NCBI GenBank assembly: GCA_018304565.1
Contig: JAGVVX010000007.1
Span: 1-39,015, forward strand
Length of the DNA: 39,015 nucleotides
Source of the DNA: Candidatus Aenigmatarchaeota archaeon
GTDB taxonomy: Archaea; Aenigmatarchaeota; Aenigmatarchaeia; GW2011-AR5
Direction: 5' to 3'
Shown here: one piece after another, positions 1-39,015 of the stretch
How positions within the stretch are numbered: the first letter of the stretch is position 1
How the letters are laid out: every line of letters starts with the position of its first letter
Program-made: the position numbers and the translations under genes
The notes under the pieces: model-generated
Seen by the model: the letters and a program-made list of their open reading frames with translations, nothing else
Told to the model about the DNA's origin: nothing
The model's database searches: none

Positions 1-1
1 T

Positions 2-202
2 AAATATCGCGGGTCTTACAAGAATTCTGATGAAGTCAAGATAGCCCAGCTTTGGTCTGCAATACTGGAACTATACAAGCAGAATCTGATCTTGCAGAAA
101 AGACTCGATGAGGTAACGGGAATCTTCGATTCCATGACGGAAAGACTAAAGAAGAAATGCGAAGACAAGAAAGAGCTCATCGAAAGCCTTGAGAGATTCT
201 AA
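2..202 (+). CDS. 3' end of an unidentified CDS (about 66 C-terminal codons, K/E/L-rich, coiled-coil-like); start lies upstream of the window
   Basis: Frame 2 is open from the window edge to TAA at 200-202. It is absent from the ORF track because there is no start in the window. No recognisable motif. Confidence 0.3.
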   Translation, partial: KYRGSYKNSDEVKIAQLWSAILELYKQNLILQKRLDEVTGIFDSMTERLKKKCEDKKELIESLERF

Positions 203-238
203 CACTTCTAAAATTGAACTAGAAGAAACCTTCAAATC

Positions 239-3067
239 TTATTCGAGCAATATCCCTAGCTTCTGCGGGGCAGCCTGTTTGGCTTTTTTGTTTTCTGTCT
301 TGTTGGAATCAACTATTTCCACATGACAGTTGAATTCCGCTTCAAGAAATTTCTTGGCTTCTTTCAGTATCTGCATCTGCCAGTTTCTGGGAAGTATTGG
401 CTTTAGTTCGTTTAGCCTTTGATAAAGATTCTGGATAAAATTCACTGTTGCTTGCCCGTAGGCTTCACCTTGCATTATCTCTTTTGTTATTTCATTCATT
501 CCTTTGTCCTTGTTCCGCAGGACTTTGTTGTACACGCGGAATTTCCAGCCTTCGGCAACAAAAAGAGTTATCTTGTTTATCCTTTCCATCTTTGCTATTT
601 TTTTGATATCTTCGACACCTTTCATTGTATTCTCCAGGAGCGTTTCAGCTATTTCCGATTCTATATTTACAAGGTTCTGGTTATATCGCGGCCACTCCGC
701 GACCGATATGAAGCCTTTTCCGCCGGACATTTGCCAGAACTCCTCACACATGTGCGGTGTCAGAGGTGTCAGCATCTTTACAATGGCATTCAGTGTGGTT
801 TGCAACGCACGCCTGTTAGAATCTCTAACATTGCCCGTACGCTTCAGGTACCATTTAAGCAAGTTTGTGGAGTCAAAAAGTGCAAAGCTCACAGCCGTTC
901 TGAATTTCATCATTTCATAGTTCTTTGTAGATTCCTGTATAATCTTCTGCAGCTTGCTAAGAAGCCAAACATCAATGTTTCGCATCTCTTTTACACGGGC
1001 CTTTTTTGTATTCTTTATCAGGTCTTCAAGGAATTCGTACCTGCTTCGAAAACTCTTTATACCCTCAACGCGCCAGTCGGCGTCATCCATATTTTCATTA
1101 GATGCCGCAATGTTTATTCTCACCAAGTCGGCACCAAATTGCTTTATTATATCTCTGAGAGGCTGTATGTTGCCTTTTGACTTGCTCATTTTTTCGCCTT
1201 CGACATTCACATAACCGTTCGCACCAATTGCTTTTGGCCACATGTTTTCAGGCCATACAGCGACGTGATGGAAAAGGTAGAATGTAAGATGATTTTGTAT
1301 AAGGTCTTTCCCGCTGTTTCTCATGTCCATCGGGTAGAAGTAAACAAACTCGTCTCTCATTTGTTGAAGCAGTTTTAGATTCAGTTTTACAGACTTGGAG
1401 ACTTTTTTCACATCATCTTTGCCGAAGAAGATATAGTCAAAGACGCCGTCGGTTAGTTTTTTGGCCGGTATCTTTTTTTCATTAATTAGCCTTGCTATGG
1501 TGTAGTAGGCCATGTAAATTGTCGAGTCACTCAAAGTCTCAACAATCCACTCTTTATCCCACGGCAACGGTGTACCGAGTCCTGTCTTTCGCGCGCAAGC
1601 CTTGTCTTTCAACCAGTCAATTGTGTTAAGGAAGTTAGTTCTTGCTTCTTCGGGACAGAGTCTCATTCTCTCCAGGCATTTCCTCACAAGTTTCTTCCAG
1701 TTCTCGTCAGAAAATTTCAGGAACCACTGGTTTTCCAGTATTTTCACATAGTTCTTTGTTGTGCACCTGCAAACAACCTTGCCGGTTGTCTCCCACATTA
1801 TATCTGCTGCTCCCGCTTCTATAAAATCAAGAAATAGTTTTTCCTTTACTTCGCTTACTTTTGACCCTGCATATTCGCCGCAGTTTTCCCTTAGAACACC
1901 AAAGTGAAATTCCTTTTTGTAAACTATGCTCGTTGCTTCATCGAGTTTATCAATTTCTTTCGACGACATTATCCCTAGACGCTTCACAACTTCCATTGCC
2001 GGATGTTCACCAAACCCTTCGACTTTGACAACAGAAACAGGCTCTACGTCGTTTTTTGTCAGTCCGTAGAATTCCAGTTCGCCGCTTTCTATGAGCTCCT
2101 TAAGTGCCACCCAGTCGTATGGTGCGTGGCTTGGCACAGACATTACTATTCCTGTCGTATTTCCTGTATCAACAAAACTAGCAGGCAGTATAGAAATATC
2201 TTTATTGCCACAGGGGTCCTTTGCTTTTTTGCCTAGCAGCTCGTCACCTTTTATTCTTTCTATTATTTCGACTTTCTTCAACTGGTCTCCTAGTTTTTGT
2301 GCTGCAGATTCACTTATGACCCATTTCTCACCATCAACCTTGGCAACAACATATTCTGATTCCGGGTTTACCCAGATATTTGTCACCCCGTAAATAGTTT
2401 CAGGTCTCAAAGTAGCCGCGGGCAATATTTTATCACCCATCGAGAACTTTAGCAACGTATAGCCTACGGGCGATTCGCCTTCACCTTCGAGCCTGTCATG
2501 GTCGCCTGTAGGGGATTTGCAATGCGGACACCAAATGACAGGATGCGTGCCTTGGGTGACAAACCCCCTTTTCCTGAGGGTGTTATATTGCCATTCTATG
2601 AATCTGCTGAAAGTCGGATAAATTGCTGTGATGAAAACCCTGCGCCAGTCGATTGAGAAACCGACGCTTTTCATGTCTTCTATTATCTTTTTTGTCCAGA
2701 ACCGTGCAACATATTCAACGCCTTTGCCCTTGAAGTTCTTTATGTCCGTTTTCGTAGCACCATAGATACGAAAAGTCTCGAGCTGGCTTTTGTCGTTATT
2801 TCTTATGCGTTCTACAGTTCCAAGTATCGGCTCGCCTGTTGCGTGGAAGCCCTGAGCCAAAAGAACATTAAAGCCGCACATACGCTTGTACCGCGCGTAC
2901 GCATCAGTTCTGGTAAACGTGAATGTATGCCCAATATGCAGCCCGCCGTTGACGTAGGGTATTATAAGCGATGTAAAGAATTTCTTCCTCTTTTCTACAT
3001 CGGCTTCGAATATTTTCGATCGTTCCCATCTTTTTTGCCACTTCTTCTCTACCTTCTTGAAGTCCAT
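239..3067 (-). CDS. leuS: Leucyl-tRNA synthetase (archaeal type)
   Basis: 942 aa. Class I HIGH motif (GGLHIGHTF) and KMSKS motif (EKMSKSKGN). CP1 editing-domain-length insertion. Overall archaeal LeuRS pattern. Confidence 0.95.
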   Translation of the reverse strand: MDFKKVEKKWQKRWERSKIFEADVEKRKKFFTSLIIPYVNGGLHIGHTFTFTRTDAYARYKRMCGFNVLLAQGFHATGEPILGTVERIRNNDKSQLETFRIYGATKTDIKNFKGKGVEYVARFWTKKIIEDMKSVGFSIDWRRVFITAIYPTFSRFIEWQYNTLRKRGFVTQGTHPVIWCPHCKSPTGDHDRLEGEGESPVGYTLLKFSMGDKILPAATLRPETIYGVTNIWVNPESEYVVAKVDGEKWVISESAAQKLGDQLKKVEIIERIKGDELLGKKAKDPCGNKDISILPASFVDTGNTTGIVMSVPSHAPYDWVALKELIESGELEFYGLTKNDVEPVSVVKVEGFGEHPAMEVVKRLGIMSSKEIDKLDEATSIVYKKEFHFGVLRENCGEYAGSKVSEVKEKLFLDFIEAGAADIMWETTGKVVCRCTTKNYVKILENQWFLKFSDENWKKLVRKCLERMRLCPEEARTNFLNTIDWLKDKACARKTGLGTPLPWDKEWIVETLSDSTIYMAYYTIARLINEKKIPAKKLTDGVFDYIFFGKDDVKKVSKSVKLNLKLLQQMRDEFVYFYPMDMRNSGKDLIQNHLTFYLFHHVAVWPENMWPKAIGANGYVNVEGEKMSKSKGNIQPLRDIIKQFGADLVRINIAASNENMDDADWRVEGIKSFRSRYEFLEDLIKNTKKARVKEMRNIDVWLLSKLQKIIQESTKNYEMMKFRTAVSFALFDSTNLLKWYLKRTGNVRDSNRRALQTTLNAIVKMLTPLTPHMCEEFWQMSGGKGFISVAEWPRYNQNLVNIESEIAETLLENTMKGVEDIKKIAKMERINKITLFVAEGWKFRVYNKVLRNKDKGMNEITKEIMQGEAYGQATVNFIQNLYQRLNELKPILPRNWQMQILKEAKKFLEAEFNCHVEIVDSNKTENKKAKQAAPQKLGILLE

Positions 3068-3121
3068 ACCAATACCTAGATATACAATAATAAAAGGAAA
3101 TTAAAATAAAAAAGAACAAGA

Positions 3122-3343
3122 TTAATCCTGATTATAAGGCAAAGCTGGCGGATCTTTTGTACCTCGCATGCGGGCTCTTAGACCAGGCGTACGAGCCCAG
3201 ATAAAAGATGGCTTTTTGCTATCACCGTCTTGTGGAGCCATTCTATACGCTCTACCGCCTTCAGGTAACGTAAGTCTTCCTGGTTCTCTTGGAGCAAACC
3301 CCTCATTCAGGTACCCCATGTCTGCATCTACCATTTTCTTCAT
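3122..3343 (-). CDS. Small hypothetical protein (73 aa, G/P/R-rich)
   Basis: GGGAGG Shine-Dalgarno-like sequence abuts the first ATG and sits 9 nt before the second in-frame ATG. Locally GC-rich. No family recognised. A competing + strand ORF (3168..3383) looks less protein-like. Confidence 0.35.
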   Translation of the reverse strand: MKKMVDADMGYLNEGFAPREPGRLTLPEGGRAYRMAPQDGDSKKPSFIWARTPGLRARMRGTKDPPALPYNQD

Positions 3344-3576
3344 CCTCCCGTTTTTTCTACAGTCCCCTGTGACGACATCATAAGAAATGAAAAGAAGTCG
3401 TCATTTATCAAGCAGCTTACCGCTTGATAGTGACAGAAGCAGGGCTAAGCAAACATATGAGCGGATTTTGCTTTGCCTGCATATTTTTCAATAAATATTC
3501 GGGAAGAAGAATTTAAATACCTTATTGGAAGCCGCACTGCAATATTAATCACTTTCCACCGAATGAATAATAAAAC

Positions 3577-3728
3577 GGGCGCGTAGCTCAGTTTGGATAG
3601 AGCATCAAGCTTTGGCGTGTAAGCCTTCTAAGCTGAGGGCCGCGGGTTCGAAAAGCCCTTTTCTTCCAGAGAAAAACGCTTGCGGAAAAGAAACCGGGAG
3701 AAGGGGTACGAAATTCCCGTCGCGCCCA
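3577..3728 (+). tRNA. tRNA-Arg(TCT) with two introns: ~15 nt inside the anticodon stem (about 3607-3621, position 28/29-29/30) and ~62 nt in the T-loop (about 3653-3714, position 59/60)
   Basis: Acceptor GGGCGCG/CGCGCCC+A. D arm GCTC-AGTTTGGATA-GAGC. After removing 15 nt the anticodon arm is TCAGC-CTTCTAA-GCTGA. Variable region GGGCC. T stem GCGGG...CCCGT with T-loop TTCGAA|T restored only after removing ~62 nt. The spliced length is 75 nt. Confidence 0.7.
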
Positions 3729-3760
3729 TTAATTATTGCAAAGGAACTTGCTTCTTTGAG

Positions 3761-3810
3761 ACCCCGGAGAGCAAAGCTCTCCGGGGTAATACTTCGGGCT
3801 TTAGCCCGAA
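3761..3810 (+). repeat. Two tandem perfect hairpins in the tRNA-Arg trailer
   Basis: ACCCCGGAGAGC-AAA-GCTCTCCGGGGT (12 bp, 3761-3787) and TTCGGGC-TTTA-GCCCGAA (3793-3810). Same CGGAGAxC...GxTCTCCG style as the hairpins in tRNA introns elsewhere in the window. Confidence 0.7.
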
Positions 3811-3878
3811 TATATTATTGATTATTAAAAAAACAGCCAATAGCAGCTTAAAAATCTTCCCAAATGTAATTATACAGT

Positions 3879-4640
3879 ATGACAAGAATCATAGCCTGCG
3901 TTTCTGGTAAAGGTGGAGCAGGAAAAACGACGCTTGTCGCCAATATCGGAACAGCAATCGCAGAAATCGGCAAAGACATAATAGTTGTTGATACAAACCT
4001 CACAACACCAAATCTTGGCATTCATCTTGGGGTGCCATTGTACCCAACAACCCTTCATGATGTTCTCAAAGGGCATGCGTCCATCAAAGATGCAATCTAT
4101 GAGCATGATTCTGGCCTCAAAGTAATTCCCGCGGGCCTTTCTATGCGTGACCTGCGCGGCGCAGACATACGTGACCTATCAAATACGCTCCTAGATCTTC
4201 TTGGCAACGCAGAAATAATAATGCTTGACTCGGCTGCCGGCTTAGGCAGGGAAGCACTCACGGCCATGGAAACAGCCGACGAAATTCTTATTGTAACAAA
4301 CCCTGATCTTCCATCGGTTACTGACGCGTTAAAAGCAGCAAGGCTTGCAGAACAAACAGGCACAAAAATCATCGGCGCTGTTATAAACCGCGCAACAGGC
4401 AAGCCGCACGAATTGACAAAATTTGAAATACAAAGCATGCTTGAAAACATAGACATACTGGCAACTATTCCTGAAGATATCAGTGTTCAAAGGGCATTAT
4501 CAAGACGCACGCCTGTAATAAATCACTCTCCAAAATCACCAGCCGCACACAAAATGCGAAGCATTGCAGCACAACTAGTCGGCTATGAGTACAAAATACC
4601 CATACCTTGGTACAGAAGGATTTTACTTCTCAGGCGATAA
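3879..4640 (+). CDS. MinD/ParA-family P-loop ATPase (archaeal MinD-like)
   Basis: Deviant Walker A SGKGGAGKTT at the N-terminus. MinD-like switch regions (DTNL, LDSAAG). 253 aa. Confidence 0.85.
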   Translation: MTRIIACVSGKGGAGKTTLVANIGTAIAEIGKDIIVVDTNLTTPNLGIHLGVPLYPTTLHDVLKGHASIKDAIYEHDSGLKVIPAGLSMRDLRGADIRDLSNTLLDLLGNAEIIMLDSAAGLGREALTAMETADEILIVTNPDLPSVTDALKAARLAEQTGTKIIGAVINRATGKPHELTKFEIQSMLENIDILATIPEDISVQRALSRRTPVINHSPKSPAAHKMRSIAAQLVGYEYKIPIPWYRRILLLRR

Positions 4641-4835
4641 ATATCGAAAGATTTCCAAAGAAAAAAAAGAAGCGGCCGCTTGAAGACAATCCAATGCGCG
4701 ATATACGACCCAGAAAGTGGAAGCCACAAAAAAGGGACGCTTGATGGGAAAAATATTTTATCTTCATGAACCTTTCAGAAAAAGTGACAAATGACCTGCG
4801 ATCGATGCTATTGGTGTCTTATAGTCAACAATAAA

Positions 4836-6476
4836 TCACTTTTTCAAATAGAATACTTTTTGCAAATCCAACTCAAATGCAACTACAGGCTTCTCAAGTT
4901 TCCAGTTGTTGAGTACCTGTGGGTGTATTTCGCCTATAGTGCCAAACTGTTCATTCCCTATTTTAATTCCCGCCGCCCGGCCTTCTATAAAGCTTGGATG
5001 CTTTAATGGATTAAATTTATAGGACAGGCCGAGTTGATTAAGCAAAGCGTCAAGGACTGAAGAGATATCCTCATAACTTACCTTGGAATTCGATATTACT
5101 GCGGCCAGCTTCAGCATGTCCATGGAGCCCGTTTCTGATTCTTTATCAGGCACGACAGTATAGCCTATTTCAAATATTTTCTGCGGATATTCCCTGTGAA
5201 GATTCTGTGCCAGTACATCCATTAATGATGGCAACAGGTTTTTCCTGCATATCGTGCATTCCACGGAAACAGGATTTAGCGTCTCGCAGGCGTCCTCTTT
5301 CTTTATCAGCATCTTTTCGAATTCATCAATTTCGTTTGTAAGAATCATAGAAACAGCTTCTTGGAATCCCATGCCTTTCATCAAATTGCTGGCGAATTCA
5401 GAGAATTCTTCCATGTCGTAGCGTTGTGCTATAGTAGGGACTTTTGGCACACGTGGTTCAAATTTCTCATAACCATGAGCTATAGCCACATCTTCGACAA
5501 CATCAATTTCATGCATTATGTCAGCCCTGTAGCATGGGACTAGTACATATTTTCCGTCGAATCCAAAACCCATTCTTGCTATTGTTTCAATAAACTCAGC
5601 CTTTGAAAGATCTAAATCAAGCAACTTGTTAACGTAATCCAAATTTACTAGTATTCTCCTTGGATTCAAATTAGGCGTTTTTTTCTTGTTAATACTGACA
5701 GTCTCTATCTTGAAACCTCTTTCTGCAAGCGAAGTGACTATAATGTTCAGTGCATGATTGACTGCACCTTCATGCAACCCCGTAATATCTATGAACAGGT
5801 TTTTCGTCTTTTCAGTAACGCGCGTTAGTTCGCCGTTTATCACAGGAGGGAAACTTAAGACATCGTTGTTTTTGTCTACTATAACAGGCCATCTCTTTGC
5901 GCGTTTCAATATGCTAACGTATCCGCCCTTCTCATGTTTTTTCTCTATCTCCCCAAGCGTCATCTTTTCTTTCTTGCCCAACGGAATGAATTTTATTTCG
6001 TCAGGCATTACAGCCTTGTATCTGAAAGGCTGTTTTACCTTGTCTAAGTCATGAAGTCCGATGGCTACTTTCTTCCTTTTCCTGCCCATCGTGTCATGGA
6101 TCTTTTCCTGGACTTGTACTAGAGAAGCAATAACATCGTGAGTCAGCCTTACATTCCTGACAACAGCAGCCGCTATATGCGGTCTCACGTTAGAAACTGA
6201 CTTCTCTACGTGAAGCCTGATGCCGCTAGGTAATGCCTTGTAAGATACCAAGCCTTTTGAAAATCCTAAGAAAGTTCTTGCGGCTCTTGTAAATCCTTCA
6301 GTGCTAAGCATATCGGGCCTGTTAGGAAATACTTCATAGAGTACTTTATCCTTTTCCAACTTCTCAAGCGGACAGCCCATCATTGGTATCTTTTCAAGAT
6401 GTTCCTTTGTGAGCTTCTTTCCTGCAAGCTTATCCAAGTCCTTTAGCGAAAATTCGACTACAGCCATAATTACCAC
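4836..6476 (-). CDS. pheT: Phenylalanyl-tRNA synthetase beta subunit (archaeal type)
   Basis: 546 aa, archaeal/eukaryal-type B3/4-B5-catalytic-like layout. Overlaps the end of pheS by 7 nt (operon). Confidence 0.9.
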   Translation of the reverse strand: MVIMAVVEFSLKDLDKLAGKKLTKEHLEKIPMMGCPLEKLEKDKVLYEVFPNRPDMLSTEGFTRAARTFLGFSKGLVSYKALPSGIRLHVEKSVSNVRPHIAAAVVRNVRLTHDVIASLVQVQEKIHDTMGRKRKKVAIGLHDLDKVKQPFRYKAVMPDEIKFIPLGKKEKMTLGEIEKKHEKGGYVSILKRAKRWPVIVDKNNDVLSFPPVINGELTRVTEKTKNLFIDITGLHEGAVNHALNIIVTSLAERGFKIETVSINKKKTPNLNPRRILVNLDYVNKLLDLDLSKAEFIETIARMGFGFDGKYVLVPCYRADIMHEIDVVEDVAIAHGYEKFEPRVPKVPTIAQRYDMEEFSEFASNLMKGMGFQEAVSMILTNEIDEFEKMLIKKEDACETLNPVSVECTICRKNLLPSLMDVLAQNLHREYPQKIFEIGYTVVPDKESETGSMDMLKLAAVISNSKVSYEDISSVLDALLNQLGLSYKFNPLKHPSFIEGRAAGIKIGNEQFGTIGEIHPQVLNNWKLEKPVVAFELDLQKVFYLKK

Positions 6477-7723
6477 ATGTTTATTTCCCTTAGCAGTTTC
6501 AGGTCATTTTTACAGTAGAAATTTCTGACGTCATTTATGCCATGCTTCAGCGCGATTGTTCTTTCAAGACCTAATCCCCACGCCAAGACTGGAACATCTA
6601 TCCCCAGAGGTTGTGTAACTTCAGGCCTGAATATACCTGATCCGCCCAGTTCTATCCACTCTTTTTTCTCTTCAAAGTACACTTCCGGTTCTGCGGACAT
6701 TTCAGTGTAAGGGAAGTATGCCGGTCTGAATCTTATTTTTTTGAACCCCATGCGTGTATAGAACTCCTTTAGATACCCAAGCAAATCACGAAAAGTAACA
6801 TTCTCATCGACAACAATACCTTCTACTTGTGTGAATTCAGGCAGATGCTTGTAATCCAGTGTCTCATTCCTGAAAACTCTGCCTATGCAGAAAACTTTTG
6901 CAGGTGGTTTTAACTTACTTAGTTCTCTAACAGAAACTGCTGTCGCATGGGTACGCATTACCGCTTTCTTCGCTACTTCCCTGTTCCATTTATACCCCCA
7001 GCCAGACGAGCCTGTATTACCGCCCTTTTCATGCGCTTCTCTGACCTCATTCACAACGTTTTCTGCCGGTAATTTGCAGGATTCCGGGGTTTTCATATAA
7101 AATGTATCTGCCATTTCGCGTGCAGGATGATCTTGCGGCTGATAAAGCGCGTCGAAATTCCAGAAGCTTGATTCCAGCAAAGGTCCCCTGGCTTCCTTGA
7201 AACCAAGATCAAAGAATATGTTCCTTATCTTCTGTATATAGAAAGAAAGCAAGTGTGTTTTACCCGGATAGATTTTAGTGCCCGCGAGTTCGACATTATA
7301 AGGCTTCAGTTTTACTTGTTTCCAATATTTAGTTTTTATTAAATCTTCAGTGAGGTTTGCAACTTCTTGGCCTGCGAGTTTCTCAGCTTTCTTTACAGCC
7401 GTTTCTCTCTGTTTTTCTATGAGTTTTCTTTGTACTAGTACATCAAGCAAACGGTTTTCTACATGATCCCCGCCTGCAAGTTTCTTTAACGCTTCGTACT
7501 CCGGTATATTTTTCGGATTTCTGACAAGCGCAAGCTTGTTGTTTTCTATTTTAATCCAGCCATGTTTTTTCGCCCATTGCAAAGCTATGGAGAAGTTTTC
7601 TACCTTTTCCTTTGCTTCAGTGAAATCTACAGGCCCGGACATAAGCAATTCAATTAAACGCATTTCAGGCAGTCCATACTTGAGATAATTCCTTCCTTCA
7701 TCAGTCAGTGTATATTCTTGCAT
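6470..7723 (-). CDS. pheS: Phenylalanyl-tRNA synthetase alpha subunit
   Basis: 417 aa. Class II core with motif 2/3-like segments (FRNETLDYKHLPEFTQVEG; GLGLERT). Directly upstream of pheT. Confidence 0.9.
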   Translation of the reverse strand: MQEYTLTDEGRNYLKYGLPEMRLIELLMSGPVDFTEAKEKVENFSIALQWAKKHGWIKIENNKLALVRNPKNIPEYEALKKLAGGDHVENRLLDVLVQRKLIEKQRETAVKKAEKLAGQEVANLTEDLIKTKYWKQVKLKPYNVELAGTKIYPGKTHLLSFYIQKIRNIFFDLGFKEARGPLLESSFWNFDALYQPQDHPAREMADTFYMKTPESCKLPAENVVNEVREAHEKGGNTGSSGWGYKWNREVAKKAVMRTHATAVSVRELSKLKPPAKVFCIGRVFRNETLDYKHLPEFTQVEGIVVDENVTFRDLLGYLKEFYTRMGFKKIRFRPAYFPYTEMSAEPEVYFEEKKEWIELGGSGIFRPEVTQPLGIDVPVLAWGLGLERTIALKHGINDVRNFYCKNDLKLLREINMW

Positions 7724-7780
7724 GATATCAATCTTGTTTATTCATATTTTAAAAGTAAAGAAAAAAGCATATTTATACGA

Positions 7781-7903
7781 GGAATACCACCTGTCTTTAG
7801 GCGGCGGTATTATTATTCGTGGTATTCCGGTATAAAAGAATCCACATGTGTTATTAGTGGTATTTCACAGAAATACCACCATCTTCAGGCCGTGGATTCT
7901 TTT
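7781..7903. promoter_or_regulatory. Palindromic module pair in the pheS/glyS divergent intergenic region (R1 copy 7781-7833, R2 copy 7834-7903)
   Basis: R1: GGAATACCAC-N28-GTGGTATTCC followed by GGTAT. R2: nested AAAAGAATCCAC...GTGGTATTTC-ACA-GAAATACCAC...GTGGATTCTTTT. Read on the minus strand, R1 is followed by TCGTATAAATAT (TATA-like) about 45 nt before the pheS ATG. Confidence 0.6.
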
Positions 7904-7930
7904 TATAAAACTTCTTGGGAAAGTTAGTTC

Positions 7931-9430
7931 ATGTCTAGCGCAGAGAAAATAGAAGACATAGCAAAACGCAAAGGTTTCTTCTGGCTTTCTTCGGAAATAT
8001 ACGGCGGCATGTCGGGTTTCTACGACTATGGCCATCTGGGCGCCTTAATGAAAAGGAAATGGGAAAACCTTTGGCGCAGTTATTTCCTCTCACTTGACGA
8101 TAATTTCTATGAAATATCGCCTGCAACAATAATGCCGGAAGGCGTCTTTGTCGCGTCTGGGCATTTGGAAAGTTTTGTAGACCCCGTTGTAAAATGCAAG
8201 AAATGCGGCCACATGGAACGGGCTGACCATATACTTGAAGAGGAGCTCAAGGAAAACTTTGAGGGCGTATCAAGTGAAGAACTTGAAAAGCTCATAAAGC
8301 AGCACGGGATAAAATGCAGCAAATGTCGGGGCCCTTTGGAAGAAGTAGGCACTCTAAATATGATGTTTCCTCTGAATGTAGGCACAACAAAAGTAACCAA
8401 GGCGTATCTTGTTCCTGAGACAGCCCAGGAAGCTTTTGTGAATTTCAAAAGGCAGTTCGAAGTCTTGAGAAAGCAGCTGCCTTTGGGCCTTGCTGTAGTA
8501 GGAAAAGCCTACAGGAATGAGATATCACCTAGAAACCTTTTGCTGCGCATGCGGGAGTTTACTCAGGCAGAACTTCAGATTTTTTTCGATCATGATAACG
8601 TTGGCGAACATGAAGAATTTGATGAAATAAAAGACTACAAATTGTGTTTATTCCCTACCGCCAACAAACAAACAGGCAAAGTTGAAGAGGTATCTTGTTG
8701 GGCTATTATTGAAAAGATGGACCTGCCAAAATTCTATGTCTATCATCTAGCTAAGATACAGCAGTTCTACTTGGATATACTGAAAATACCAAAAGAAAAA
8801 TTCAGGCTTCGAGAACTGTCTGAAGAAGAACGGGCTTTTTACAATAAAATCCATTGGGATATAGAGGTCGAACTAAATGATCTGGGTTTTAAGGAGTTAG
8901 GCGGTTGCCACTACAGGACCGATCATGATCTAAGCGGCCATCAAAAAATATCAAAACAAGACATGACAGTGAACATAGAAGGAAAAGAAATCCTTGCACA
9001 CGTCCTGGAACTTTCCTTTGGTGTAGACAGGAACATTTACGCCCTGCTTGACATAGCTTATGCCGAGGAAAAAGATCGCACTGTATTAAGGCTTCCTTTT
9101 GGTGCCGCACCTTATGATGCAGCCATACTTCCACTTGTAAATAAAGAAGGCATGCCGGGCCTTGCTGAAAAAATAAAAGATGTCCTGAAAGCGAAAGGCT
9201 TCACCGTATTTTATGACTATTCCGGCTCGATAGGCCGCCGTTATCGCCGTATGGATGAAATAGGCACGCCTTTCTGCATTACAGTAGACACAGGCTCTCT
9301 CAGCAGCAAGGACGTAACTATTCGCGACAGAGATTCAATGAAGCAGATACGGGTAGGAATAGAACACCTTCCAATGGTTTTGGAACAACTGATAAATTAC
9401 AGGATAGAATTCACAGAAGCTGAGAAATGA
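7931..9430 (+). CDS. glyS: Glycyl-tRNA synthetase (archaeal/eukaryal alpha2 type)
   Basis: 499 aa. N-terminal KRKGFFWLSSEIYGGMSGFYDYGHLG signature. Class II motifs. C-terminal anticodon-binding domain pattern. Confidence 0.9.
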   Translation: MSSAEKIEDIAKRKGFFWLSSEIYGGMSGFYDYGHLGALMKRKWENLWRSYFLSLDDNFYEISPATIMPEGVFVASGHLESFVDPVVKCKKCGHMERADHILEEELKENFEGVSSEELEKLIKQHGIKCSKCRGPLEEVGTLNMMFPLNVGTTKVTKAYLVPETAQEAFVNFKRQFEVLRKQLPLGLAVVGKAYRNEISPRNLLLRMREFTQAELQIFFDHDNVGEHEEFDEIKDYKLCLFPTANKQTGKVEEVSCWAIIEKMDLPKFYVYHLAKIQQFYLDILKIPKEKFRLRELSEEERAFYNKIHWDIEVELNDLGFKELGGCHYRTDHDLSGHQKISKQDMTVNIEGKEILAHVLELSFGVDRNIYALLDIAYAEEKDRTVLRLPFGAAPYDAAILPLVNKEGMPGLAEKIKDVLKAKGFTVFYDYSGSIGRRYRRMDEIGTPFCITVDTGSLSSKDVTIRDRDSMKQIRVGIEHLPMVLEQLINYRIEFTEAEK

Positions 9431-9437
9431 GCCTTAA

Positions 9438-10535
9438 CTAACCTTTCATTCTTCCTCTTTTCTTTTGTGTTCTCTGCTTTTCAAACTTCTTGAAGAATTC
9501 CCTTTCCAGATTTTTAAGAGATTGCTGCATGACAGTAACATAATTCCATCCATAAGCCTTTGTCGAGATGAAGGTGCCTAGCTGCGTAGGCAGTTGGGCA
9601 CTCACTGAATATTTTGTTTTGCCGCCCTCTTTCTTATGTCTCTCAACCATAATTTTTAGCGGTTGTATTTCAGTCGCTCTTGATATTTTTTTCAACATGA
9701 TTTCCGCTTCTTTCTGGGTCTTTTCAGCGTGTTCTGCGTCGTTTTTATCTAAACCTGTTATTTGCACATATGCAAATTTCCTTGGCTTGACAAGCATCCG
9801 CAGCACATCCTTGGGAGTTATTATTTTTAACGAGCCGTTTTCGATCAGCACCTCTTCATGCTGCCTTAATTTTTCCAGTATTTGCTCGTTCTTCGCGTTG
9901 GCTTTGAGAACCACCGGTTCCCTCATGATAGCTGTTACAAGTGTTTCATCTATGTTCAGAGATTCTTTGTAACCCCTGTCTTTCATTCTGCCTTCACGCC
10001 CTGCAAATTTCTGTTTGCCTTCGACTATCTTTATGAGTTCTATTGTACCCACCACGCCTACGCATTTTCCGTTGTTTACTACAGGCACCCTTGAAAGATT
10101 TTCGTAAGACATGATATGCTTTACTTTTCCTACGTTATCTTTTTCCTCAACAACAACAGCCTCTTTTCCTTCTAAGCCTGAGTTTATCTTCACGTGCTTG
10201 ATGACATCGTTCTCTGACAAAATTCCGCGCAATTCTGTATCAAAAACCGGCAACGCACGCATATTTGAACCGAGTATAAGCTCTATTGCATCTTCTGTAC
10301 TCGCTTCCGGGGAAATTACAGGACAATAGTTCATGAGGGTAGAAACCTTTGTTGAGGCAGGATCGACCTCTTTTTTCACAATACTTTCGAGTGTTATCAT
10401 TCCAGCCACCTGACTCTTGTTTAGCACAGGCAGCTGGTGAATCTTGTAGTTTTTCATCTTGGCAAGCGCAGATGATACGGGATCATCGACTGAACAAACA
10501 ACAACATTCTTCGCCATTATTTCTTTGACTTTCAT
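9438..10535 (-). CDS. Four-CBS (two Bateman modules) protein with C-terminal RaiA/HPF-like domain
   Basis: Residues 1-250 show four CBS-like repeats (hydrophobic-xx-P-V-hydrophobic cores). Residues ~255-350 follow the beta-alpha-beta-beta-beta-alpha pattern of ribosome hibernation factors (VQITG..., LKIMVERHKK, KYSVSAQL, GTFISTKAYG, SLKNLEREFFKKFEK). Confidence 0.6.
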   Translation of the reverse strand: MKVKEIMAKNVVVCSVDDPVSSALAKMKNYKIHQLPVLNKSQVAGMITLESIVKKEVDPASTKVSTLMNYCPVISPEASTEDAIELILGSNMRALPVFDTELRGILSENDVIKHVKINSGLEGKEAVVVEEKDNVGKVKHIMSYENLSRVPVVNNGKCVGVVGTIELIKIVEGKQKFAGREGRMKDRGYKESLNIDETLVTAIMREPVVLKANAKNEQILEKLRQHEEVLIENGSLKIITPKDVLRMLVKPRKFAYVQITGLDKNDAEHAEKTQKEAEIMLKKISRATEIQPLKIMVERHKKEGGKTKYSVSAQLPTQLGTFISTKAYGWNYVTVMQQSLKNLEREFFKKFEKQRTQKKRGRMKG

Positions 10536-10643
10536 ACTCAGGATACCACCTATCTTTAGATGCTGGAGGAAACCATTAAACCATCAGTAATTACAAGTGG
10601 TTTCCTGGTATCACAACCATCGTTTGAAAACGATGGTTGTGAT
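10536..10643 (-). promoter_or_regulatory. Upstream cassette A (inverted copy of cassette B at 35305-35406), directly abutting the CBS/HPF-like gene start
   Basis: Read toward the gene it has three parts. First, the 16-bp palindrome ATCACAACCATCGTTT/AAACGATGGTTGTGAT plus ACCAGGAAACCAC. Then a ~35-nt variable AT-rich (TATA-like) spacer. Then ATCTAAAGATAGGTGGTATCCTGAGT-ATG. The proximal 26 nt is identical to cassette B, and the distal ~47 nt is near-identical. Confidence 0.7.
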
Positions 10644-10709
10644 GTCAATCATCGTAGCAGATGTATTTCCTCTCTCAGATATAAATAAATTAGTTAGATA
10701 TGAGCTAAA

Positions 10710-10958
10710 ATGACAGTTATTGACGTCAGGCAGACTATTTGCAGGGCAGAAATAGTAGATATCGCAAGAAGGCGCGGTTATTCATACAGGCTATTGGAGC
10801 CCGGAACGGGTGTGCTGATGAAAGGGGAAGACGTTTTGTATCAGGCTTTTACAGGAAGCGACAGCAACGGCTACAGTGTCGTGAGATTGAGATTTTTTGG
10901 CGGAAAAGGAGAAGAAGACAAAGAACTGGAAGGCGAACTATTTTCAATAAACATTTAA
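10710..10958 (+). CDS. Hypothetical protein (82 aa)
   Basis: Balanced composition. ATATAAATAAAT TATA-like box about 25 nt upstream of the ATG. The overlapping frame 10739..10990 is R-rich and looks like an off-frame artefact. No family recognised. Confidence 0.4.
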   Translation: MTVIDVRQTICRAEIVDIARRRGYSYRLLEPGTGVLMKGEDVLYQAFTGSDSNGYSVVRLRFFGGKGEEDKELEGELFSINI

Positions 10959-11000
10959 GATGCCACTTGCCTTCAGGCCGTGGTCATTGAAAAACACCCT

Positions 11001-11609
11001 CTAAGGCTTCATTCTCTGGATGATGTAGTAAGTTGCATCGCCTTCGTTGTCAACAACGGCCCAGAGCATACGTGCGCGGATGTTATGAGCCAGCCTTACG
11101 GAACGCGAAAGTTCCTGGAAAGACAGTGTGTAGTCCTCAGGCACGCAAAACACTATCCATTTTGTGTGCTCTTTTGCACTCTTTGGGCCTTTCTTAAGCT
11201 GTACACCACGTTCATAGACACGGAAATCGCAGCCAAACTTGAAGCCAGTCCGTACTAGAAGCCCGCGCTCTCTTAGGTCTTCGTAAACACGATAGCGCTC
11301 GGGAAACCTCCTATCCAGGTTCCGCGCATGGTCATATAGTTCCTGGAAATTTATCTGTTTCCCGCTTGAAAACACTCTTATTCTTCCTCGCTTAAGAAGC
11401 AGGCAGGCTTCGACCATAGCGAGTTCAAGCCTGTCGCCTATCTGCTTGCCATAGTAACCAGGCTCATAAATCTTTTCAGACCCTTTCCATGCAACAACCT
11501 TGCTTTCTTCCAGCTGCGTGTCTATAATTTCCTTTATTTGTTCAGGTTCTACATAGTCCGGTTTATCTTCCCATTCTTCTAATTCCTTATTCTTTTTACT
11601 CATAATCAT
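11001..11609 (-). CDS. endA: tRNA-splicing endonuclease (EndA), short single-unit form
   Basis: 202 aa. C-terminal catalytic-domain signature RTGFKFGCDFRVYE, then EHTKWIVFCV and RSVRLAHNIR segments typical of archaeal EndA. Confidence 0.85.
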   Translation of the reverse strand: MIMSKKNKELEEWEDKPDYVEPEQIKEIIDTQLEESKVVAWKGSEKIYEPGYYGKQIGDRLELAMVEACLLLKRGRIRVFSSGKQINFQELYDHARNLDRRFPERYRVYEDLRERGLLVRTGFKFGCDFRVYERGVQLKKGPKSAKEHTKWIVFCVPEDYTLSFQELSRSVRLAHNIRARMLWAVVDNEGDATYYIIQRMKP

Positions 11610-11713
11610 CTCTTCAGGATACTCGCAAAGAATTAGGCTCTTGGATTCTACCAGCCCAACTCCTCAGTAATTTAATCAACAGAAAAGCTTAAAATATAAG
11701 CTAAAATGGTCAC

Positions 11714-12487
11714 TTATTCCTTGAGATATTTGCTAAACCACACGTTCATTTCCTTCAAAATCATATTGAGATCCTGTATTTTGTCGCCTATAGAGTGGTC
11801 TGCCCCCTTGATTACAATTAACTTTTTTTGTGATTTGATATTTCTGTAGTACAGTTGTGAATGAGTAACTGGCACAACATCATCTTTATCGCCATGTATG
11901 ACAAGAACAGGACATTTTATTTTCTTTGATAGTCTGCCCATATCATATTTCTGCCTGTCAGTAATGAAATTGTAATTAAGCGGCTTCTTTTTCCTTTTCC
12001 AGCCTTCAGCCCTTACAGCATAATATCTAAAACCAGTTTCTTTCCAACTTTTCATTGCTTCTTTATCACGCATTATTTCCGTGTCGTCTAATCTGAAAGG
12101 TGCTGCAATTGGAACAGCAGCATCTATCTTGTTCAGTGCCGCATATATCATTAGTACATTTCCACCAAGGCTGGTGCCTGCCATACCTATACCCATGGAC
12201 AGCTTCTTCTTTTTCAGAAATTCAACTGCTGCTCTGGTGTCGTCTAGACATTTCGTGACAGTGAAATCTTTGAAATCGCCTTGGCTTTCTCCACAACCAG
12301 AAAAATCAAATCGCAAGGCGACAAAGCCTTTTTTGCTCAAGAACTCGCACCATTCTTCCTTTTTCACTTTACTGCTTGTAAATCCATGACATACGATTAC
12401 AGCCGGCGCCGGCACCTTCTGAGGCAGGTGCAAAATGCCGCAAAGCCTTTCTTTGTGCTTATTCTTGAAGAAAACTTTTTTCTGCAT
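11714..12487 (-). CDS. Alpha/beta hydrolase (dienelactone hydrolase/S9-like), paralog of 37418..38188
   Basis: Nucleophile elbow GTSLGG, HGDKDDVVP acid region, GADH histidine. Start moved to the internal ATG (MQKKVFF), because a TATA-like GTATAAGCAT lies right at the track start and the paralog starts MQKVQF. Confidence 0.8.
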   Translation of the reverse strand: MQKKVFFKNKHKERLCGILHLPQKVPAPAVIVCHGFTSSKVKKEEWCEFLSKKGFVALRFDFSGCGESQGDFKDFTVTKCLDDTRAAVEFLKKKKLSMGIGMAGTSLGGNVLMIYAALNKIDAAVPIAAPFRLDDTEIMRDKEAMKSWKETGFRYYAVRAEGWKRKKKPLNYNFITDRQKYDMGRLSKKIKCPVLVIHGDKDDVVPVTHSQLYYRNIKSQKKLIVIKGADHSIGDKIQDLNMILKEMNVWFSKYLKE

Positions 12488-12566
12488 AAAATCGCCCGGT
12501 TGCCTGTGATTTGTAACTTTGTACTGCAGCTGGGTAGTTCTTGTATCCATAATTATGCTTATACAA

Positions 12567-12704
12567 GGAATACCACCAGCCTTTAGACGGTGATATTATT
12601 AGTGGTATTCCGGTATGCTCAGAAAGCAAAGCTTTCTGGCATGCCAAAATTGCTCTGCAATTTTGAGCATAAGAGGATCCACAAATAAGATTTGTGGATC
12701 CTCT
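12567..12704. promoter_or_regulatory. Palindromic module array in the hydrolase/trmY divergent intergenic region
   Basis: R1 copy at 12567-12616 (GGAATACCAC-N25-GTGGTATTCC-GGTAT, ~85% identical to 7781-7833). Hairpin ATGCTCAGAAAGC-AAA-GCTTTCTGGCAT at 12615-12642. Hairpin CAAAATTGC-TCT-GCAATTTTG at 12645-12665. 16-bp perfect palindrome AAGAGGATCCACAAAT-AAG-ATTTGTGGATCCTCTT at 12670-12704. Confidence 0.65.
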
Positions 12705-12732
12705 TTATAAGCATCTGCGTTATTTTTTAATT

Positions 12733-13332
12733 ATGAGAGAGTTCGTCATGCGTGCGAGGAAGGCAAAGACAAGCCCCGACATAAACCTGGATGAACTGCC
12801 AAAACAAGGAAAGCTTGATTCTGTTTGTGCAACTATAGCAAACGCGCTGTGGATATCTGGCGACGTGCGCAAGGATACAATAATTCATGTTGTTTTGGAA
12901 GGGCCAGCCAATGGACCGAAGGTAGTGAGTTTTTTCGGTAATGAAATAAAGGGCCTGCGCCACGACGAGAGATCGATAGCGTCATATATATCAGAAGCCC
13001 TGAAGAAAGGCGCTTGGCTGAAATTAAACGAAGAGGCAAATGTAAGGTCAGGAATAACTGTGGCAAAGAAAAGTTTTGAAAAGCTCATCTGGGAAAAGAA
13101 AAGCAAAAAGATTTTTGTCTTGGATAAAGATGGAAAGGATATAAGAAAGATGGATTTTCCAGAAGACTTTGTGATCATCTTCGGCTCGGCAGAAGGGCTG
13201 CCGCCGAAGGCAGGGAATTTTTTGAAGGAATTAAAGGCAGAAAAGACAAGCCTTGGGCCGCAAATGCTGTTTGCTGCACACTGCCCCGTAATAGTTCACA
13301 ACGACCTTGACAGAAGGAACCCATCCGTATGA
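12733..13332 (+). CDS. trmY: tRNA (pseudouridine54-N1)-methyltransferase TrmY-like (SPOUT, DUF358 family)
   Basis: N-terminal MREFVMRARKAKTSPDINLDELP..GKLDSVC pattern, LGP....AAHC....H..LD C-terminus, ~200 aa. Start moved to the internal ATG downstream of the palindrome. Confidence 0.75.
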   Translation: MREFVMRARKAKTSPDINLDELPKQGKLDSVCATIANALWISGDVRKDTIIHVVLEGPANGPKVVSFFGNEIKGLRHDERSIASYISEALKKGAWLKLNEEANVRSGITVAKKSFEKLIWEKKSKKIFVLDKDGKDIRKMDFPEDFVIIFGSAEGLPPKAGNFLKELKAEKTSLGPQMLFAAHCPVIVHNDLDRRNPSV

Positions 13333-13361
13333 CCTTTTCTGCATTAAGATTTCATCCAACG

Positions 13362-13610
13362 TTATTTGGATTCTGAGCATCCGTTATTTCGGCACACACA
13401 TGTTAACACAATATCTGGATTATCCGGGCCACATTTAGCTATAGAAGCATATGCAACAGTCGTACATCTATCACAAAACTCTACGCAGTCCGCATCTCTG
13501 TTGCAAGAAAGTGTATTTGTTAAATTCTTTTGCGATCCAGTAGAAAGCGCATAAATTAAAACAACAACTAAGATAGTTATTGCAACAATCACTCCAGTTT
13601 GTTTCTTCAT
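13362..13610 (-). CDS. Small membrane-anchored or secreted cysteine-rich protein (82 aa, 8 Cys)
   Basis: N-terminal hydrophobic helix (GVIVAITILVVVLIYAL) followed by a Cys-rich ~55-aa domain. No family recognised. Confidence 0.5.
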   Translation of the reverse strand: MKKQTGVIVAITILVVVLIYALSTGSQKNLTNTLSCNRDADCVEFCDRCTTVAYASIAKCGPDNPDIVLTCVCRNNGCSESK

Positions 13611-13669
13611 TGTTACTATCTTACAAAACAGAAATATATATATATGTATACAAGATCGAAGTATTGTTT

Positions 13670-14392
13670 ATGATTACTCAAAATACACCTCTTCTTAAAA
13701 TAAATGAAGATATTGCAGAGTTCGTTGGCGCTTTAATTGGAGACGGATATATTTACACTAACAAAAACAAATATATCATAGGATTTACTGGAAATCCTAT
13801 CACAGATAAAGAATATTATGAATATCTAAGAAGATTGATAAATATAGCTTGGAAAAAAGAAGTCAAAATAAAATTAAGAGGGAGAGGCATTAGAATTGTT
13901 ATTAATTCTAAGAATATAGTTAATTTTTTGATAAATGAAATACAAATTAAACACGGAATCAATAAAAGCGAATCTGTAGTAATACCAGAAGTCATGACCA
14001 AAGACTGGAGTTTGACTAAATTAGTAATAAGAGGTATTGTTGATACAGATGGCTCTGTTTTTGTTTCTAAAAAGCCCGGCATAGATATGTACCCTTCTAT
14101 AGAAATTACAACATCGAGCCCTGAATTAGCTTTTCAACTAAGGAATATCCTATTAAGCCGTGGTTTTAGAGTTGCGAAAATATGGAGTTATAAATCTAAA
14201 TTAAGTAAAAGAATTTCTTATAAAGTTCCTCTAAACGGACTTGAAAATGTTGGTAAATGGTTAAAAGAAATAGGCTTTTCCAATCCTTACAAACTGAAAA
14301 GAGCAAAAGAAATATGGGATGGGAGGGATTTGAACCCTCGACATTCCCGACGTAACACAAAAGTGTTATGCTCCACGGTTCCTGCTCAGTAG
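13670..14392 (+). CDS. Free-standing double-motif LAGLIDADG homing endonuclease-like protein
   Basis: Two LAGLIDADG motifs (FVGALIGDGYI and VIRGIVDTDGSV). Start taken at the internal ATG (MITQNTPLL). The last ~25 codons read antisense through the 3' part of the convergent tRNA gene. Confidence 0.85.
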   Translation: MITQNTPLLKINEDIAEFVGALIGDGYIYTNKNKYIIGFTGNPITDKEYYEYLRRLINIAWKKEVKIKLRGRGIRIVINSKNIVNFLINEIQIKHGINKSESVVIPEVMTKDWSLTKLVIRGIVDTDGSVFVSKKPGIDMYPSIEITTSSPELAFQLRNILLSRGFRVAKIWSYKSKLSKRISYKVPLNGLENVGKWLKEIGFSNPYKLKRAKEIWDGRDLNPRHSRRNTKVLCSTVPAQ

Positions 14393-14447
14393 GACTTCAG
14401 CTTCACATCTTTCGATCGTGTGCTCTCCCATGCTGAGCTACCATCCC
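14315..14447 (-). tRNA. Intron-containing tRNA, class II-like (long variable arm); tentative Ser(CGA) with ~50-nt intron at 37/38
   Basis: Minus strand: acceptor GGGATGG/CCATCCC+A. D arm GCTC-AGCATGGGA-GAGC. T arm GAGGG-TTCAAAT-CCCTC. The best anticodon arm is ACACG-AT-CGA-A|intron|T-TGTGT followed by a 15-nt variable arm. The isotype is uncertain: the position-26 spacing is awkward, and discriminator A is unusual for Ser. Confidence 0.65.
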
Positions 14448-14869
14448 TAATTAACTTCAAACGCCTTTTCAATACTCTTTCTCATATCAGGGGATATTTC
14501 AAGGCTCCTAAGCTCGTCTTTCGTTATCCACCTGTATTCTGTATGCTCGTTCGGATCTATCTTTACAGCAAAGCTGTCAGCTTGTATTATAAAATCGCTT
14601 TCAACAGAATCCTTTCCGGCATACTTGTAGTAAAACTCGTTGTATTTCTTGATTATTCTGATTTGTAGTTCCGTTTCCTCTAAAAACTCCCTTACAAGTG
14701 CTTCTTCGTCACTCTCGTTTCCTTCAACCCTTCCGCCAGGTATTTCCCAGAGATTAGGCCAAAGTACCCTTTCTTTTGTCCTTTTGACTACTAGCAATTT
14801 CCCTTTTTGGAACAAGGCACCACCTACTATTCTTGTTGCGGAAGCTTCCTTTCCGCAAGCGCTTTGCAC
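14447..14869 (-). CDS. Nudix hydrolase
   Basis: Nudix box GGRVEGNESDEEALVREFLEETEL. The track ORF (to 15016) has an N-terminal extension that is simply a read-through of a tRNA-like gene. The likely start is GTG at ~14869, or a nearby TTG. Confidence 0.75.
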   Translation of the reverse strand: MQSACGKEASATRIVGGALFQKGKLLVVKRTKERVLWPNLWEIPGGRVEGNESDEEALVREFLEETELQIRIIKKYNEFYYKYAGKDSVESDFIIQADSFAVKIDPNEHTEYRWITKDELRSLEISPDMRKSIEKAFEVN

Positions 14870-14890
14870 GTTTATCCTGTGCAAAGGGCT

Positions 14891-14998
14891 TCTCGAACCG
14901 CCGACCCTCACGTCTCTGTCCTGAGATTTATCTGTGTCCCGAAGAACTCCGTTCTTCAAGATAACAGCGTGATGCTCTACCTGCTGAGCTATCGAGGC
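14891..14998 (-). tRNA. tRNA-Asn(GTT)-like 5' portion (acceptor 5' strand through T-loop, with ~48-nt intron at 37/38) lacking any 3' T-stem/acceptor strand; split-tRNA half or relic
   Basis: Minus strand: GCCTCGA-TA-GCTC-AGCAGGTA-GAGC-A-TCACG-CTGTTA|intron|A-CGTGA-GGGTC-GGCGG-TTCGAG, then AAGCCCTTT... The expected CCGCC-TCGAGGC is not found in the following ~450 nt or elsewhere in the window by eye. Confidence 0.55.
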
Positions 14999-15020
14999 AT
15001 GACTATTAGTTTTCATAAGG

Positions 15021-15032
15021 AATATTTAAAAA
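15021..15032 (-). promoter_or_regulatory. TATA-like box upstream of the tRNA-Asn-like element
   Basis: Minus strand TTTTTAAATATT centred about 27-30 nt upstream of the tRNA-like 5' end. This implies the element is transcribed, probably together with the Nudix gene and the next tRNA. Confidence 0.4.
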
Positions 15033-15072
15033 GTGCTAAAGAAGTATGGCATCTGCCGGAGTTCTACTTTTT

Positions 15073-16164
15073 CTAGTCCAGGAAATCCTTTTTCTTGAGC
15101 TTGTCAGGCAGGTACTCTTCTGACATGAACTTGAGGCCTCTGTGTGATAACGCCTCTATTTCGGCTTTTATTCCTTTTTCAACCATCAGATTGAGTTCTT
15201 TCTGCCACCTTGGATTTCTTTTGAACCATTCATATTCAAGCATTTCTTTTGCGCGCTTTATGTCAACATCTTTCGCTTTTATGGTAGCTTTCTTCAGATC
15301 ATACTCGAACACGTCACTTATTGTCAGGCCTATGAATTTAGCGCTTGGCGTGGATATCCTGTCAGAGACGTGAGCCAGAGAAATAGATCCGGATTTGATT
15401 ACGGAATAAATATAGACGCCGTACGCATCAGCGTCGCAAAACACGTAAACGGGCAGCTTGAATTCATCGTGCAATCTCTGTATCAGCAAACGTGTTCCGC
15501 GCGATGGCTGGCCTCCCGTTCCGATAAGTATACTTTTGTGCTTCTGCCAGAACTTGTCCTCGTGCAATCTCTCGAATCCGGCGTTCTTTTCTACTACAAG
15601 AACGAAATCAGCGTCCACTTTCTTTATGTCTATTTCCTCAACAGTGCTTGGTATTGACCATCCGCCGCTGCCCAGCTTTGACCAGTCTATGCTATCCCCG
15701 CGGTCTTGTATAACCACGTTTCCCGCAACAATTCCCTTCCTGTCAGTTGTGAGGTGCAGCTGTTCACGCAGAATATCCAGAGATACCTCGATATCGACTA
15801 TCAGCGGGTCGCTTTCGCTTTGCTCGTCAATAGTATTTTCATCGCTGTCGGGAAGCGTGCGCTTCAAATTGTAATACATGTCTCTTATGCTTGCGTGTAT
15901 GCTGTTGTCTAAAAGCGACTTGCAGAAGGAAGCTACCATCATAGTTTGCATGAATTTCTTCGCATGGGCCACATTAAAATAGTATCTTTTTGATGTCTTG
16001 TTGCCAAGTGTAAGCTGGTTGGCCTTCTTGTCGAATACAACATTCGATAAAGCTCTTATTGGAATTTCTATATTTGGATTCTCGCTTCTTTCTATGTCAT
16101 TGACTATTTTGTCACCTAATGCAATAAGTTTTTTCCTTGTCTCTTTTGAAGTTTGATCAGCCAT
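15073..16164 (-). CDS. top6A: DNA topoisomerase VI subunit A (Spo11-like)
   Basis: Catalytic Tyr region IRDMYY. Toprim glutamate (VVEKNAGF) and DxD (FCDADAYG). 363 aa. Confidence 0.9.
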   Translation of the reverse strand: MADQTSKETRKKLIALGDKIVNDIERSENPNIEIPIRALSNVVFDKKANQLTLGNKTSKRYYFNVAHAKKFMQTMMVASFCKSLLDNSIHASIRDMYYNLKRTLPDSDENTIDEQSESDPLIVDIEVSLDILREQLHLTTDRKGIVAGNVVIQDRGDSIDWSKLGSGGWSIPSTVEEIDIKKVDADFVLVVEKNAGFERLHEDKFWQKHKSILIGTGGQPSRGTRLLIQRLHDEFKLPVYVFCDADAYGVYIYSVIKSGSISLAHVSDRISTPSAKFIGLTISDVFEYDLKKATIKAKDVDIKRAKEMLEYEWFKRNPRWQKELNLMVEKGIKAEIEALSHRGLKFMSEEYLPDKLKKKDFLD

Positions 16165-16230
16165 TTCTAACGCCTTTGTTAATTGTTAAGTATGAAAGTC
16201 TTTTCTGCGTTTCCTATTATCTAAAGTCTG

Positions 16231-17898
16231 TTACTCTTCTTCTATCTCTTTCTTTCCTGCCTTTCCTGTGGCTTTTGACTTAACCTCTTCTGTCTCGGGT
16301 TCTTTTTCAGATGTTTTCTGTTCCTGGATTTCCAGTTCCTTCATCTTATCCCTGTTCTTTACCATTCCAACTATTTTCTTTTCTATTCCACTCGGTTCCT
16401 TTCCCGTTAGTATATGCAGGGCATTTGCAACCTCCCCGGCATAACGCTCAAAGATTTGTATCCTTCGCTGCGCCTCGCCTGCGCGCCTTTTTCCGGACAA
16501 AAACGAGGAGAGTTTTCTTCCAGCTTCCTGCAAGGTTAATTGTATTTCCTTTACTATTTCAATGTAGGGTGCTATAGCTTCCTTACTCTCCGACACAAAT
16601 GGTACCCAAACAGAAGACATGTGAATTACCAGTATCATAGGCCCTGTAGGCAGTGAGTTCTTCGGTTGTTGCAAGTTGTATCTTTTCCAGTCAGTTTCCT
16701 TGACTGCTTCTATCGTTGCACAGGCCCCGGCTTGGTAAAGAAGAGGCACCCTGTTTGCGATCCTTATAATTTCTATTTGGTCATCAGTGTTGCCCAGATT
16801 GCCGTAAAGTATGCCGACTTCTATCTGGAAGGGCATTCCTCTGTATACCTCTGGTTCTCTGCTGACAATGGCTACAAACTCCGCCTGAGGATATTCTTTC
16901 TTCAGGCTTTTCTCAAGTTCGCCGTTGCCTATTGGAGACAGGCAGTCAAGCGGTGGTCTTTGTATCTTAACCTTCTGCATTGCTCCAAGCAGTTTCTCTA
17001 TGGAAGCCCTGTCCAGTGAAGGCGGTTTTGCATCAGCATCGAGCTTTGCTGTTTTGCATATTTCCTTTGATGTCTGCGCGCCTACAGACGAGAATTCATT
17101 TACAAGGAAAGACTGGAGTGTCTTTGAATTTGTTTTTGACAAGAATCTTTGCAAAACACCGAATTCCATACCGTAAGGATGCATCTTCATCTCTCTTGGC
17201 GGCTTAGGCAGGTGGTCGAAGCTTCTTGGAAAGGTTGTCTTGTTCCCTTCCGGCGACTGGTAAACAATCTTTGCAAAAGGATTCGCGATGCTTGTTTGTT
17301 TTAGATAATCATCAACGCTCTGGGTTTTCCTGTAACGACCGACAACATCTATCTCTATCTTCACGCCTCTTTCCAAGCCATCTTCCAGCGTCTGTTCTTT
17401 TACAATTTCCGGTTCATTCTTTTCGGTGTTTATAAACAGTTCGTAGTATTGTACCTTTTTCTTTTCATCCGTCCTGGACCAGACTTTTGTCGGAGAGCCT
17501 GTAGTCAACTGTGAATACAAGACCACTGCGGAAATGCCAATGCCTTGCTGACCACGACTCTGACGAAGTCGGTGGAATTTGCTGCCGTACAAAAGCTTCC
17601 CAAAAATTTTTGGGATCTGCTCTTTTACTATGCCTGGTCCGTTATCCTGCACTGTAACTCGGAACTTGTCTTCTCCTGTTTGCTTCAATTTTACAGTTAT
17701 ATCAGGAAGTATTCCTGCCTCCTCACATGCGTCCAGGCTGTTATCGCACGCTTCTTTGACCGTCATAAGCAGAGCCTTTGTTGGATTATCAAAACCAAGC
17801 AAATGCTTGTTCTTTTCAAAGAATTCGCTTATGGAGATTTCTTTCTGCTCCTTTGCGAAATCCTCCGCGGTTTTTTTAATCGATTTTATCTCTGGCAT
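16231..17898 (-). CDS. top6B: DNA topoisomerase VI subunit B (GHKL ATPase)
   Basis: Bergerat fold N-box EACDNSLDA, G1 box DNGPGI, G2-like GQQGIG, transducer domain. Directly upstream of top6A. Confidence 0.9.
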   Translation of the reverse strand: MPEIKSIKKTAEDFAKEQKEISISEFFEKNKHLLGFDNPTKALLMTVKEACDNSLDACEEAGILPDITVKLKQTGEDKFRVTVQDNGPGIVKEQIPKIFGKLLYGSKFHRLRQSRGQQGIGISAVVLYSQLTTGSPTKVWSRTDEKKKVQYYELFINTEKNEPEIVKEQTLEDGLERGVKIEIDVVGRYRKTQSVDDYLKQTSIANPFAKIVYQSPEGNKTTFPRSFDHLPKPPREMKMHPYGMEFGVLQRFLSKTNSKTLQSFLVNEFSSVGAQTSKEICKTAKLDADAKPPSLDRASIEKLLGAMQKVKIQRPPLDCLSPIGNGELEKSLKKEYPQAEFVAIVSREPEVYRGMPFQIEVGILYGNLGNTDDQIEIIRIANRVPLLYQAGACATIEAVKETDWKRYNLQQPKNSLPTGPMILVIHMSSVWVPFVSESKEAIAPYIEIVKEIQLTLQEAGRKLSSFLSGKRRAGEAQRRIQIFERYAGEVANALHILTGKEPSGIEKKIVGMVKNRDKMKELEIQEQKTSEKEPETEEVKSKATGKAGKKEIEEE

Positions 17899-18382
17899 TC
17901 AAGTCCTCCAGATATTTGTAGACAGTAGCATGCCTGTCGCCTCTCATAAGCCTTTCTATTGCTCCCATTGCGTATCCTGCATTCTCATAAGTTCCTATTA
18001 TTGATACTGTTTTTCCCTGTACAGCTATTCCACTTCTTGTTAGCCTTTCTATATTCTTCTTCGCTTGGCCGTTCTTTCCAATTAATCTTGCTCTTATCCT
18101 GATTAAAGATTTTCTTTCTTTTGGCAGCTGGATTATGTATAATGTCCTGTCTTCTTCTAGAAGTTGCATTGCTTGCTTTGGCGTGAAGCCCCTTGAAATG
18201 GCTTTTACTATGTTTTCAGCTTCAAGTATTCCGACACCCTCGCCTTTTATCGTTATATCTTCGTCGACTTCTATTTGAGTTTGTGTCTTTGTTTCAATTT
18301 CTTTTTTTACCAGGCCTGATTTTCCTATGATTATTGGTAATCTGTCTTTTGGTACAGCAACTCTCTTTATCATAGCCAACAC
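17876..18382 (-). CDS. KH-domain RNA-binding protein (archaeal Dim2/Pno1-like)
   Basis: Two KH GXXG loops (IIGKSG, LIGKNG). 168 aa. Conserved neighbourhood with aIF-1A. Confidence 0.75.
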   Translation of the reverse strand: MLAMIKRVAVPKDRLPIIIGKSGLVKKEIETKTQTQIEVDEDITIKGEGVGILEAENIVKAISRGFTPKQAMQLLEEDRTLYIIQLPKERKSLIRIRARLIGKNGQAKKNIERLTRSGIAVQGKTVSIIGTYENAGYAMGAIERLMRGDRHATVYKYLEDLNARDKID

Positions 18383-18392
18383 CGGAACAGGA

Positions 18393-18689
18393 TTAGTCTA
18401 TGCTAAGTATTCTCTTCCTCCTGAGCCAGGAAGCTTCTGTTGGGTTGTATTTCCACACAACGTCGCCTTTAATATCGCCTTGAATACTCCAGGGTTTGAC
18501 AATCACTATGTCACCTTCTCGCATCCATATCCTTTTTCTCAGTTTTCCGGGAATCCTGCATGTTCTGATCTTGTCGTCTTGGCAGCGTACACGCAACTTA
18601 TTCGACCCAAGCATAGAGTCGATTACCCCCAGCATCTCGCCGCCGCGCGGCATCCTTACCCGAATCTCTTCGCCTTCCATGTCTCTCAC
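18393..18689 (-). CDS. eif1a: Translation initiation factor aIF-1A
   Basis: 98 aa S1-like OB fold pattern (GEMLGVIDSMLGSNKLRVRCQDDKIRTCRIPGKLRKRIWMREGDIVIV). Confidence 0.85.
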   Translation of the reverse strand: MRDMEGEEIRVRMPRGGEMLGVIDSMLGSNKLRVRCQDDKIRTCRIPGKLRKRIWMREGDIVIVKPWSIQGDIKGDVVWKYNPTEASWLRRKRILSID

Positions 18690-19354
18690 CTTATTGCATA
18701 GAAATCCCTGAAAATCATTCTGCCTTTCTTTGTTGTCACATGCTTATAAGACTTCTTTATTGTGCAGCCTTCCAGCACCCTTACGGTTTTCCTTGCAACG
18801 CCTTTTGTCAGTATTTTTATATCATAGCCGTTCTTAATCTTCTGTGCGCTTACAACATCTTTACTTTCGATGTTGTCTTGTATTTCATCGAGTATTCTAT
18901 CCGCATTATCGCCTCTTATCTGAAGAAGCGCTTCGTGATAGCCGCCTGAAATCTTTATGCAGTCTTCACAAAGTTTCCTCTTAATCAAGACAGCGAATAT
19001 CTTCTCCTCTTTTTTTAGCAATCCAGTTATTTTACCTGTAGCCGTTACCTTAACTATCGCAGCGTTTCCTTTTAATTTAACTGACGTATATGTCTTTATT
19101 TTCTCGCCGGTTATGTTTTTGACAACCGTTTCTATTACGTCTTCCAAATTCTTTGCCCATTTTCCGTAATAAGCAGAACCGCAGTTCCTGCAAACAACAA
19201 CGGAAAAGTTCTTCACATCAAAAAGATTCTGTGATTCAATGAAATGATTTTTGCAGAGGTTTTGTTTCCAAGCAGCTTCTCCGCATTTCATGCATATCTG
19301 GTTTTTCATTTTACCCACGTTAGCTTCAGAACTGTTATGTTTATTTAAAATCAT
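18686..19354 (-). CDS. NMD3-family protein (archaeal 60S-export-factor homolog)
   Basis: N-terminal Cys clusters (CMKCG..C, CRNCG), CEDC, and SGGYHEALLQIRG signature. 222 aa. Confidence 0.7.
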   Translation of the reverse strand: MILNKHNSSEANVGKMKNQICMKCGEAAWKQNLCKNHFIESQNLFDVKNFSVVVCRNCGSAYYGKWAKNLEDVIETVVKNITGEKIKTYTSVKLKGNAAIVKVTATGKITGLLKKEEKIFAVLIKRKLCEDCIKISGGYHEALLQIRGDNADRILDEIQDNIESKDVVSAQKIKNGYDIKILTKGVARKTVRVLEGCTIKKSYKHVTTKKGRMIFRDFYAIR

Positions 19355-19369
19355 CCTGAAACAAAGAAG

Positions 19370-20410
19370 CTAGGAGAAAGGCCTCCATACAACCAGCTTG
19401 ATTTCGAAAGGTTCCACGCCGTCAATCTGGCCTATATGTGTCGCTTCGAGAAATCTTTGTGCTGGCCTTTTTGTGAAAGGATCCATCTTGTAATTTTCTC
19501 CGGAAGCCCACATGATAGTCGCTTTTGTCAAGTTTTTCAGCTGTTGCGCTGCATCATTGTTAAGCGTGTAGCCATAGTTAGCGAACCAAATGGTCCTCCC
19601 TTTTCCGTTTTTTGATACATAATCGTTCGCCTTGACAAGGGAGACCTGGCTAGAGAATATGACAGTCTTGTTGTCAATCTCTATCCTGTTGATGCTGCTG
19701 TCGCCAAGGCCGCTGAATGTGCCTGTATCTGCCCGCCCCGATATGTTTTCATAGTATCTGGAAACCTTGTGTGATATTTTTGTTGTGCCGCCGGGCACAA
19801 AGAAGCTGGCGGAACCTCCTGAACTAATAACAGCATTCCATTTCAATCCGAACGTTGTATTCAGTATCCCATCTTGTGTCTGAGAACTTGTAAGATCTGT
19901 GAACATGAAAATCGTGCCTCCGCTTTCAAGGAACTGCGTCAAAATACTTTTATAAGGAGTCAGGTTCAAGTAGCCGAAAATAAAAAGCACGCGCGTCCTT
20001 GGATCTACTGTGTTCATCGTCATGTTAGATACCCTAATGCTGATTTGTCTCTCCTTGTACTGAAAATTCAGCGGCCATAACAGGTTTTCCAGGTCATCTA
20101 TCTCCGTGCTTGTGCAAACGCACCCAACAAGTATTACAGGGTTTGGTATTCCGCTTACCTCTACTGAGAAATCGGCCGCCTTTGGAAGAAGCCTAATGAG
20201 TTCGGAGTTTAATGCAGCAACATCGTTATTTTTCACGTACGTTTCAAGTCTTGTGGTCTTCTGCAGCACAGCCAGAGTATCAAGTGCGTTTGTTTGCAAA
20301 GCGATGTTCCCCCACTCGGATTCAGAAGGCTGTACTAGGAAAAATGGCAGCACAGCTATGAGTATAAGTGATGATATTATTGCCTCAAGTATGCGTATGA
20401 AGCCCTTCAT
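19370..20410 (-). CDS. Large pilin-like/pilus-associated protein (346 aa) with class III signal-peptide-like N-terminus
   Basis: MKG|FIRILEAIISSLILIAVLPFF resembles a prepilin leader plus hydrophobic helix. Last gene of the pilus-like operon, with a 4-nt overlap onto the preceding gene. Confidence 0.6.
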   Translation of the reverse strand: MKGFIRILEAIISSLILIAVLPFFLVQPSESEWGNIALQTNALDTLAVLQKTTRLETYVKNNDVAALNSELIRLLPKAADFSVEVSGIPNPVILVGCVCTSTEIDDLENLLWPLNFQYKERQISIRVSNMTMNTVDPRTRVLFIFGYLNLTPYKSILTQFLESGGTIFMFTDLTSSQTQDGILNTTFGLKWNAVISSGGSASFFVPGGTTKISHKVSRYYENISGRADTGTFSGLGDSSINRIEIDNKTVIFSSQVSLVKANDYVSKNGKGRTIWFANYGYTLNNDAAQQLKNLTKATIMWASGENYKMDPFTKRPAQRFLEATHIGQIDGVEPFEIKLVVWRPFS

Positions 20411-20889
20411 TCTCTCACCGAAACCTCTATCTCAATTATATCTCTAGTCGTGTCCAGCACAGCCAGTCTCCTTATTGAAAATTGCGGGTTGTTAACGTTT
20501 CCGCAGTTTAACATGTTTCTTCCTGATGAGTCAGTGATGTTAACCTTGAATAGGAGCCTTTTGTTGCCAAAATACATATCAAGAAGCTTGCTGTAATTCG
20601 CGGCACACGTGGCATTGAAGTTGGCTATTTTTGCAGAGCTTGCTAGATATTTTTCGCCGCTTGAAACGCCTGCGCGGTTAACACTGATCGTATCCCAATT
20701 TTTAGGATCACCTTCATCAAAAAGAATTACTTGTGAAAGCTGATAGCCAACAGAACGCAAGCTGTTTAGCGACGCGTCTCTGTGAAGAGGTGCAAGGCTT
20801 CCTGCCAACGTTAAAAGAATAAAACTGATAGTAACCAAAAAAACAAAGACAGATATCATGAATTCTATGTTTACAATTCCCTTCTTCAT
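20407..20889 (-). CDS. Pilin-like protein (~160 aa)
   Basis: Start moved to MKKG|IVNIEFMISVFVFLV (Glu at +5 after Gly, GGTG SD-like sequence upstream). Single N-terminal helix. Confidence 0.55.
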   Translation of the reverse strand: MKKGIVNIEFMISVFVFLVTISFILLTLAGSLAPLHRDASLNSLRSVGYQLSQVILFDEGDPKNWDTISVNRAGVSSGEKYLASSAKIANFNATCAANYSKLLDMYFGNKRLLFKVNITDSSGRNMLNCGNVNNPQFSIRRLAVLDTTRDIIEIEVSVRE

Positions 20890-20914
20890 TATTAGCACCA
20901 TCCAAAGAAAACAT

Positions 20915-21859
20915 TCACGCAAGTCCTGTTTTAACAACCAGGATGTAAACAAAGAACCCGGTCAATGTCATTATCAAGCTATGTTTTACTCCTGCAGTCA
21001 CAGAATCCGAGCTTATCTGGCCTGCAATGAGCCCTGAAAAGAACCCCTGTACAAGTATCATTATGAAAAACAGTGAGCGATAGTATGATTCTGGCTTCCC
21101 CGCTTCTCCAAAATCAAAAGCAACGGCTGTTCCTTGAAAAATAGTGCATCCTATGCAACCAGGTTCTGGATTGCCCTTGCACAAATCACATGGGTTTGGA
21201 TTGAATTCTTGGATTGCTGATAAAGAATCTCCGCCACCGCCTATGTTCGTCTGCAGTATTGGTATTAGAAACTTGAGCAATGCTATGCTTATCCCAAGAA
21301 AGATGAAGAATATTGCATACATCATTATAACTTGCTGATTAAGCAGCACAGCCTTTTCTTCCTGGACGTCCTTTATGGTTTCGATGTTTGTTGCAAGTGA
21401 ATCCATGGTGTCGTCAATGTCGCCACCGGACTTGTTGGACTGTTCTATTATCATCAATGCCCTGACTATAATCCTGCTTTTTTCCATTCTCTTCGAGAAG
21501 TCTCTGAGAACAATTTCAAGCGGCACGTTCCAGCTTAACTGGTTCATCATTTTCTTTATCTCGCCGGTTAATGGGCCATAATCGTTCTTTGAAACAGCCT
21601 GAAGAGCCTGGAGAATTGTCAGTCCTGCCCTCTGCGATTCCGCAAGATCTCTCAGGAAGTTGGGCAGCTGGTCCTCATACTGCTTGATTTTCTTGAATTC
21701 AAAGAACTTGTAAAGACTGTAGGGCAAAATAAGCGCAAGCACCCCTATGAAGACGAGGTTTGTAGTCAGGAAGACTTCTTTTGAGAAAAGCAAGGCAAAA
21801 ATAACGATAGCTACGAATAAGATGGCGGAGACCAACAGTATGAATTTTTCTTTTTTCAT
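20915..21859 (-). CDS. Type II/IV secretion system F-domain membrane protein (TadB/TadC/FlaJ-like), copy 2
   Basis: 314 aa, polytopic with a cytoplasmic helical T2SSF-like domain. Contains a Cys-rich loop (PCDLCKGNPEPGCIGC). Confidence 0.7.
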   Translation of the reverse strand: MKKEKFILLVSAILFVAIVIFALLFSKEVFLTTNLVFIGVLALILPYSLYKFFEFKKIKQYEDQLPNFLRDLAESQRAGLTILQALQAVSKNDYGPLTGEIKKMMNQLSWNVPLEIVLRDFSKRMEKSRIIVRALMIIEQSNKSGGDIDDTMDSLATNIETIKDVQEEKAVLLNQQVIMMYAIFFIFLGISIALLKFLIPILQTNIGGGGDSLSAIQEFNPNPCDLCKGNPEPGCIGCTIFQGTAVAFDFGEAGKPESYYRSLFFIMILVQGFFSGLIAGQISSDSVTAGVKHSLIMTLTGFFVYILVVKTGLA

Positions 21860-21910
21860 CCGAGCACTCTATAAATTATTTATTTTCTGGCTAAAAAGCC
21901 AGCAAATCCA

Positions 21911-22774
21911 TTATTCCAGCGGCGAGATAGATTTAACAAGAACTATGAATCCCAAAGAAATAAGGGGCAGCAAAATGAAAACTACAAACGTCTGAATTAT
22001 TATTGTAGTTATGTCCCCTGAAATAGATGATACTACTGATGACAAGACGATGAAGAATATTGCACCGCTTATGACCAGAGTAAGATACATTTCAACAAAC
22101 AACGATAGATCCTGGCTGTATTTTCTTATCTTTCTTTTGTAGTCATTCATGTATTCGTTGCTTTTTTGGCTGAGATAGCTTGTTAAGTCGCCCCCTGAAC
22201 TCGAGACGGTGTTTATCCCCCATATGAGTTCTCTCAGCTCGGCGGAAGGCGTCCGTTTGGCCTGCCTTTTAAGTGCGGTAGAGAAATTCATCCCAAAAGC
22301 CTCGACGTCCTGCACTACGTTATTGGCTTCTTCTGAAACAGTTCCGTATTCCTTGAACTGCGAAAGCGTCTTGAACATAGTTATTGGCGGCAGTTTGGAG
22401 CTTGACATGGCAGCCAGATAGGCAACTGCAAATGGAAGCAGTTTTTTAATTTTGTTCCCCCTTGTTTTTGCTTTAGTTATGGGATATGAATAAAACAGGA
22501 AAAACAGCAGCCCGGAAACTGTGGCTGCTAAGGTGAAAGAAAGCAGCATGTTTACTATGATGGAAAAATTCAGGAGACCGAATATGAAACCGAAAAGCGC
22601 GGCTTCTATGAGCAGTGTGGCGGCGGTTGTAAAAACAGCAACAGAAAGGTACTCTTCAAGCGTATATGGTATGTTTGCCATTTGCAAGTCGTCTTGTATG
22701 TCAAGAAAATAGCCTTTCAAGTATCTGCTCAGCCCGCCAAAAAATTTGTGCGAAACAGATACATAACTCACCAT
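21911..22774 (-). CDS. Type II/IV secretion system F-domain membrane protein (TadB/TadC/FlaJ-like), copy 1
   Basis: Start moved to MVSYVS..., which overlaps the ATPase stop by 7 nt. The track start would overlap the ATPase by 109 nt. Polytopic T2SSF-like architecture. Confidence 0.7.
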   Translation of the reverse strand: MVSYVSVSHKFFGGLSRYLKGYFLDIQDDLQMANIPYTLEEYLSVAVFTTAATLLIEAALFGFIFGLLNFSIIVNMLLSFTLAATVSGLLFFLFYSYPITKAKTRGNKIKKLLPFAVAYLAAMSSSKLPPITMFKTLSQFKEYGTVSEEANNVVQDVEAFGMNFSTALKRQAKRTPSAELRELIWGINTVSSSGGDLTSYLSQKSNEYMNDYKRKIRKYSQDLSLFVEMYLTLVISGAIFFIVLSSVVSSISGDITTIIIQTFVVFILLPLISLGFIVLVKSISPLE

Positions 22775-24666
22775 AAATTTCCAATCCTCTGTAAAAGAAA
22801 CTCTGGGGCTGTGTAAAAAATATTGAATATATAGCCTGTTTTCTTGTAGTCGGTTATATCTTTGTCTACCATCCACTTAAGAATTTTCACCCTTTTCCTG
22901 ATTTCCTCTTGTATATAATCTTCTGACATGTTAGTGCTATCAGACAGCTTTTTCAGGATTACGCTGTTTTCCTTTACAACATAAACATCTGCCTTGGGAT
23001 CCCACACAAAAACTTCGTTTGTTATGGGTAGTTTTGTATTACTGTCGTAACCTATAACTTCTGTTACACTTGCTATCCTTCTTTTGTAGCGCCTTTCCTG
23101 GCGTATTCGCTTGATAAATATGACGACGTCCAGATTCTGCATAAGGTTTGCGGGCAGGCTTATTGGAGGATTGGTGAGCCTGTCAACAAGCTTTTGGAAA
23201 TTCTCTGCGTGTAGCGTAGACATGCCAGGATGCCCTACGGCCATTTGTTGAAATAGCACATAGGCTTCTTTGCCTCGCACCTCGCCGACTATTATGTAAT
23301 CAGGCCTTTGCCTGAGTGATTCTCTCAAAAGTTCAAACATATCCACTTTCCCTGTTTCTGATATCACGGCGCGGGCAACCTCAGGTATCCAGTGCGAGTG
23401 TGGTAAGCGCAGTTCTGGCGTATCTTCGATGCTCACGATCTTCATTTGTGGTTTTATGAACATCGACAAGACGTTGAGCAAGGATGTTTTTCCGCTTGCG
23501 GTTCCGCCGCAAATCAGCACGCTAGCTGCATGTTCAATAAGGAACCAGAGAAAAGCAGTTATGCGCAGGTCAGCTGTCCCGAACTTTATAATGTCTACAG
23601 GTGTTAGCGGTTTTTCAGTAAACATTCTTATGGTGAAATTACTTCCACGCCTTGCTATGTCGCTTCCAAGTGTTGCTTGCACCCTGGAACCGTCGAGAAG
23701 AGATGCGTCAAGCAGCGGATGCGAAACCGATATGACTTTGTCGCATCTTTCTGCAAGCTTGTTCACGAACAAGTCAAGTTCATCCTTGTTGTCGAAAGTT
23801 ACGTTGGTTCTTAAGGACCCCAATCGTGGATCGCGGTGATATACATACAGAGGTATGTTTGCACCGTCGCATGATATGTCTTCAAGGCTCCTGTCGTTGA
23901 GTATGGGCTCTATCATCTCGAGCCCGATAAAATCCCTCAGAACGTAGTACTTTACCACCTCTCTATTTTCCCTGTTTAATACCTTGAAGAAGTTCATGCC
24001 CTTCTCGACTATTTCATCCAGACGCACGATAGCTTCTCTTTTCCTGACCTGAGCAAAATTCACGTCTATTTTTTGCTGGGCGTATTCCTTTACTTCAGCA
24101 ACAAGTTTCTTCAGATTAGCATCCAGGGGCGGTTCGATGACATTGTAAATAATTTCGTTGGTTGCACGGTCAAAAAAAATATGCGCATATGCAAAGACCC
24201 TTTCGCCTTCTTTGGGTTGTTTTGGTATAAGGGGATATTTTATGTTCAGAGCCCTTAGCTCTTCGAGCGTTGTTTCACCGCCACCTATGATATCCACGTG
24301 CTCAGAAATTTCCGGTACTTTTATGCCAACAGGTTTTTCTTCAGGTTCCGGGTTTTCAGTTCTCACAGTCATTGTGGCAGCAGTCGCCGCCGTTGCGAGT
24401 CCCTGATTTGCCGGCTGCATGCCGTAAACAGGCGTTAGGATGCCTGTTCTTATCCCTTCGCCTTGGACGGCAGCTCCTCCCTGAAAAATATTGGCGAATA
24501 TGTCTTGAGATTGAGGACTTGAGCCATAGGCTCTAAGTGTCTGGTAGTCCCTTTGAGCCGGTTTTATTTTTAATGTAAGGGTTCTCGTTCCGGTCCCCGT
24601 TTTTATTCTAAGCATTACCTTCTTAGTTTTCCCCGTATCCGTACTTTCTTTCTGTTTCAGCATCAT
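22768..24666 (-). CDS. Type IV pilus/archaellum-type assembly ATPase (FlaI/PilB/VirB11 family) with low-complexity N-terminal extension
   Basis: Walker A GGTASGKTS, Walker B-like IIVGEVRGKEA, His box region, YPL...Y.V.EP N-domain signature. The first ~110 aa are T/G/A/Q-rich. Confidence 0.9.
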   Translation of the reverse strand: MMLKQKESTDTGKTKKVMLRIKTGTGTRTLTLKIKPAQRDYQTLRAYGSSPQSQDIFANIFQGGAAVQGEGIRTGILTPVYGMQPANQGLATAATAATMTVRTENPEPEEKPVGIKVPEISEHVDIIGGGETTLEELRALNIKYPLIPKQPKEGERVFAYAHIFFDRATNEIIYNVIEPPLDANLKKLVAEVKEYAQQKIDVNFAQVRKREAIVRLDEIVEKGMNFFKVLNRENREVVKYYVLRDFIGLEMIEPILNDRSLEDISCDGANIPLYVYHRDPRLGSLRTNVTFDNKDELDLFVNKLAERCDKVISVSHPLLDASLLDGSRVQATLGSDIARRGSNFTIRMFTEKPLTPVDIIKFGTADLRITAFLWFLIEHAASVLICGGTASGKTSLLNVLSMFIKPQMKIVSIEDTPELRLPHSHWIPEVARAVISETGKVDMFELLRESLRQRPDYIIVGEVRGKEAYVLFQQMAVGHPGMSTLHAENFQKLVDRLTNPPISLPANLMQNLDVVIFIKRIRQERRYKRRIASVTEVIGYDSNTKLPITNEVFVWDPKADVYVVKENSVILKKLSDSTNMSEDYIQEEIRKRVKILKWMVDKDITDYKKTGYIFNIFYTAPEFLLQRIGNLW

Positions 24667-25109
24667 GATATTCTCAGCCTTCTAAGAACTATGTTTTTTC
24701 CGTTGGCTCTTATTTCAGCTATCCTGGCCGTGCTAACAACGTCCCCTTTGGCGCAAAATGCATTGTCGCTAATACAATTTTCTTGGGTTATATTAAAAAG
24801 TTTCTGGGTCACGTTTATTTCGCTGTTCAGCAGGTCAGAGACTACAATATAGTCGTTTTTCAGGGAAATTGAATACTGCCTCCCAGACATTTTCTCCGGC
24901 AACGGTATCCTGACAGATATGTTACCGCTTTCTACCGCTTTCGCCGCCGCGGCAGATACGGTATTCGCGATTGCCCTGAAATTGTCTTTAATGGCTATTT
25001 CAGTTGTTTTGTCCTGGGCTTTCTGAAAGCTAAATATCACGTAATTTGCAATAGCTATTCCAATAGCAAAAAGAAGAATCTCGCCTATGATTATGTTCTG
25101 GCCTTTCAT
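24663..25109 (-). CDS. Pilin-like protein (148 aa)
   Basis: MKG|QNIIIGEILLFAIGIAIANYVIF class III signal-peptide-like N-terminus. 4-nt overlaps with both neighbours. Confidence 0.6.
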   Translation of the reverse strand: MKGQNIIIGEILLFAIGIAIANYVIFSFQKAQDKTTEIAIKDNFRAIANTVSAAAAKAVESGNISVRIPLPEKMSGRQYSISLKNDYIVVSDLLNSEINVTQKLFNITQENCISDNAFCAKGDVVSTARIAEIRANGKNIVLRRLRIS

Positions 25110-25717
25110 ACTATATCTATTGAGACGACCGTGTTTATTAAATTTTCAGTCTGCTGCGTCCCAGTGTTTTCAAGATACAATGTGTGCCCTTGGCCGGAGG
25201 TCGCGTCGCTACCCGTCAAGACAATCTGGTAAGACACAACACCTTCTGTTCTGAGCAAGATGTAATTGAGCCTGTATGTAGTCACATAGCTGTTTGTACC
25301 TAGTTCCCTGCTTGTTAAGCAAAGAACTTCTGGTTCATTGACAGCCCAGGTGCCTTCTATCCTGCTGCATTCGTTCCTGCCAAGCGGTATTTCAGCTTCA
25401 GTTGCGTATATTGTTCCCTGGGTATCGACTATTAGTTGAACCCTTGGACCAGCAGGGTCGTTTGGCAAGAATTTTATTGTTCCGGGGATTGTGATAACCA
25501 GCTGGTCTCTGCCGCCGTTGTTGGCAATAAATTTGATTTTGCTGCTGAGCGTTTTCATGAATTCTTCCGAGCTTTCAAGGACAGACGCATCCTTGCTTTT
25601 TTGTATAAGCGGCATGCCCCAAAAGAGAATAGAACCCACAACGCCTATCAGAACGCCTGTTATGAGCAATGTGGTAATAACTTCATGCTGGCCTTTGAGT
25701 TTACTCATATATTTCAT
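25106..25717 (-). CDS. Pilin-like protein (203 aa)
   Basis: KLKG|QHEVITTLLITGVLIGVVGSILF N-terminus typical of archaeal type IV prepilins. Confidence 0.6.
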   Translation of the reverse strand: MKYMSKLKGQHEVITTLLITGVLIGVVGSILFWGMPLIQKSKDASVLESSEEFMKTLSSKIKFIANNGGRDQLVITIPGTIKFLPNDPAGPRVQLIVDTQGTIYATEAEIPLGRNECSRIEGTWAVNEPEVLCLTSRELGTNSYVTTYRLNYILLRTEGVVSYQIVLTGSDATSGQGHTLYLENTGTQQTENLINTVVSIDIV

Positions 25718-25796
25718 TTGGCAAGAGCCATCTAAATAGGTTTCTCTGCCCGTGATTCGGAGATGCAGCTTCTCCCGAGATCAAGAACGATATGAT

Positions 25797-26207
25797 TTAG
25801 GCGTGCCTTGCTATTTTTTGTTTCGCCAGGCTCGAAAGTATCACGGCATTGACGCGTTTTTCGAGCTTCATTAGCCTTTCGTCCATCTTTTTATCTGCGT
25901 CAGAAGTGTTTTCCGGAATTTCTGTTTGTTTGCCGCTTTCCTCTGATGCCGCGATTTCAATCCTGCTTACGAAGTCATTGACCTTCACAATAAGCATGTT
26001 GACGTTCTCTGCAAGGTCTGAAACCCTGCTTATCATCTCGGAATTGACCTTTACGATGTCCTCAACCAGCTCCTGGTTGGACTTTATTATCTCAAGAACT
26101 TCCCTTATAGTTTCATGAGAAATAGTCCTTTTTTCAACTACTTCCATCTTCCTTTCCAGGCGCCTTATTGGGCTCAAGGGAACAAGTTCGTACTCTTCTT
26201 CGTCCAT
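25797..26207 (-). CDS. Coiled-coil protein of unknown function, first gene of the pilus-like operon
   Basis: 136 aa, E/K/V-rich heptad-like sequence. No family recognised. Confidence 0.5.
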   Translation of the reverse strand: MDEEEYELVPLSPIRRLERKMEVVEKRTISHETIREVLEIIKSNQELVEDIVKVNSEMISRVSDLAENVNMLIVKVNDFVSRIEIAASEESGKQTEIPENTSDADKKMDERLMKLEKRVNAVILSSLAKQKIARHA

Positions 26208-26215
26208 GACAAATC

Positions 26216-26296
26216 CCTTTCTTTTCTAAAAGAAAGGCCTTTGTATGCTCAAAGAACCAAAGGTTCTTTGGCATCTCAGAAACCTTTGGTTTCTGA
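26216..26296. repeat. Three tandem perfect hairpins immediately upstream of the pilus-operon start codon
   Basis: CCTTTCTTTT-CT-AAAAGAAAGG (26216-26237). ATGC(T)CAAAGAACC-AAA-GGTTCTTTGGCAT (26245-26274). TCAGAAACC-TTT-GGTTTCTGA (26276-26296). Confidence 0.7.
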
Positions 26297-26445
26297 AGAT
26301 TTCCCAAAGAAAATTCAAAGACCTTCCATTTTTTCTTGATATCTTAACTTAATTATTATAATCTCAGACGGTATATAAAGATTGTCAAAATTGTATAAAA
26401 TCAAAGAAATTGACTTTTTATTTTCTTTTGCTTTTAGTAAAAGAC

Positions 26446-26976
26446 ATGACTAAGCGGTATTCTGAACGCGATGTACACAGAGCATTGGCTGGATACCGTG
26501 CTCACCACGATTCTATAGTACACAGGTTAATTCCATTGATTCCGCGCATCATGGATACGGTTGCAACCTTCAATCAGGATTATATGATTGCTACACAAAT
26601 TGACAGGGTCACGCAAGGAGATGTAGAAGCAGGAACTCTTACTGAAAAAGGCTTTATGTGCACAGAATTTTTCGCATATGCGGGCGGTAAAAAACCTAAA
26701 GATAAACCTATGCATGAGGTTTCCCTTGGCATTTTGTTAGATGTAGAGAGGAGGCCATTTGTTGCTGTTTCATCCGCAAAAGAGGCGGCAGAATATCTTA
26801 TGTCCGAGTGCCAGTTAGAGAGGAATTTAGAAGCAGGAAAAATGTTAAAATCTCCGCATACATGGTTTTTATTGTACGAAGAAGCTGAAGTTTTGGAAGG
26901 TGTAGATTTATCTGCTTTTGGTGTTTCAGAAACAGGCACGACAACTTCAATAATCAAACAAAGGAAAAAGCTGTAA
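26446..26976 (+). CDS. Hypothetical protein (~176 aa)
   Basis: Long ORF, start moved to MTKRYSE. GGTATATAAAG TATA-like box ~70 nt upstream. No family recognised. Less K-rich than its neighbours. Confidence 0.5.
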   Translation: MTKRYSERDVHRALAGYRAHHDSIVHRLIPLIPRIMDTVATFNQDYMIATQIDRVTQGDVEAGTLTEKGFMCTEFFAYAGGKKPKDKPMHEVSLGILLDVERRPFVAVSSAKEAAEYLMSECQLERNLEAGKMLKSPHTWFLLYEEAEVLEGVDLSAFGVSETGTTTSIIKQRKKL

Positions 26977-26981
26977 AAGAA

Positions 26982-27380
26982 TTAGCGTTCAATCCTTCCA
27001 AATCTAGAAAACCTTATCCCTAATTTCCCTGCTGGTTCGATGACGGTAGTGCCTTCATGTTCGTAGGTTTGAAGCCAACCCTCTCTTTTTGCTTCACCGA
27101 CATACCGTTTTTGTCTTTCAGGCAATTCATTTAGCGGCACGCCAGCAAACCACCCTATTTTCCCGGCGATAAGGGTGAAATATGGCATCAGCGCCTCTGA
27201 TCCTGCAGAAGGCAAACCAAGGCCAAAGCAACTCAACCTAGCTATTTGACCGTCTGCCAAAGGCGTGCCATCCAAGTTATACATCCTGTCAAGTTCTCTC
27301 GTAGCATCGCTTCTGTAAACTGCACTAAAACCGTTTTTCGCTTTATCCAATGGAATACAGTCTACTGGCATTTGTCTCAC
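26982..27380 (-). CDS. Hypothetical protein (132 aa)
   Basis: ORF only. G/R/L-rich, locally higher GC. No family recognised. Confidence 0.45.
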   Translation of the reverse strand: MRQMPVDCIPLDKAKNGFSAVYRSDATRELDRMYNLDGTPLADGQIARLSCFGLGLPSAGSEALMPYFTLIAGKIGWFAGVPLNELPERQKRYVGEAKREGWLQTYEHEGTTVIEPAGKLGIRFSRFGRIER

Positions 27381-27395
27381 TTGGTAAGAAAGAAC

Positions 27396-29033
27396 CTACT
27401 CCATGTCTTCCATGCCTTCGCCGCCCGGCATGCCCGGACCGCCCCTGCCCATGCCGCCGCCTGACTTTGAAGTTATGACGTCATCTATTCTTAGTATCAT
27501 CTCTGCGGCTTCTGTGGCAGACTTTATTGCCTGCGTTTTTATCTTCAGCGGCTCGACAACACCAAACTTTTTCATGTCAGCTATCTCGCCGTTAATGACA
27601 TCGATACCATAGGATTGCTTCCCTTTGTCGTGCTGTGACCTAAGGTTTACAAGTATGTCTATAGGATCCTTGCCTGTGGATTCAGCTAATGTCCTGGGCA
27701 GTATTTCCAGGGCTTCTGCATAGGCGTTTATGGCCAGCTGTTCGCGGCCGCCAACCGTCTCTGCATACTCCTTCATCCTTCGTGCAAGTTCTATCTCAAC
27801 AGCACCGCCGCCATAGACGACCTTGCCAACTTCAACTGCCGCTATGATACCCAGCACAGCGTCATCCATTGCGCGCTTTGCCTCGTCCACAACATGCTCT
27901 GTCCCGCCGCGCACCAGAATGGTTACTGCCTTCGGATCCTTGCATTCCCTTATGAAAATCATTTCTTCTCCTGCTATCTTCTGTTCCTCGACAAGCCCGG
28001 CGAAGCCCAGGTCGTCTTCCGAAAGCTCATCAATATTGCTGACAATATTCGCACCCGTGGCTTTTGCAAGCTTTTCAATGTCGCTTTTCTTTACACGTCT
28101 TGCGGCAACAATGCCGTCCTTCGCCAGATAATGCTGTGCCAAGTCATCAATACCTTTCTGGCAGAAAACAACATTGCATTTCGCCCCTGCGATTTTCTTG
28201 ACCATATCCTTCAGCATCTTTGACTCCTGTTCCAGGAATGCCTGAAGCTGGTCTGGTGATGTTATTCTTATTTCCGCATTAGTTTCAGTTTCCTTTACTT
28301 CCAGTGCACAATCGATCAGTGCAATTTTTGCATTCTTAATCTTCTTGGGCATGTTAGAATGGACAACTTCTTTGTCAATTACAAGGCCTTTTATCAGCTC
28401 CGTGTCGTCTATGCTTCCGCCCTGTTTTTTCTCTATCTTTATGTTGTCCTTGTCTATCGTCCCTTCATTGTCAGAAACAATCTTTACCGCTTCAAAAGCA
28501 AGTTTTGCCAGGCCCTCTTTTGCAGTTTCGCTTCCTTTGCCCGTCATCGCCGTCATTGCTATCTTTTCAAGCGTGTCCCTGTCATTGATGTCTACAGTCT
28601 CGCTGATATCGTTGAGCAGTTCCAGCGCCTTCAGTTTCGCCAGCCTGTAGCCGCGTACAATCATTGTCGGGTGAATTTCCTGCTCCAGCAAGCCTTCTGC
28701 CTTCTTGAGAAGCTCGCCAGCAATTATAACCGCAGTCGTTGTACCGTCCCCTACCTCGTCTTCCTGGGTCTTTGCAACCTCAACAATCATCTTTGCTGCC
28801 GGGTGCTCTATCTCCATTTCTTTAAGAATCGTGGCGCCGTCGTTTGTTATCGTCACGTCGCCTATAGAATCAACAAGCATCTTGTCCATGCCCTTAGGGC
28901 CTAATGTAGTCCGTATGCTTTCAGCTACTGCTTTAGCTGCCATTATGTTCCTTGACTGTGCATCCTTGCCTGTACTGCGCAGGGTGCCCTCCGGCAAAAT
29001 GAATATCGGCTGCCCGCCAAATTGTCCTACCAT
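27396..29033 (-). CDS. ths: Thermosome subunit (group II chaperonin)
   Basis: 545 aa. GDGTTT ATP-binding motif, [16 protein letters not shown]-like segment, G/M-rich C-terminal tail. GGAGGA SD-like sequence upstream. Confidence 0.95.
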
Positions 29034-29201
29034 CTCAAATTCCTCCTCTACAAGTCATTTTCTACATCTTGCACAAACTGTGCATGGAAGTATACGACCT
29101 AAAAGCTTAAAAATGTTACTTTTCCGCAAGTTTTAAGAGTGTAGGAACCATTCTACAAGCATGGCAAGCCACATGGAGACGGGACGAAATATACAGCCGC
29201 C

Positions 29202-29438
29202 TTGAATGCAGTCAGAGGTCAGTCCATGCTTGGATTGGTAACAGGCATCATTTCTCTAGAAGAGTATCAGGCGTTCGTTAGGCTGAGAGGCGATGCGAGA
29301 ACCGTGTCAAACGGCAGAGAGGTTCCTGTCTTGCCGTCAGAATGCGATGTTGCAACTACACGCAGAGTTGTCGGGAGGCTCATAGATACTTATGGATTAC
29401 AGGTTCCGGAAGGCGAGCTGGTTCTGAAACAGCTATAA
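29202..29438 (+). CDS. Hypothetical small protein (78 aa)
   Basis: ORF only, GC-richer than its surroundings. No motif recognised. Confidence 0.3.
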   Translation: MNAVRGQSMLGLVTGIISLEEYQAFVRLRGDARTVSNGREVPVLPSECDVATTRRVVGRLIDTYGLQVPEGELVLKQL

Positions 29439-29439
29439 T

Positions 29440-30330
29440 TTACCAGCCTTTGACGGCCCTGATTATGTCTCTTTTTGTCATGCTCTTTATTTCCCTTTCA
29501 TCGACCACCGGCAGCTCTATGTCGACTTTTTTCTTTGTTATCACCAGCACCGGCTTCTCGACGATCTCTGAAAACTTTATCAAGTAGTCTTCATTCTTCT
29601 CTATCTGTCTTGGGTTCTCCTCTGCGTCAGAGAAAACAAGGAATTTTTGCGTCTTTGCTATTATGTTAAATGGCGCTTGATGGACTAAGTCCGTGTCAAA
29701 ACCCATTCTTTGCAGGTCTTGTGAAATATCCCGTTCAAATCTTGTCAAAGGGCTGTTTTTTTCTTCTGGAAACTCAGTTTTCCAGAAGCTCATTGGGCTT
29801 GTTATCTTTCCTATCAGCCTCTCCAGCCTCTTGGCTGTATCCAAGTGCAGCAGCATCTTCTTCTTTTCATGTTCGTAAACGCTCTTTTTGGTGATCTTGA
29901 CCTTCTTGGCAAGCTGCGACTGGCTAAGACCTAGTTGCTTCCTACCTTCTCTTAGTTTTTCTGAGTCCACTTCCGCAAATAATCCGCCCTTAAACCTGTA
30001 TATTAGCGGCCAGTTGTCACGCACAAGTATGTTCTCAAGGGTCTTTGGCGTGAACGTTGGTATGTCAAATCTGTCGTAGACTATATCGTCGTAAAGGTTC
30101 TCCTTCCTTGTGTGCAGCCCTACAACGGCGGGAGACGCAAACAAGCTGCAGGCAAGTGTCTTCATGTTTGCAGCCTGCTCTTTCTGGAGCGAGTCAACGT
30201 TCTCAAGGACCTTAAGCAGCAGTATTTCAGACCTCTTGGCTATTATGTCAAAGCAGCCCCTGTACTCCGAGTAATTGTAGTCCGCTTTCTCAAGTATGCC
30301 TTCAACATCGTGCTTGAGCATAGTAATCAT
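29440..30330 (-). CDS. Archaeal putative transcriptional regulator with central XRE-type HTH (COG1395-like)
   Basis: 296 aa. HTH segment LGLSQSQLAKKVKITKKSVYEHE flanked by conserved N- and C-terminal domains typical of this archaeal family. Confidence 0.65.
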   Translation of the reverse strand: MITMLKHDVEGILEKADYNYSEYRGCFDIIAKRSEILLLKVLENVDSLQKEQAANMKTLACSLFASPAVVGLHTRKENLYDDIVYDRFDIPTFTPKTLENILVRDNWPLIYRFKGGLFAEVDSEKLREGRKQLGLSQSQLAKKVKITKKSVYEHEKKKMLLHLDTAKRLERLIGKITSPMSFWKTEFPEEKNSPLTRFERDISQDLQRMGFDTDLVHQAPFNIIAKTQKFLVFSDAEENPRQIEKNEDYLIKFSEIVEKPVLVITKKKVDIELPVVDEREIKSMTKRDIIRAVKGW

Positions 30331-30393
30331 AGTTACTTGTATACAGCATCTTTCTTAAAAACTTAAGGATCCTAAGAAGAAGCTACAGTAATC

Positions 30394-30649
30394 GGGCCGG
30401 TAGCTTAGCCTGGTAAGAGGAGAAACTACATTCCTGCGGAGAACGAAGTTCTCCGAGGTCTCAGAGAAGCTCCGCTTCTCTGCAGATCTCCCTCTACCCT
30501 CTTCCTAGAAAGAAGTAAGGTTGGAAGGAGAATAAGATATCTCTTCTGAGGAAAGAGCACCTGTCTTATACGACCTGTTCGGATAATAAACTGAATCCAA
30601 ACAGAACTAGGCTAGCAGGGGGTCGTGAGTTCAAATCTCATCCGGCCCA
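30394..30649 (+). tRNA. tRNA-Ile(TAT) with two introns: ~140 nt in the D arm (about 30418-30557, position 22/23-24/25) and ~43 nt at 37/38 (about 30571-30613)
   Basis: Acceptor GGGCCGG/CCGGCCC+A. D arm GCTT-AGCCTGGT-AAG|...|C. Position 26 is A. Anticodon arm CCTGT-CTTATA|...|A-GCAGG. Variable region GGGTC. T arm GTGAG-TTCAAAT-CTCAT. Spliced length is 73 nt. The canonical intron folds into a 10-bp hairpin. Confidence 0.65.
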
Positions 30650-30655
30650 TCCTTC

Positions 30656-30781
30656 CCTTTCTTTCAGAAAGAAAGGTCTGGATCAACCCCAAAGAAACCA
30701 TGTAATATCTTGGGAGAAGCTGCTTCTCCGAGATCCCGGAATCCAAAGGATTTCGGGAATTCCAAAAAGCCGCGCTTTTTG
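30656..30781. repeat. Four tandem short perfect hairpins in the tRNA-Ile trailer
   Basis: CCTTTCTTT-CAG-AAAGAAAGG (30656-30676). GGAGAAG-CTG-CTTCTCC (30713-30729). CCCGGAATCC-AAA-GGATTTCGGG (30735-30757). CAAAAAGC-CGC-GCTTTTTG (30763-30781). Confidence 0.7.
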
Positions 30782-30984
30782 AGAAATTTCATCCAAACTT
30801 GGGAAAAATTGAAAATTCCATTGCAGAACAACGAAAATTATTTATATGGCACCCAGTGATTAGTCACTTATTAAAAATAAAGTGGTGTCAAAAATGGCAA
30901 AGAGAAGAAAGAAATAATCCGATAAAGTCAAGATGAAGTCTAGAAACTGTTTAGAATATTGATATTTTTTCTTCAATCCCTGAC

Positions 30985-31485
30985 TTATCCAAGATAAGTC
31001 GTTTTCTCATCCTTGAATCTGAGCGTCTGCCAGCTCGTTGAAAGCTTTTTGCATACAGTCCGCAGTTCATCTTCCAGTTCATTATTCCAGAAGTCCCAAG
31101 TCTTCTTTATCCACTTTGCCGTCTCCCTTTCGTCAGGTTTCATGATGAGAAGGTTGTTTTCCCATTTGAGGACTTGTATCTTCTTGTAAAGCCTGAATAA
31201 CTTCTCCCTTTCAGCTTCAGTAAGCATGCTCTGCTCAAAAATGCCGGAAAAGGTTTCAGCCCCGCCTATGATAGGTTCAATTATTTTTTCGGTGAATGCG
31301 AAAAGTTTGTCAGATATCTCAAGTCTTATCTGCTCGAAAAGCTTTTCGTCTTTTTCGTCTTCTTGGAATTCTATTTTGAATGTGTTTTTCAATTCGTTCA
31401 AGTGCGGCAAATCAAATTTATCTTGCATTTTTTTGTATTTTTCGAGAATTTGTGGATTCATGTGATCAACCAGCGCTGAATTCAT
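30985..31485 (-). CDS. Hypothetical conserved-looking protein (166 aa, acidic, helical)
   Basis: ORF with normal composition for this genome. No family recognised. Confidence 0.55.
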   Translation of the reverse strand: MNSALVDHMNPQILEKYKKMQDKFDLPHLNELKNTFKIEFQEDEKDEKLFEQIRLEISDKLFAFTEKIIEPIIGGAETFSGIFEQSMLTEAEREKLFRLYKKIQVLKWENNLLIMKPDERETAKWIKKTWDFWNNELEDELRTVCKKLSTSWQTLRFKDEKTTYLG

Positions 31486-31565
31486 CGCTCCTTGCAGTTC
31501 TAAGTAACCAATAAACTATTAAAAAGCATTTTCCATAAAAAACCAATACAAACGGTGAATTTTCC

Positions 31566-32153
31566 ATGAAAATAGTGCTGAAAATAGGCGGATCGATTTC
31601 AATAAATGAAAACGGACCAGTTGAAGCTTACTTCAGAAAGCTTTTGCCAGTGATAAGACAAATAAAAACAAGGCACCGGCTGATTTTATGGAAAGAAGAA
31701 ATGGAATGGATAGCCATTGAGCTGCTGAGAGTGAATGTAAGGTTTCTTTCCTCGCTGCTCAATATGAAACCCCTGTACAGGTTGGAAGAAATAAGCACAA
31801 AAACAACCGGCGTTATAGGCGGCATAAAGCCCGGCAGGAGCACTGATGCAAATGCAGCTTACTGCGCGGCGAAGATAAAGGCTGATTTGTTCGTAAAACT
31901 TACAAACGTTGACGGAATTTACGATAAAGATCCGCGTAAACACAAGGACGCCAGGAAACTAGAAACGCTAAGCTTTGCTGACCTGAAGAAATTTTCACAA
32001 TCCGGGAAGCCCGGAAGTTACGGCATACTTGACAGGCTTGCAATAGAAACAATAACCAAGCACAAGATAAAGACAGTTATTATGAACGGAAAGGACCCGA
32101 AAAACATACTCAAACTAATCAACGGAGAAAAGATAGGAACTCTGATACATTAA
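31566..32153 (+). CDS. Amino-acid-kinase family protein, UMP kinase (PyrH)-like but lacking the Gly-rich loop segment
   Basis: KIGGS N-terminal motif, GGIKPGRSTDANAAYCAAKIKADLFVKLTNVDGIYDKDP core typical of archaeal PyrH. About 28 aa shorter than typical, and no VVGGG motif after residue 45. Confidence 0.6.
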   Translation: MKIVLKIGGSISINENGPVEAYFRKLLPVIRQIKTRHRLILWKEEMEWIAIELLRVNVRFLSSLLNMKPLYRLEEISTKTTGVIGGIKPGRSTDANAAYCAAKIKADLFVKLTNVDGIYDKDPRKHKDARKLETLSFADLKKFSQSGKPGSYGILDRLAIETITKHKIKTVIMNGKDPKNILKLINGEKIGTLIH

Positions 32154-32194
32154 CTGTTTCTTAAAAAGATTGTCACAATAAGTGTCTTATTTCA

Positions 32195-32285
32195 GGGCTT
32201 GTAGTCTAGCGGCTATGACTTTTTATTAGTAGAATACGCTACCCTCACATGGTAGAGATCCCCAGTTCGAATCTGGGCAAGCCCA
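32195..32285 (+). tRNA. tRNA-Val(CAC) with ~18-nt non-canonical intron between D stem and anticodon stem (about 32220-32237, position 25/26)
   Basis: Acceptor GGGCTTG/CAAGCCC+A. D arm GTCT-AGCGGCTA-TGAC. Then TTTTTATTAGTAGAATAC. Then G-CTACC-CTCACAT-GGTAG-AGATC-CCCAG-TTCGAAT-CTGGG. Confidence 0.75.
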
Positions 32286-32944
32286 TACATTTTCAAATAC
32301 TTTCTTTTTGAAAGAGCTTGTTTTATCCGTTTTTTATTTTTGAATCCTATATTTACAATATAATTGTGAATATCTTGTTTTCTTTGCAAGGATATGCGCC
32401 ATATAACCCTTCTTTTATAATCACGTTTTTTATTGGTAAAAGAATATATTGTAGGAGAAAATCCTAACATTTTTAATAGAGACTTTATTTCGTAAGCAAA
32501 AATTTTGTTTGTGCAGTTCCACGATAAAATCAGATAATAACTATTACCACTTTCACGCCAATATACAGTCCCATCTGTATCAATTAAACCACGTAAAAAG
32601 TTTTTACCACATATTTTACTTGAAAATACAAATTTAGGTACTCTAAGTTTATCTAACTTTGGGCCTTTTGGAAAGCCAGTCTTTAATAAAAGATTGTAAG
32701 TATTTTTACAAGCTATTCTTAATTCAATGACATTATAAGGATCGCCTCTTTTTACAATACGAAAAATATGGAAATCAAAAACTTTCGCATATAACTTCTT
32801 GACGTAATTGAAATATTGTTTCTCGGTGCTCGATGTTCCGTATCCGACTTCATTTGGTTTAGATGCAAGCCAACCATCACCTGCATGAATACCACATAAT
32901 TCAGCATAGTTTCCTATTAAGCTTCTATCGACTAATCTAACCAT
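32213..32944 (-). CDS. Free-standing double-motif LAGLIDADG homing endonuclease-like protein (paralog of 13670..14392)
   Basis: Motifs ELCGIHAGDGWL and FLRGLIDTDGTV. The last ~24 codons read antisense through the tRNA-Val body (stop in the D-loop). Confidence 0.85.
   Translation of the reverse strand: MVRLVDRSLIGNYAELCGIHAGDGWLASKPNEVGYGTSSTEKQYFNYVKKLYAKVFDFHIFRIVKRGDPYNVIELRIACKNTYNLLLKTGFPKGPKLDKLRVPKFVFSSKICGKNFLRGLIDTDGTVYWRESGNSYYLILSWNCTNKIFAYEIKSLLKMLGFSPTIYSFTNKKRDYKRRVIWRISLQRKQDIHNYIVNIGFKNKKRIKQALSKRKYLKMYGLAQIRTGDLYHVRVAYSTNKKS
32263..32287 (+). repeat. Direct repeat copy 1 (inside tRNA-Val: T-stem to 2 nt past the discriminator)
   Basis: CAGTTCGAATCTGGGCAAGCCCATA, identical to 33018-33042. 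Confidence 0.85.
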
Positions 32945-33017
32945 TTTATTAAGATTGATAAAATTTGATATAAACTTATAGCCTTTTTATTGTACAGATT
33001 TCAAGATATAAGCTAAA

Positions 33018-33042
33018 CAGTTCGAATCTGGGCAAGCCCATA
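33018..33042 (+). repeat. Direct repeat copy 2: orphan tRNA-Val 3' end fragment
   Basis: CAGTTCGAATCTGGGCAAGCCCATA, 755 bp downstream of copy 1. The two copies bracket the LAGLIDADG gene and its upstream region. Confidence 0.85.
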
Positions 33043-33076
33043 AAACCCTTAAAAACTCTGGGTTTATCTTGATACA

Positions 33077-34114
33077 ATGGCTGTTGCTTCTGCGCCCGGG
33101 AAAGTTCATTTGATAGGTGAGCATGCGGTTGTCTACGGAGAACCGGCTATATTTGCAGCTGTTGGAATGCGAACATTCGTTACAGCAGAAAAGTCGGATA
33201 GAGTCGGATACAAAGATAAACGATGGGGCCACAACGATTCCTGGTCTCTTGAAGACGTCGTGGCTGCAACAGATGAAGTTGTTGGGTTGTGGAACGCGTG
33301 CGCGCAAAAGCAAGAGTTTTCTGAGCTTTTTTCTAATATAAAGGCAAACAGCTATGAGAACTACAAAAAGGCCGCTATCGGGGCAGCTATGAAAAATCTA
33401 GGAATTAACGGCGGAATTTCCATCAGTATAGAGTCCCAGTTGCCAGCAGGCGCCGGCCTAGGCTCTTCAGCCTCTCTTTCGGTAGCCGCCGTAAATGCAA
33501 TAGCCGCCGAATACGGAAAAAGCGTTTCGAAAGAAGAGACAAACCGAATCGCCTACGAGCTTGAAAAGATTATTCACGGCACGCCCTCTGGAGGCGACAA
33601 TTCGGCCTGCTGCTATGGTGGCCTTATATGGTTTCAAAAGCCGAATACAATTCTGTCGCTTAAAGAAGAAATACCTTACAAACTTGAAAACTTCATCCTG
33701 GTTTATACAAACCAGCCGGAAAAAACAACCGGTGAATTAGTACAAAGTGTAAGAAATCTGGAAGAAAACCTCAGAAATCACTGCGTTCATGAAATAGGCA
33801 GATTGGCAAAAGATATGCGCGAAGCACTGAAAATCAGGGACCTTGAAACAATGAAAAGAACAATAAACAGGAATCAACAGATACTTGCAAAGCTCGGCGT
33901 GTCAACACCCGAGATTGATGAGATGGTTTCAGCGATTAAAGAAAAGGGCGGGGCTGCCAAGCTTTGCGGTGCGGGCGGCGGCGGCATGGTTCTTTGTTAT
34001 CACGAAAAGAAGAATATATTGCTAGAAACAATCCGCGACTTAGGTTATGAACCTTTGGAGACAGATTTAGCTGTAGAAGGCGTGAAAATTGAAAATGAGA
34101 ACAGCAATACCTAA
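33077..34114 (+). CDS. mvk: Mevalonate kinase
   Basis: APGKVHLIGEHAVVYG N-terminal motif. GHMP motif PAGAGLGSSASL. C-terminal KLCGAGGGG. Confidence 0.85.
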   Translation: MAVASAPGKVHLIGEHAVVYGEPAIFAAVGMRTFVTAEKSDRVGYKDKRWGHNDSWSLEDVVAATDEVVGLWNACAQKQEFSELFSNIKANSYENYKKAAIGAAMKNLGINGGISISIESQLPAGAGLGSSASLSVAAVNAIAAEYGKSVSKEETNRIAYELEKIIHGTPSGGDNSACCYGGLIWFQKPNTILSLKEEIPYKLENFILVYTNQPEKTTGELVQSVRNLEENLRNHCVHEIGRLAKDMREALKIRDLETMKRTINRNQQILAKLGVSTPEIDEMVSAIKEKGGAAKLCGAGGGGMVLCYHEKKNILLETIRDLGYEPLETDLAVEGVKIENENSNT

Positions 34115-35285
34115 AGGCTTTGAAAAAGAATCCAGAGAGATGAAAAGCCTTAACAATAAAATTCTTGCCTTTCTCAGGAAAAGATATAATGTAGAAAAAT
34201 ACCCAAATGTGCCAAAGAAGAAATCCCTTGAAGGTGAAGCATGCGTAGAAGCTTTTCCGATGCAGGGGATTCTAAAGTATCATGGCATGGCTGACTGGCA
34301 CTACCGCACGGCCTTTTTCCCTTCAGTTTCAATGTGTAACGATGCAGCAAAAACCGTTACTTATGTCAGGTTTGATCAGAAACTTGACAAAGACCATGCA
34401 ATAGTAAACGGCAAAAAAATGGAAGGTCGTGAACTCGACAGGATAAAACAAACACTTGACTTCATTCGTAAAATCACCGGCGCAAAAACAAAAGCCTTTG
34501 TCTATTCAAAAAATATCCTGAAAGCCCAGAAAACAGGAAAAGGACTAGGCACAAGCGCATCCGCTTCTGCCGCACTTGCCCTTGCTACGATAGAAGCCGC
34601 TCTTGGGGACGATTACTCTTCAAACAGCAGATTTGTTACAACATGCGCCAGATTTCTTTCGGGCTCTGGATGCCGCTCAGCAGCCGGCGGCGTAGCGCTG
34701 TGGCTTTCCTACCCGGGCATCGACCACGAGGATTCTTTTGCTATAAGGCTTGATAGCAAGCAGCAGTTCAAGGATGTAGATCTAATAACAGTCCCTGTAG
34801 ACTCAAGAATAGGCCTGAAAACAGAAATGGCACATAAAGACGCACCGAAATCGCCTTTTTTCAAGACGTGGATGAGCCTGAGAGAAAAACACATCTGGAA
34901 GATTTTTGATGCTGTAAGCAAGAAAAATTGGAAAAAGTTGGGTGAGCTTGCTGAGCTGGATACAATACTTCTCCATGGAACGACAATGAGCGGCGGCGAC
35001 AGGAAACTGATTGGATGGGAACCCGAGACTATAAAATTAATGCGCGCTGCAAATGATTTGCGTGAAAGCAGTGTGCCTGTCTATTATTCTATTGATACAG
35101 GGCCTACAACCGTGCTTATTACGCAGGAAAAATACTCAAGAGAAGTTGTTAGTCATATAGAATCTCTGGGTTTCACCGACATCGTAACGGGAAAAATAGC
35201 CGGGCCTGCAGGAACTATAAGTAAATTACAAGGAGAAAAAGAATTTGTTATTTCATTAGATGATGTTTCCGGTCAGCTTAAATAA
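34089..35285 (+). CDS. Diphosphomevalonate decarboxylase-family protein (likely phosphomevalonate decarboxylase, given IPK and no PMK nearby)
   Basis: GHMP-superfamily motif GKGLGTSASASAALALA. MDD-like N-terminus (EAFPMQGILKYHG). Start uncertain (34089, 34095 or 34140). Confidence 0.7.
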   Translation: MKMRTAIPKGFEKESREMKSLNNKILAFLRKRYNVEKYPNVPKKKSLEGEACVEAFPMQGILKYHGMADWHYRTAFFPSVSMCNDAAKTVTYVRFDQKLDKDHAIVNGKKMEGRELDRIKQTLDFIRKITGAKTKAFVYSKNILKAQKTGKGLGTSASASAALALATIEAALGDDYSSNSRFVTTCARFLSGSGCRSAAGGVALWLSYPGIDHEDSFAIRLDSKQQFKDVDLITVPVDSRIGLKTEMAHKDAPKSPFFKTWMSLREKHIWKIFDAVSKKNWKKLGELAELDTILLHGTTMSGGDRKLIGWEPETIKLMRAANDLRESSVPVYYSIDTGPTTVLITQEKYSREVVSHIESLGFTDIVTGKIAGPAGTISKLQGEKEFVISLDDVSGQLK

Positions 35286-35304
35286 GCTTTGAAAAATTAT
35301 CATT

Positions 35305-35406
35305 ATCAACAACCATCGTCTGAAAACGATGGTTGTGATACCAGGAAACCACAGTTATATTTGTGACTTACTGGTTCCATATCTAAAGATAGGTGGTATC
35401 CTGAGT
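35305..35406 (+). promoter_or_regulatory. Upstream cassette B (inverted copy of cassette A at 10536-10643), abutting the IPK start codon
   Basis: ATCA(A)CAACCATCG...CGATGGTTGTGAT palindrome plus ACCAGGAAACCAC. Then a TATA-like GTTATATTTG. Then ATCTAAAGATAGGTGGTATCCTGAGT-ATG. Confidence 0.7.
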
Positions 35407-36207
35407 ATGACAAAGCCAATAATAATTTTGAAGATTGGCGGCTCGCTTATAGCGCCGAAAACGGCAAAAAAACCCACGGTTGATTTTAAGACACTGAAAA
35501 GAATATGCATGGAAATAGGCTCAGCGTACAAAAAAATAAAAAATAAGAAAAATCTTGTCATAATCCATGGTGCCGGCAACTTTGGCCACCTTATTGCTGC
35601 ACGCACTGGAATTCATAGGGGCATCAAAAGCGAAAAAAATCTTATTGATTTTGCAGAAACGCAGCGATTACAGAACCAATTGAATGTGATAGTTACAAAA
35701 GAGCTTATCAAAAATGATGTACCCGCTTTTCCTTTTCAGTCTTCAGGACACGCAGTTATGGAAAAAGGCAGGCTGAAAAAATTCTCCTTGGCAGCAATAA
35801 ATCAGCTTCTCAAGACAGGCGTTGTTCCTGTTGCTTATGGCGTGCCAGCCTGTGATATACACCAGGGATGTTCAATACTTTCTGGCGATGAGATTGTGCC
35901 ATATCTTGCAAAAAGACTGAAAGCAAAGGAAATAATCCACGCAACAGACGTAGATGGTGTTTTCACGATTGATCCGAAAAAAAGCAGGAAAGCAAGGCTC
36001 ATAAGAATGATAACAAGAAAGAATTTCTACAGCGTCAAGAAAGCACTTTCAGGTTCATTGGGTGTTGATGTTACCGGTGGCATGAAAGAAAAGGTAAGCC
36101 TTTTAAGCCTTAGGGTAAGGGCGCAAATTATAAACGGGAAGAAGAATAACCTTATAAAGAACGCCATACTCGGTAAAAGTAAGCAAGGTACAGTGATAGA
36201 ACTGTGA
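35407..36207 (+). CDS. ipk: Isopentenyl phosphate kinase
   Basis: KIGGSLI N-terminal motif and HGAGNFGH (the IPK-type His-containing Gly loop). Amino-acid-kinase fold length. Start moved to MTKPIII. Confidence 0.8.
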   Translation: MTKPIIILKIGGSLIAPKTAKKPTVDFKTLKRICMEIGSAYKKIKNKKNLVIIHGAGNFGHLIAARTGIHRGIKSEKNLIDFAETQRLQNQLNVIVTKELIKNDVPAFPFQSSGHAVMEKGRLKKFSLAAINQLLKTGVVPVAYGVPACDIHQGCSILSGDEIVPYLAKRLKAKEIIHATDVDGVFTIDPKKSRKARLIRMITRKNFYSVKKALSGSLGVDVTGGMKEKVSLLSLRVRAQIINGKKNNLIKNAILGKSKQGTVIEL

Positions 36208-36821
36208 TGCAAACAGAGCATATAGAAGTTGAACGGAGAGCCAGAGGAACATTCCTTCCTCCCGGAGCAGAGCCGCTTTATACTGCACATATATTTGACG
36301 TTTACACTGTTGCTCAGCCTTCTTTAATGGAAAGAATCCGCTGGGCAAGAGTTTCGTATTTCCAACTAGTGAAAAGCCGAAGAGAAGTTACAAGAAAAAC
36401 ATTCACTCATGGAGAATACGTAGAGTCAGAATTGGATGAAAAGCCCACGGCGTATATTGCCCGTCTTCTTAAGAAAGGAGGCTGTCCGCGCGTTATTGTT
36501 GCAGGCAGAAGGCACGCGTATAATGTGCATGGTCTCACCGTGTGCAACGATAGAATTATCAGAGCTACCATGAAAGGAATTGAAGATTTAGGCGCCTGGA
36601 CAGAGATGGAAAGGCTCGTGCATTCAGCAGATGAAATACCCGATGCAAGACAAGAAGTTTATGACGGGTTTTTGAGGGTTGGCGTGGCAAGGGACAGGCT
36701 AGTCATAGAACCTTATCCTGTCTTGAACCTTAAAGCCAACGGCCGTGTTGCTGGCAGATTAGTTTCTACTTCAACTTCTTCCCAAGAGGATGCTTTAGCA
36801 GCTCCTCGACTGAAACAATAA
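36207..36821 (+). CDS. Hypothetical protein (~204 aa) translationally coupled to IPK
   Basis: Its ATG overlaps the IPK TGA (TGATG). It is the only long ORF in this interval. R-rich and GC-richer than its neighbours. The last ~18 codons overlap the convergent IDI gene. Confidence 0.5.
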   Translation: MQTEHIEVERRARGTFLPPGAEPLYTAHIFDVYTVAQPSLMERIRWARVSYFQLVKSRREVTRKTFTHGEYVESELDEKPTAYIARLLKKGGCPRVIVAGRRHAYNVHGLTVCNDRIIRATMKGIEDLGAWTEMERLVHSADEIPDARQEVYDGFLRVGVARDRLVIEPYPVLNLKANGRVAGRLVSTSTSSQEDALAAPRLKQ

Positions 36822-37218
36822 GCCATGGCGTGTAGATTTTCTGGTTTCTTATTATATCTTTCAGCAATTCGCCAAGAGAAACCCATTTGTAGCCATAAGC
36901 GTGCTGTTCACTGGGTTTCAGTTCGCCATTAAACTCTGCTATCAGCAACCGGCAGTGCTCGTTTTCGCATTTCTCGCCGTATTCAGCAAAATAATTGAAA
37001 CCGCCTATATCTTCAACTTTCAGGCTTTCAATTCCCCATTCGCCTAGAAGGAACCGGCTGGCCGCTTCCTGCATCGTCTCGTCCCTGTTGCCAAGGTGTA
37101 ATGGATGGCTTGCGCCTGCCAGGTCCCACAGCCTGTCAAAAAGCCTGTGCTTCCTGTGCTGGAGAAGTATTTTCCTGTCGCTGTTGTAAATCAACATTGT
37201 GAAGGTCCCCTTTTTCAT
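36766..37218 (-). CDS. idi: Nudix-fold protein, likely short type-1 isopentenyl-diphosphate isomerase
   Basis: WDLAGASHPLHLGNRDETMQEAASRFLLGEWGI, ENEHC and TPW segments parallel the type-1 IDI segments (W.N..C.HP, ENEVC, SPW). Adjacent to the mevalonate genes. Confidence 0.6.
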   Translation of the reverse strand: MKKGTFTMLIYNSDRKILLQHRKHRLFDRLWDLAGASHPLHLGNRDETMQEAASRFLLGEWGIESLKVEDIGGFNYFAEYGEKCENEHCRLLIAEFNGELKPSEQHAYGYKWVSLGELLKDIIRNQKIYTPWLIVSVEELLKHPLGKKLK

Positions 37219-37273
37219 CTACAAGCAGAAGCATTTGTTCTTCCATATAAGCACCAGTAACGATTATAAACAC

Positions 37274-37369
37274 AATCCACCACAAAAATGTGGTGGTATT
37301 TCTTTGAAATACCACAGATCATATATGTGGATTTGTTTATACAGGCAACCATTGTTTAAAAACAACGGT
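37274..37369. promoter_or_regulatory. R2-type nested palindrome plus degenerate ACCATTGTT/AACAACGGT hairpin in the IDI/hydrolase divergent region
   Basis: AATCCAC-N12-GTGGTATTTC-TTT-GAAATACCAC-N11-GTGGATT (37274-37333), the same architecture as 7834-7903. Overlapping CCACCACA-AAAA-TGTGGTGG. ACCATTGTT-TAAA-AACAACGGT at 37348-37369. Confidence 0.65.
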
Positions 37370-37417
37370 ATGCCATGTATCAATAAGGTTTTTATCTTTA
37401 AAGGCCTTCCTTTTAGG

Positions 37418-38188
37418 ATGCAGAAAGTTCAGTTTGTAAATAACAGGGGGGAAAAACTCGCCGGCATATTTTGCAGGACAGAAAAAGAAAAAGCGCCGTG
37501 TGTAATTATATGCCACGGCCTGGGCAGCAGCAAGGACAACAAAGAGCCTCTGATGAAGGCCTTTTCAGAAAACGGTCTTGCTTCCATGGCCTTTGATTTC
37601 TCTGGCCATGGTGAAAGTCAGGGCAGCTTTGAAAAACTGACAGTTACAAATGCAGTTGCCGATTCAAAGGCAGCAATAGATTACGCCTCCTCTCTGGCTT
37701 CTGTTGATGCAAGCAGAATAGGCATTATGGGCCACAGTTTCGGCGGTTCTGTATCATTAATCGGAGCAGCCGGCGACAAACGGATAAAATCCATCGTTGT
37801 TTCCGCACCGGTGACAGATTTCTTGGAAACGCTCAAAATGCTTTCAGACTTTGACACAAAGATTGGCAACCTGGCAGTCTGGAAAGATAAGGGCTATACA
37901 CATTATCTCAATGCTGGCCAGAAATACATGAAACTCGAATATCCATTCTTTGAGGACGCAATGAAATTCGATATGAAGAAGATAGCAACAAAGATAAAGT
38001 CTCCGGTGCTCTTCATTCAAGGGAATAAAGACAGGGTATCGCCGATAAGCCAGTCCAAGAAAATGTTTGATATTCTTTCATGCGAGAAGGATATGAAGAT
38101 CCTGGAATGCGGCCATTATTTCGAAGAGCAGGACCTGGAAAACCTTATAGAACTTTCACAAAACTGGTTCATCAAGTGGCTTGGCTAG
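37418..38188 (+). CDS. Alpha/beta hydrolase, paralog of 11714..12487
   Basis: MQKVQFVNNRGEKLAGIF...VIICHGLGSSK parallels the MQKKVFFKNKHKERLCGIL...VIVCHGFTSSK N-terminus of the paralog. GHSFGG nucleophile elbow. QGNKDRVSP. CGH. Confidence 0.8.
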   Translation: MQKVQFVNNRGEKLAGIFCRTEKEKAPCVIICHGLGSSKDNKEPLMKAFSENGLASMAFDFSGHGESQGSFEKLTVTNAVADSKAAIDYASSLASVDASRIGIMGHSFGGSVSLIGAAGDKRIKSIVVSAPVTDFLETLKMLSDFDTKIGNLAVWKDKGYTHYLNAGQKYMKLEYPFFEDAMKFDMKKIATKIKSPVLFIQGNKDRVSPISQSKKMFDILSCEKDMKILECGHYFEEQDLENLIELSQNWFIKWLG

Positions 38189-38374
38189 CTTTTTCCTCTT
38201 TGCAACCTTTGTCAGGTATCCGGCAACCCTGTTTCTGACCCTTTTGTGGGGTATTATAGTCAGTTCGCCAAGAACTTCCTTGTTTTTCCCGAAGTCAGCA
38301 CTGAATTTCCCAGGATAAGATTCAATGAGGCCAAAAGTCAGGCGCTTTATGCCCTTTGTTTTTATTCTTCCCAT
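38156..38374 (-). CDS. rps17e: Ribosomal protein eS17
   Basis: MGRIKTKGIKR...IIPHKRVRNRVAGYLT pattern typical of S17e. 72 aa. Confidence 0.85.
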   Translation of the reverse strand: MGRIKTKGIKRLTFGLIESYPGKFSADFGKNKEVLGELTIIPHKRVRNRVAGYLTKVAKRKKLAKPLDEPVL

Positions 38375-38432
38375 ACAACCAACAAATAATTGCAGCTCAT
38401 ACTTTTAAACCTTCCGTGTTTAGATTACCCCT

Positions 38433-39015
38433 ATGAAACCAAAGGCGTTTTTATGCAGATCGCCCATAGGCTTATTTGCGTTCTCCGGGACCGGCGAGCT
38501 GCTCCATTACAGTCTTTTTAGCAGAAAGCCACAAACAGCGGTCGCTGAGTTTGAAACAGCGTCCTTGGAATTGCAGGATTTTGATGTTTCAGAAAGCCCG
38601 AACAACTTCAGGTTCTTGAGGAAAAACTTCCGGGAGTATGCTGAAAACCTGGGGTTTGCTAAGAGCCAAGAGCTGACGGAATTCCTCTCTAATTTTACAG
38701 AAATAATCTCCAAGAAAAGGATGAAATCGCTCATAAATCGCGACAGGCTAATCATTCAGGCCAGCAATTCCCTTGAAGACATCGTAAAGATACAAAACCT
38801 TGTCAATGAGAGGCTTCGCGAGTGGTATTTGCTGCATTATCCTGAACTCAAGCAGAAAGAAATGCCCGAGTGGATAATGAAATACGGCAACAGGGCAAAT
38901 TCTCCTAACTTCAAAGAAAGTGTAGGCATTGACCTTACGGAAAGCGACGAGAAGATACTCTTAGATTCAGCTCGTTTGGTACTGTCAATAACAGAACAAA
39001 GGAAAAAACTGGAAA
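38433..39015 (+). CDS. nop5: Nop5 (Nop56/58-family C/D box sRNP protein), 5' partial; continues past the window end
   Basis: Open frame from ATG ~38433 to the window edge, so it is not in the ORF track. Contains the LREWYLLHYPEL signature of the Nop domain region. The track ORF 38507..38755(-) is antisense to it. Confidence 0.8.
   Translation, partial: MKPKAFLCRSPIGLFAFSGTGELLHYSLFSRKPQTAVAEFETASLELQDFDVSESPNNFRFLRKNFREYAENLGFAKSQELTEFLSNFTEIISKKRMKSLINRDRLIIQASNSLEDIVKIQNLVNERLREWYLLHYPELKQKEMPEWIMKYGNRANSPNFKESVGIDLTESDEKILLDSARLVLSITEQRKKLE

Follow-up and report, generated by a model that had tools for sequence, protein, structure and literature searches.

Discrete palindromic modules in tRNA introns, tRNA trailers and gene spacers of DPANN archaea are probably copies of mobile DNA

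PATEs, which derive from IS200/IS605 elements, carry subterminal hairpins at both ends, lack terminal inverted repeats and target duplications, and are presumed to move through single-strand DNA intermediates. In Allomyces, an endonuclease ORF adjoins the duplicated 3′ end of a gene. Intron-encoded endonucleases are the suspected helpers of the double-hairpin elements of Allomyces mitochondria and of the GC clusters of yeast mitochondria (Paquin et al. 2000, cited in PMC4478555; PMC4478555). REP and REPIN sequences are short palindromes that are probably non-autonomous mobile DNA and may also act as RNA hairpins (PMC3733652). In archaea, the Caldiarchaeum model proposes that integration of mobile elements in tRNA genes produces duplicated tRNA fragments and intron gain (PMC3293823). 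The mechanism by which archaeal tRNA introns are gained has been called unknown in a review (PMC4090602); the transposed tRNA introns of Thermoproteales (2010 study, summarised in PMC4090602) imply gain at the DNA level, again by an unknown mechanism. How introns are gained at many positions of archaeal tRNAs has been an open question since that ‘intron transposition’ work.

Here, we analysed a stretch of 39,015 nucleotides (the window) from a groundwater Aenigmatarchaeota (DPANN) genome, in which a first-pass annotation had proposed a family of GA/CT-rich hairpins shared by tRNA introns, trailers and leaders. Every hairpin it quoted is present, where it had been placed or a few bases away (Table 1). 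The hairpins are denser than base composition predicts, with 22 perfect stems of at least 8 bp against 3.9 ± 2.0 expected from 100 dinucleotide shuffles, and 14 of at least 9 bp against 1.0. Nor are they equally common in coding DNA, a pattern that would have refuted the proposal: 16 of the 22 are non-coding, in a window whose non-coding share is only ~12% (binomial P ~7e-11; the genome is ~88% coding). Non-coding here means outside long ORFs, and some hairpins were assigned by eye to correct for ORFs running into tRNAs. Across 359 kb of DPANN loci there are 37 pairs of tandem perfect hairpins, against none in shuffles. The loop is 3 nt long in 54% of hairpins and the arms are almost always perfect. 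It is thus confirmed that the hairpins are real, discrete palindromic modules of 27 or 54 bases, located mostly in tRNA introns, tRNA trailers and gene spacers. Their proposed association with tRNAs holds in that they do occur around tRNA genes, but they are not confined there, those at 12615-12705 and 26216-26296 lying between protein genes.

Table 1. Positions of the palindromic elements and of the genes that carry them, numbered along the window
Feature	Position	Strand	Remarks
Module B (AGCCCTTT-hairpin-CGCTTGCGGAAA)	3654-3688	+	5′ end of T-loop intron, tRNA-Arg gene 3577-3728
Two tandem hairpins, tRNA-Arg trailer	3761-3810	+	3761-3787 (12-bp stem), 3793-3810 (8-bp stem)
M7, 54-nt double hairpin	12615-12668	+	ATGC..GCAT subfamily, as M3
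16-bp hairpin after M7	12671-12705	+	
tRNA-Asn(GUU)-like 5′ part	14850-14998	-	Canonical intron with hairpin; module B (14850-14890) after T loop
tRNA-Asn-like intron hairpin	14941-14957	-	GAAGAAC-GGA-GTTCTTC
Decayed copy of GGGAGAAGCTGCTTCTCCGA hairpin	25757-25776	-	19/20 bases match M5; one arm mismatch
Element A, interrupted by M3	26205-26312	+	Covariance-model match; abuts start codon of minus-strand ORF 25797-26207
Hairpins in the 26205-26312 element	26216-26237, 26250-26270, 26276-26296		
M3, 54-nt double hairpin	26245-26298		Inside element A
Tail of M3-interrupted element A	26302-26312		TCCCAAAGAAA
tRNA-Ile (anticodon UAU) gene	30394-30649	+	Sequence reading; same exons in orthologs L125, L126
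tRNA-Ile D-arm intron	~30417-30554	+	Ends ambiguous by GAG repeat
M1, 54-nt double hairpin within D-arm intron	30433-30486	+	Without counterpart in L125
M1 first inner stem	30437-30455		CGGAGAAC-GAA-GTTCTCCG
M1 second inner stem	30462-30482		CAGAGAAGC-TCC-GCTTCTCTG
tRNA-Ile canonical 37/38 intron	30571-30613	+	
Element A, tRNA-Ile trailer	30650-30697	+	Covariance-model match 61.7 bits; family alignment A2
Trailer perfect hairpins	30656-30676, 30713-30729, 30763-30781		
Trailer imperfect hairpin	30735-30759		One G.T pair
M5, double hairpin	30709-30762	+	
Third hairpin unit after M5	30763-30781	+	
Putative decayed duplicate AAATTTCATCC	30784-30794	+	Of tRNA-Ile T-arm segment AAATCTCATCC

The reading of the tRNA-Ile(UAU) gene with a D-arm intron and a canonical intron proved correct, and the predicted fold of the pre-tRNA retains the acceptor and T arms. 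A conserved HTH-PDDEXK_19 gene neighbours tRNA-Ile. The two hairpins of the D-arm intron form one 54-nt unit, M1, which is precisely missing from the orthologous intron of L125, where the flanks are intact (the flanking protein is 89% identical); the predicted pre-tRNA folds with and without M1 agree in the closing helix and the remainder of the intron. Copies ~89% identical to M1 lie beside protein genes in two other organisms. The L126 copy is inverted and lies 3′ of a thermosome gene; the flanking protein of that genome is only 60% identical. In L127, a metagenome contig, the copy lies between protein genes. All 22 base pairs are kept among the copies (66 of 66 pair cells paired, none broken), with both partners substituted in four of them.

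The basic building block is a hairpin of ~27 nt, in which an outer stem of 2-4 bp and a single bulged base lead into a perfect inner stem of 8-9 bp, in most cases closed by 3 nt. Two such hairpins make up the 54-nt piece that usually moves; the first bulges on its 5′ side, the second on its 3′ side. The feet of eight aligned units read ATGC/GCAT, CCTNCG, TCT/AGA or CTC/GAG; neither GTAG nor CGTC occurs at any of them (0/8). Comparison with related genomes had been suggested as a check, and three orthologous pairs do differ by a clean 54 nt with intact flanks: M1 versus L125, M3 versus L125 (the element at L125 10170-10225, flanks ~92% identical, lacks M3), and L005 versus L073. A fourth unit, M7, is absent from the paralogous repeat copy at 7773-7840. 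Judging from these alignments, modules are gained and lost among closely related DPANN archaea. When empty sites are set against filled ones, M1 and M2 have no target-site duplication, while M3 and M7 have no more than an AT dinucleotide; we saw no common target sequence of the 54-nt units. No transposase, integrase, HUH nuclease or RAYT was found among the 30 window ORFs scanned against Pfam, a set that leaves out nine smaller ORFs. The 54-nt units also occur outside tRNAs, and within a tRNA they are nested in an intron rather than being the intron themselves.

The trailer of tRNA-Ile had been credited with four perfect hairpins; three are perfect, and the fourth contains a G.T pair. The sequence blocks said to be shared between loci are indeed there, TTCTCCGAG(G/A)TC at 30448 and 30724 and CCCTTTCTTT..AAAGAAAGG at 26215 and 30655. 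The M5 region has an 89% identical copy at L053 646-708, upstream of a protein gene, which contains one extra 27-nt hairpin unit. In L125 the entire trailer is swapped for unrelated sequence, with a plain T-rich stretch in place of element A. At the end of the trailer, AAATTTCATCC matches the T-arm segment of tRNA-Ile at 10 of 11 bases, a score reached by 12 of 500 shuffles; that it is a decayed duplicate is a suggestion from sequence resemblance only.

The CCCTTTCTTT...AAAGAAAGG hairpin belongs to a larger element of ~55 nt, element A, composed of a covarying outer helix, a TC/TC internal loop, a CCTTTCTTT/AAAGAAAGG stem and a CCCCAAAGAAA tail (h1, internal loop, h2 and tail in the tRNA-Ile trailer). 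The family is therefore wider than first noticed, with several DPANN groups and conserved non-palindromic parts. Our scan returned at least 118 stretches; about half of those listed are from DPANN archaea, and five DPANN groups are named among the matches listed. The search pattern fixed the stem and did not include the tail, which is present in 44 of the 150 pattern matches listed, all 44 on loci titled as archaea. The outer helix has a duplex energy of -3.3 kcal/mol with its own partner versus -1.3 with others, and its covariation was reached by none of 2000 permutations. Among the matches listed, ~34 of 57 copies (~60%) are within or adjacent to tRNA or sRNA genes, for the most part forming T-loop introns, and in other DPANN genomes whole T-loop introns are made of element A; only relaxed versions of the bulge-helix-bulge were seen for these introns. 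In one genome (L070 and L081), two tRNAs with different T stems and acceptor ends carry an identical element A of ~60 nt in the T loop. The outer helix continues straight into the tail in 41 distinct aligned copies, so a double hairpin at that place is a derived state, an insertion; L015 and L074 both combine element A with the same double hairpin. Element A insertions often lie between 12-25-nt direct repeats of the target. No match was found in IMG/VR viral contigs and there is thus no sign of a viral origin. A promoter role (BRE/TATA) of the CCCCAAAGAAA tail was rejected, as it also lies inside introns and between convergent genes, and inspection by eye gave no consistent support for a triple helix or alternative pairing of the tail.

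Other genes of the window carry related insertions. Two module B patterns were found against none expected, and others are present in L014, L063, L086 and L110; around the tRNA-Arg copy, two 3-nt bulges flanking a 4-bp TTCG/CGAA helix are possible by eye. The tRNA-Arg trailer hairpins align with other trailers. The 3′ end of the tRNA-Asn-like gene was looked for in the window and is absent, and no second copy of the 3′ end was found for the tRNA at 14315-14447. In the tRNA-Val gene, the corresponding slot is taken by a LAGLIDADG gene, with a direct repeat of the kind found at element-A insertions; a PDB sequence search with its protein gave no useful match. The splicing endonuclease gene (11001-11609) matches catalytic alpha-type subunits, its subunit architecture and substrate range being undecidable from sequence. 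ARAGORN found one of five tRNAs, with a wrong identity, and Rfam 15 at the gathering threshold gave two tRNA matches only over the whole window; at a permissive E-value, the best sub-threshold match in 26150-26400 was 34 bits versus a threshold of 80. As these standard finders miss or mis-call most tRNAs here, the tRNA complements of such genomes are likely under-called.

We consider it likely that the hairpins represent non-autonomous mobile DNA of palindromic form, which is tolerated where splicing removes it or where it is not translated; the enzyme that moves it is still unidentified. The suggestion that they are small mobile or duplicating modules is supported by the 54-nt presence/absence at orthologous sites and by near-identical copies in unrelated contexts elsewhere; movement itself is inferred from this polymorphism and dispersal. 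That large tRNA introns are tolerated accretions of such modules also holds where it can be tested, M1 being polymorphic in an otherwise unchanged intron, although it accounts for only 54 of ~138 nt. The elements would spread and turn over within DPANN archaeal genomes, moving as DNA. The mover may be a nuclease that recognises hairpins, such as an HUH/Y1 transposase of the kind that serves REP elements, or a homing endonuclease acting with break repair. Units of 27 and 54 nt would insert into and beside element A, and element B has a distribution of the same kind. Copies would survive only at harmless sites, namely tRNA introns (removed by the splicing endonuclease), positions past tRNA 3′ ends and the few bases between genes, so that nested insertion would lengthen introns and trailers. 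Their perfect arms could be kept by selection on the hairpin or by template switching between arms in replication; such quasipalindrome correction is established mutagenesis biology. Several points speak against mobile DNA. The ORFs scanned include no mobilising enzyme, and the 54-nt units have neither a target-site duplication nor a common target. Element A is near-invariant across several DPANN groups, which is unusual for selfish DNA and could point to a host function; part of this conservation is circular, the stem having been fixed by the search pattern. In addition, precise loss of palindromes by slippage could explain some presence/absence cases.

Could the hairpins instead be functional RNA elements, such as terminators, barriers to 3′ exonucleases, or processing or protein-binding sites, selectively kept in tRNAs and neighbouring transcripts? 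Many copies lie directly 3′ of tRNAs or stop codons, all stem substitutions are compensated, and the TC/TC loop and tail of element A, its non-palindromic parts, are strongly conserved. Element A also begins with a pyrimidine run, TCCCTTTCTTT, that resembles archaeal T-rich terminators, L125 being T-rich at the same place, and ten copies abut start codons, their reverse strand placing AAAGAAAGGGA, which resembles a ribosome-binding site, 6-9 nt before the ATG. Nevertheless, positions differ between close relatives, no Rfam family matches, and the 54-nt units do not behave as expected for an intrinsic terminator: no T run follows them, one and the same double hairpin can run with or against the host transcript, and copies lie inside introns, where a terminator would be harmful. 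Element A, with its pyrimidine arm, often follows genes, but intronic copies and copies beside start codons exist as well. The mismatches counted downstream of element A (5 G.T versus 3 A.C) do not separate DNA-level from RNA-level constraint. On balance, we find an RNA function unlikely as the main explanation.

Still harder to sustain is an origin on the spot, as by-products of replication or break repair (fold-back or template switching) without copying from locus to locus. It would account for the near-perfect arms, the frequent 3-nt loops, the variation of stems between copies and the direct repeats around element A, and breaks might come from tRNA-associated LAGLIDADG endonucleases like the one inserted in tRNA-Val. 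Such an origin does not fit the ~89% identity across genomes and contexts, which extends to loop neighbours, linkers and flanks, nor the identical copies at different loci of one genome; the constant unit length of 27 or 54 nt points to a defined element and not to random fold-back products. As for palindromes arising by chance or composition, or by misassembly, the GA/CT-richness of the sequence and the fact that all evidence is metagenome-assembled leave them conceivable in principle. They are refuted, and we give them almost no credence: besides the excess over shuffles and the strong restriction to non-coding DNA, the tRNA-Ile region is the same in six independent assemblies (five identical, one with a single gap), and homologous copies exist in many independently assembled genomes.

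A stronger proposal can be made, which we regard as possible but doubtful: that tRNA introns of DPANN archaea arise and grow through an active, enzyme-driven system of portable hairpins, comprising A, B and the 27/54-nt units. Element A would then be a ‘portable intron’ that prefers the T loop (58/59), also enters other tRNA sites and would be removable by a splicing endonuclease of broad specificity, after which 54-nt double hairpins would pile in. The driver could be a hairpin-specific nuclease not yet recognised, or else the LAGLIDADG endonucleases that target tRNAs and are located at these sites. Were this proposal true, the mechanism of intron gain in archaeal tRNAs could for the first time be dissected from empty and filled sites. 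Our full-text literature search for the motifs or related DPANN descriptions found nothing relevant. The locus adds what was missing from the Thermoproteales work, namely defined elements (27, 54 and ~55 nt), empty and filled sites matched between close relatives, and the same elements in and outside tRNAs, so that insertion, spread and tolerance can be studied separately. The hairpin modules thus offer a concrete handle on the growth of archaeal tRNA introns, and they show that palindromic repeats are dispersed as a family in ultra-small DPANN genomes, which are usually regarded as streamlined.

Among known systems, REP/REPIN sequences with their RAYT (IS200/IS605-type Y1) are similar in being palindromes of 20-40 nt, mostly intergenic and strain-variable (PMC3733652), that occur in pairs or arrays with bulged or mismatched bases, as do the one-bulge 27-nt hairpins and the 54-nt pairs with mirrored bulges. 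The present units differ in lacking the GTAG/CGTC foot tag and a RAYT-like gene seen in the window, and in their DPANN host, 27/54-nt size, mostly 3-nt loops and large share in tRNA introns. PATEs resemble them in having hairpins at both ends and no target duplication, but PATEs are far larger than 54 nt, and in the present case neither a conserved tetranucleotide target nor a TnpA was identified. The criteria for MITEs are not met, as the empty and filled sites of M1, M2, M3 and M7 show no target-site duplication of fixed length. The mitochondrial elements of Allomyces and yeast are likewise small modules in spacers, introns and variable RNA regions, polymorphic for presence and absence, with merging and nesting of units, and the tRNA-Val gene recalls the Allomyces arrangement of an endonuclease with a duplicated 3′ end. 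Their sequence and host are unrelated, however, GC clusters make a short target duplication that the 54-nt units lack, and here the genome is that of a cellular archaeon whose tRNA introns are cut by a protein enzyme. The Caldiarchaeum model shares inserted DNA flanked by direct repeats of tRNA 3′ parts; there the insert is a 1.8-kb recombinase element, whereas here inserts of 100-750 nt hold hairpin blocks or a LAGLIDADG gene and no recombinase. In the Thermoproteales, near-identical introns occur in different tRNAs of one genome, as element A does in the T loops of L070 and L081. The present case belongs to another phylum (DPANN), and its elements are common in trailers, gene starts and gene ends too; moreover, its 54-nt units nest in existing introns, and both empty and filled sites are available.

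A 54-nt double hairpin in the D-arm intron of the window's tRNA-Ile(UAU) is precisely absent from an orthologous locus, L125, which, like a second one (L126), was reached through homologs of the HTH/PDDEXK protein flanking this tRNA gene. In L125, where that protein is 89% identical to the window's, the exons, canonical intron and D-arm intron of the tRNA are the same, and an empty site ...GAGAAACTACGTT|TCTCCCTCTACC... faces the filled site ...GAGAAACTACATT[54 nt]TCTCCCTCTACC... of the window. The missing piece corresponds exactly to two hairpins of the first-pass annotation with their short outer stems. That annotation had supposed that hairpins shared by tRNA introns, trailers and leaders are small mobile or duplicating modules and had proposed looking for presence/absence differences between orthologous loci, a comparison that bears it out here. 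In minimum-energy folds of pre-tRNA-Ile, the helix that closes the intron (AGAGGAGA with UCUCUUCU) and the internal intron hairpin are unchanged by the insert, which adds two independent predicted hairpins (-102.1 versus -73.6 kcal/mol without it). In L126 (flanking protein 60% identical) a T-loop intron is present and the D-arm intron absent, and intron content therefore turns over within the phylum.

Other loci differ by the same length. In strain contig L005, an element at the tRNA-Val locus contains a 54-nt double hairpin but is otherwise identical to its L073 counterpart; the window has a further one within an element whose L125 ortholog lacks it (flanks about 92% identical); and a fourth splits one copy of another repeat, a paralog of which is uninterrupted. 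Compared with the window's tRNA-Ile trailer block, L053 has one additional 27-nt hairpin. These differences together define the basic unit as a hairpin of about 27 nt: its inner stem is perfect and 8-9 bp long, its loop is usually of 3 nt, and it has a single bulge and a 2-4-bp outer stem. The piece that usually moves is a hairpin pair, with the bulge on the 5' side in the first hairpin and on the 3' side in the second. No target duplication longer than 2 nt was detected in any of the empty/filled site pairs compared. In L005 the unit has the reverse orientation to the intron unit, so orientation to transcription is not fixed.

Copies of the intron unit also occur directly 3' of the thermosome stop codon in L126, in opposite orientation, and, on JGI metagenome contig L127, between two protein genes. 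In the three copies, every one of the 22 proposed pairs is maintained (66/66 cells, none broken); four pairs have changed on both sides, from G-C to A-U or vice versa, and one has become G.U. When the structure is slid by 1-3 columns, pairing drops to 41-52% of cells. Conservation extends to the linker AGGTCT and to the flanks CCT.CG / CTGCAG.

The hairpin CCCTTTCTTT...AAAGAAAGG sits within a larger conserved element of about 55 nt, element A. A scan of 185,579 species-representative genomes with the pattern TCCCTTTCTTT-N2-6-AAAGAAAGG returned at least 118 stretches; among the matches listed, about half are from DPANN archaea (Aenigmatarchaeota, Micrarchaeota, Pacearchaeota, Woesearchaeota, Nanoarchaeota and AR5). 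Outside the search pattern, archaeal copies share a 5-6-bp outer helix with an A-T closing pair, a TC/TC internal loop and a (C/T)CCCAAAGAAA tail 7-10 nt downstream. The outer helix is variable and its two strands covary: the mean duplex energy is -3.3 kcal/mol with the own partner versus -1.3 with others, a value reached in 0 of 2000 permutations. About 57 copies among the matches listed were sorted by inspection: 16 lie in T-loop introns (after TTCRA, position 58/59), 4 in D-loop introns, 6 in anticodon-loop introns, 6 in tRNA trailers, 1 at a tRNA 5' end, 1 inside a C/D-box-like sRNA, 10 against the start codon of a divergent gene, 5 against a stop codon and 8 elsewhere. One T-loop insert (L081) consists of element A and a few bases, nothing more; an identical copy occupies a different tRNA of the same genome (L070), and two loci of one Micrarchaeota genome (L015 and L074) both contain element A with the same inserted double hairpin. 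Double hairpins often lie between outer helix and tail (the window, L053, L005, L015, L068), and they are insertions rather than deletions elsewhere, since 41 distinct aligned copies are uninterrupted there.

Several element A insertions are flanked on both sides by direct repeats of the target: 21 nt of the tRNA-Val 3' end in L005/L073, 16 nt of a tRNA 3' end and trailer in L078, 12 nt of a tRNA 5' end in L014, 19 nt of a gene start in L053, and unidentified sequence of 21 nt in L050, 18 nt in L075 and 13 nt (GAAACTGGAGCTC) in L092. Exact repeats of at least 11 nt flank 7 of 50 copies, versus 2.2% of random positions. The end of the window's tRNA-Ile trailer matches a T-arm segment at 10 of 11 positions, which 12 of 500 shuffles also reach and which is only suggestive of a target repeat. 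In L092, element A seems to break up a C/D-box-like small RNA (GATGATGA ... CTGA). Bacterial multi-copy repeats (L021, L037, L043, L048, L051, L087 and L104 of Lacisediminimonas profundi, L009/L058 of Rheinheimera, and others) share the TCCCTTTCTTT-loop-AAAGAAAGG hairpin, followed by GAC(N)AAAGAAA with a GC-rich hairpin alongside; this layout recalls the hairpin and AAAGAAA tail of archaeal element A, through convergence or shared constraint.

A separate module, B (AGCCCTTT-[covarying hairpin]-CGCTTGCGGAAA), stands at the start of the T-loop intron in both the tRNA-Arg and the tRNA-Asn-like gene of the window (two copies versus 0 expected). It recurs in a D loop (L086), in the trailer of a tRNA from Pacearchaeota (L063), next to a truncated 5' piece of a tRNA (L014) and in non-tRNA spacers (L014, and L110 of Woesearchaeota). 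In L014 a tRNA gene start (TGGGCTCGT..) stands in three successive copies with module B and element A between them, which looks like nested insertions duplicating the target each time.

Features of the window and of compared loci; tRNA genes were read from the sequence by hand
Feature	Position	Strand	Remarks
tRNA-Arg	3577-3728		anticodon-region insert, T-loop intron
tRNA	14447-14315	minus	intron-containing
tRNA-Asn(GUU)-like 5' part	14998-14891	minus	
tRNA-Ile(UAU)	30394-30649		D-arm intron ~30417-30554; canonical 37/38 intron 30571-30613
tRNA-Val(CAC)	32195-32285		~18-nt insert between D and anticodon arms
54-nt unit, tRNA-Ile intron	30433-30486		absent in L125
54-nt unit in element 26205-26312	26245-26298		absent in L125
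Fourth 54-nt unit	12615-12668		uninterrupted paralog 7773-7840
Intron unit copy, L126	10293-10346		
Intron unit copy, L127	2643-2696		
Hairpin clusters in protein-gene spacers	12615-12705; 26216-26296		
GGAATACCACC ... GGTGGTATTCC repeats	7773-7833; 10538-10610; 12559-12616		long hairpin
GTGGTATTTC-N3-GAAATACCAC palindromes	7857-7879; 37293-37315		
ACAACCATCGT..ACGATGGTTGT palindrome	10610-10643; 35309-35336		97% identical over 31 nt
LAGLIDADG_3 gene	32213-32944	minus	region 32195-33042, ~32% GC
tRNA-Val 3' end, 25-nt copies	32263-32287; 33018-33042		identical
Lowered identity to L005/L006	31691-32149; 33021-33260		96-97%
Second LAGLIDADG_3 ORF	13580-14392	plus	24% identity to first
Synteny with MAG JACPDL01	31043-39015		DNA ~90% identical
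Repeated tRNA start, L014	2920-3140		

All hairpins of the first-pass annotation were found in the sequence. It had accepted that hairpin density and arm similarity no higher than the base composition predicts, or equal frequency in coding regions, would refute its proposal, and neither holds: the window contains 22 perfect hairpins (stems of 8 bp or longer, loops 2-6 nt) against 3.9 +/- 2.0 in dinucleotide shuffles, and 14 against 1.0 at 9 bp or more, while 16 of the 22 fall in the ~12% of non-coding sequence (binomial P ~7e-11, allowing for ORFs that merely run into tRNAs). The hairpins also occur away from tRNAs, with two clusters in spacers between protein genes. DPANN loci (359 kb) contain 4.7 such hairpins per 10 kb versus 0.5 in shuffles, with 3-nt loops in 54% versus 24% in bacterial loci, and 37 tandem pairs versus 7 in 205 kb of bacterial loci and none in shuffles; among the tandem pairs is an array of seven or more hairpins joined by TGTACA linkers (L050).

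The window is archaeal, with ORFs for thermosome, tRNA-splicing endonuclease, topoisomerase VI, several aminoacyl-tRNA synthetases and a type IV pilus-like operon, and long ORFs cover ~88% of it; the closest named genome is Candidatus Aenigmatarchaeota MAG JACPDL01. Exact matches to its proteins locate the window on metagenome contigs from groundwater. ARAGORN reported one tRNA, of the wrong type, and Rfam two, versus five loci by manual reading. The tRNA-Val(CAC) gene is tRNA-Leu according to ARAGORN; such genes are mis-typed by finders that permit canonical introns only. The tRNA-Asn(GUU)-like gene retains its acceptor 5' strand, D arm, anticodon arm with canonical intron and T-stem 5' strand, then runs into module B and a Nudix gene. 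No matching 3' end is present in the entire window, and it could be either a split tRNA or a relic. The GGAATACCACC ... GGTGGTATTCC repeats, to which the GTGGTATTTC-N3-GAAATACCAC palindromes are related, lie just upstream of minus-strand gene starts and could be regulatory RNAs or protein-binding sites, their function being unknown; the ACAACCATCGT..ACGATGGTTGT palindromes occupy different gene spacers.

In an AT-rich region, a LAGLIDADG_3 gene lies between the complete tRNA-Val and a second copy of its 3' end. All four homologs in other DPANN genomes (L128-L131) abut a tRNA 3' end on the opposite strand, and in L128 and L131 a diverged 3'-end remnant persists beyond the ORF. The arrangement resembles a homing-endonuclease element directed at tRNA T arms that supplies a replacement 3' end of its own. 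In L005 and L006 the tRNA-Val allele is another one, and a hairpin block stands where the window has the LAGLIDADG gene; their identity to the window drops on both sides of tRNA-Val from 99.9-100% elsewhere, a pattern that resembles a tract of recombination or co-conversion surrounding a mobile insertion. The second LAGLIDADG_3 ORF, a distant relative of the first, ends antisense in the 3' half of the unassigned tRNA, for which no duplicated end was found in the window.

The data fit a reading of the hairpins as small non-autonomous palindromic mobile DNA; no mobilising enzyme was identified among the 30 window ORFs scanned against Pfam. This reading rests on their discrete length, their clean presence or absence between orthologous sites, their spread to unrelated loci and genomes, the identity of copies inside one genome, their occurrence in both orientations and their unconserved positions. 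Copies would persist in the introns and trailers of tRNA genes and in the few bases that separate genes, as expected where 88% of the genome is coding and an endonuclease removes introns. Fold-back synthesis of each hairpin de novo is contradicted by copies in different genomes that are ~89% identical. The turnover of copies, their two orientations and their location in introns weaken the case for a purely functional role (as terminator, stabiliser or binding site); such a role remains possible for element A, in which the non-palindromic parts show strong conservation.

The full compensation of the stems indicates that the hairpin itself is maintained. Selection might do so, through nuclease recognition or a role of the RNA. 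Alternatively, it could be kept by template switching from arm to arm, a process known from quasipalindrome mutagenesis. Mismatches downstream of element A (G.T versus A.C, 5 versus 3) do not separate the two.

The motifs have no match in Rfam (whole window, with a permissive search on 26150-26400) or, in the element A scan, in IMG/VR contigs, and no description was found in the searchable full-text literature. The aligned units lack the GTAG/CGTC tag that REP-family membership requires, and MITE membership fails on target duplication. Among known systems, those most alike in behaviour are the REP/REPIN elements of bacteria (PMC3733652), the double-hairpin elements and GC clusters of mitochondria (PMC4478555; Paquin et al. 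2000 cited therein), the transposed tRNA introns of Thermoproteales, whose mechanism is unknown (PMC4090602), and the mobile-element model of tRNA disruption (PMC3293823).

Follow-up and report, generated by a model that had tools for sequence, protein, structure and literature searches.

Homing endonucleases are commonly pictured inside introns or inteins, and as genes that insert without leaving a scar. The locus described here, within a 39,015-nt stretch of an Aenigmatarchaeota genome (hereafter the window), raises the question of how a LAGLIDADG endonuclease gene came to lie between two identical copies of the 3' end of a tRNA-Val gene, with no integrase nearby. The 25-mer CAGTTCGAATCTGGGCAAGCCCATA occurs exactly twice on the + strand, at 32263-32287 and 33018-33042, with an offset of 755 nt. 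We found no further match in the window when allowing up to three mismatches, and the chance expectation over 100 shuffles is 0. This confirms the perfect direct repeat that an earlier note on this DNA had described, as well as its claim that the enclosed DNA lacks an integrase: a single real ORF is present between the copies, the LAGLIDADG gene, which is free-standing and lies on the opposite strand to the tRNA (32213-32944, -).

Layout of the repeat-bounded unit

The locus is composed of the following features, in order of position:

31566..32153, +, amino-acid-kinase-family gene (isopentenyl-phosphate-kinase-like), host flank; Pfam AA_kinase
32195..32285, +, resident, intact tRNA-Val(CAC) with an 18-nt non-canonical intron at ~32220-32237; ARAGORN, Rfam
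32213-32944, -, whole LAGLIDADG ORF, 243 aa; Pfam LAGLIDADG_3, 4e-13
32213..32281, -, ORF tail (residues 222-243) and stop codon, encoded in antisense within the tRNA gene
32263..32287, +, left repeat copy, beginning at T-stem position 51 and ending 2 nt beyond the discriminator
32282..32944, -, folded part of the LAGLIDADG endonuclease, ~residues 1-221; Pfam, AlphaFold2, Foldseek
32945..33017, -, 5' region of the endonuclease gene and outer end of the insert; TATA-like TTTATAT at 32968-32974
33018..33042, +, right repeat copy: orphaned tRNA 3' end lacking any 5' tRNA part
33077..34114, +, mevalonate kinase gene (mvk), host flank outside the element; Pfam GHMP kinase N and C domains

ARAGORN labels the tRNA gene at 32195-32285 as 'Leu', a consequence of the 18-nt insert at the boundary between D arm and anticodon stem. 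Once the insert is taken out, the same program returns a canonical 73-nt tRNA-Val(CAC), and the Rfam match covers the anticodon and T arms. Since the endonuclease ORF is antisense and outside the mature tRNA, and the tRNA is complete without splicing the unit out, we rejected both an intron- or intein-borne endonuclease and a giant 755-bp intron of the T arm. The ORF lacks its own stop codon and runs antisense across the left repeat into the tRNA gene, which the earlier note had missed; the left repeat read in this direction encodes the tail '...MYGLAQIRT'. The C-termini of 25 homologs, nearly all of those compared, are antisense-tRNA peptides, such as GPAQIRTGD or GRAGIEPA.

The GC content of the unit is 0.28-0.33 (~0.30), as compared to 0.40-0.50 in the flanks. 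TTTATAT lies 24-30 nt ahead of the endonuclease ATG and, judged by the archaeal consensus, is a putative promoter element. Both catalytic motifs, GIHAGDG (D23) and LIDTDG (D124), are invariant or nearly so in an alignment of 26 homologs. The AlphaFold2 model (pLDDT 86.5, pTM 0.84) is confident for a two-domain, pseudo-dimeric LAGLIDADG fold (alpha-beta-beta-alpha-beta-beta-alpha), while residues 222-243 have pLDDT < 50. Among its Foldseek hits, I-Tsp061I, an endonuclease of an archaeal intron, ranks first (2dch, E 3.8e-11, target-normalised TM-score 0.73), ahead of intein endonuclease domains and I-DmoI. By its motifs and predicted fold, the endonuclease looks intact. I-Tsp061I and I-DmoI, the nearest solved folds, are likewise monomeric two-domain archaeal enzymes for stable-RNA genes; however, they share just 15-18% sequence identity with the protein described here and are encoded on the sense strand inside spliced rRNA introns, whereas this gene is on the strand opposite to the tRNA and outside its mature sequence, with no intron to shelter it.

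The orphan ends 34 nt before the start of mvk at 33077, and occupies the position that the tRNA end has in the empty-site sister genome L107 (see below). The protein encoded by mvk in the window is 87-99% identical to Aenigmatarchaeota mvk proteins; the gene at 31566..32153 has an in-frame 20-aa deletion relative to the sister genome L109. The junction between orphan, endonuclease gene and mvk recurs identically in the independent assembly L113 (99.4% identical), and therefore an assembly artefact is ruled out. The genome-wide search that the earlier note had proposed was run with the 23-mer CAGTTCGAATCTGGGCRAGCCCA on 185,579 species genomes. Each of the 18 loci returned is a single-copy tRNA-Val gene of the usual kind, with a GAC, CAC or TAC anticodon, and none has a further duplication. 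The repeat is therefore no multi-copy family, an outcome that the note had named as speaking against its reading. The presence of the 23-mer in three isoacceptors also means that the tRNA 3' end alone cannot account for the restriction to the CAC isoacceptor described below.

Filled, empty and odd sites in sister genomes

The endonuclease gene is present at tRNA-Val(CAC) in the window and in L113, and absent in L107, L109, L114, L025 and L009. In L107, whose mvk is 90% identical, the tRNA-Val 3' end is fused directly to the mvk flank (ATAAAACCCTTAAAAACTCTGGG...ATG of mvk), which is the uninterrupted tRNA-Val/mvk junction that the earlier note had suggested looking for. L114 is the empty site for the L004 lineage, and both empty sites are clean, with no duplication. 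Given the uninterrupted junction of L107, we agree with the earlier note that the duplication marks an insertion into the tRNA 3' end.

Introns vary among these tRNA genes. The L107 tRNA has an additional 61-nt anticodon-loop intron that is missing from the invaded relatives, and tRNA introns in these lineages are unusually rich and variable (26/27 and 37/38), differing between sister genomes.

A third state is found in L109-L112 (mvk 87% identical), where a perfect 21-nt duplication of the genome's own tRNA allele brackets a 115-nt spacer. We rejected the possibility that this spacer is a decayed endonuclease gene: it does not resemble the unit in the window (z = 0.05), a tblastn search for the endonuclease gave no signal beyond the antisense-tRNA tail, and the spacer is built instead from a hairpin repeat also present at 26208-26294 and 30654-30679 of the window and in the L009 tRNA trailer. 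The repeat-bounded slot thus contains the endonuclease gene (window, L113), the 115-nt spacer (L109-L112) or nothing (L107). According to the earlier note, an orphan fragment without any LAGLIDADG gene in a sister genome would speak against its reading, and L109 has precisely this, so that the gene is not required to maintain the repeat. Despite L109, the family-wide association still links orphan and endonuclease gene (Fisher p = 0.006).

The sites of L109-L112 favour a scenario in which the duplication is older than the endonuclease gene and independent of it, formed through slippage or error-prone repair at the tRNA 3' end, with the gene landing or being swapped in later. The match of the repeats to the genome's own allele in both the window and L109 points the same way, whereas the clean sites of L107 and L114 do not.

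Orphan tRNA ends across the endonuclease family

We inspected around 20 homolog loci of DPANN archaea at 42-73% identity (window, L001, L004, L006, L008, L031-L044 and L116), and in all of them the gene adjoins tRNA-Val(CAC). Most genes converge on the tRNA 3' end, with a common junction of CCCA plus 1-3 nt; four are located just upstream of the tRNA, and no 5' orphans were detected at these four loci. No exact direct repeats of at least 11 nt were found around the endonuclease homologs because the orphans elsewhere have diverged, and we therefore relied on profile and Smith-Waterman scans. These detected orphan tRNA 3' fragments beyond the endonuclease gene in 8 out of 14 lineages with the gene and at 2 out of 21 tRNA-Val loci without it (P-value = 0.0056, Fisher test); 6 of the 14 have none. 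The similar duplications next to other LAGLIDADG genes that the earlier note had thought worth seeking hence exist in seven lineages besides the window, and orphan-bearing lineages include endonucleases that are only 42-63% identical. Orphans start at tRNA positions ~42-54 and some are decayed, as in L006, where 2 of 5 T-stem pairs are left, L008, where the orphan is fragmentary, and L033. Such strong enrichment beside the gene, in lineages this divergent, argues against a duplication that came about independently of it.

The earlier note had considered the orphan as a 3' exon usable in trans. Split tRNA genes occur in DPANN archaea, and the orphan is perfect in the window and in L109, within the upstream region of mvk, so that it could serve a split tRNA as an alternative or trans-spliced 3' exon, or act as a regulatory tRNA-like fragment before mvk. 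However, the decay and frequent absence of orphans across the family do not support a function, pairing between the L004 orphan and the acceptor stem of its resident would contain mismatches, and in the window the resident tRNA is complete by itself and no second 5' half is present. We regard a functional orphan as extremely unlikely.

In more than ten divergent lineages the same compact unit of 0.73-0.95 kb recurs, with the endonuclease gene alone or together with a 50-aa AbrB/MazE-like gene. The latter was rejected as an essential part of the cassette, as it is confined to the L001/L004/L116 lineage. The recurrence of so small a unit, with the ORF always fused to the tRNA end, does not support the suggestion of the earlier note that the locus is the remnant of a larger integrated element. 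Such an element might have been a virus or plasmid of which, after the loss of the integrase and all other genes, the endonuclease gene alone is left. The tRNA 3' repeat and the low GC content of the insert would fit such a remnant, but no larger version of the unit was found in 100 related loci, and no relatives in viral contigs. This origin is very improbable.

Comparison between orphans and resident tRNAs provides information on the alleles involved. The L001 orphan matches the resident tRNA of L116 at 25/25 positions and its own resident at 16/25. The L004 orphan matches L114, which has no endonuclease gene, and L116 at 21/25 positions each, and its own resident at 17/25; for the L006 orphan, the match to its own resident is 15/25. 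Resident and orphan share little outside the T loop and CCCA in these three lineages. The orphan T-stems GGCGG/CCGCC are fully paired, which indicates that they derive from a real tRNA and not from drift. In two lineages (L001 and L004), the orphan is thus an end of the native type, whereas the resident belongs to a different allele, and orphans that come from another allele than the resident are not what an older, independent duplication would leave. The exons of the window tRNA agree with those of L001 at 70/73 positions, L025 at 68/73 and L004 at 67/73, and with those of the sister genome L109 at only 55/73. The two copies in the window are identical to each other and both differ from the sister-genome allele. 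Orphan and resident are both of the genome's own allele in the window and in L109, and these alleles differ at four positions in the repeat. Own-allele repeats of this kind require that the whole block was transferred within the population, that the site was invaded again, or that one copy was converted by the other. In addition, the 3' half of a resident tRNA can be identical in genomes with and without the gene (L004 and L025).

A sister clade of endonucleases (27-35% identical) presents the mirror image of this arrangement. At around 45 loci its genes lie immediately upstream of tRNA-Arg(TCG) and are co-oriented with it. Orphan 5' fragments, composed of the acceptor strand and the D arm, were detected upstream of the endonuclease gene in 6 out of 40 loci and in 0 control regions. 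These fragments directly follow an A/T-rich promoter-like stretch and end at tRNA positions ~21-29. A second copy of the endonuclease within the window adjoins tRNA-Ser(CGA). Mirror-image orphans are hard to ascribe to coincidence and, all evidence considered, we judge it improbable that the duplication preceded the gene and arose without it.

The Arg clade also bears on the integration footprint (attL/attR) raised in the earlier note. In this reading, the unit would be a non-autonomous integrative cassette, with repeats produced by a tyrosine or serine recombinase acting in trans, from the host or another element, and the endonuclease gene as cargo. Perfect direct repeats of tRNA 3' ends are classically left by att sites, and the variable contents of the slot are what cassette exchange or excision would give. 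Similarly, in archaeal tRNA-targeting elements with SSV-type or pNOB8-type integrases, a repeat of the tRNA 3' end brackets low-GC foreign DNA and the incoming copy restores the tRNA. Unlike those elements, the unit is shorter than 1 kb and has no integrase or fragments of one; in more than 15 related loci, no integrase or recombinase was found among the called genes within or beside the unit. The repeats of related loci are too divergent for att cores, since the supposed att copies in L001, L004 and L006 match at only 15-17 of 25 positions and no identical core is present in every instance. The cargo, furthermore, is always a LAGLIDADG gene whose ORF is physically fused to the tRNA end, all inspected homologs adjoin tRNA-Val(CAC), orphans recur across lineages, the Arg clade duplicates the 5' end, and viral-contig relatives are missing. 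The footprint is therefore not supported, and we consider recombinase-mediated integration unlikely.

Proposed replacement of the tRNA end through break repair

We consider it moderately probable that the 755-bp unit is a homing-endonuclease cassette of the LAGLIDADG type, free-standing and dedicated to tRNA-Val(CAC) of Aenigmatarchaeota and other DPANN archaea, and that the orphan is the displaced previous end of the tRNA. The cassette would consist of a duplicate of the terminal ~25 nt of the tRNA, which makes up a complete working tRNA and in antisense supplies the disordered tail and stop codon of the ORF, of the endonuclease gene on the opposite strand, and of a short upstream region of its own. 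The right repeat would be the former tRNA 3' end, shifted 755 bp downstream with its original flank still attached. The enzyme may cut cassette-less tRNA-Val(CAC) genes at a putative site bracketed by the starts and ends of the orphans, and the break would be repaired by copying from a cassette-bearing donor. The tRNA body would provide homology on one side; on the other, the copied strand would rejoin the leftover tRNA 3' piece by short homology or end joining. The incoming DNA would thus deliver a new tRNA end, or in some cases an entire new allele, while the displaced old end would persist as an orphan and decay later. The perfect repeat of the window probably reflects identity between the incoming and resident ends, or later homogenisation of the copies. 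Recombination between the repeats would remove the unit precisely and return an empty site as in L107. Among the three alternatives of the earlier note, a gene-conversion scar comes closest to the evidence.

The proposed cassette does not accommodate all observations. The L109-L112 duplication with its unrelated spacer shows that duplication is possible without the gene, and not all gene-carrying lineages have an orphan. The own-allele repeats of the window and L109 also count against it, as do the identical 3' halves of L004 and L025, given that the host copy would have to escape cutting.

End replacement through break repair has an analogy in fungal mitochondrial mobile ORFs, which do likewise with protein genes. 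The earlier note had objected that homing does not normally create target duplications. It is correct that textbook homing does not predict the repeat, but 'never' would be too strong, as fungal mitochondrial ORFs do create a second copy of the host gene's 3' end: they carry an inserted C-terminus and displace the native C*-terminus downstream (PMC3630166). Hybrid genes of this type include atp6, atp9, cox2 and nad3 of Glomus (PMC3630166), and atp6 of Allomyces macrogynus is presented as a hybrid gene formed by a mobile endonuclease ORF in a 1994 paper, as cited in PMC3630166. On the reading proposed here, both systems have a free-standing ORF (LAGLIDADG or GIY-YIG in fungi) at the 3' terminus of a conserved host gene, an insert that brings a replacement 3' end, a native end displaced downstream as a duplicate, and a patchy distribution among close relatives. 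In fungi the displaced copy matches ORF-less relatives; here a match to relatives rather than to the resident is seen in L001 and L004, and the two copies of the window are identical. The systems differ in that the host here is an archaeal chromosomal tRNA rather than a protein gene of mitochondria, the antisense ORF takes its stop codon from the tRNA instead of being fused in phase, the duplicated piece is just 21-33 nt, and a sister clade acts at the 5' end of another tRNA. The SegB protein of phage T4 is a free-standing homing endonuclease in a tRNA gene cluster, and it cuts the tRNA region of relatives without segB, with co-inheritance of flanking tRNA DNA (PMC2330249). Unlike the enzymes described here, it is a GIY-YIG phage enzyme that is not bound to one isoacceptor gene over many hosts, and no partial tRNA duplication is described for its locus (PMC2330249).

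We found no literature on tRNA-abutting LAGLIDADG genes in DPANN or other archaea, and a tRNA-specific endonuclease family with this recurring layout is apparently undescribed. Disruption of tRNA genes has reportedly been proposed by Randau and Söll as a protection against mobile elements. It is conceivable, though doubtful, that the Val-CAC, Arg-TCG and Ser-CGA genes belong to a DPANN superfamily of isoacceptor-specific LAGLIDADG cassettes that break tRNA genes, import alleles and leave promoter-bearing 5' and promoterless 3' halves, with tRNA introns serving as immunity at the DNA level. If true, this superfamily would be a concrete generator of fragmented tRNA genes. The idea of protection by tRNA introns is directly testable, as there are natural pairs of alleles that differ in the presence of introns or of the cassette. 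The compact enzymes (~220 aa) have natural targets that can be narrowed by genome comparison. For genome annotation, repeats of tRNA ends need not signal an integrated element, and an att-like repeat without an integrase gets an explanation. The locus thus points to an archaeal family that lives beside specific tRNA genes, is recognisable by a diagnostic partial tRNA duplication and is accompanied by tRNA alleles apparently swapped between lineages, and through which tRNA gene fragments would arise naturally, and tRNA alleles be replaced, in DPANN archaea.

The tRNA-Val(CAC) locus and its endonuclease gene

Two copies of the 25-mer CAGTTCGAATCTGGGCAAGCCCATA are present in the 39-kb window, at 32263-32287 and 33018-33042. 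No third copy is seen even when up to 3 mismatches are allowed, and none is expected by chance. These data confirm the perfect 25-bp direct repeat of the tRNA-Val 3' end described in the earlier note. The duplication is real and most probably not the footprint of an integrase.

Features of the tRNA-Val(CAC) locus in the window
32195-32285, + strand: resident (intact, working) tRNA-Val(CAC) gene, whose end is the left repeat copy
32213-32944, - strand: LAGLIDADG open reading frame of 243 codons with a Pfam LAGLIDADG_3 match
33077-34114: mevalonate kinase gene (mvk), downstream of the right repeat copy

ARAGORN labels the resident tRNA 'Leu' and Rfam matches just its anticodon and T arms, owing to an 18-nt insert located behind the D arm (~32220-32237); without it, the resident is a canonical 73-nt tRNA-Val(CAC). 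The repeat extends from T-stem position 51 to two bases past the discriminator. Its right copy, the orphan, lacks the 5' part of the tRNA and ends 34 nt ahead of mvk. Only one real gene lies in the 730 nt that separate the copies, and GC content is 0.28-0.33 within the 755-bp unit as compared to 0.40-0.50 outside.

This gene lacks a stop codon of its own: its frame continues across the left repeat and into the tRNA, in antisense. The motifs GIHAGDG and LIDTDG of its product show little or no variation among 26 homologs. In the AlphaFold2 model residues 1-221 are confident (pLDDT 86.5, pTM 0.84), and residues 222-243, encoded by the antisense tRNA, are disordered. The top structural match, backed also by a sequence-level hit, is the archaeal intron endonuclease I-Tsp061I, followed by intein endonuclease domains and I-DmoI. 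As modeled, the protein looks like an intact monomeric two-domain LAGLIDADG enzyme. A TATA-like TTTATAT 24-30 nt ahead of the ATG is its putative promoter.

Upstream of the locus, an AA_kinase ORF (isopentenyl-phosphate-kinase-like, 31566-32153) has a 20-aa in-frame deletion relative to sister genome L109 that removes the segment CIGGGKFIRKYYKSIEKLGL, and may therefore be a decaying paralog. Both L107 and L109 have a second AA_kinase gene just downstream of an MVD-like gene.

tRNA specificity and orphan tRNA ends

A protein search returned 25 close homologs (42-73% identity) with Aenigmatarchaeota and Woesearchaeota as source names, and in almost all of them the C-terminal peptide is an antisense translation of the tRNA T arm. 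The gene adjoins tRNA-Val(CAC) in every one of the ~20 loci that we inspected (L001, L004, L006, L008, L031-L044 and L116). In most it converges on the tRNA 3' end with the common junction CCCA plus 1-3 nt; in four it lies just upstream of the tRNA on the same strand. Since the 3'-terminal 23-mer is common to ordinary tRNA-Val genes with anticodons GAC, TAC and CAC in many archaea and some bacteria, restriction to CAC would need recognition beyond the tRNA end, and target recognition probably involves more than this end. We found no relatives of the endonuclease in viral contigs. Within the L001/L004/L116 sub-lineage only, a 49-53-aa AbrB/MazE-like gene (PF04014; L001 2759-2920, L004 904-1053, L116 1-142) lies between the endonuclease gene and the orphan, divergent from the former, and may regulate the cassette.

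Searches for exact repeats around the endonuclease homologs found none. Diverged orphans emerged with a profile of tRNA-Val 3' ends: of 14 distinct lineages with the endonuclease gene, 8 have one beyond it, as compared to 2 of 21 control tRNA-Val genes without it that have one downstream (P-value = 0.0056, Fisher test). The orphans are clear in L001, L004 and L006 and fragmentary in L008, with others in L032, L033, L037 and L040. Their degeneration in L006, L008 and L033 and their absence from six lineages argue against selection on orphans.

The origin of these fragments could be addressed through L114, which is related to the L004 host (83% identity in the MVD-like protein) and lacks the endonuclease gene. 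Its tRNA-Val(CAC) lies immediately before the MVD-like gene and ends in AGCGGTTCGAATCCGCTCGAGCCCA. In L116, the homolog closest to the window endonuclease (73%) lies beside a tRNA of the L114 allele type. The L001 orphan matches the L116 resident end at 25/25 positions and its own resident at 16/25; the L004 orphan matches both L114 and L116 at 21/25 and its own resident at 17/25. Moreover, the orphan T-stems (GGCGG/CCGCC) are perfectly paired, and thus derive from a functional tRNA rather than from drift. These alignments argue that in L001 and L004 the native-type end has been displaced to become the orphan, and that the working tRNA is an imported allele. The two window copies do not differ, so that there this comparison does not separate native from imported.

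We traced the close relatives of the window through mvk homologs. L113, an independent assembly (99% identical), has the same orphan/endonuclease-gene/mvk junction. In L107 (90%) the tRNA-Val(CAC) 3' end is joined directly to the identical flank (ATAAAACCCTTAAAAACTCTGGG), which provides the uninterrupted tRNA-Val/mvk junction that the earlier note had proposed to seek. In L109-L112 (87%) a complete tRNA is followed by a 115-nt spacer and a 21-nt orphan that matches their own allele perfectly, and these genomes hence have the duplication without the endonuclease gene. The window and L107/L109 share 87-90% protein identity in mvk and 87-92% identity in flanking DNA. Their tRNA exons are identical at only 55/73 positions, as compared to 67-70/73 between the window and much more distant genomes; tRNA alleles have thus been exchanged at this tRNA-Val(CAC)/mvk locus.

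The L107/L109 allele looks chimeric, with an anticodon arm like the L114/L116 type and a T arm like the window/L004 type, joined near the variable loop, a region that also contains orphan boundaries. L107 (~3830-3965) has an extra 61-nt intron at 37/38 of tRNA-Val(CAC), lacking in the window and L109, as well as a split kinase gene and, between this gene and the tRNA, a minus-strand ORF of 94 aa.

The L109 spacer shows no relationship to the endonuclease unit; it matches a hairpin repeat in the window (26208-26294 and 30654-30679) and in the L009 tRNA trailer. This family (CCCTTTCTTTC..GAAAGG, then CCCAAAGAAAC; window 26208-26294 and 30654-30700, L109 3830-3944) recurs in the L107 intron, in the anticodon loop, and thus occurs after tRNA genes, upstream of an ORF, in a spacer and inside an intron. 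Its members could serve as terminator or trailer motifs, or represent a miniature mobile element. A hairpin (30649-30683) follows a tRNA gene of 258 nt that contains one or more large introns, at 30394-30651 (5' end GGGCCGGTAGCTTAGCCTGGTAAGAG, 3' end GTGAGTTCAAATCTCATCCGGCCCA), and is missed by both ARAGORN and Rfam.

LAGLIDADG genes at other tRNAs

A metagenome scan yielded ~60 distant loci (L045-L106; 27-35% identity), with the gene directly upstream of tRNA-Arg(TCG) on the same strand. In ~45 of them the stop codon lies at most ~45 nt from the tRNA 5' end, often overlapping it; the others are contig ends or have a different ARAGORN call (Arg-TCT, SeC, Gly, Phe, Leu), mostly on intron-containing tRNAs. 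This clade is the mirror image of the Val clade: in 6 of 40 loci, and in no control region, orphan 5' fragments, comprising the acceptor strand and D arm and ending at ~21-29, lie upstream of the endonuclease gene and directly follow a promoter-like A/T-rich stretch. Their placement suggests that the displaced tRNA promoter drives transcription of the gene.

The window holds a second such gene:

Second tRNA-linked LAGLIDADG gene of the window
13670-14392, + strand: LAGLIDADG gene, ~30% identical to Arg-clade protein P0026
14315-14447, - strand: tRNA-Ser(CGA) gene with a 50-nt intron

Its C-terminus runs antisense into the tRNA 3' end with the same junction, CCCATAT, and there is no clear orphan within 60 nt before its ATG. 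Nearby, a 64-nt Rfam tRNA match (14935-14998, within 14870-14998, minus strand) directly upstream of a NUDIX-like gene, within the same mechanical ORF, resembles either the 5' portion of a tRNA with several introns or an orphan fragment.

A repair-based model of cassette movement

We consider it fairly probable that these cassettes move through break repair. By analogy with fungal mitochondrial mobile ORFs, the enzyme would cut a tRNA-Val(CAC) gene without the cassette. One end of the break would invade the tRNA of a cassette-bearing donor and copy the remainder of the tRNA and the endonuclease gene. Short homology or end joining would then link the new strand to the leftover 3' piece. Recombination between the two repeats would excise the unit precisely, restoring an L107-like site. 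The orphan boundaries (Val start ~42-54, Arg end ~21-29) bracket the anticodon arm and tentatively point to it as the likely break region; a break there might also fit the isoacceptor specificity.

The pattern resembles that of the fungal ORFs: their insert carries a foreign C-terminus (of atp6, atp9, cox2 or nad3), and the native one, the C*-terminus, persists further downstream as a duplicate matching relatives without the ORF (PMC3630166). A functional parallel is T4 SegB, a free-standing endonuclease driving inheritance of a tRNA region (PMC2330249).

Three observations fit this model poorly: the L109 duplication lacks the endonuclease gene; in the window and in L109 the orphan and the resident are both of the genome's own allele, which needs whole-block transfer within the population, re-invasion or gene conversion between copies; and genomes with and without the gene (L004 and L025) can have identical resident 3' halves, which does not account for immunity of the host. 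They keep alive two other explanations, namely an att-type cassette mobilized in trans by an integrase, which we regard as unlikely, and a local duplication pre-dating the endonuclease gene, to which we give a similarly small chance. On balance, we favor, with some reservation, the reading that the window unit is a free-standing LAGLIDADG cassette specific to tRNA-Val(CAC), which supplies a replacement tRNA end and has displaced the old one.

Our literature search found no paper describing tRNA-abutting LAGLIDADG genes in DPANN or other archaea, and the window cassette apparently belongs to an undescribed tRNA-specific superfamily in DPANN archaea. Given the Val, Arg and Ser examples, free-standing LAGLIDADG genes welded to specific tRNAs are a general feature of these genomes.

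What the first reader, a model, noticed from the sequence alone, without database searches (positions are those of the whole stretch)
35305..35406. Near-identical ~105-bp upstream cassette placed in front of two unrelated genes (IPK and the CBS/HPF-like gene)
Cassette B (35305-35406, +) and cassette A (10536-10643, -) share three things. First, a distal ~47-nt block with a 13-16-bp palindrome (ACAACCATCG...CGATGGTTGT) and ACCAGGAAACCAC. Second, a variable TATA-containing spacer. Third, a proximal 26 nt that is 100% identical (ATCTAAAGATAGGTGGTATCCTGAGT) and abuts the ATG. That degree of identity in non-coding DNA, against otherwise unrelated flanks, implies recent duplication or mobility of a promoter/5'-UTR module, or strong selection for a common regulator and SD context (AGGTGGT). 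A degenerate third palindrome lies at 37348-37369.
Basis: seen in the sequence. Interest (0 to 1): 0.7.

Follow-up and report, generated by a model that had tools for sequence, protein, structure and literature searches.

The report
Small mobile hairpin element at start codons
The two near-identical upstream cassettes are copies of a small, hairpin-rich mobile DNA element that has spread in one lineage of tiny (DPANN, Aenigmarchaeota) archaea. This subfamily always lands exactly in front of a gene's start codon, where it probably turns a leaderless gene into one with a folded leader and a ribosome-binding site.

Summary
Cassette A (10536-10643, -) and cassette B (35305-35406, +) share a perfect hairpin, the block GATACCAGGAAACCAC, and 26 identical bases abutting the ATG.

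It is neither a two-gene regulon nor a generic promoter feature. The cassettes belong to a family of small non-coding mobile elements in Aenigmarchaeota genomes.

- **More copies in the window:** three further relatives lie at 7778-7907, 12564-12709 and 37265-37377.
- **Clean empty sites in relatives:** three relatives lack the IPK copy and four lack the CBS copy. Empty sites also exist for the other three elements.
- **Type 1 (the cassettes):** found at 10 independent loci in at least 5 named assemblies plus unbinned metagenome contigs. It always faces the same way as the gene and abuts the ATG of unrelated genes.
- **Type 2:** sits inside TATA boxes and rebuilds them on both sides.
- **Structure:** type 1 folds into a hairpin plus a junction, with compensatory changes and a sense-strand bias. 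It ends in AGGTGGT, 9 nt before the ATG.

Most likely mechanism (inferred, not shown): insertion at position +1 of a leaderless gene creates a structured, Shine-Dalgarno-bearing leader. I found no transposase, and the target-site duplication is unresolved (AT, TA or TAT). This is a new variant of a known kind (MITE/REP-like elements).

The parts
35305..35406 (+). Type-1 element copy B, inserted between the original promoter and the ATG of the isopentenyl phosphate kinase (IPK) gene
   Evidence: Read. It scores 112.5 bits against the type-1 covariance model. It is absent from the same site in L005, L006 and L129, where the upstream stop codon and the IPK ATG are 6-20 nt apart. It is present at the orthologous site in L001.
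35309..35336 (+). Left hairpin H1 of copy B (ACAACCATCG / 8-nt loop / CGATGGTTGT)
   Evidence: In other copies the stem changes in a compensating way: ATCG/CGAT becomes ACCG/CGGT or ATCA/TGAT. The orthologous L001 copy has a 35-nt larger loop that contains a second copy of the 3' arm.
35337..35352 (+). Block X (GATACCAGGAAACCAC). It can pair either with the spacer (ACCAG/CTGGT) or with the right end, including the AU of the AUG.
   Evidence: Helix 2 has two pairs with changes on both sides. L016 and L092 each carry two extra hairpins of unrelated sequence inserted at the same point.
35381..35406 (+). Right end of copy B: the 26 nt identical to copy A. It holds a hairpin around CTAAAG and the Shine-Dalgarno-like AGGTGGT (35391-35397), 9 nt before the ATG.
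   Evidence: The 16S rRNA 3' end of a relative that also carries a type-1 copy is the canonical GGATCACCTCCT (L077). AGGUGGU can pair with 7 of those bases, one pair being G-U (inference).
35278..35285 (+). TATA-like box TTAAATAA of the original IPK promoter, overlapping the stop codon of the upstream gene. Its first base lies 27 nt before the first base of the element.
   Evidence: In L005 and L129 (no element) the same box starts 27 and 29 nt before the ATG, the spacing of leaderless genes in this window (my counts). L006 has a similar box at a similar distance. That the promoter now reads into the element is an inference.
35407..36207 (+). IPK gene; true start at 35407
   Evidence: Pfam AA_kinase. 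Homologues are annotated as isopentenyl phosphate kinase of Aenigmarchaeota. The N-terminus M-x-K-P-(I/L/V)-I-(I/V)-L-K-I-G-G is conserved in element-free relatives.
10536..10643 (-). Type-1 element copy A, abutting the ATG of the CBS-domain gene
   Evidence: Read. It scores 108.7 bits against the covariance model. It is absent in L117, L118, L119 and L130, where a GGTG Shine-Dalgarno lies 7-10 nt before the ATG.
10644..11000 (-). 357 nt inserted together with, or next to, copy A. It begins with a degenerate type-2-like left hairpin (CCACGGCCTGAAGGCAAGTGG) and holds an orphan 82-codon ORF on the + strand (10710-10958).
   Evidence: The whole 465 nt (10536-11000) is missing from L117, L118 and L119. 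The ORF has no Pfam hit and no homologue other than itself.
9438..10535 (-). CBS-domain gene downstream of copy A
   Evidence: Pfam CBS. One homologue is annotated CBS domain / ribosome-associated inhibitor RaiA.
7778..7907 (-). Type-2 element inserted in the TATA box between the divergent ProRS-like and PheRS-alpha genes
   Evidence: Read. The empty site in L117 and L118 is GTTT|TATAA...; the filled site has TATAAA on both sides. The type-1 model matches it end to end at E = 4.5e-6. The left TATA starts 29 nt before the ATG at 7931.
12564..12709 (-). Type-2 variant with two extra internal hairpins, inserted in the TATA box between an RNA methyltransferase gene and a hydrolase gene
   Evidence: Read. 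The empty site in L117 is GCT|TATAAGCATAATT. The left TATA starts 29 nt before an ATG that opens a 199-codon ORF.
37265..37377 (+). 113-nt hybrid element. The left half is like type 2; the right-end hairpin is like the type-1 left hairpin.
   Evidence: It is a clean insertion relative to L001, with 100% identical flanks. Empty site GAT|TAT|CAATAAGG; filled site GAT-TAT-[...]-TAT-CAATAAGG.

Best explanation
The two cassettes are copies of one subfamily ('type 1') of a family of small (about 40-190 nt), non-coding, hairpin-rich mobile elements. The family has multiplied in a lineage of Aenigmarchaeota (DPANN archaea).

Shown:
- The elements are insertions. Close relatives have clean empty sites.
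- They occur at many unrelated loci in several genomes.
- Type 1 always lies in the sense orientation with its last base directly before the start codon.
- The sister type 2 lies inside TATA boxes and leaves a TATA box on each side.

Inferred:
- Most genes here are leaderless, with a TATA box starting about 27-29 nt before the ATG. A type-1 insertion at that point leaves the old promoter in place, so transcription now starts at the first base of the element.
- The gene therefore acquires a 100-190-nt leader that folds into a long hairpin plus a multi-helix junction. The leader ends in AGGUGGU, 9 nt before the AUG, and this sequence takes over translation initiation.
- The folded leader, which pairs the Shine-Dalgarno region and the AU of the AUG, probably damps or conditions translation.

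The 26 identical bases are the conserved right end of the element. They are not an operator shared by two genes.

The transposition chemistry is unknown. The junctions fit either a 2-3-bp AT/TA/TAT duplication or a hairpin-guided insertion next to TAT(A/G/C)AA with no duplication.
For: **Insertion polarity**
- IPK site: empty in L005, L006 and L129; filled in the window and L001.
- CBS site: empty in L117, L118, L119 and L130.
- The other three window elements have empty sites with near-identical flanks.
- The syntenic relatives L117-L119 hold no copy at all.

**Family**
- A composite pattern found 14 stretches of DNA in one-genome-per-species contigs. Nine are from archaeal MAGs (four named assemblies). 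A tenth, labelled a WS6 bacterium, carries the element and looks like a misbinned archaeal contig. The other four are chance hits in bacteria.
- A looser pattern found about 25 true copies among 96 metagenome stretches.
- The type-1 covariance model matches type-2 copies end to end at E = 1e-8 to 1e-5.

**Start-codon association**
- All 10 independent type-1 loci end in ...CCTnAG(T/C)ATG, although neither search pattern contained ATG.
- The downstream genes are unrelated: IPK, a CBS-domain protein, a PadR-like regulator, a PIN-like protein, a rhomboid-like protease, and secreted or membrane proteins (family names other than IPK and CBS are my reading of the sequences).

**TATA association of type 2**
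- In 5 of 14 copies with both ends held, a terminal TATA starts 27-29 nt before the ATG of a long ORF.

**Leaderless background**
- Most window genes have a TATA-like box about 22-32 nt upstream and no Shine-Dalgarno. Only a few have GGAGG or GGTG.

**Structure**
- z-scores are -4.9 to -7.3.
- 97% of cells form standard pairs.
- Four pairs change on both sides; 6 of 500 shuffles do as well.
- The covariation score is 0.125 against 0.072 in shuffles; 0 of 500 shuffles reach it.
- The sense strand is more stable in 9 of 10 type-1 copies but only 5 of 14 type-2 copies.

**No known RNA family** matches.
Against: - No transposase or autonomous partner was found. Only about 0.3 Mb of archaeal sequence was available to search.
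- The ends are only imperfect inverted repeats, and the duplication length cannot be fixed. A TA duplication fits 6 of 10 type-1 left junctions. AT fits all, but could simply be part of the element.
- Transcription of the element, and use of AGGTGGT as a ribosome-binding site, are inferred. No expression data exist.
- The same AGGTGGT sits in type-2 copies that are not followed by a gene, so it was not built as a ribosome-binding site.
- Copies were collected with a pattern that fixes CTAAAG...GGTGGTAT, so the invariance of those bases is partly by construction.
- Copies are related by descent, so the shuffle statistics overstate independence.
- Hairpin covariation would also be expected for single-stranded DNA hairpins used in transposition.
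- Copies A and B share the short hairpin form but differ in the spacer, so gene conversion between copies may also have acted.
Confidence: 0.72

Rival explanations
1. The cassette is a dedicated cis-regulatory RNA: a riboswitch, RNA thermometer or protein-binding leader. It hides the ribosome-binding site and start codon and releases them in response to one signal, so the genes behind it form a post-transcriptional regulon. Mobility would only be the way it spread.
For: - The fold is conserved, with compensatory changes. One is ATAC/GTAT becoming ATGC/GCAT, which involves the AU of the AUG.
- Two extra hairpins of unrelated sequence are inserted at the same point in L016 and L092.
- The sense strand is more stable in 9 of 10 copies.
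- The position relative to the ATG is fixed.
- A TATA-like box lies at the right distance upstream of the element in about 6 of 10 copies (my counts).
Against: - The downstream genes share no function.
- The element is absent from orthologous genes in close relatives whose flanks are 90-99% identical, so those genes do not need it.
- The same helices exist in type-2 copies that precede no gene.
- No Rfam family matches.
- The upstream TATA is what one expects anyway after insertion at +1 of a leaderless gene.
Confidence: 0.1
2. The palindromes are operators for a dimeric DNA-binding transcription factor, and the cassette marks a transcriptional regulon.
For: The palindromes are perfect, and the GGTGGTAT/ATACCACC half-sites recur in five promoter regions of the window.
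Against: - The spacing between half-sites is not fixed. The loop is 8 nt in A and B, about 45 nt in the orthologous L001 copy, and intermediate in others.
- Whole hairpins are inserted between the blocks.
- The elements are recent insertions.
- The genes are unrelated.
- Some type-2 copies face the 3' ends of genes.
Confidence: 0.04
3. There is no transposition. A promoter/leader segment was copied between loci by ectopic recombination or gene conversion, helped by short AT-rich microhomologies.
For: - Junction microhomologies vary in length: 2-3 nt at IPK, 3 nt at 37265, and 5-6 nt at the TATA-box sites.
- Copies A and B share a derived short hairpin but have different spacers, which is a mosaic pattern.
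- The L015 copy carries 27 nt of flank that is native to the hydrolase locus.
- The window and L001 are a mosaic of 95-99% and 60-85% identity blocks, so recombination is frequent.
Against: - There are dozens of copies at unrelated loci with the same sharply defined ends.
- Insertion sites are highly specific: always before ATG for type 1 and within TATAA for type 2.
- Copy number differs strongly between close relatives: five in 39 kb here against none in the 18 kb of syntenic L117.
Confidence: 0.1

Closest known systems
Bacterial MITEs that alter neighbouring gene expression, above all the Correia (CREE/NEMIS) elements of Neisseria; also ERIC, RUP and BOX
   Same: - They are about 100-200 nt, non-coding and multicopy, and lie mostly just upstream of genes.
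- They are present or absent between strains.
- They are co-transcribed with the downstream gene and fold into hairpins.
- They supply expression signals. Correia elements carry promoters and an IHF site and are cut by RNase III (review PMC10969869, read).

High MITE densities in other DPANN genomes have been reported (PMC11602168).
   Different: - This element is archaeal.
- Its ends are self-complementary hairpins rather than plain 26-bp inverted repeats.
- A TA duplication is not consistently present.
- One subfamily sits exactly at start codons and another inside TATA boxes.
- The signal supplied would be a Shine-Dalgarno leader for a formerly leaderless gene. The MITE review never mentions 'ribosome binding', 'Shine-Dalgarno' or 'start codon'.
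IS200/IS605-derived palindrome-associated elements (PATEs) and REP/REPIN sequences mobilised by HUH tyrosine transposases (TnpA, RAYT). This comparison rests on my own knowledge of these families.
   Same: - There is a hairpin near each end, in the same orientation and of similar sequence.
- There are no long terminal inverted repeats.
- Insertion is next to a short specific motif: the right flank is always TAT(A/G/C)AA or ATGA.
- Solo hairpin units also exist (L115, L025).
   Different: - No TnpA or RAYT gene was seen in the fetched DNA.
- The conserved flank is on the 3' side of the strand that shows the structural bias.
- Absence of a duplication cannot be established.
Riboswitches and other structured 5' leaders that occlude the ribosome-binding site
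   Same: It is a leader of 100-190 nt with conserved helices and compensatory changes, and the Shine-Dalgarno region and start codon are base-paired.
   Different: - There is no coherent set of regulated genes.
- It is not conserved at orthologous loci.
- No Rfam family matches.
- The same fold occurs in copies that precede no gene.

Membership tests
MITE (generic non-autonomous transposable element) | Short (under about 300 bp), non-coding, and present in several copies in one genome and in related genomes | tested here: met
   Copies run from 42 nt (a minimal single-hairpin copy in L115) to about 190 nt. There are five in this 39-kb window. Copies occur in at least 5 named assemblies and about 25 metagenome contigs.
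MITE (generic non-autonomous transposable element) | Presence/absence polymorphism with precise empty sites in relatives | tested here: met
   Empty sites exist for all five window copies.
MITE (generic non-autonomous transposable element) | Terminal inverted repeats | tested here: inconclusive
   In type 2, TAAAAAGAAT-CCACC at the left and GGTGGTATTCCTTG at the right are about 10/13 complementary (my comparison). Each end is itself a palindrome, so inverted and direct similarity cannot be told apart. The type-1 ends match only weakly.
MITE (generic non-autonomous transposable element) | Target-site duplication of fixed length | tested here: inconclusive
   Junction identities are 2-3, 3, 4, 5 and 6 nt, and all contain AT. 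This fits a 2-3-bp duplication plus a target that resembles the left end, or no duplication at all.
MITE (generic non-autonomous transposable element) | An autonomous insertion sequence with the same ends that encodes the transposase | not testable with these tools
   No left-end/right-end pair further apart than about 190 nt exists in the fetched loci.
IS630/Tc1-mariner-type MITE (Correia-like, Stowaway-like) | TA target and TA duplication at both junctions | tested here: inconclusive
   TA fits the IPK, 37265, 7778 and 12564 sites. However, 4 of 10 type-1 copies have CA at the left junction, and the CBS empty sites (TTTTTCATGAAAG, TTTCAATGAAAG) contain no TA at the insertion point.
IS200/IS605-derived PATE or REP/RAYT element | Subterminal hairpins at both ends, and insertion adjacent to a short conserved motif | tested here: met
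   There are hairpins near both ends of similar sequence (CCACCATCT..AGATGGTGG and ACCACCGTCT..AGACAGGTGGT). The right flank is ATGA in 9 of 10 type-1 loci and TAT(A/C/G)A in all but one type-2 copy.
IS200/IS605-derived PATE or REP/RAYT element | An associated HUH (Y1) transposase gene in the genome | not testable with these tools
   None appears among the Pfam-labelled genes of L001-L006, L117-L119, L129 and L130 or among the 26 window ORFs scanned against Pfam. About 15 window ORFs, and the rest of the genomes, were not examined.
Riboswitch / curated cis-regulatory RNA | Match to a described RNA family | tested here: not met
   At Rfam gathering thresholds only two tRNAs match. Permissive scans of the cassette and of L020 give nothing better than E = 0.2.
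Riboswitch / curated cis-regulatory RNA | Functionally coherent downstream genes, and conservation at orthologous loci | tested here: not met
   The downstream genes are unrelated. The element is absent from orthologous IPK and CBS loci in seven relatives.
Riboswitch / curated cis-regulatory RNA | Conserved secondary structure supported by covariation | tested here: met
   97% of cells are paired, four pairs change on both sides, and the covariation score is 0.125 against 0.072 in shuffles (0 of 500 reach it). Caveats: there are only 10 related sequences, and a DNA hairpin would behave the same way.
Transcription-factor operator (palindromic) | Fixed spacing between half-sites across sites | tested here: not met
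   The loop between the arms ranges from 2 nt (type-2 hairpins) and 8 nt (A, B) to about 45 nt in L001, with intermediate sizes elsewhere.

The most novel reading that the evidence does not exclude
The type-1 element may be a mobile riboregulator with programmable targeting. It would recognise the two core signals of leaderless archaeal genes (TATAAA and TATGAA) through its subterminal sequences, as IS200/IS605 elements recognise their targets. Once inserted at a start codon, it would wire unrelated genes into one structured, ribosome-binding-site-occluding leader that responds to a common cue. That would be a transposon-borne post-transcriptional regulon in a DPANN archaeon.
Probability: 0.1. 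Interest if true: 0.8.

Novelty: new variant of a known kind. Interest (0 to 1): 0.52.

Why it matters
Small non-autonomous mobile elements that carry promoters are well known in bacteria. High densities have been counted in other DPANN genomes, but what they do there is unexplored.

Two features stand out here:
- One subfamily is found only at the first base before a start codon, and a sister subfamily only within TATA boxes. These are the only two sequence signals a leaderless archaeal gene has.
- Both subfamilies rebuild the signal they split.

If the inferred mechanism holds, this is a natural example of converting leaderless genes into Shine-Dalgarno-dependent, structured-leader genes in a single step. 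That bears on how the two modes of translation initiation interchange in archaea. It would also provide a compact portable expression module, and it could explain strain-level expression differences in organisms that cannot be cultured.

There is a practical consequence too. The element misleads gene callers: the public IPK protein is annotated 26 residues too long.

Tried and rejected
- **Known RNA families:** Rfam at gathering and at permissive thresholds gave nothing.
- **C/D-box or H/ACA guide RNA, hammerhead or other small ribozyme:** read by eye. CUGA is not conserved (CCTGAG, CCTAAG and CCTTAG all occur) and no catalytic core motif is present.
- **Origin-recognition boxes:** CCAGGAAAC resembles part of the archaeal ORB (recalled from memory). 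The elements are dispersed in front of many genes, so I rejected this.
- **Integron attC sites:** the flanking genes are core genes in conserved synteny, so I rejected this.
- **Variant anti-Shine-Dalgarno in this lineage:** the 16S 3' end in L077 is canonical.
- **Leaderless core promoter within the 26 nt:** TAAAGATA would lie at -23 to -16, about 6 nt too close to the ATG compared with other genes in the window.
- **Internal TATA in the spacer as the functional promoter:** it is plausible in B (TTATATTT at -52), but L090 and L114 lack it, so it is not a family feature.
- **Viral origin:** all nine pattern hits in IMG/VR contigs are chance or coding matches.
- **The 82-codon ORF next to copy A as a transposition gene:** no Pfam hit and no homologue.
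- **100% identity of the 3' 70 nt between the window and L001 as evidence of selection:** rejected, because the surrounding block is 95-99% identical anyway.
- **Similarity of the right end (reads L-K-I-G-G-I-L) to the IPK motif LKIGGS:** judged coincidental, because type-2 copies share the block.
Full report
**1.

Reading both loci and aligning them confirms the description. Cassette B (35305-35406, +) and cassette A (10536-10643, -) share:
- a perfect 10-bp hairpin, ACAACCATCG-N8-CGATGGTTGT;
- the block GATACCAGGAAACCAC;
- a spacer that differs between them;
- 26 identical bases, ATCTAAAGATAGGTGGTATCCTGAGT, that touch the ATG.

The palindrome occurs twice against 0.00 expected. The repeat finder reports the distal block as 44 nt at 93% identity.

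**2. There are five related elements in the window, not two**

The looser proximal motif TAAAGnnnGGTGGTATyCCT occurs four times against 0.01 expected. Ten of the twelve GTGGTAT/ATACCAC heptamers lie in five intergenic regions. The additional elements are:
- 7778-7907 (-), between the PheRS-alpha and ProRS-like genes;
- 12564-12709 (-), between a hydrolase gene and an RNA methyltransferase gene;
- 37265-37377 (+), between a NUDIX gene and a second hydrolase gene.

**3. Organism**

IPK homologues place the window in Aenigmarchaeota, a DPANN lineage. An orphan protein of the window is deposited as 'Candidatus Aenigmarchaeota archaeon'. Intron-containing tRNAs and a tRNA-splicing endonuclease fit an archaeon.

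**4. The elements are insertions**

- **IPK site.** In L005 (87% identical IPK), L006 (73%) and L129 (69%), the stop codon of the upstream decarboxylase-like gene and the IPK ATG are only 6-20 nt apart (sequences). The sequences are ...GATGATTATGAG......GTATGATTATGG... and ...CTTATCATAATGAAG.... In the window and in L001 the element sits exactly between ...ATT and ATG.
- **CBS site.** L117 (90% identical), L118, L119 and L130 have GGTG(N7-10)ATG and nothing else. The window has 465 extra bases there, the last 108 being cassette A.
- **37265-37377.** L001 lacks the 113 nt, and its flanks are 100% identical.
- **7778-7907 and 12564-12709.** L117 lacks both, again with near-identical flanks.

The 18-kb syntenic stretch of L117 and the loci L118 and L119 contain no copy at all. 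With three to four empty relatives per site, insertion in the window's lineage is the parsimonious direction.

**5. It is a family spread over genomes**

- A composite pattern scanned over one genome per species returned 14 stretches of DNA. Nine are from archaeal MAGs belonging to four named assemblies, two of them labelled Aenigmatarchaeota. A tenth (L015, labelled a WS6 bacterium) also carries the element and is probably a misbinned archaeal contig. The remaining four are chance hits in bacteria.
- A looser pattern over metagenome contigs returned 96 stretches. About 25 are true copies. The rest are mostly methyltransferase coding sequence that reads L-K-P-G-G-I-L.

Two subfamilies emerge.

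*Type 1 (the cassettes)* ends in ...ATCTAAAGATAGGTGGTATCCTnAG(T/C)ATG. I found it at 10 independent loci: window A, window B (orthologous to L001), L008, L013, L016, L020, L077, L090, L092 and L114.

*Type 2* is about 126 nt. Its consensus is TATAAAAAGAATCCACCATCTGAAGATGGTGGTATTTCTGTGAAATACCAC...GGAATACCAC...ACCACCGTCTAAAGACAGGTGGTATTCCTyGTATAAA.

A covariance model built from the ten type-1 copies matches type-2 copies over its whole length at E = 1e-8 to 1e-5. The two types are therefore homologous. None of the pattern hits in viral contigs is a true copy.

**6. Insertion sites are remarkably specific**

*Type 1.* Every locus has the element in the sense orientation with its last base directly before an ATG that opens an ORF. 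Neither search pattern contained ATG. The genes are unrelated: IPK, a CBS-domain protein, a PadR-like regulator, a PIN-like protein, a rhomboid-like protease, and several secreted or membrane proteins. Family names other than IPK and CBS are my reading of the sequences.

*Type 2.* These copies are bracketed by TATAA on both sides. In 5 of 14 copies with both ends held, one terminal TATA starts 27-29 nt before the ATG of a long ORF, for example ProRS in the window and LeuRS in L011. The empty sites show that the target was the TATA box itself: GTTT|TATAAAC and GCT|TATAAGC.

*Background.* Most genes in the window have a TATA-like box about 22-32 nt upstream and no Shine-Dalgarno, so they are probably leaderless. 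A minority have GGAGG or GGTG.

*The IPK case.* In L005 and L129 the TATA box (TTAAATAT, TTTAAATA) starts 27 and 29 nt before the ATG (my counts). In the window the same box (35278-35285) starts 27 nt before the first base of the element. The element has therefore been placed at position +1 of a leaderless gene.

*The CBS case.* This gene was an operon-internal gene with its own GGTG. The common denominator is therefore the start codon, not the transcription start.

**7. Junctions**

The sequence shared by the two junctions is:
- AT or TAT at the IPK site;
- TAT at 37265;
- up to ATGA at the CBS site, assuming an L118-like ancestor;
- TATAA or TATAAA at the two TATA-box sites.

A 2-bp AT is compatible with every junction. 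TA fails at 4 of 10 type-1 left junctions and at the CBS site. The right flank is always ATGA or TAT(A/C/G)A, and the first bases of the element resemble it.

I cannot distinguish two possibilities:
- a short duplication, as with a DDE transposase or a 2-bp crossover recombinase;
- hairpin-guided insertion next to a short motif with no duplication, as in IS200/IS605 or REP elements.

No autonomous partner exists in the DNA I could reach.

**8. Structure**

The type-1 sequences fold far better than shuffles, with z-scores of -4.9 to -7.3, though the antisense strand folds about as well. RNAalifold and my pair counts support three helices:
- H1, formed by the 5' arm and the distal 3' arm.
- A long-range helix, AUACCAGGA with UCCUG-A-GUAU, which includes the AU of the AUG.
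- A hairpin around CUAAAG that contains AGGUGG.

The numbers are as follows:
- 97% of cells form standard pairs.
- Four pairs change on both sides. Examples are UA to CG and GC to AU in H1, and AU to GC and CG to AU in the long-range helix.
- The covariation score is 0.125 against 0.072 in shuffles, and 0 of 500 shuffles reach it.

L016 and L092 each carry two extra hairpins of unrelated sequence at the same point. Two type-2 variants do the same. The sense strand is more stable in 9 of 10 type-1 copies, by 3.6 kcal/mol on average. In type 2 it is more stable in only 5 of 14 copies.

This fits selection on type 1 as RNA. However, the copies are related by descent, and DNA hairpins used in transposition would also covary. 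The same long helix (GATACAGGAATACCAC with GTGGTATTCCTyGTAT) exists in type 2, so it is a family feature and was not designed around the AUG.

**9. Ribosome-binding site**

The 16S rRNA 3' end in L077, a contig that also carries a type-1 copy, is the canonical GGATCACCTCCT. AGGUGGU, 9 nt before the AUG, can pair with 7 of its bases, including one G-U pair. This is an inference.

After insertion a leaderless gene can no longer start translation at a 5'-terminal AUG. This sequence is therefore the obvious replacement. Because type 2 carries it too, this is co-option, not design.

**10. What the identity between A and B means**

- The 26 nt are the conserved right end of the element.
- The window and L001 are 95-99% identical around the IPK gene. 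The identical 3' 70 nt of their orthologous copies therefore says nothing about selection.
- They do differ by a 35-nt indel in the H1 loop. L001 keeps a second copy of the 3' arm, as do most full-length copies; the window has lost it.
- Cassette A has the same short form but a different spacer. A and B are thus linked by recent copying or gene conversion within this lineage.

**11. Comparison with known systems**

- *Function.* The closest analogues are bacterial MITEs such as Correia elements. These lie just upstream of genes, carry promoters, are co-transcribed, and are processed as hairpins (PMC10969869). High MITE densities in other DPANN genomes have been reported (PMC11602168). I found no mention of Aenigmarchaeota MITEs.
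- *Architecture.* The hairpin ends and motif-adjacent insertion resemble IS200/IS605-derived PATEs and REP elements. This rests on my own knowledge, and the defining transposase could not be looked for.
- *Not a riboswitch family member.* There is no Rfam match, no coherent gene set, and no orthologous conservation.

**12. Caveats**

- The collection patterns fix CTAAAG...GGTGGTAT, so the invariance of those bases is partly by construction.
- Transcription and translation effects are inferred.
- The copy-number estimate rests on small samples of each genome.
- Gene calls in metagenome loci are my own crude ORF calls.

**Verdict**

This is a real and non-trivial feature: a new family of hairpin-rich mobile elements in Aenigmarchaeota. 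It is a new variant of a known kind and of moderate interest.

Noticed in passing
window 32195-33042: A LAGLIDADG homing-endonuclease ORF (32213-32944, -) lies immediately 3' of a tRNA-Leu gene (32195-32285, +). The last 25 nt of the tRNA are repeated exactly at 33018-33042. Window 32277-33020 has no counterpart in the close relative L001. This looks like a mobile insertion at a tRNA 3' end.
   Followed up: partly
window 13580-14447: A second LAGLIDADG ORF (13580-14392, +) overlaps an intron-containing tRNA on the other strand (14315-14447, -; Rfam 43.4 bits). A further tRNA hit lies at 14935-14998. ARAGORN did not report either tRNA.
   Followed up: no
window 35329-35406: The ATG inside the 3' arm of the cassette hairpin (35329) is in frame with IPK and no stop codon intervenes. 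The public database protein P0001 is therefore 292 aa, 26 residues too long. Element-free relatives show the true start at 35407.
   Followed up: yes
L015 (LBSF01000001.1), 3057-3234: A contig labelled 'candidate division WS6 bacterium' carries a type-2 element 92% identical over 179 nt to window 12538-12713. The match includes 27 nt of flank that is native to the hydrolase locus. Next to it is a gene with an archaeal-type pilin-like signal peptide (MKGVSPMIAVVLLIAITV). This is probably a misbinned archaeal contig, though cross-domain transfer is not excluded.
   Followed up: partly
window 33021-37205 versus L001 7578-11805: Identity between the two relatives is a mosaic. Long blocks of 95-100% are interrupted by blocks of 60-85%, for example 33121-33520 and 35984-36180. 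This indicates frequent recombination between populations.
   Followed up: partly
window 10644-11000: The 357 nt inserted together with cassette A contain an orphan 82-codon ORF on the + strand (10710-10958) with a TATA-like box upstream. It has no Pfam hit, and its only database match is itself, seen on 17 contigs. The left edge resembles a degenerate type-2 left hairpin.
   Followed up: partly
L025, L032, L046, L112 (e.g. L046 5434-5465): A solo perfect hairpin, AGGATACCACCTCTAAAGCTAGGTGGTATCCT, lies between two convergent genes in other metagenome contigs. It is a single-unit relative of the right-end hairpin. L115 has a similar minimal 42-nt unit flanked by TATAAA on both sides.
   Followed up: no
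window 12487-12550: The ATG at 12550, listed as the start of the first hydrolase gene, lies only 13 nt after the TATA box. The paralogue at 37413 starts MQKV, and an in-frame MQKK lies at 12487. The true start may therefore be 12487, although L117 is called from the upstream ATG.
   Followed up: no
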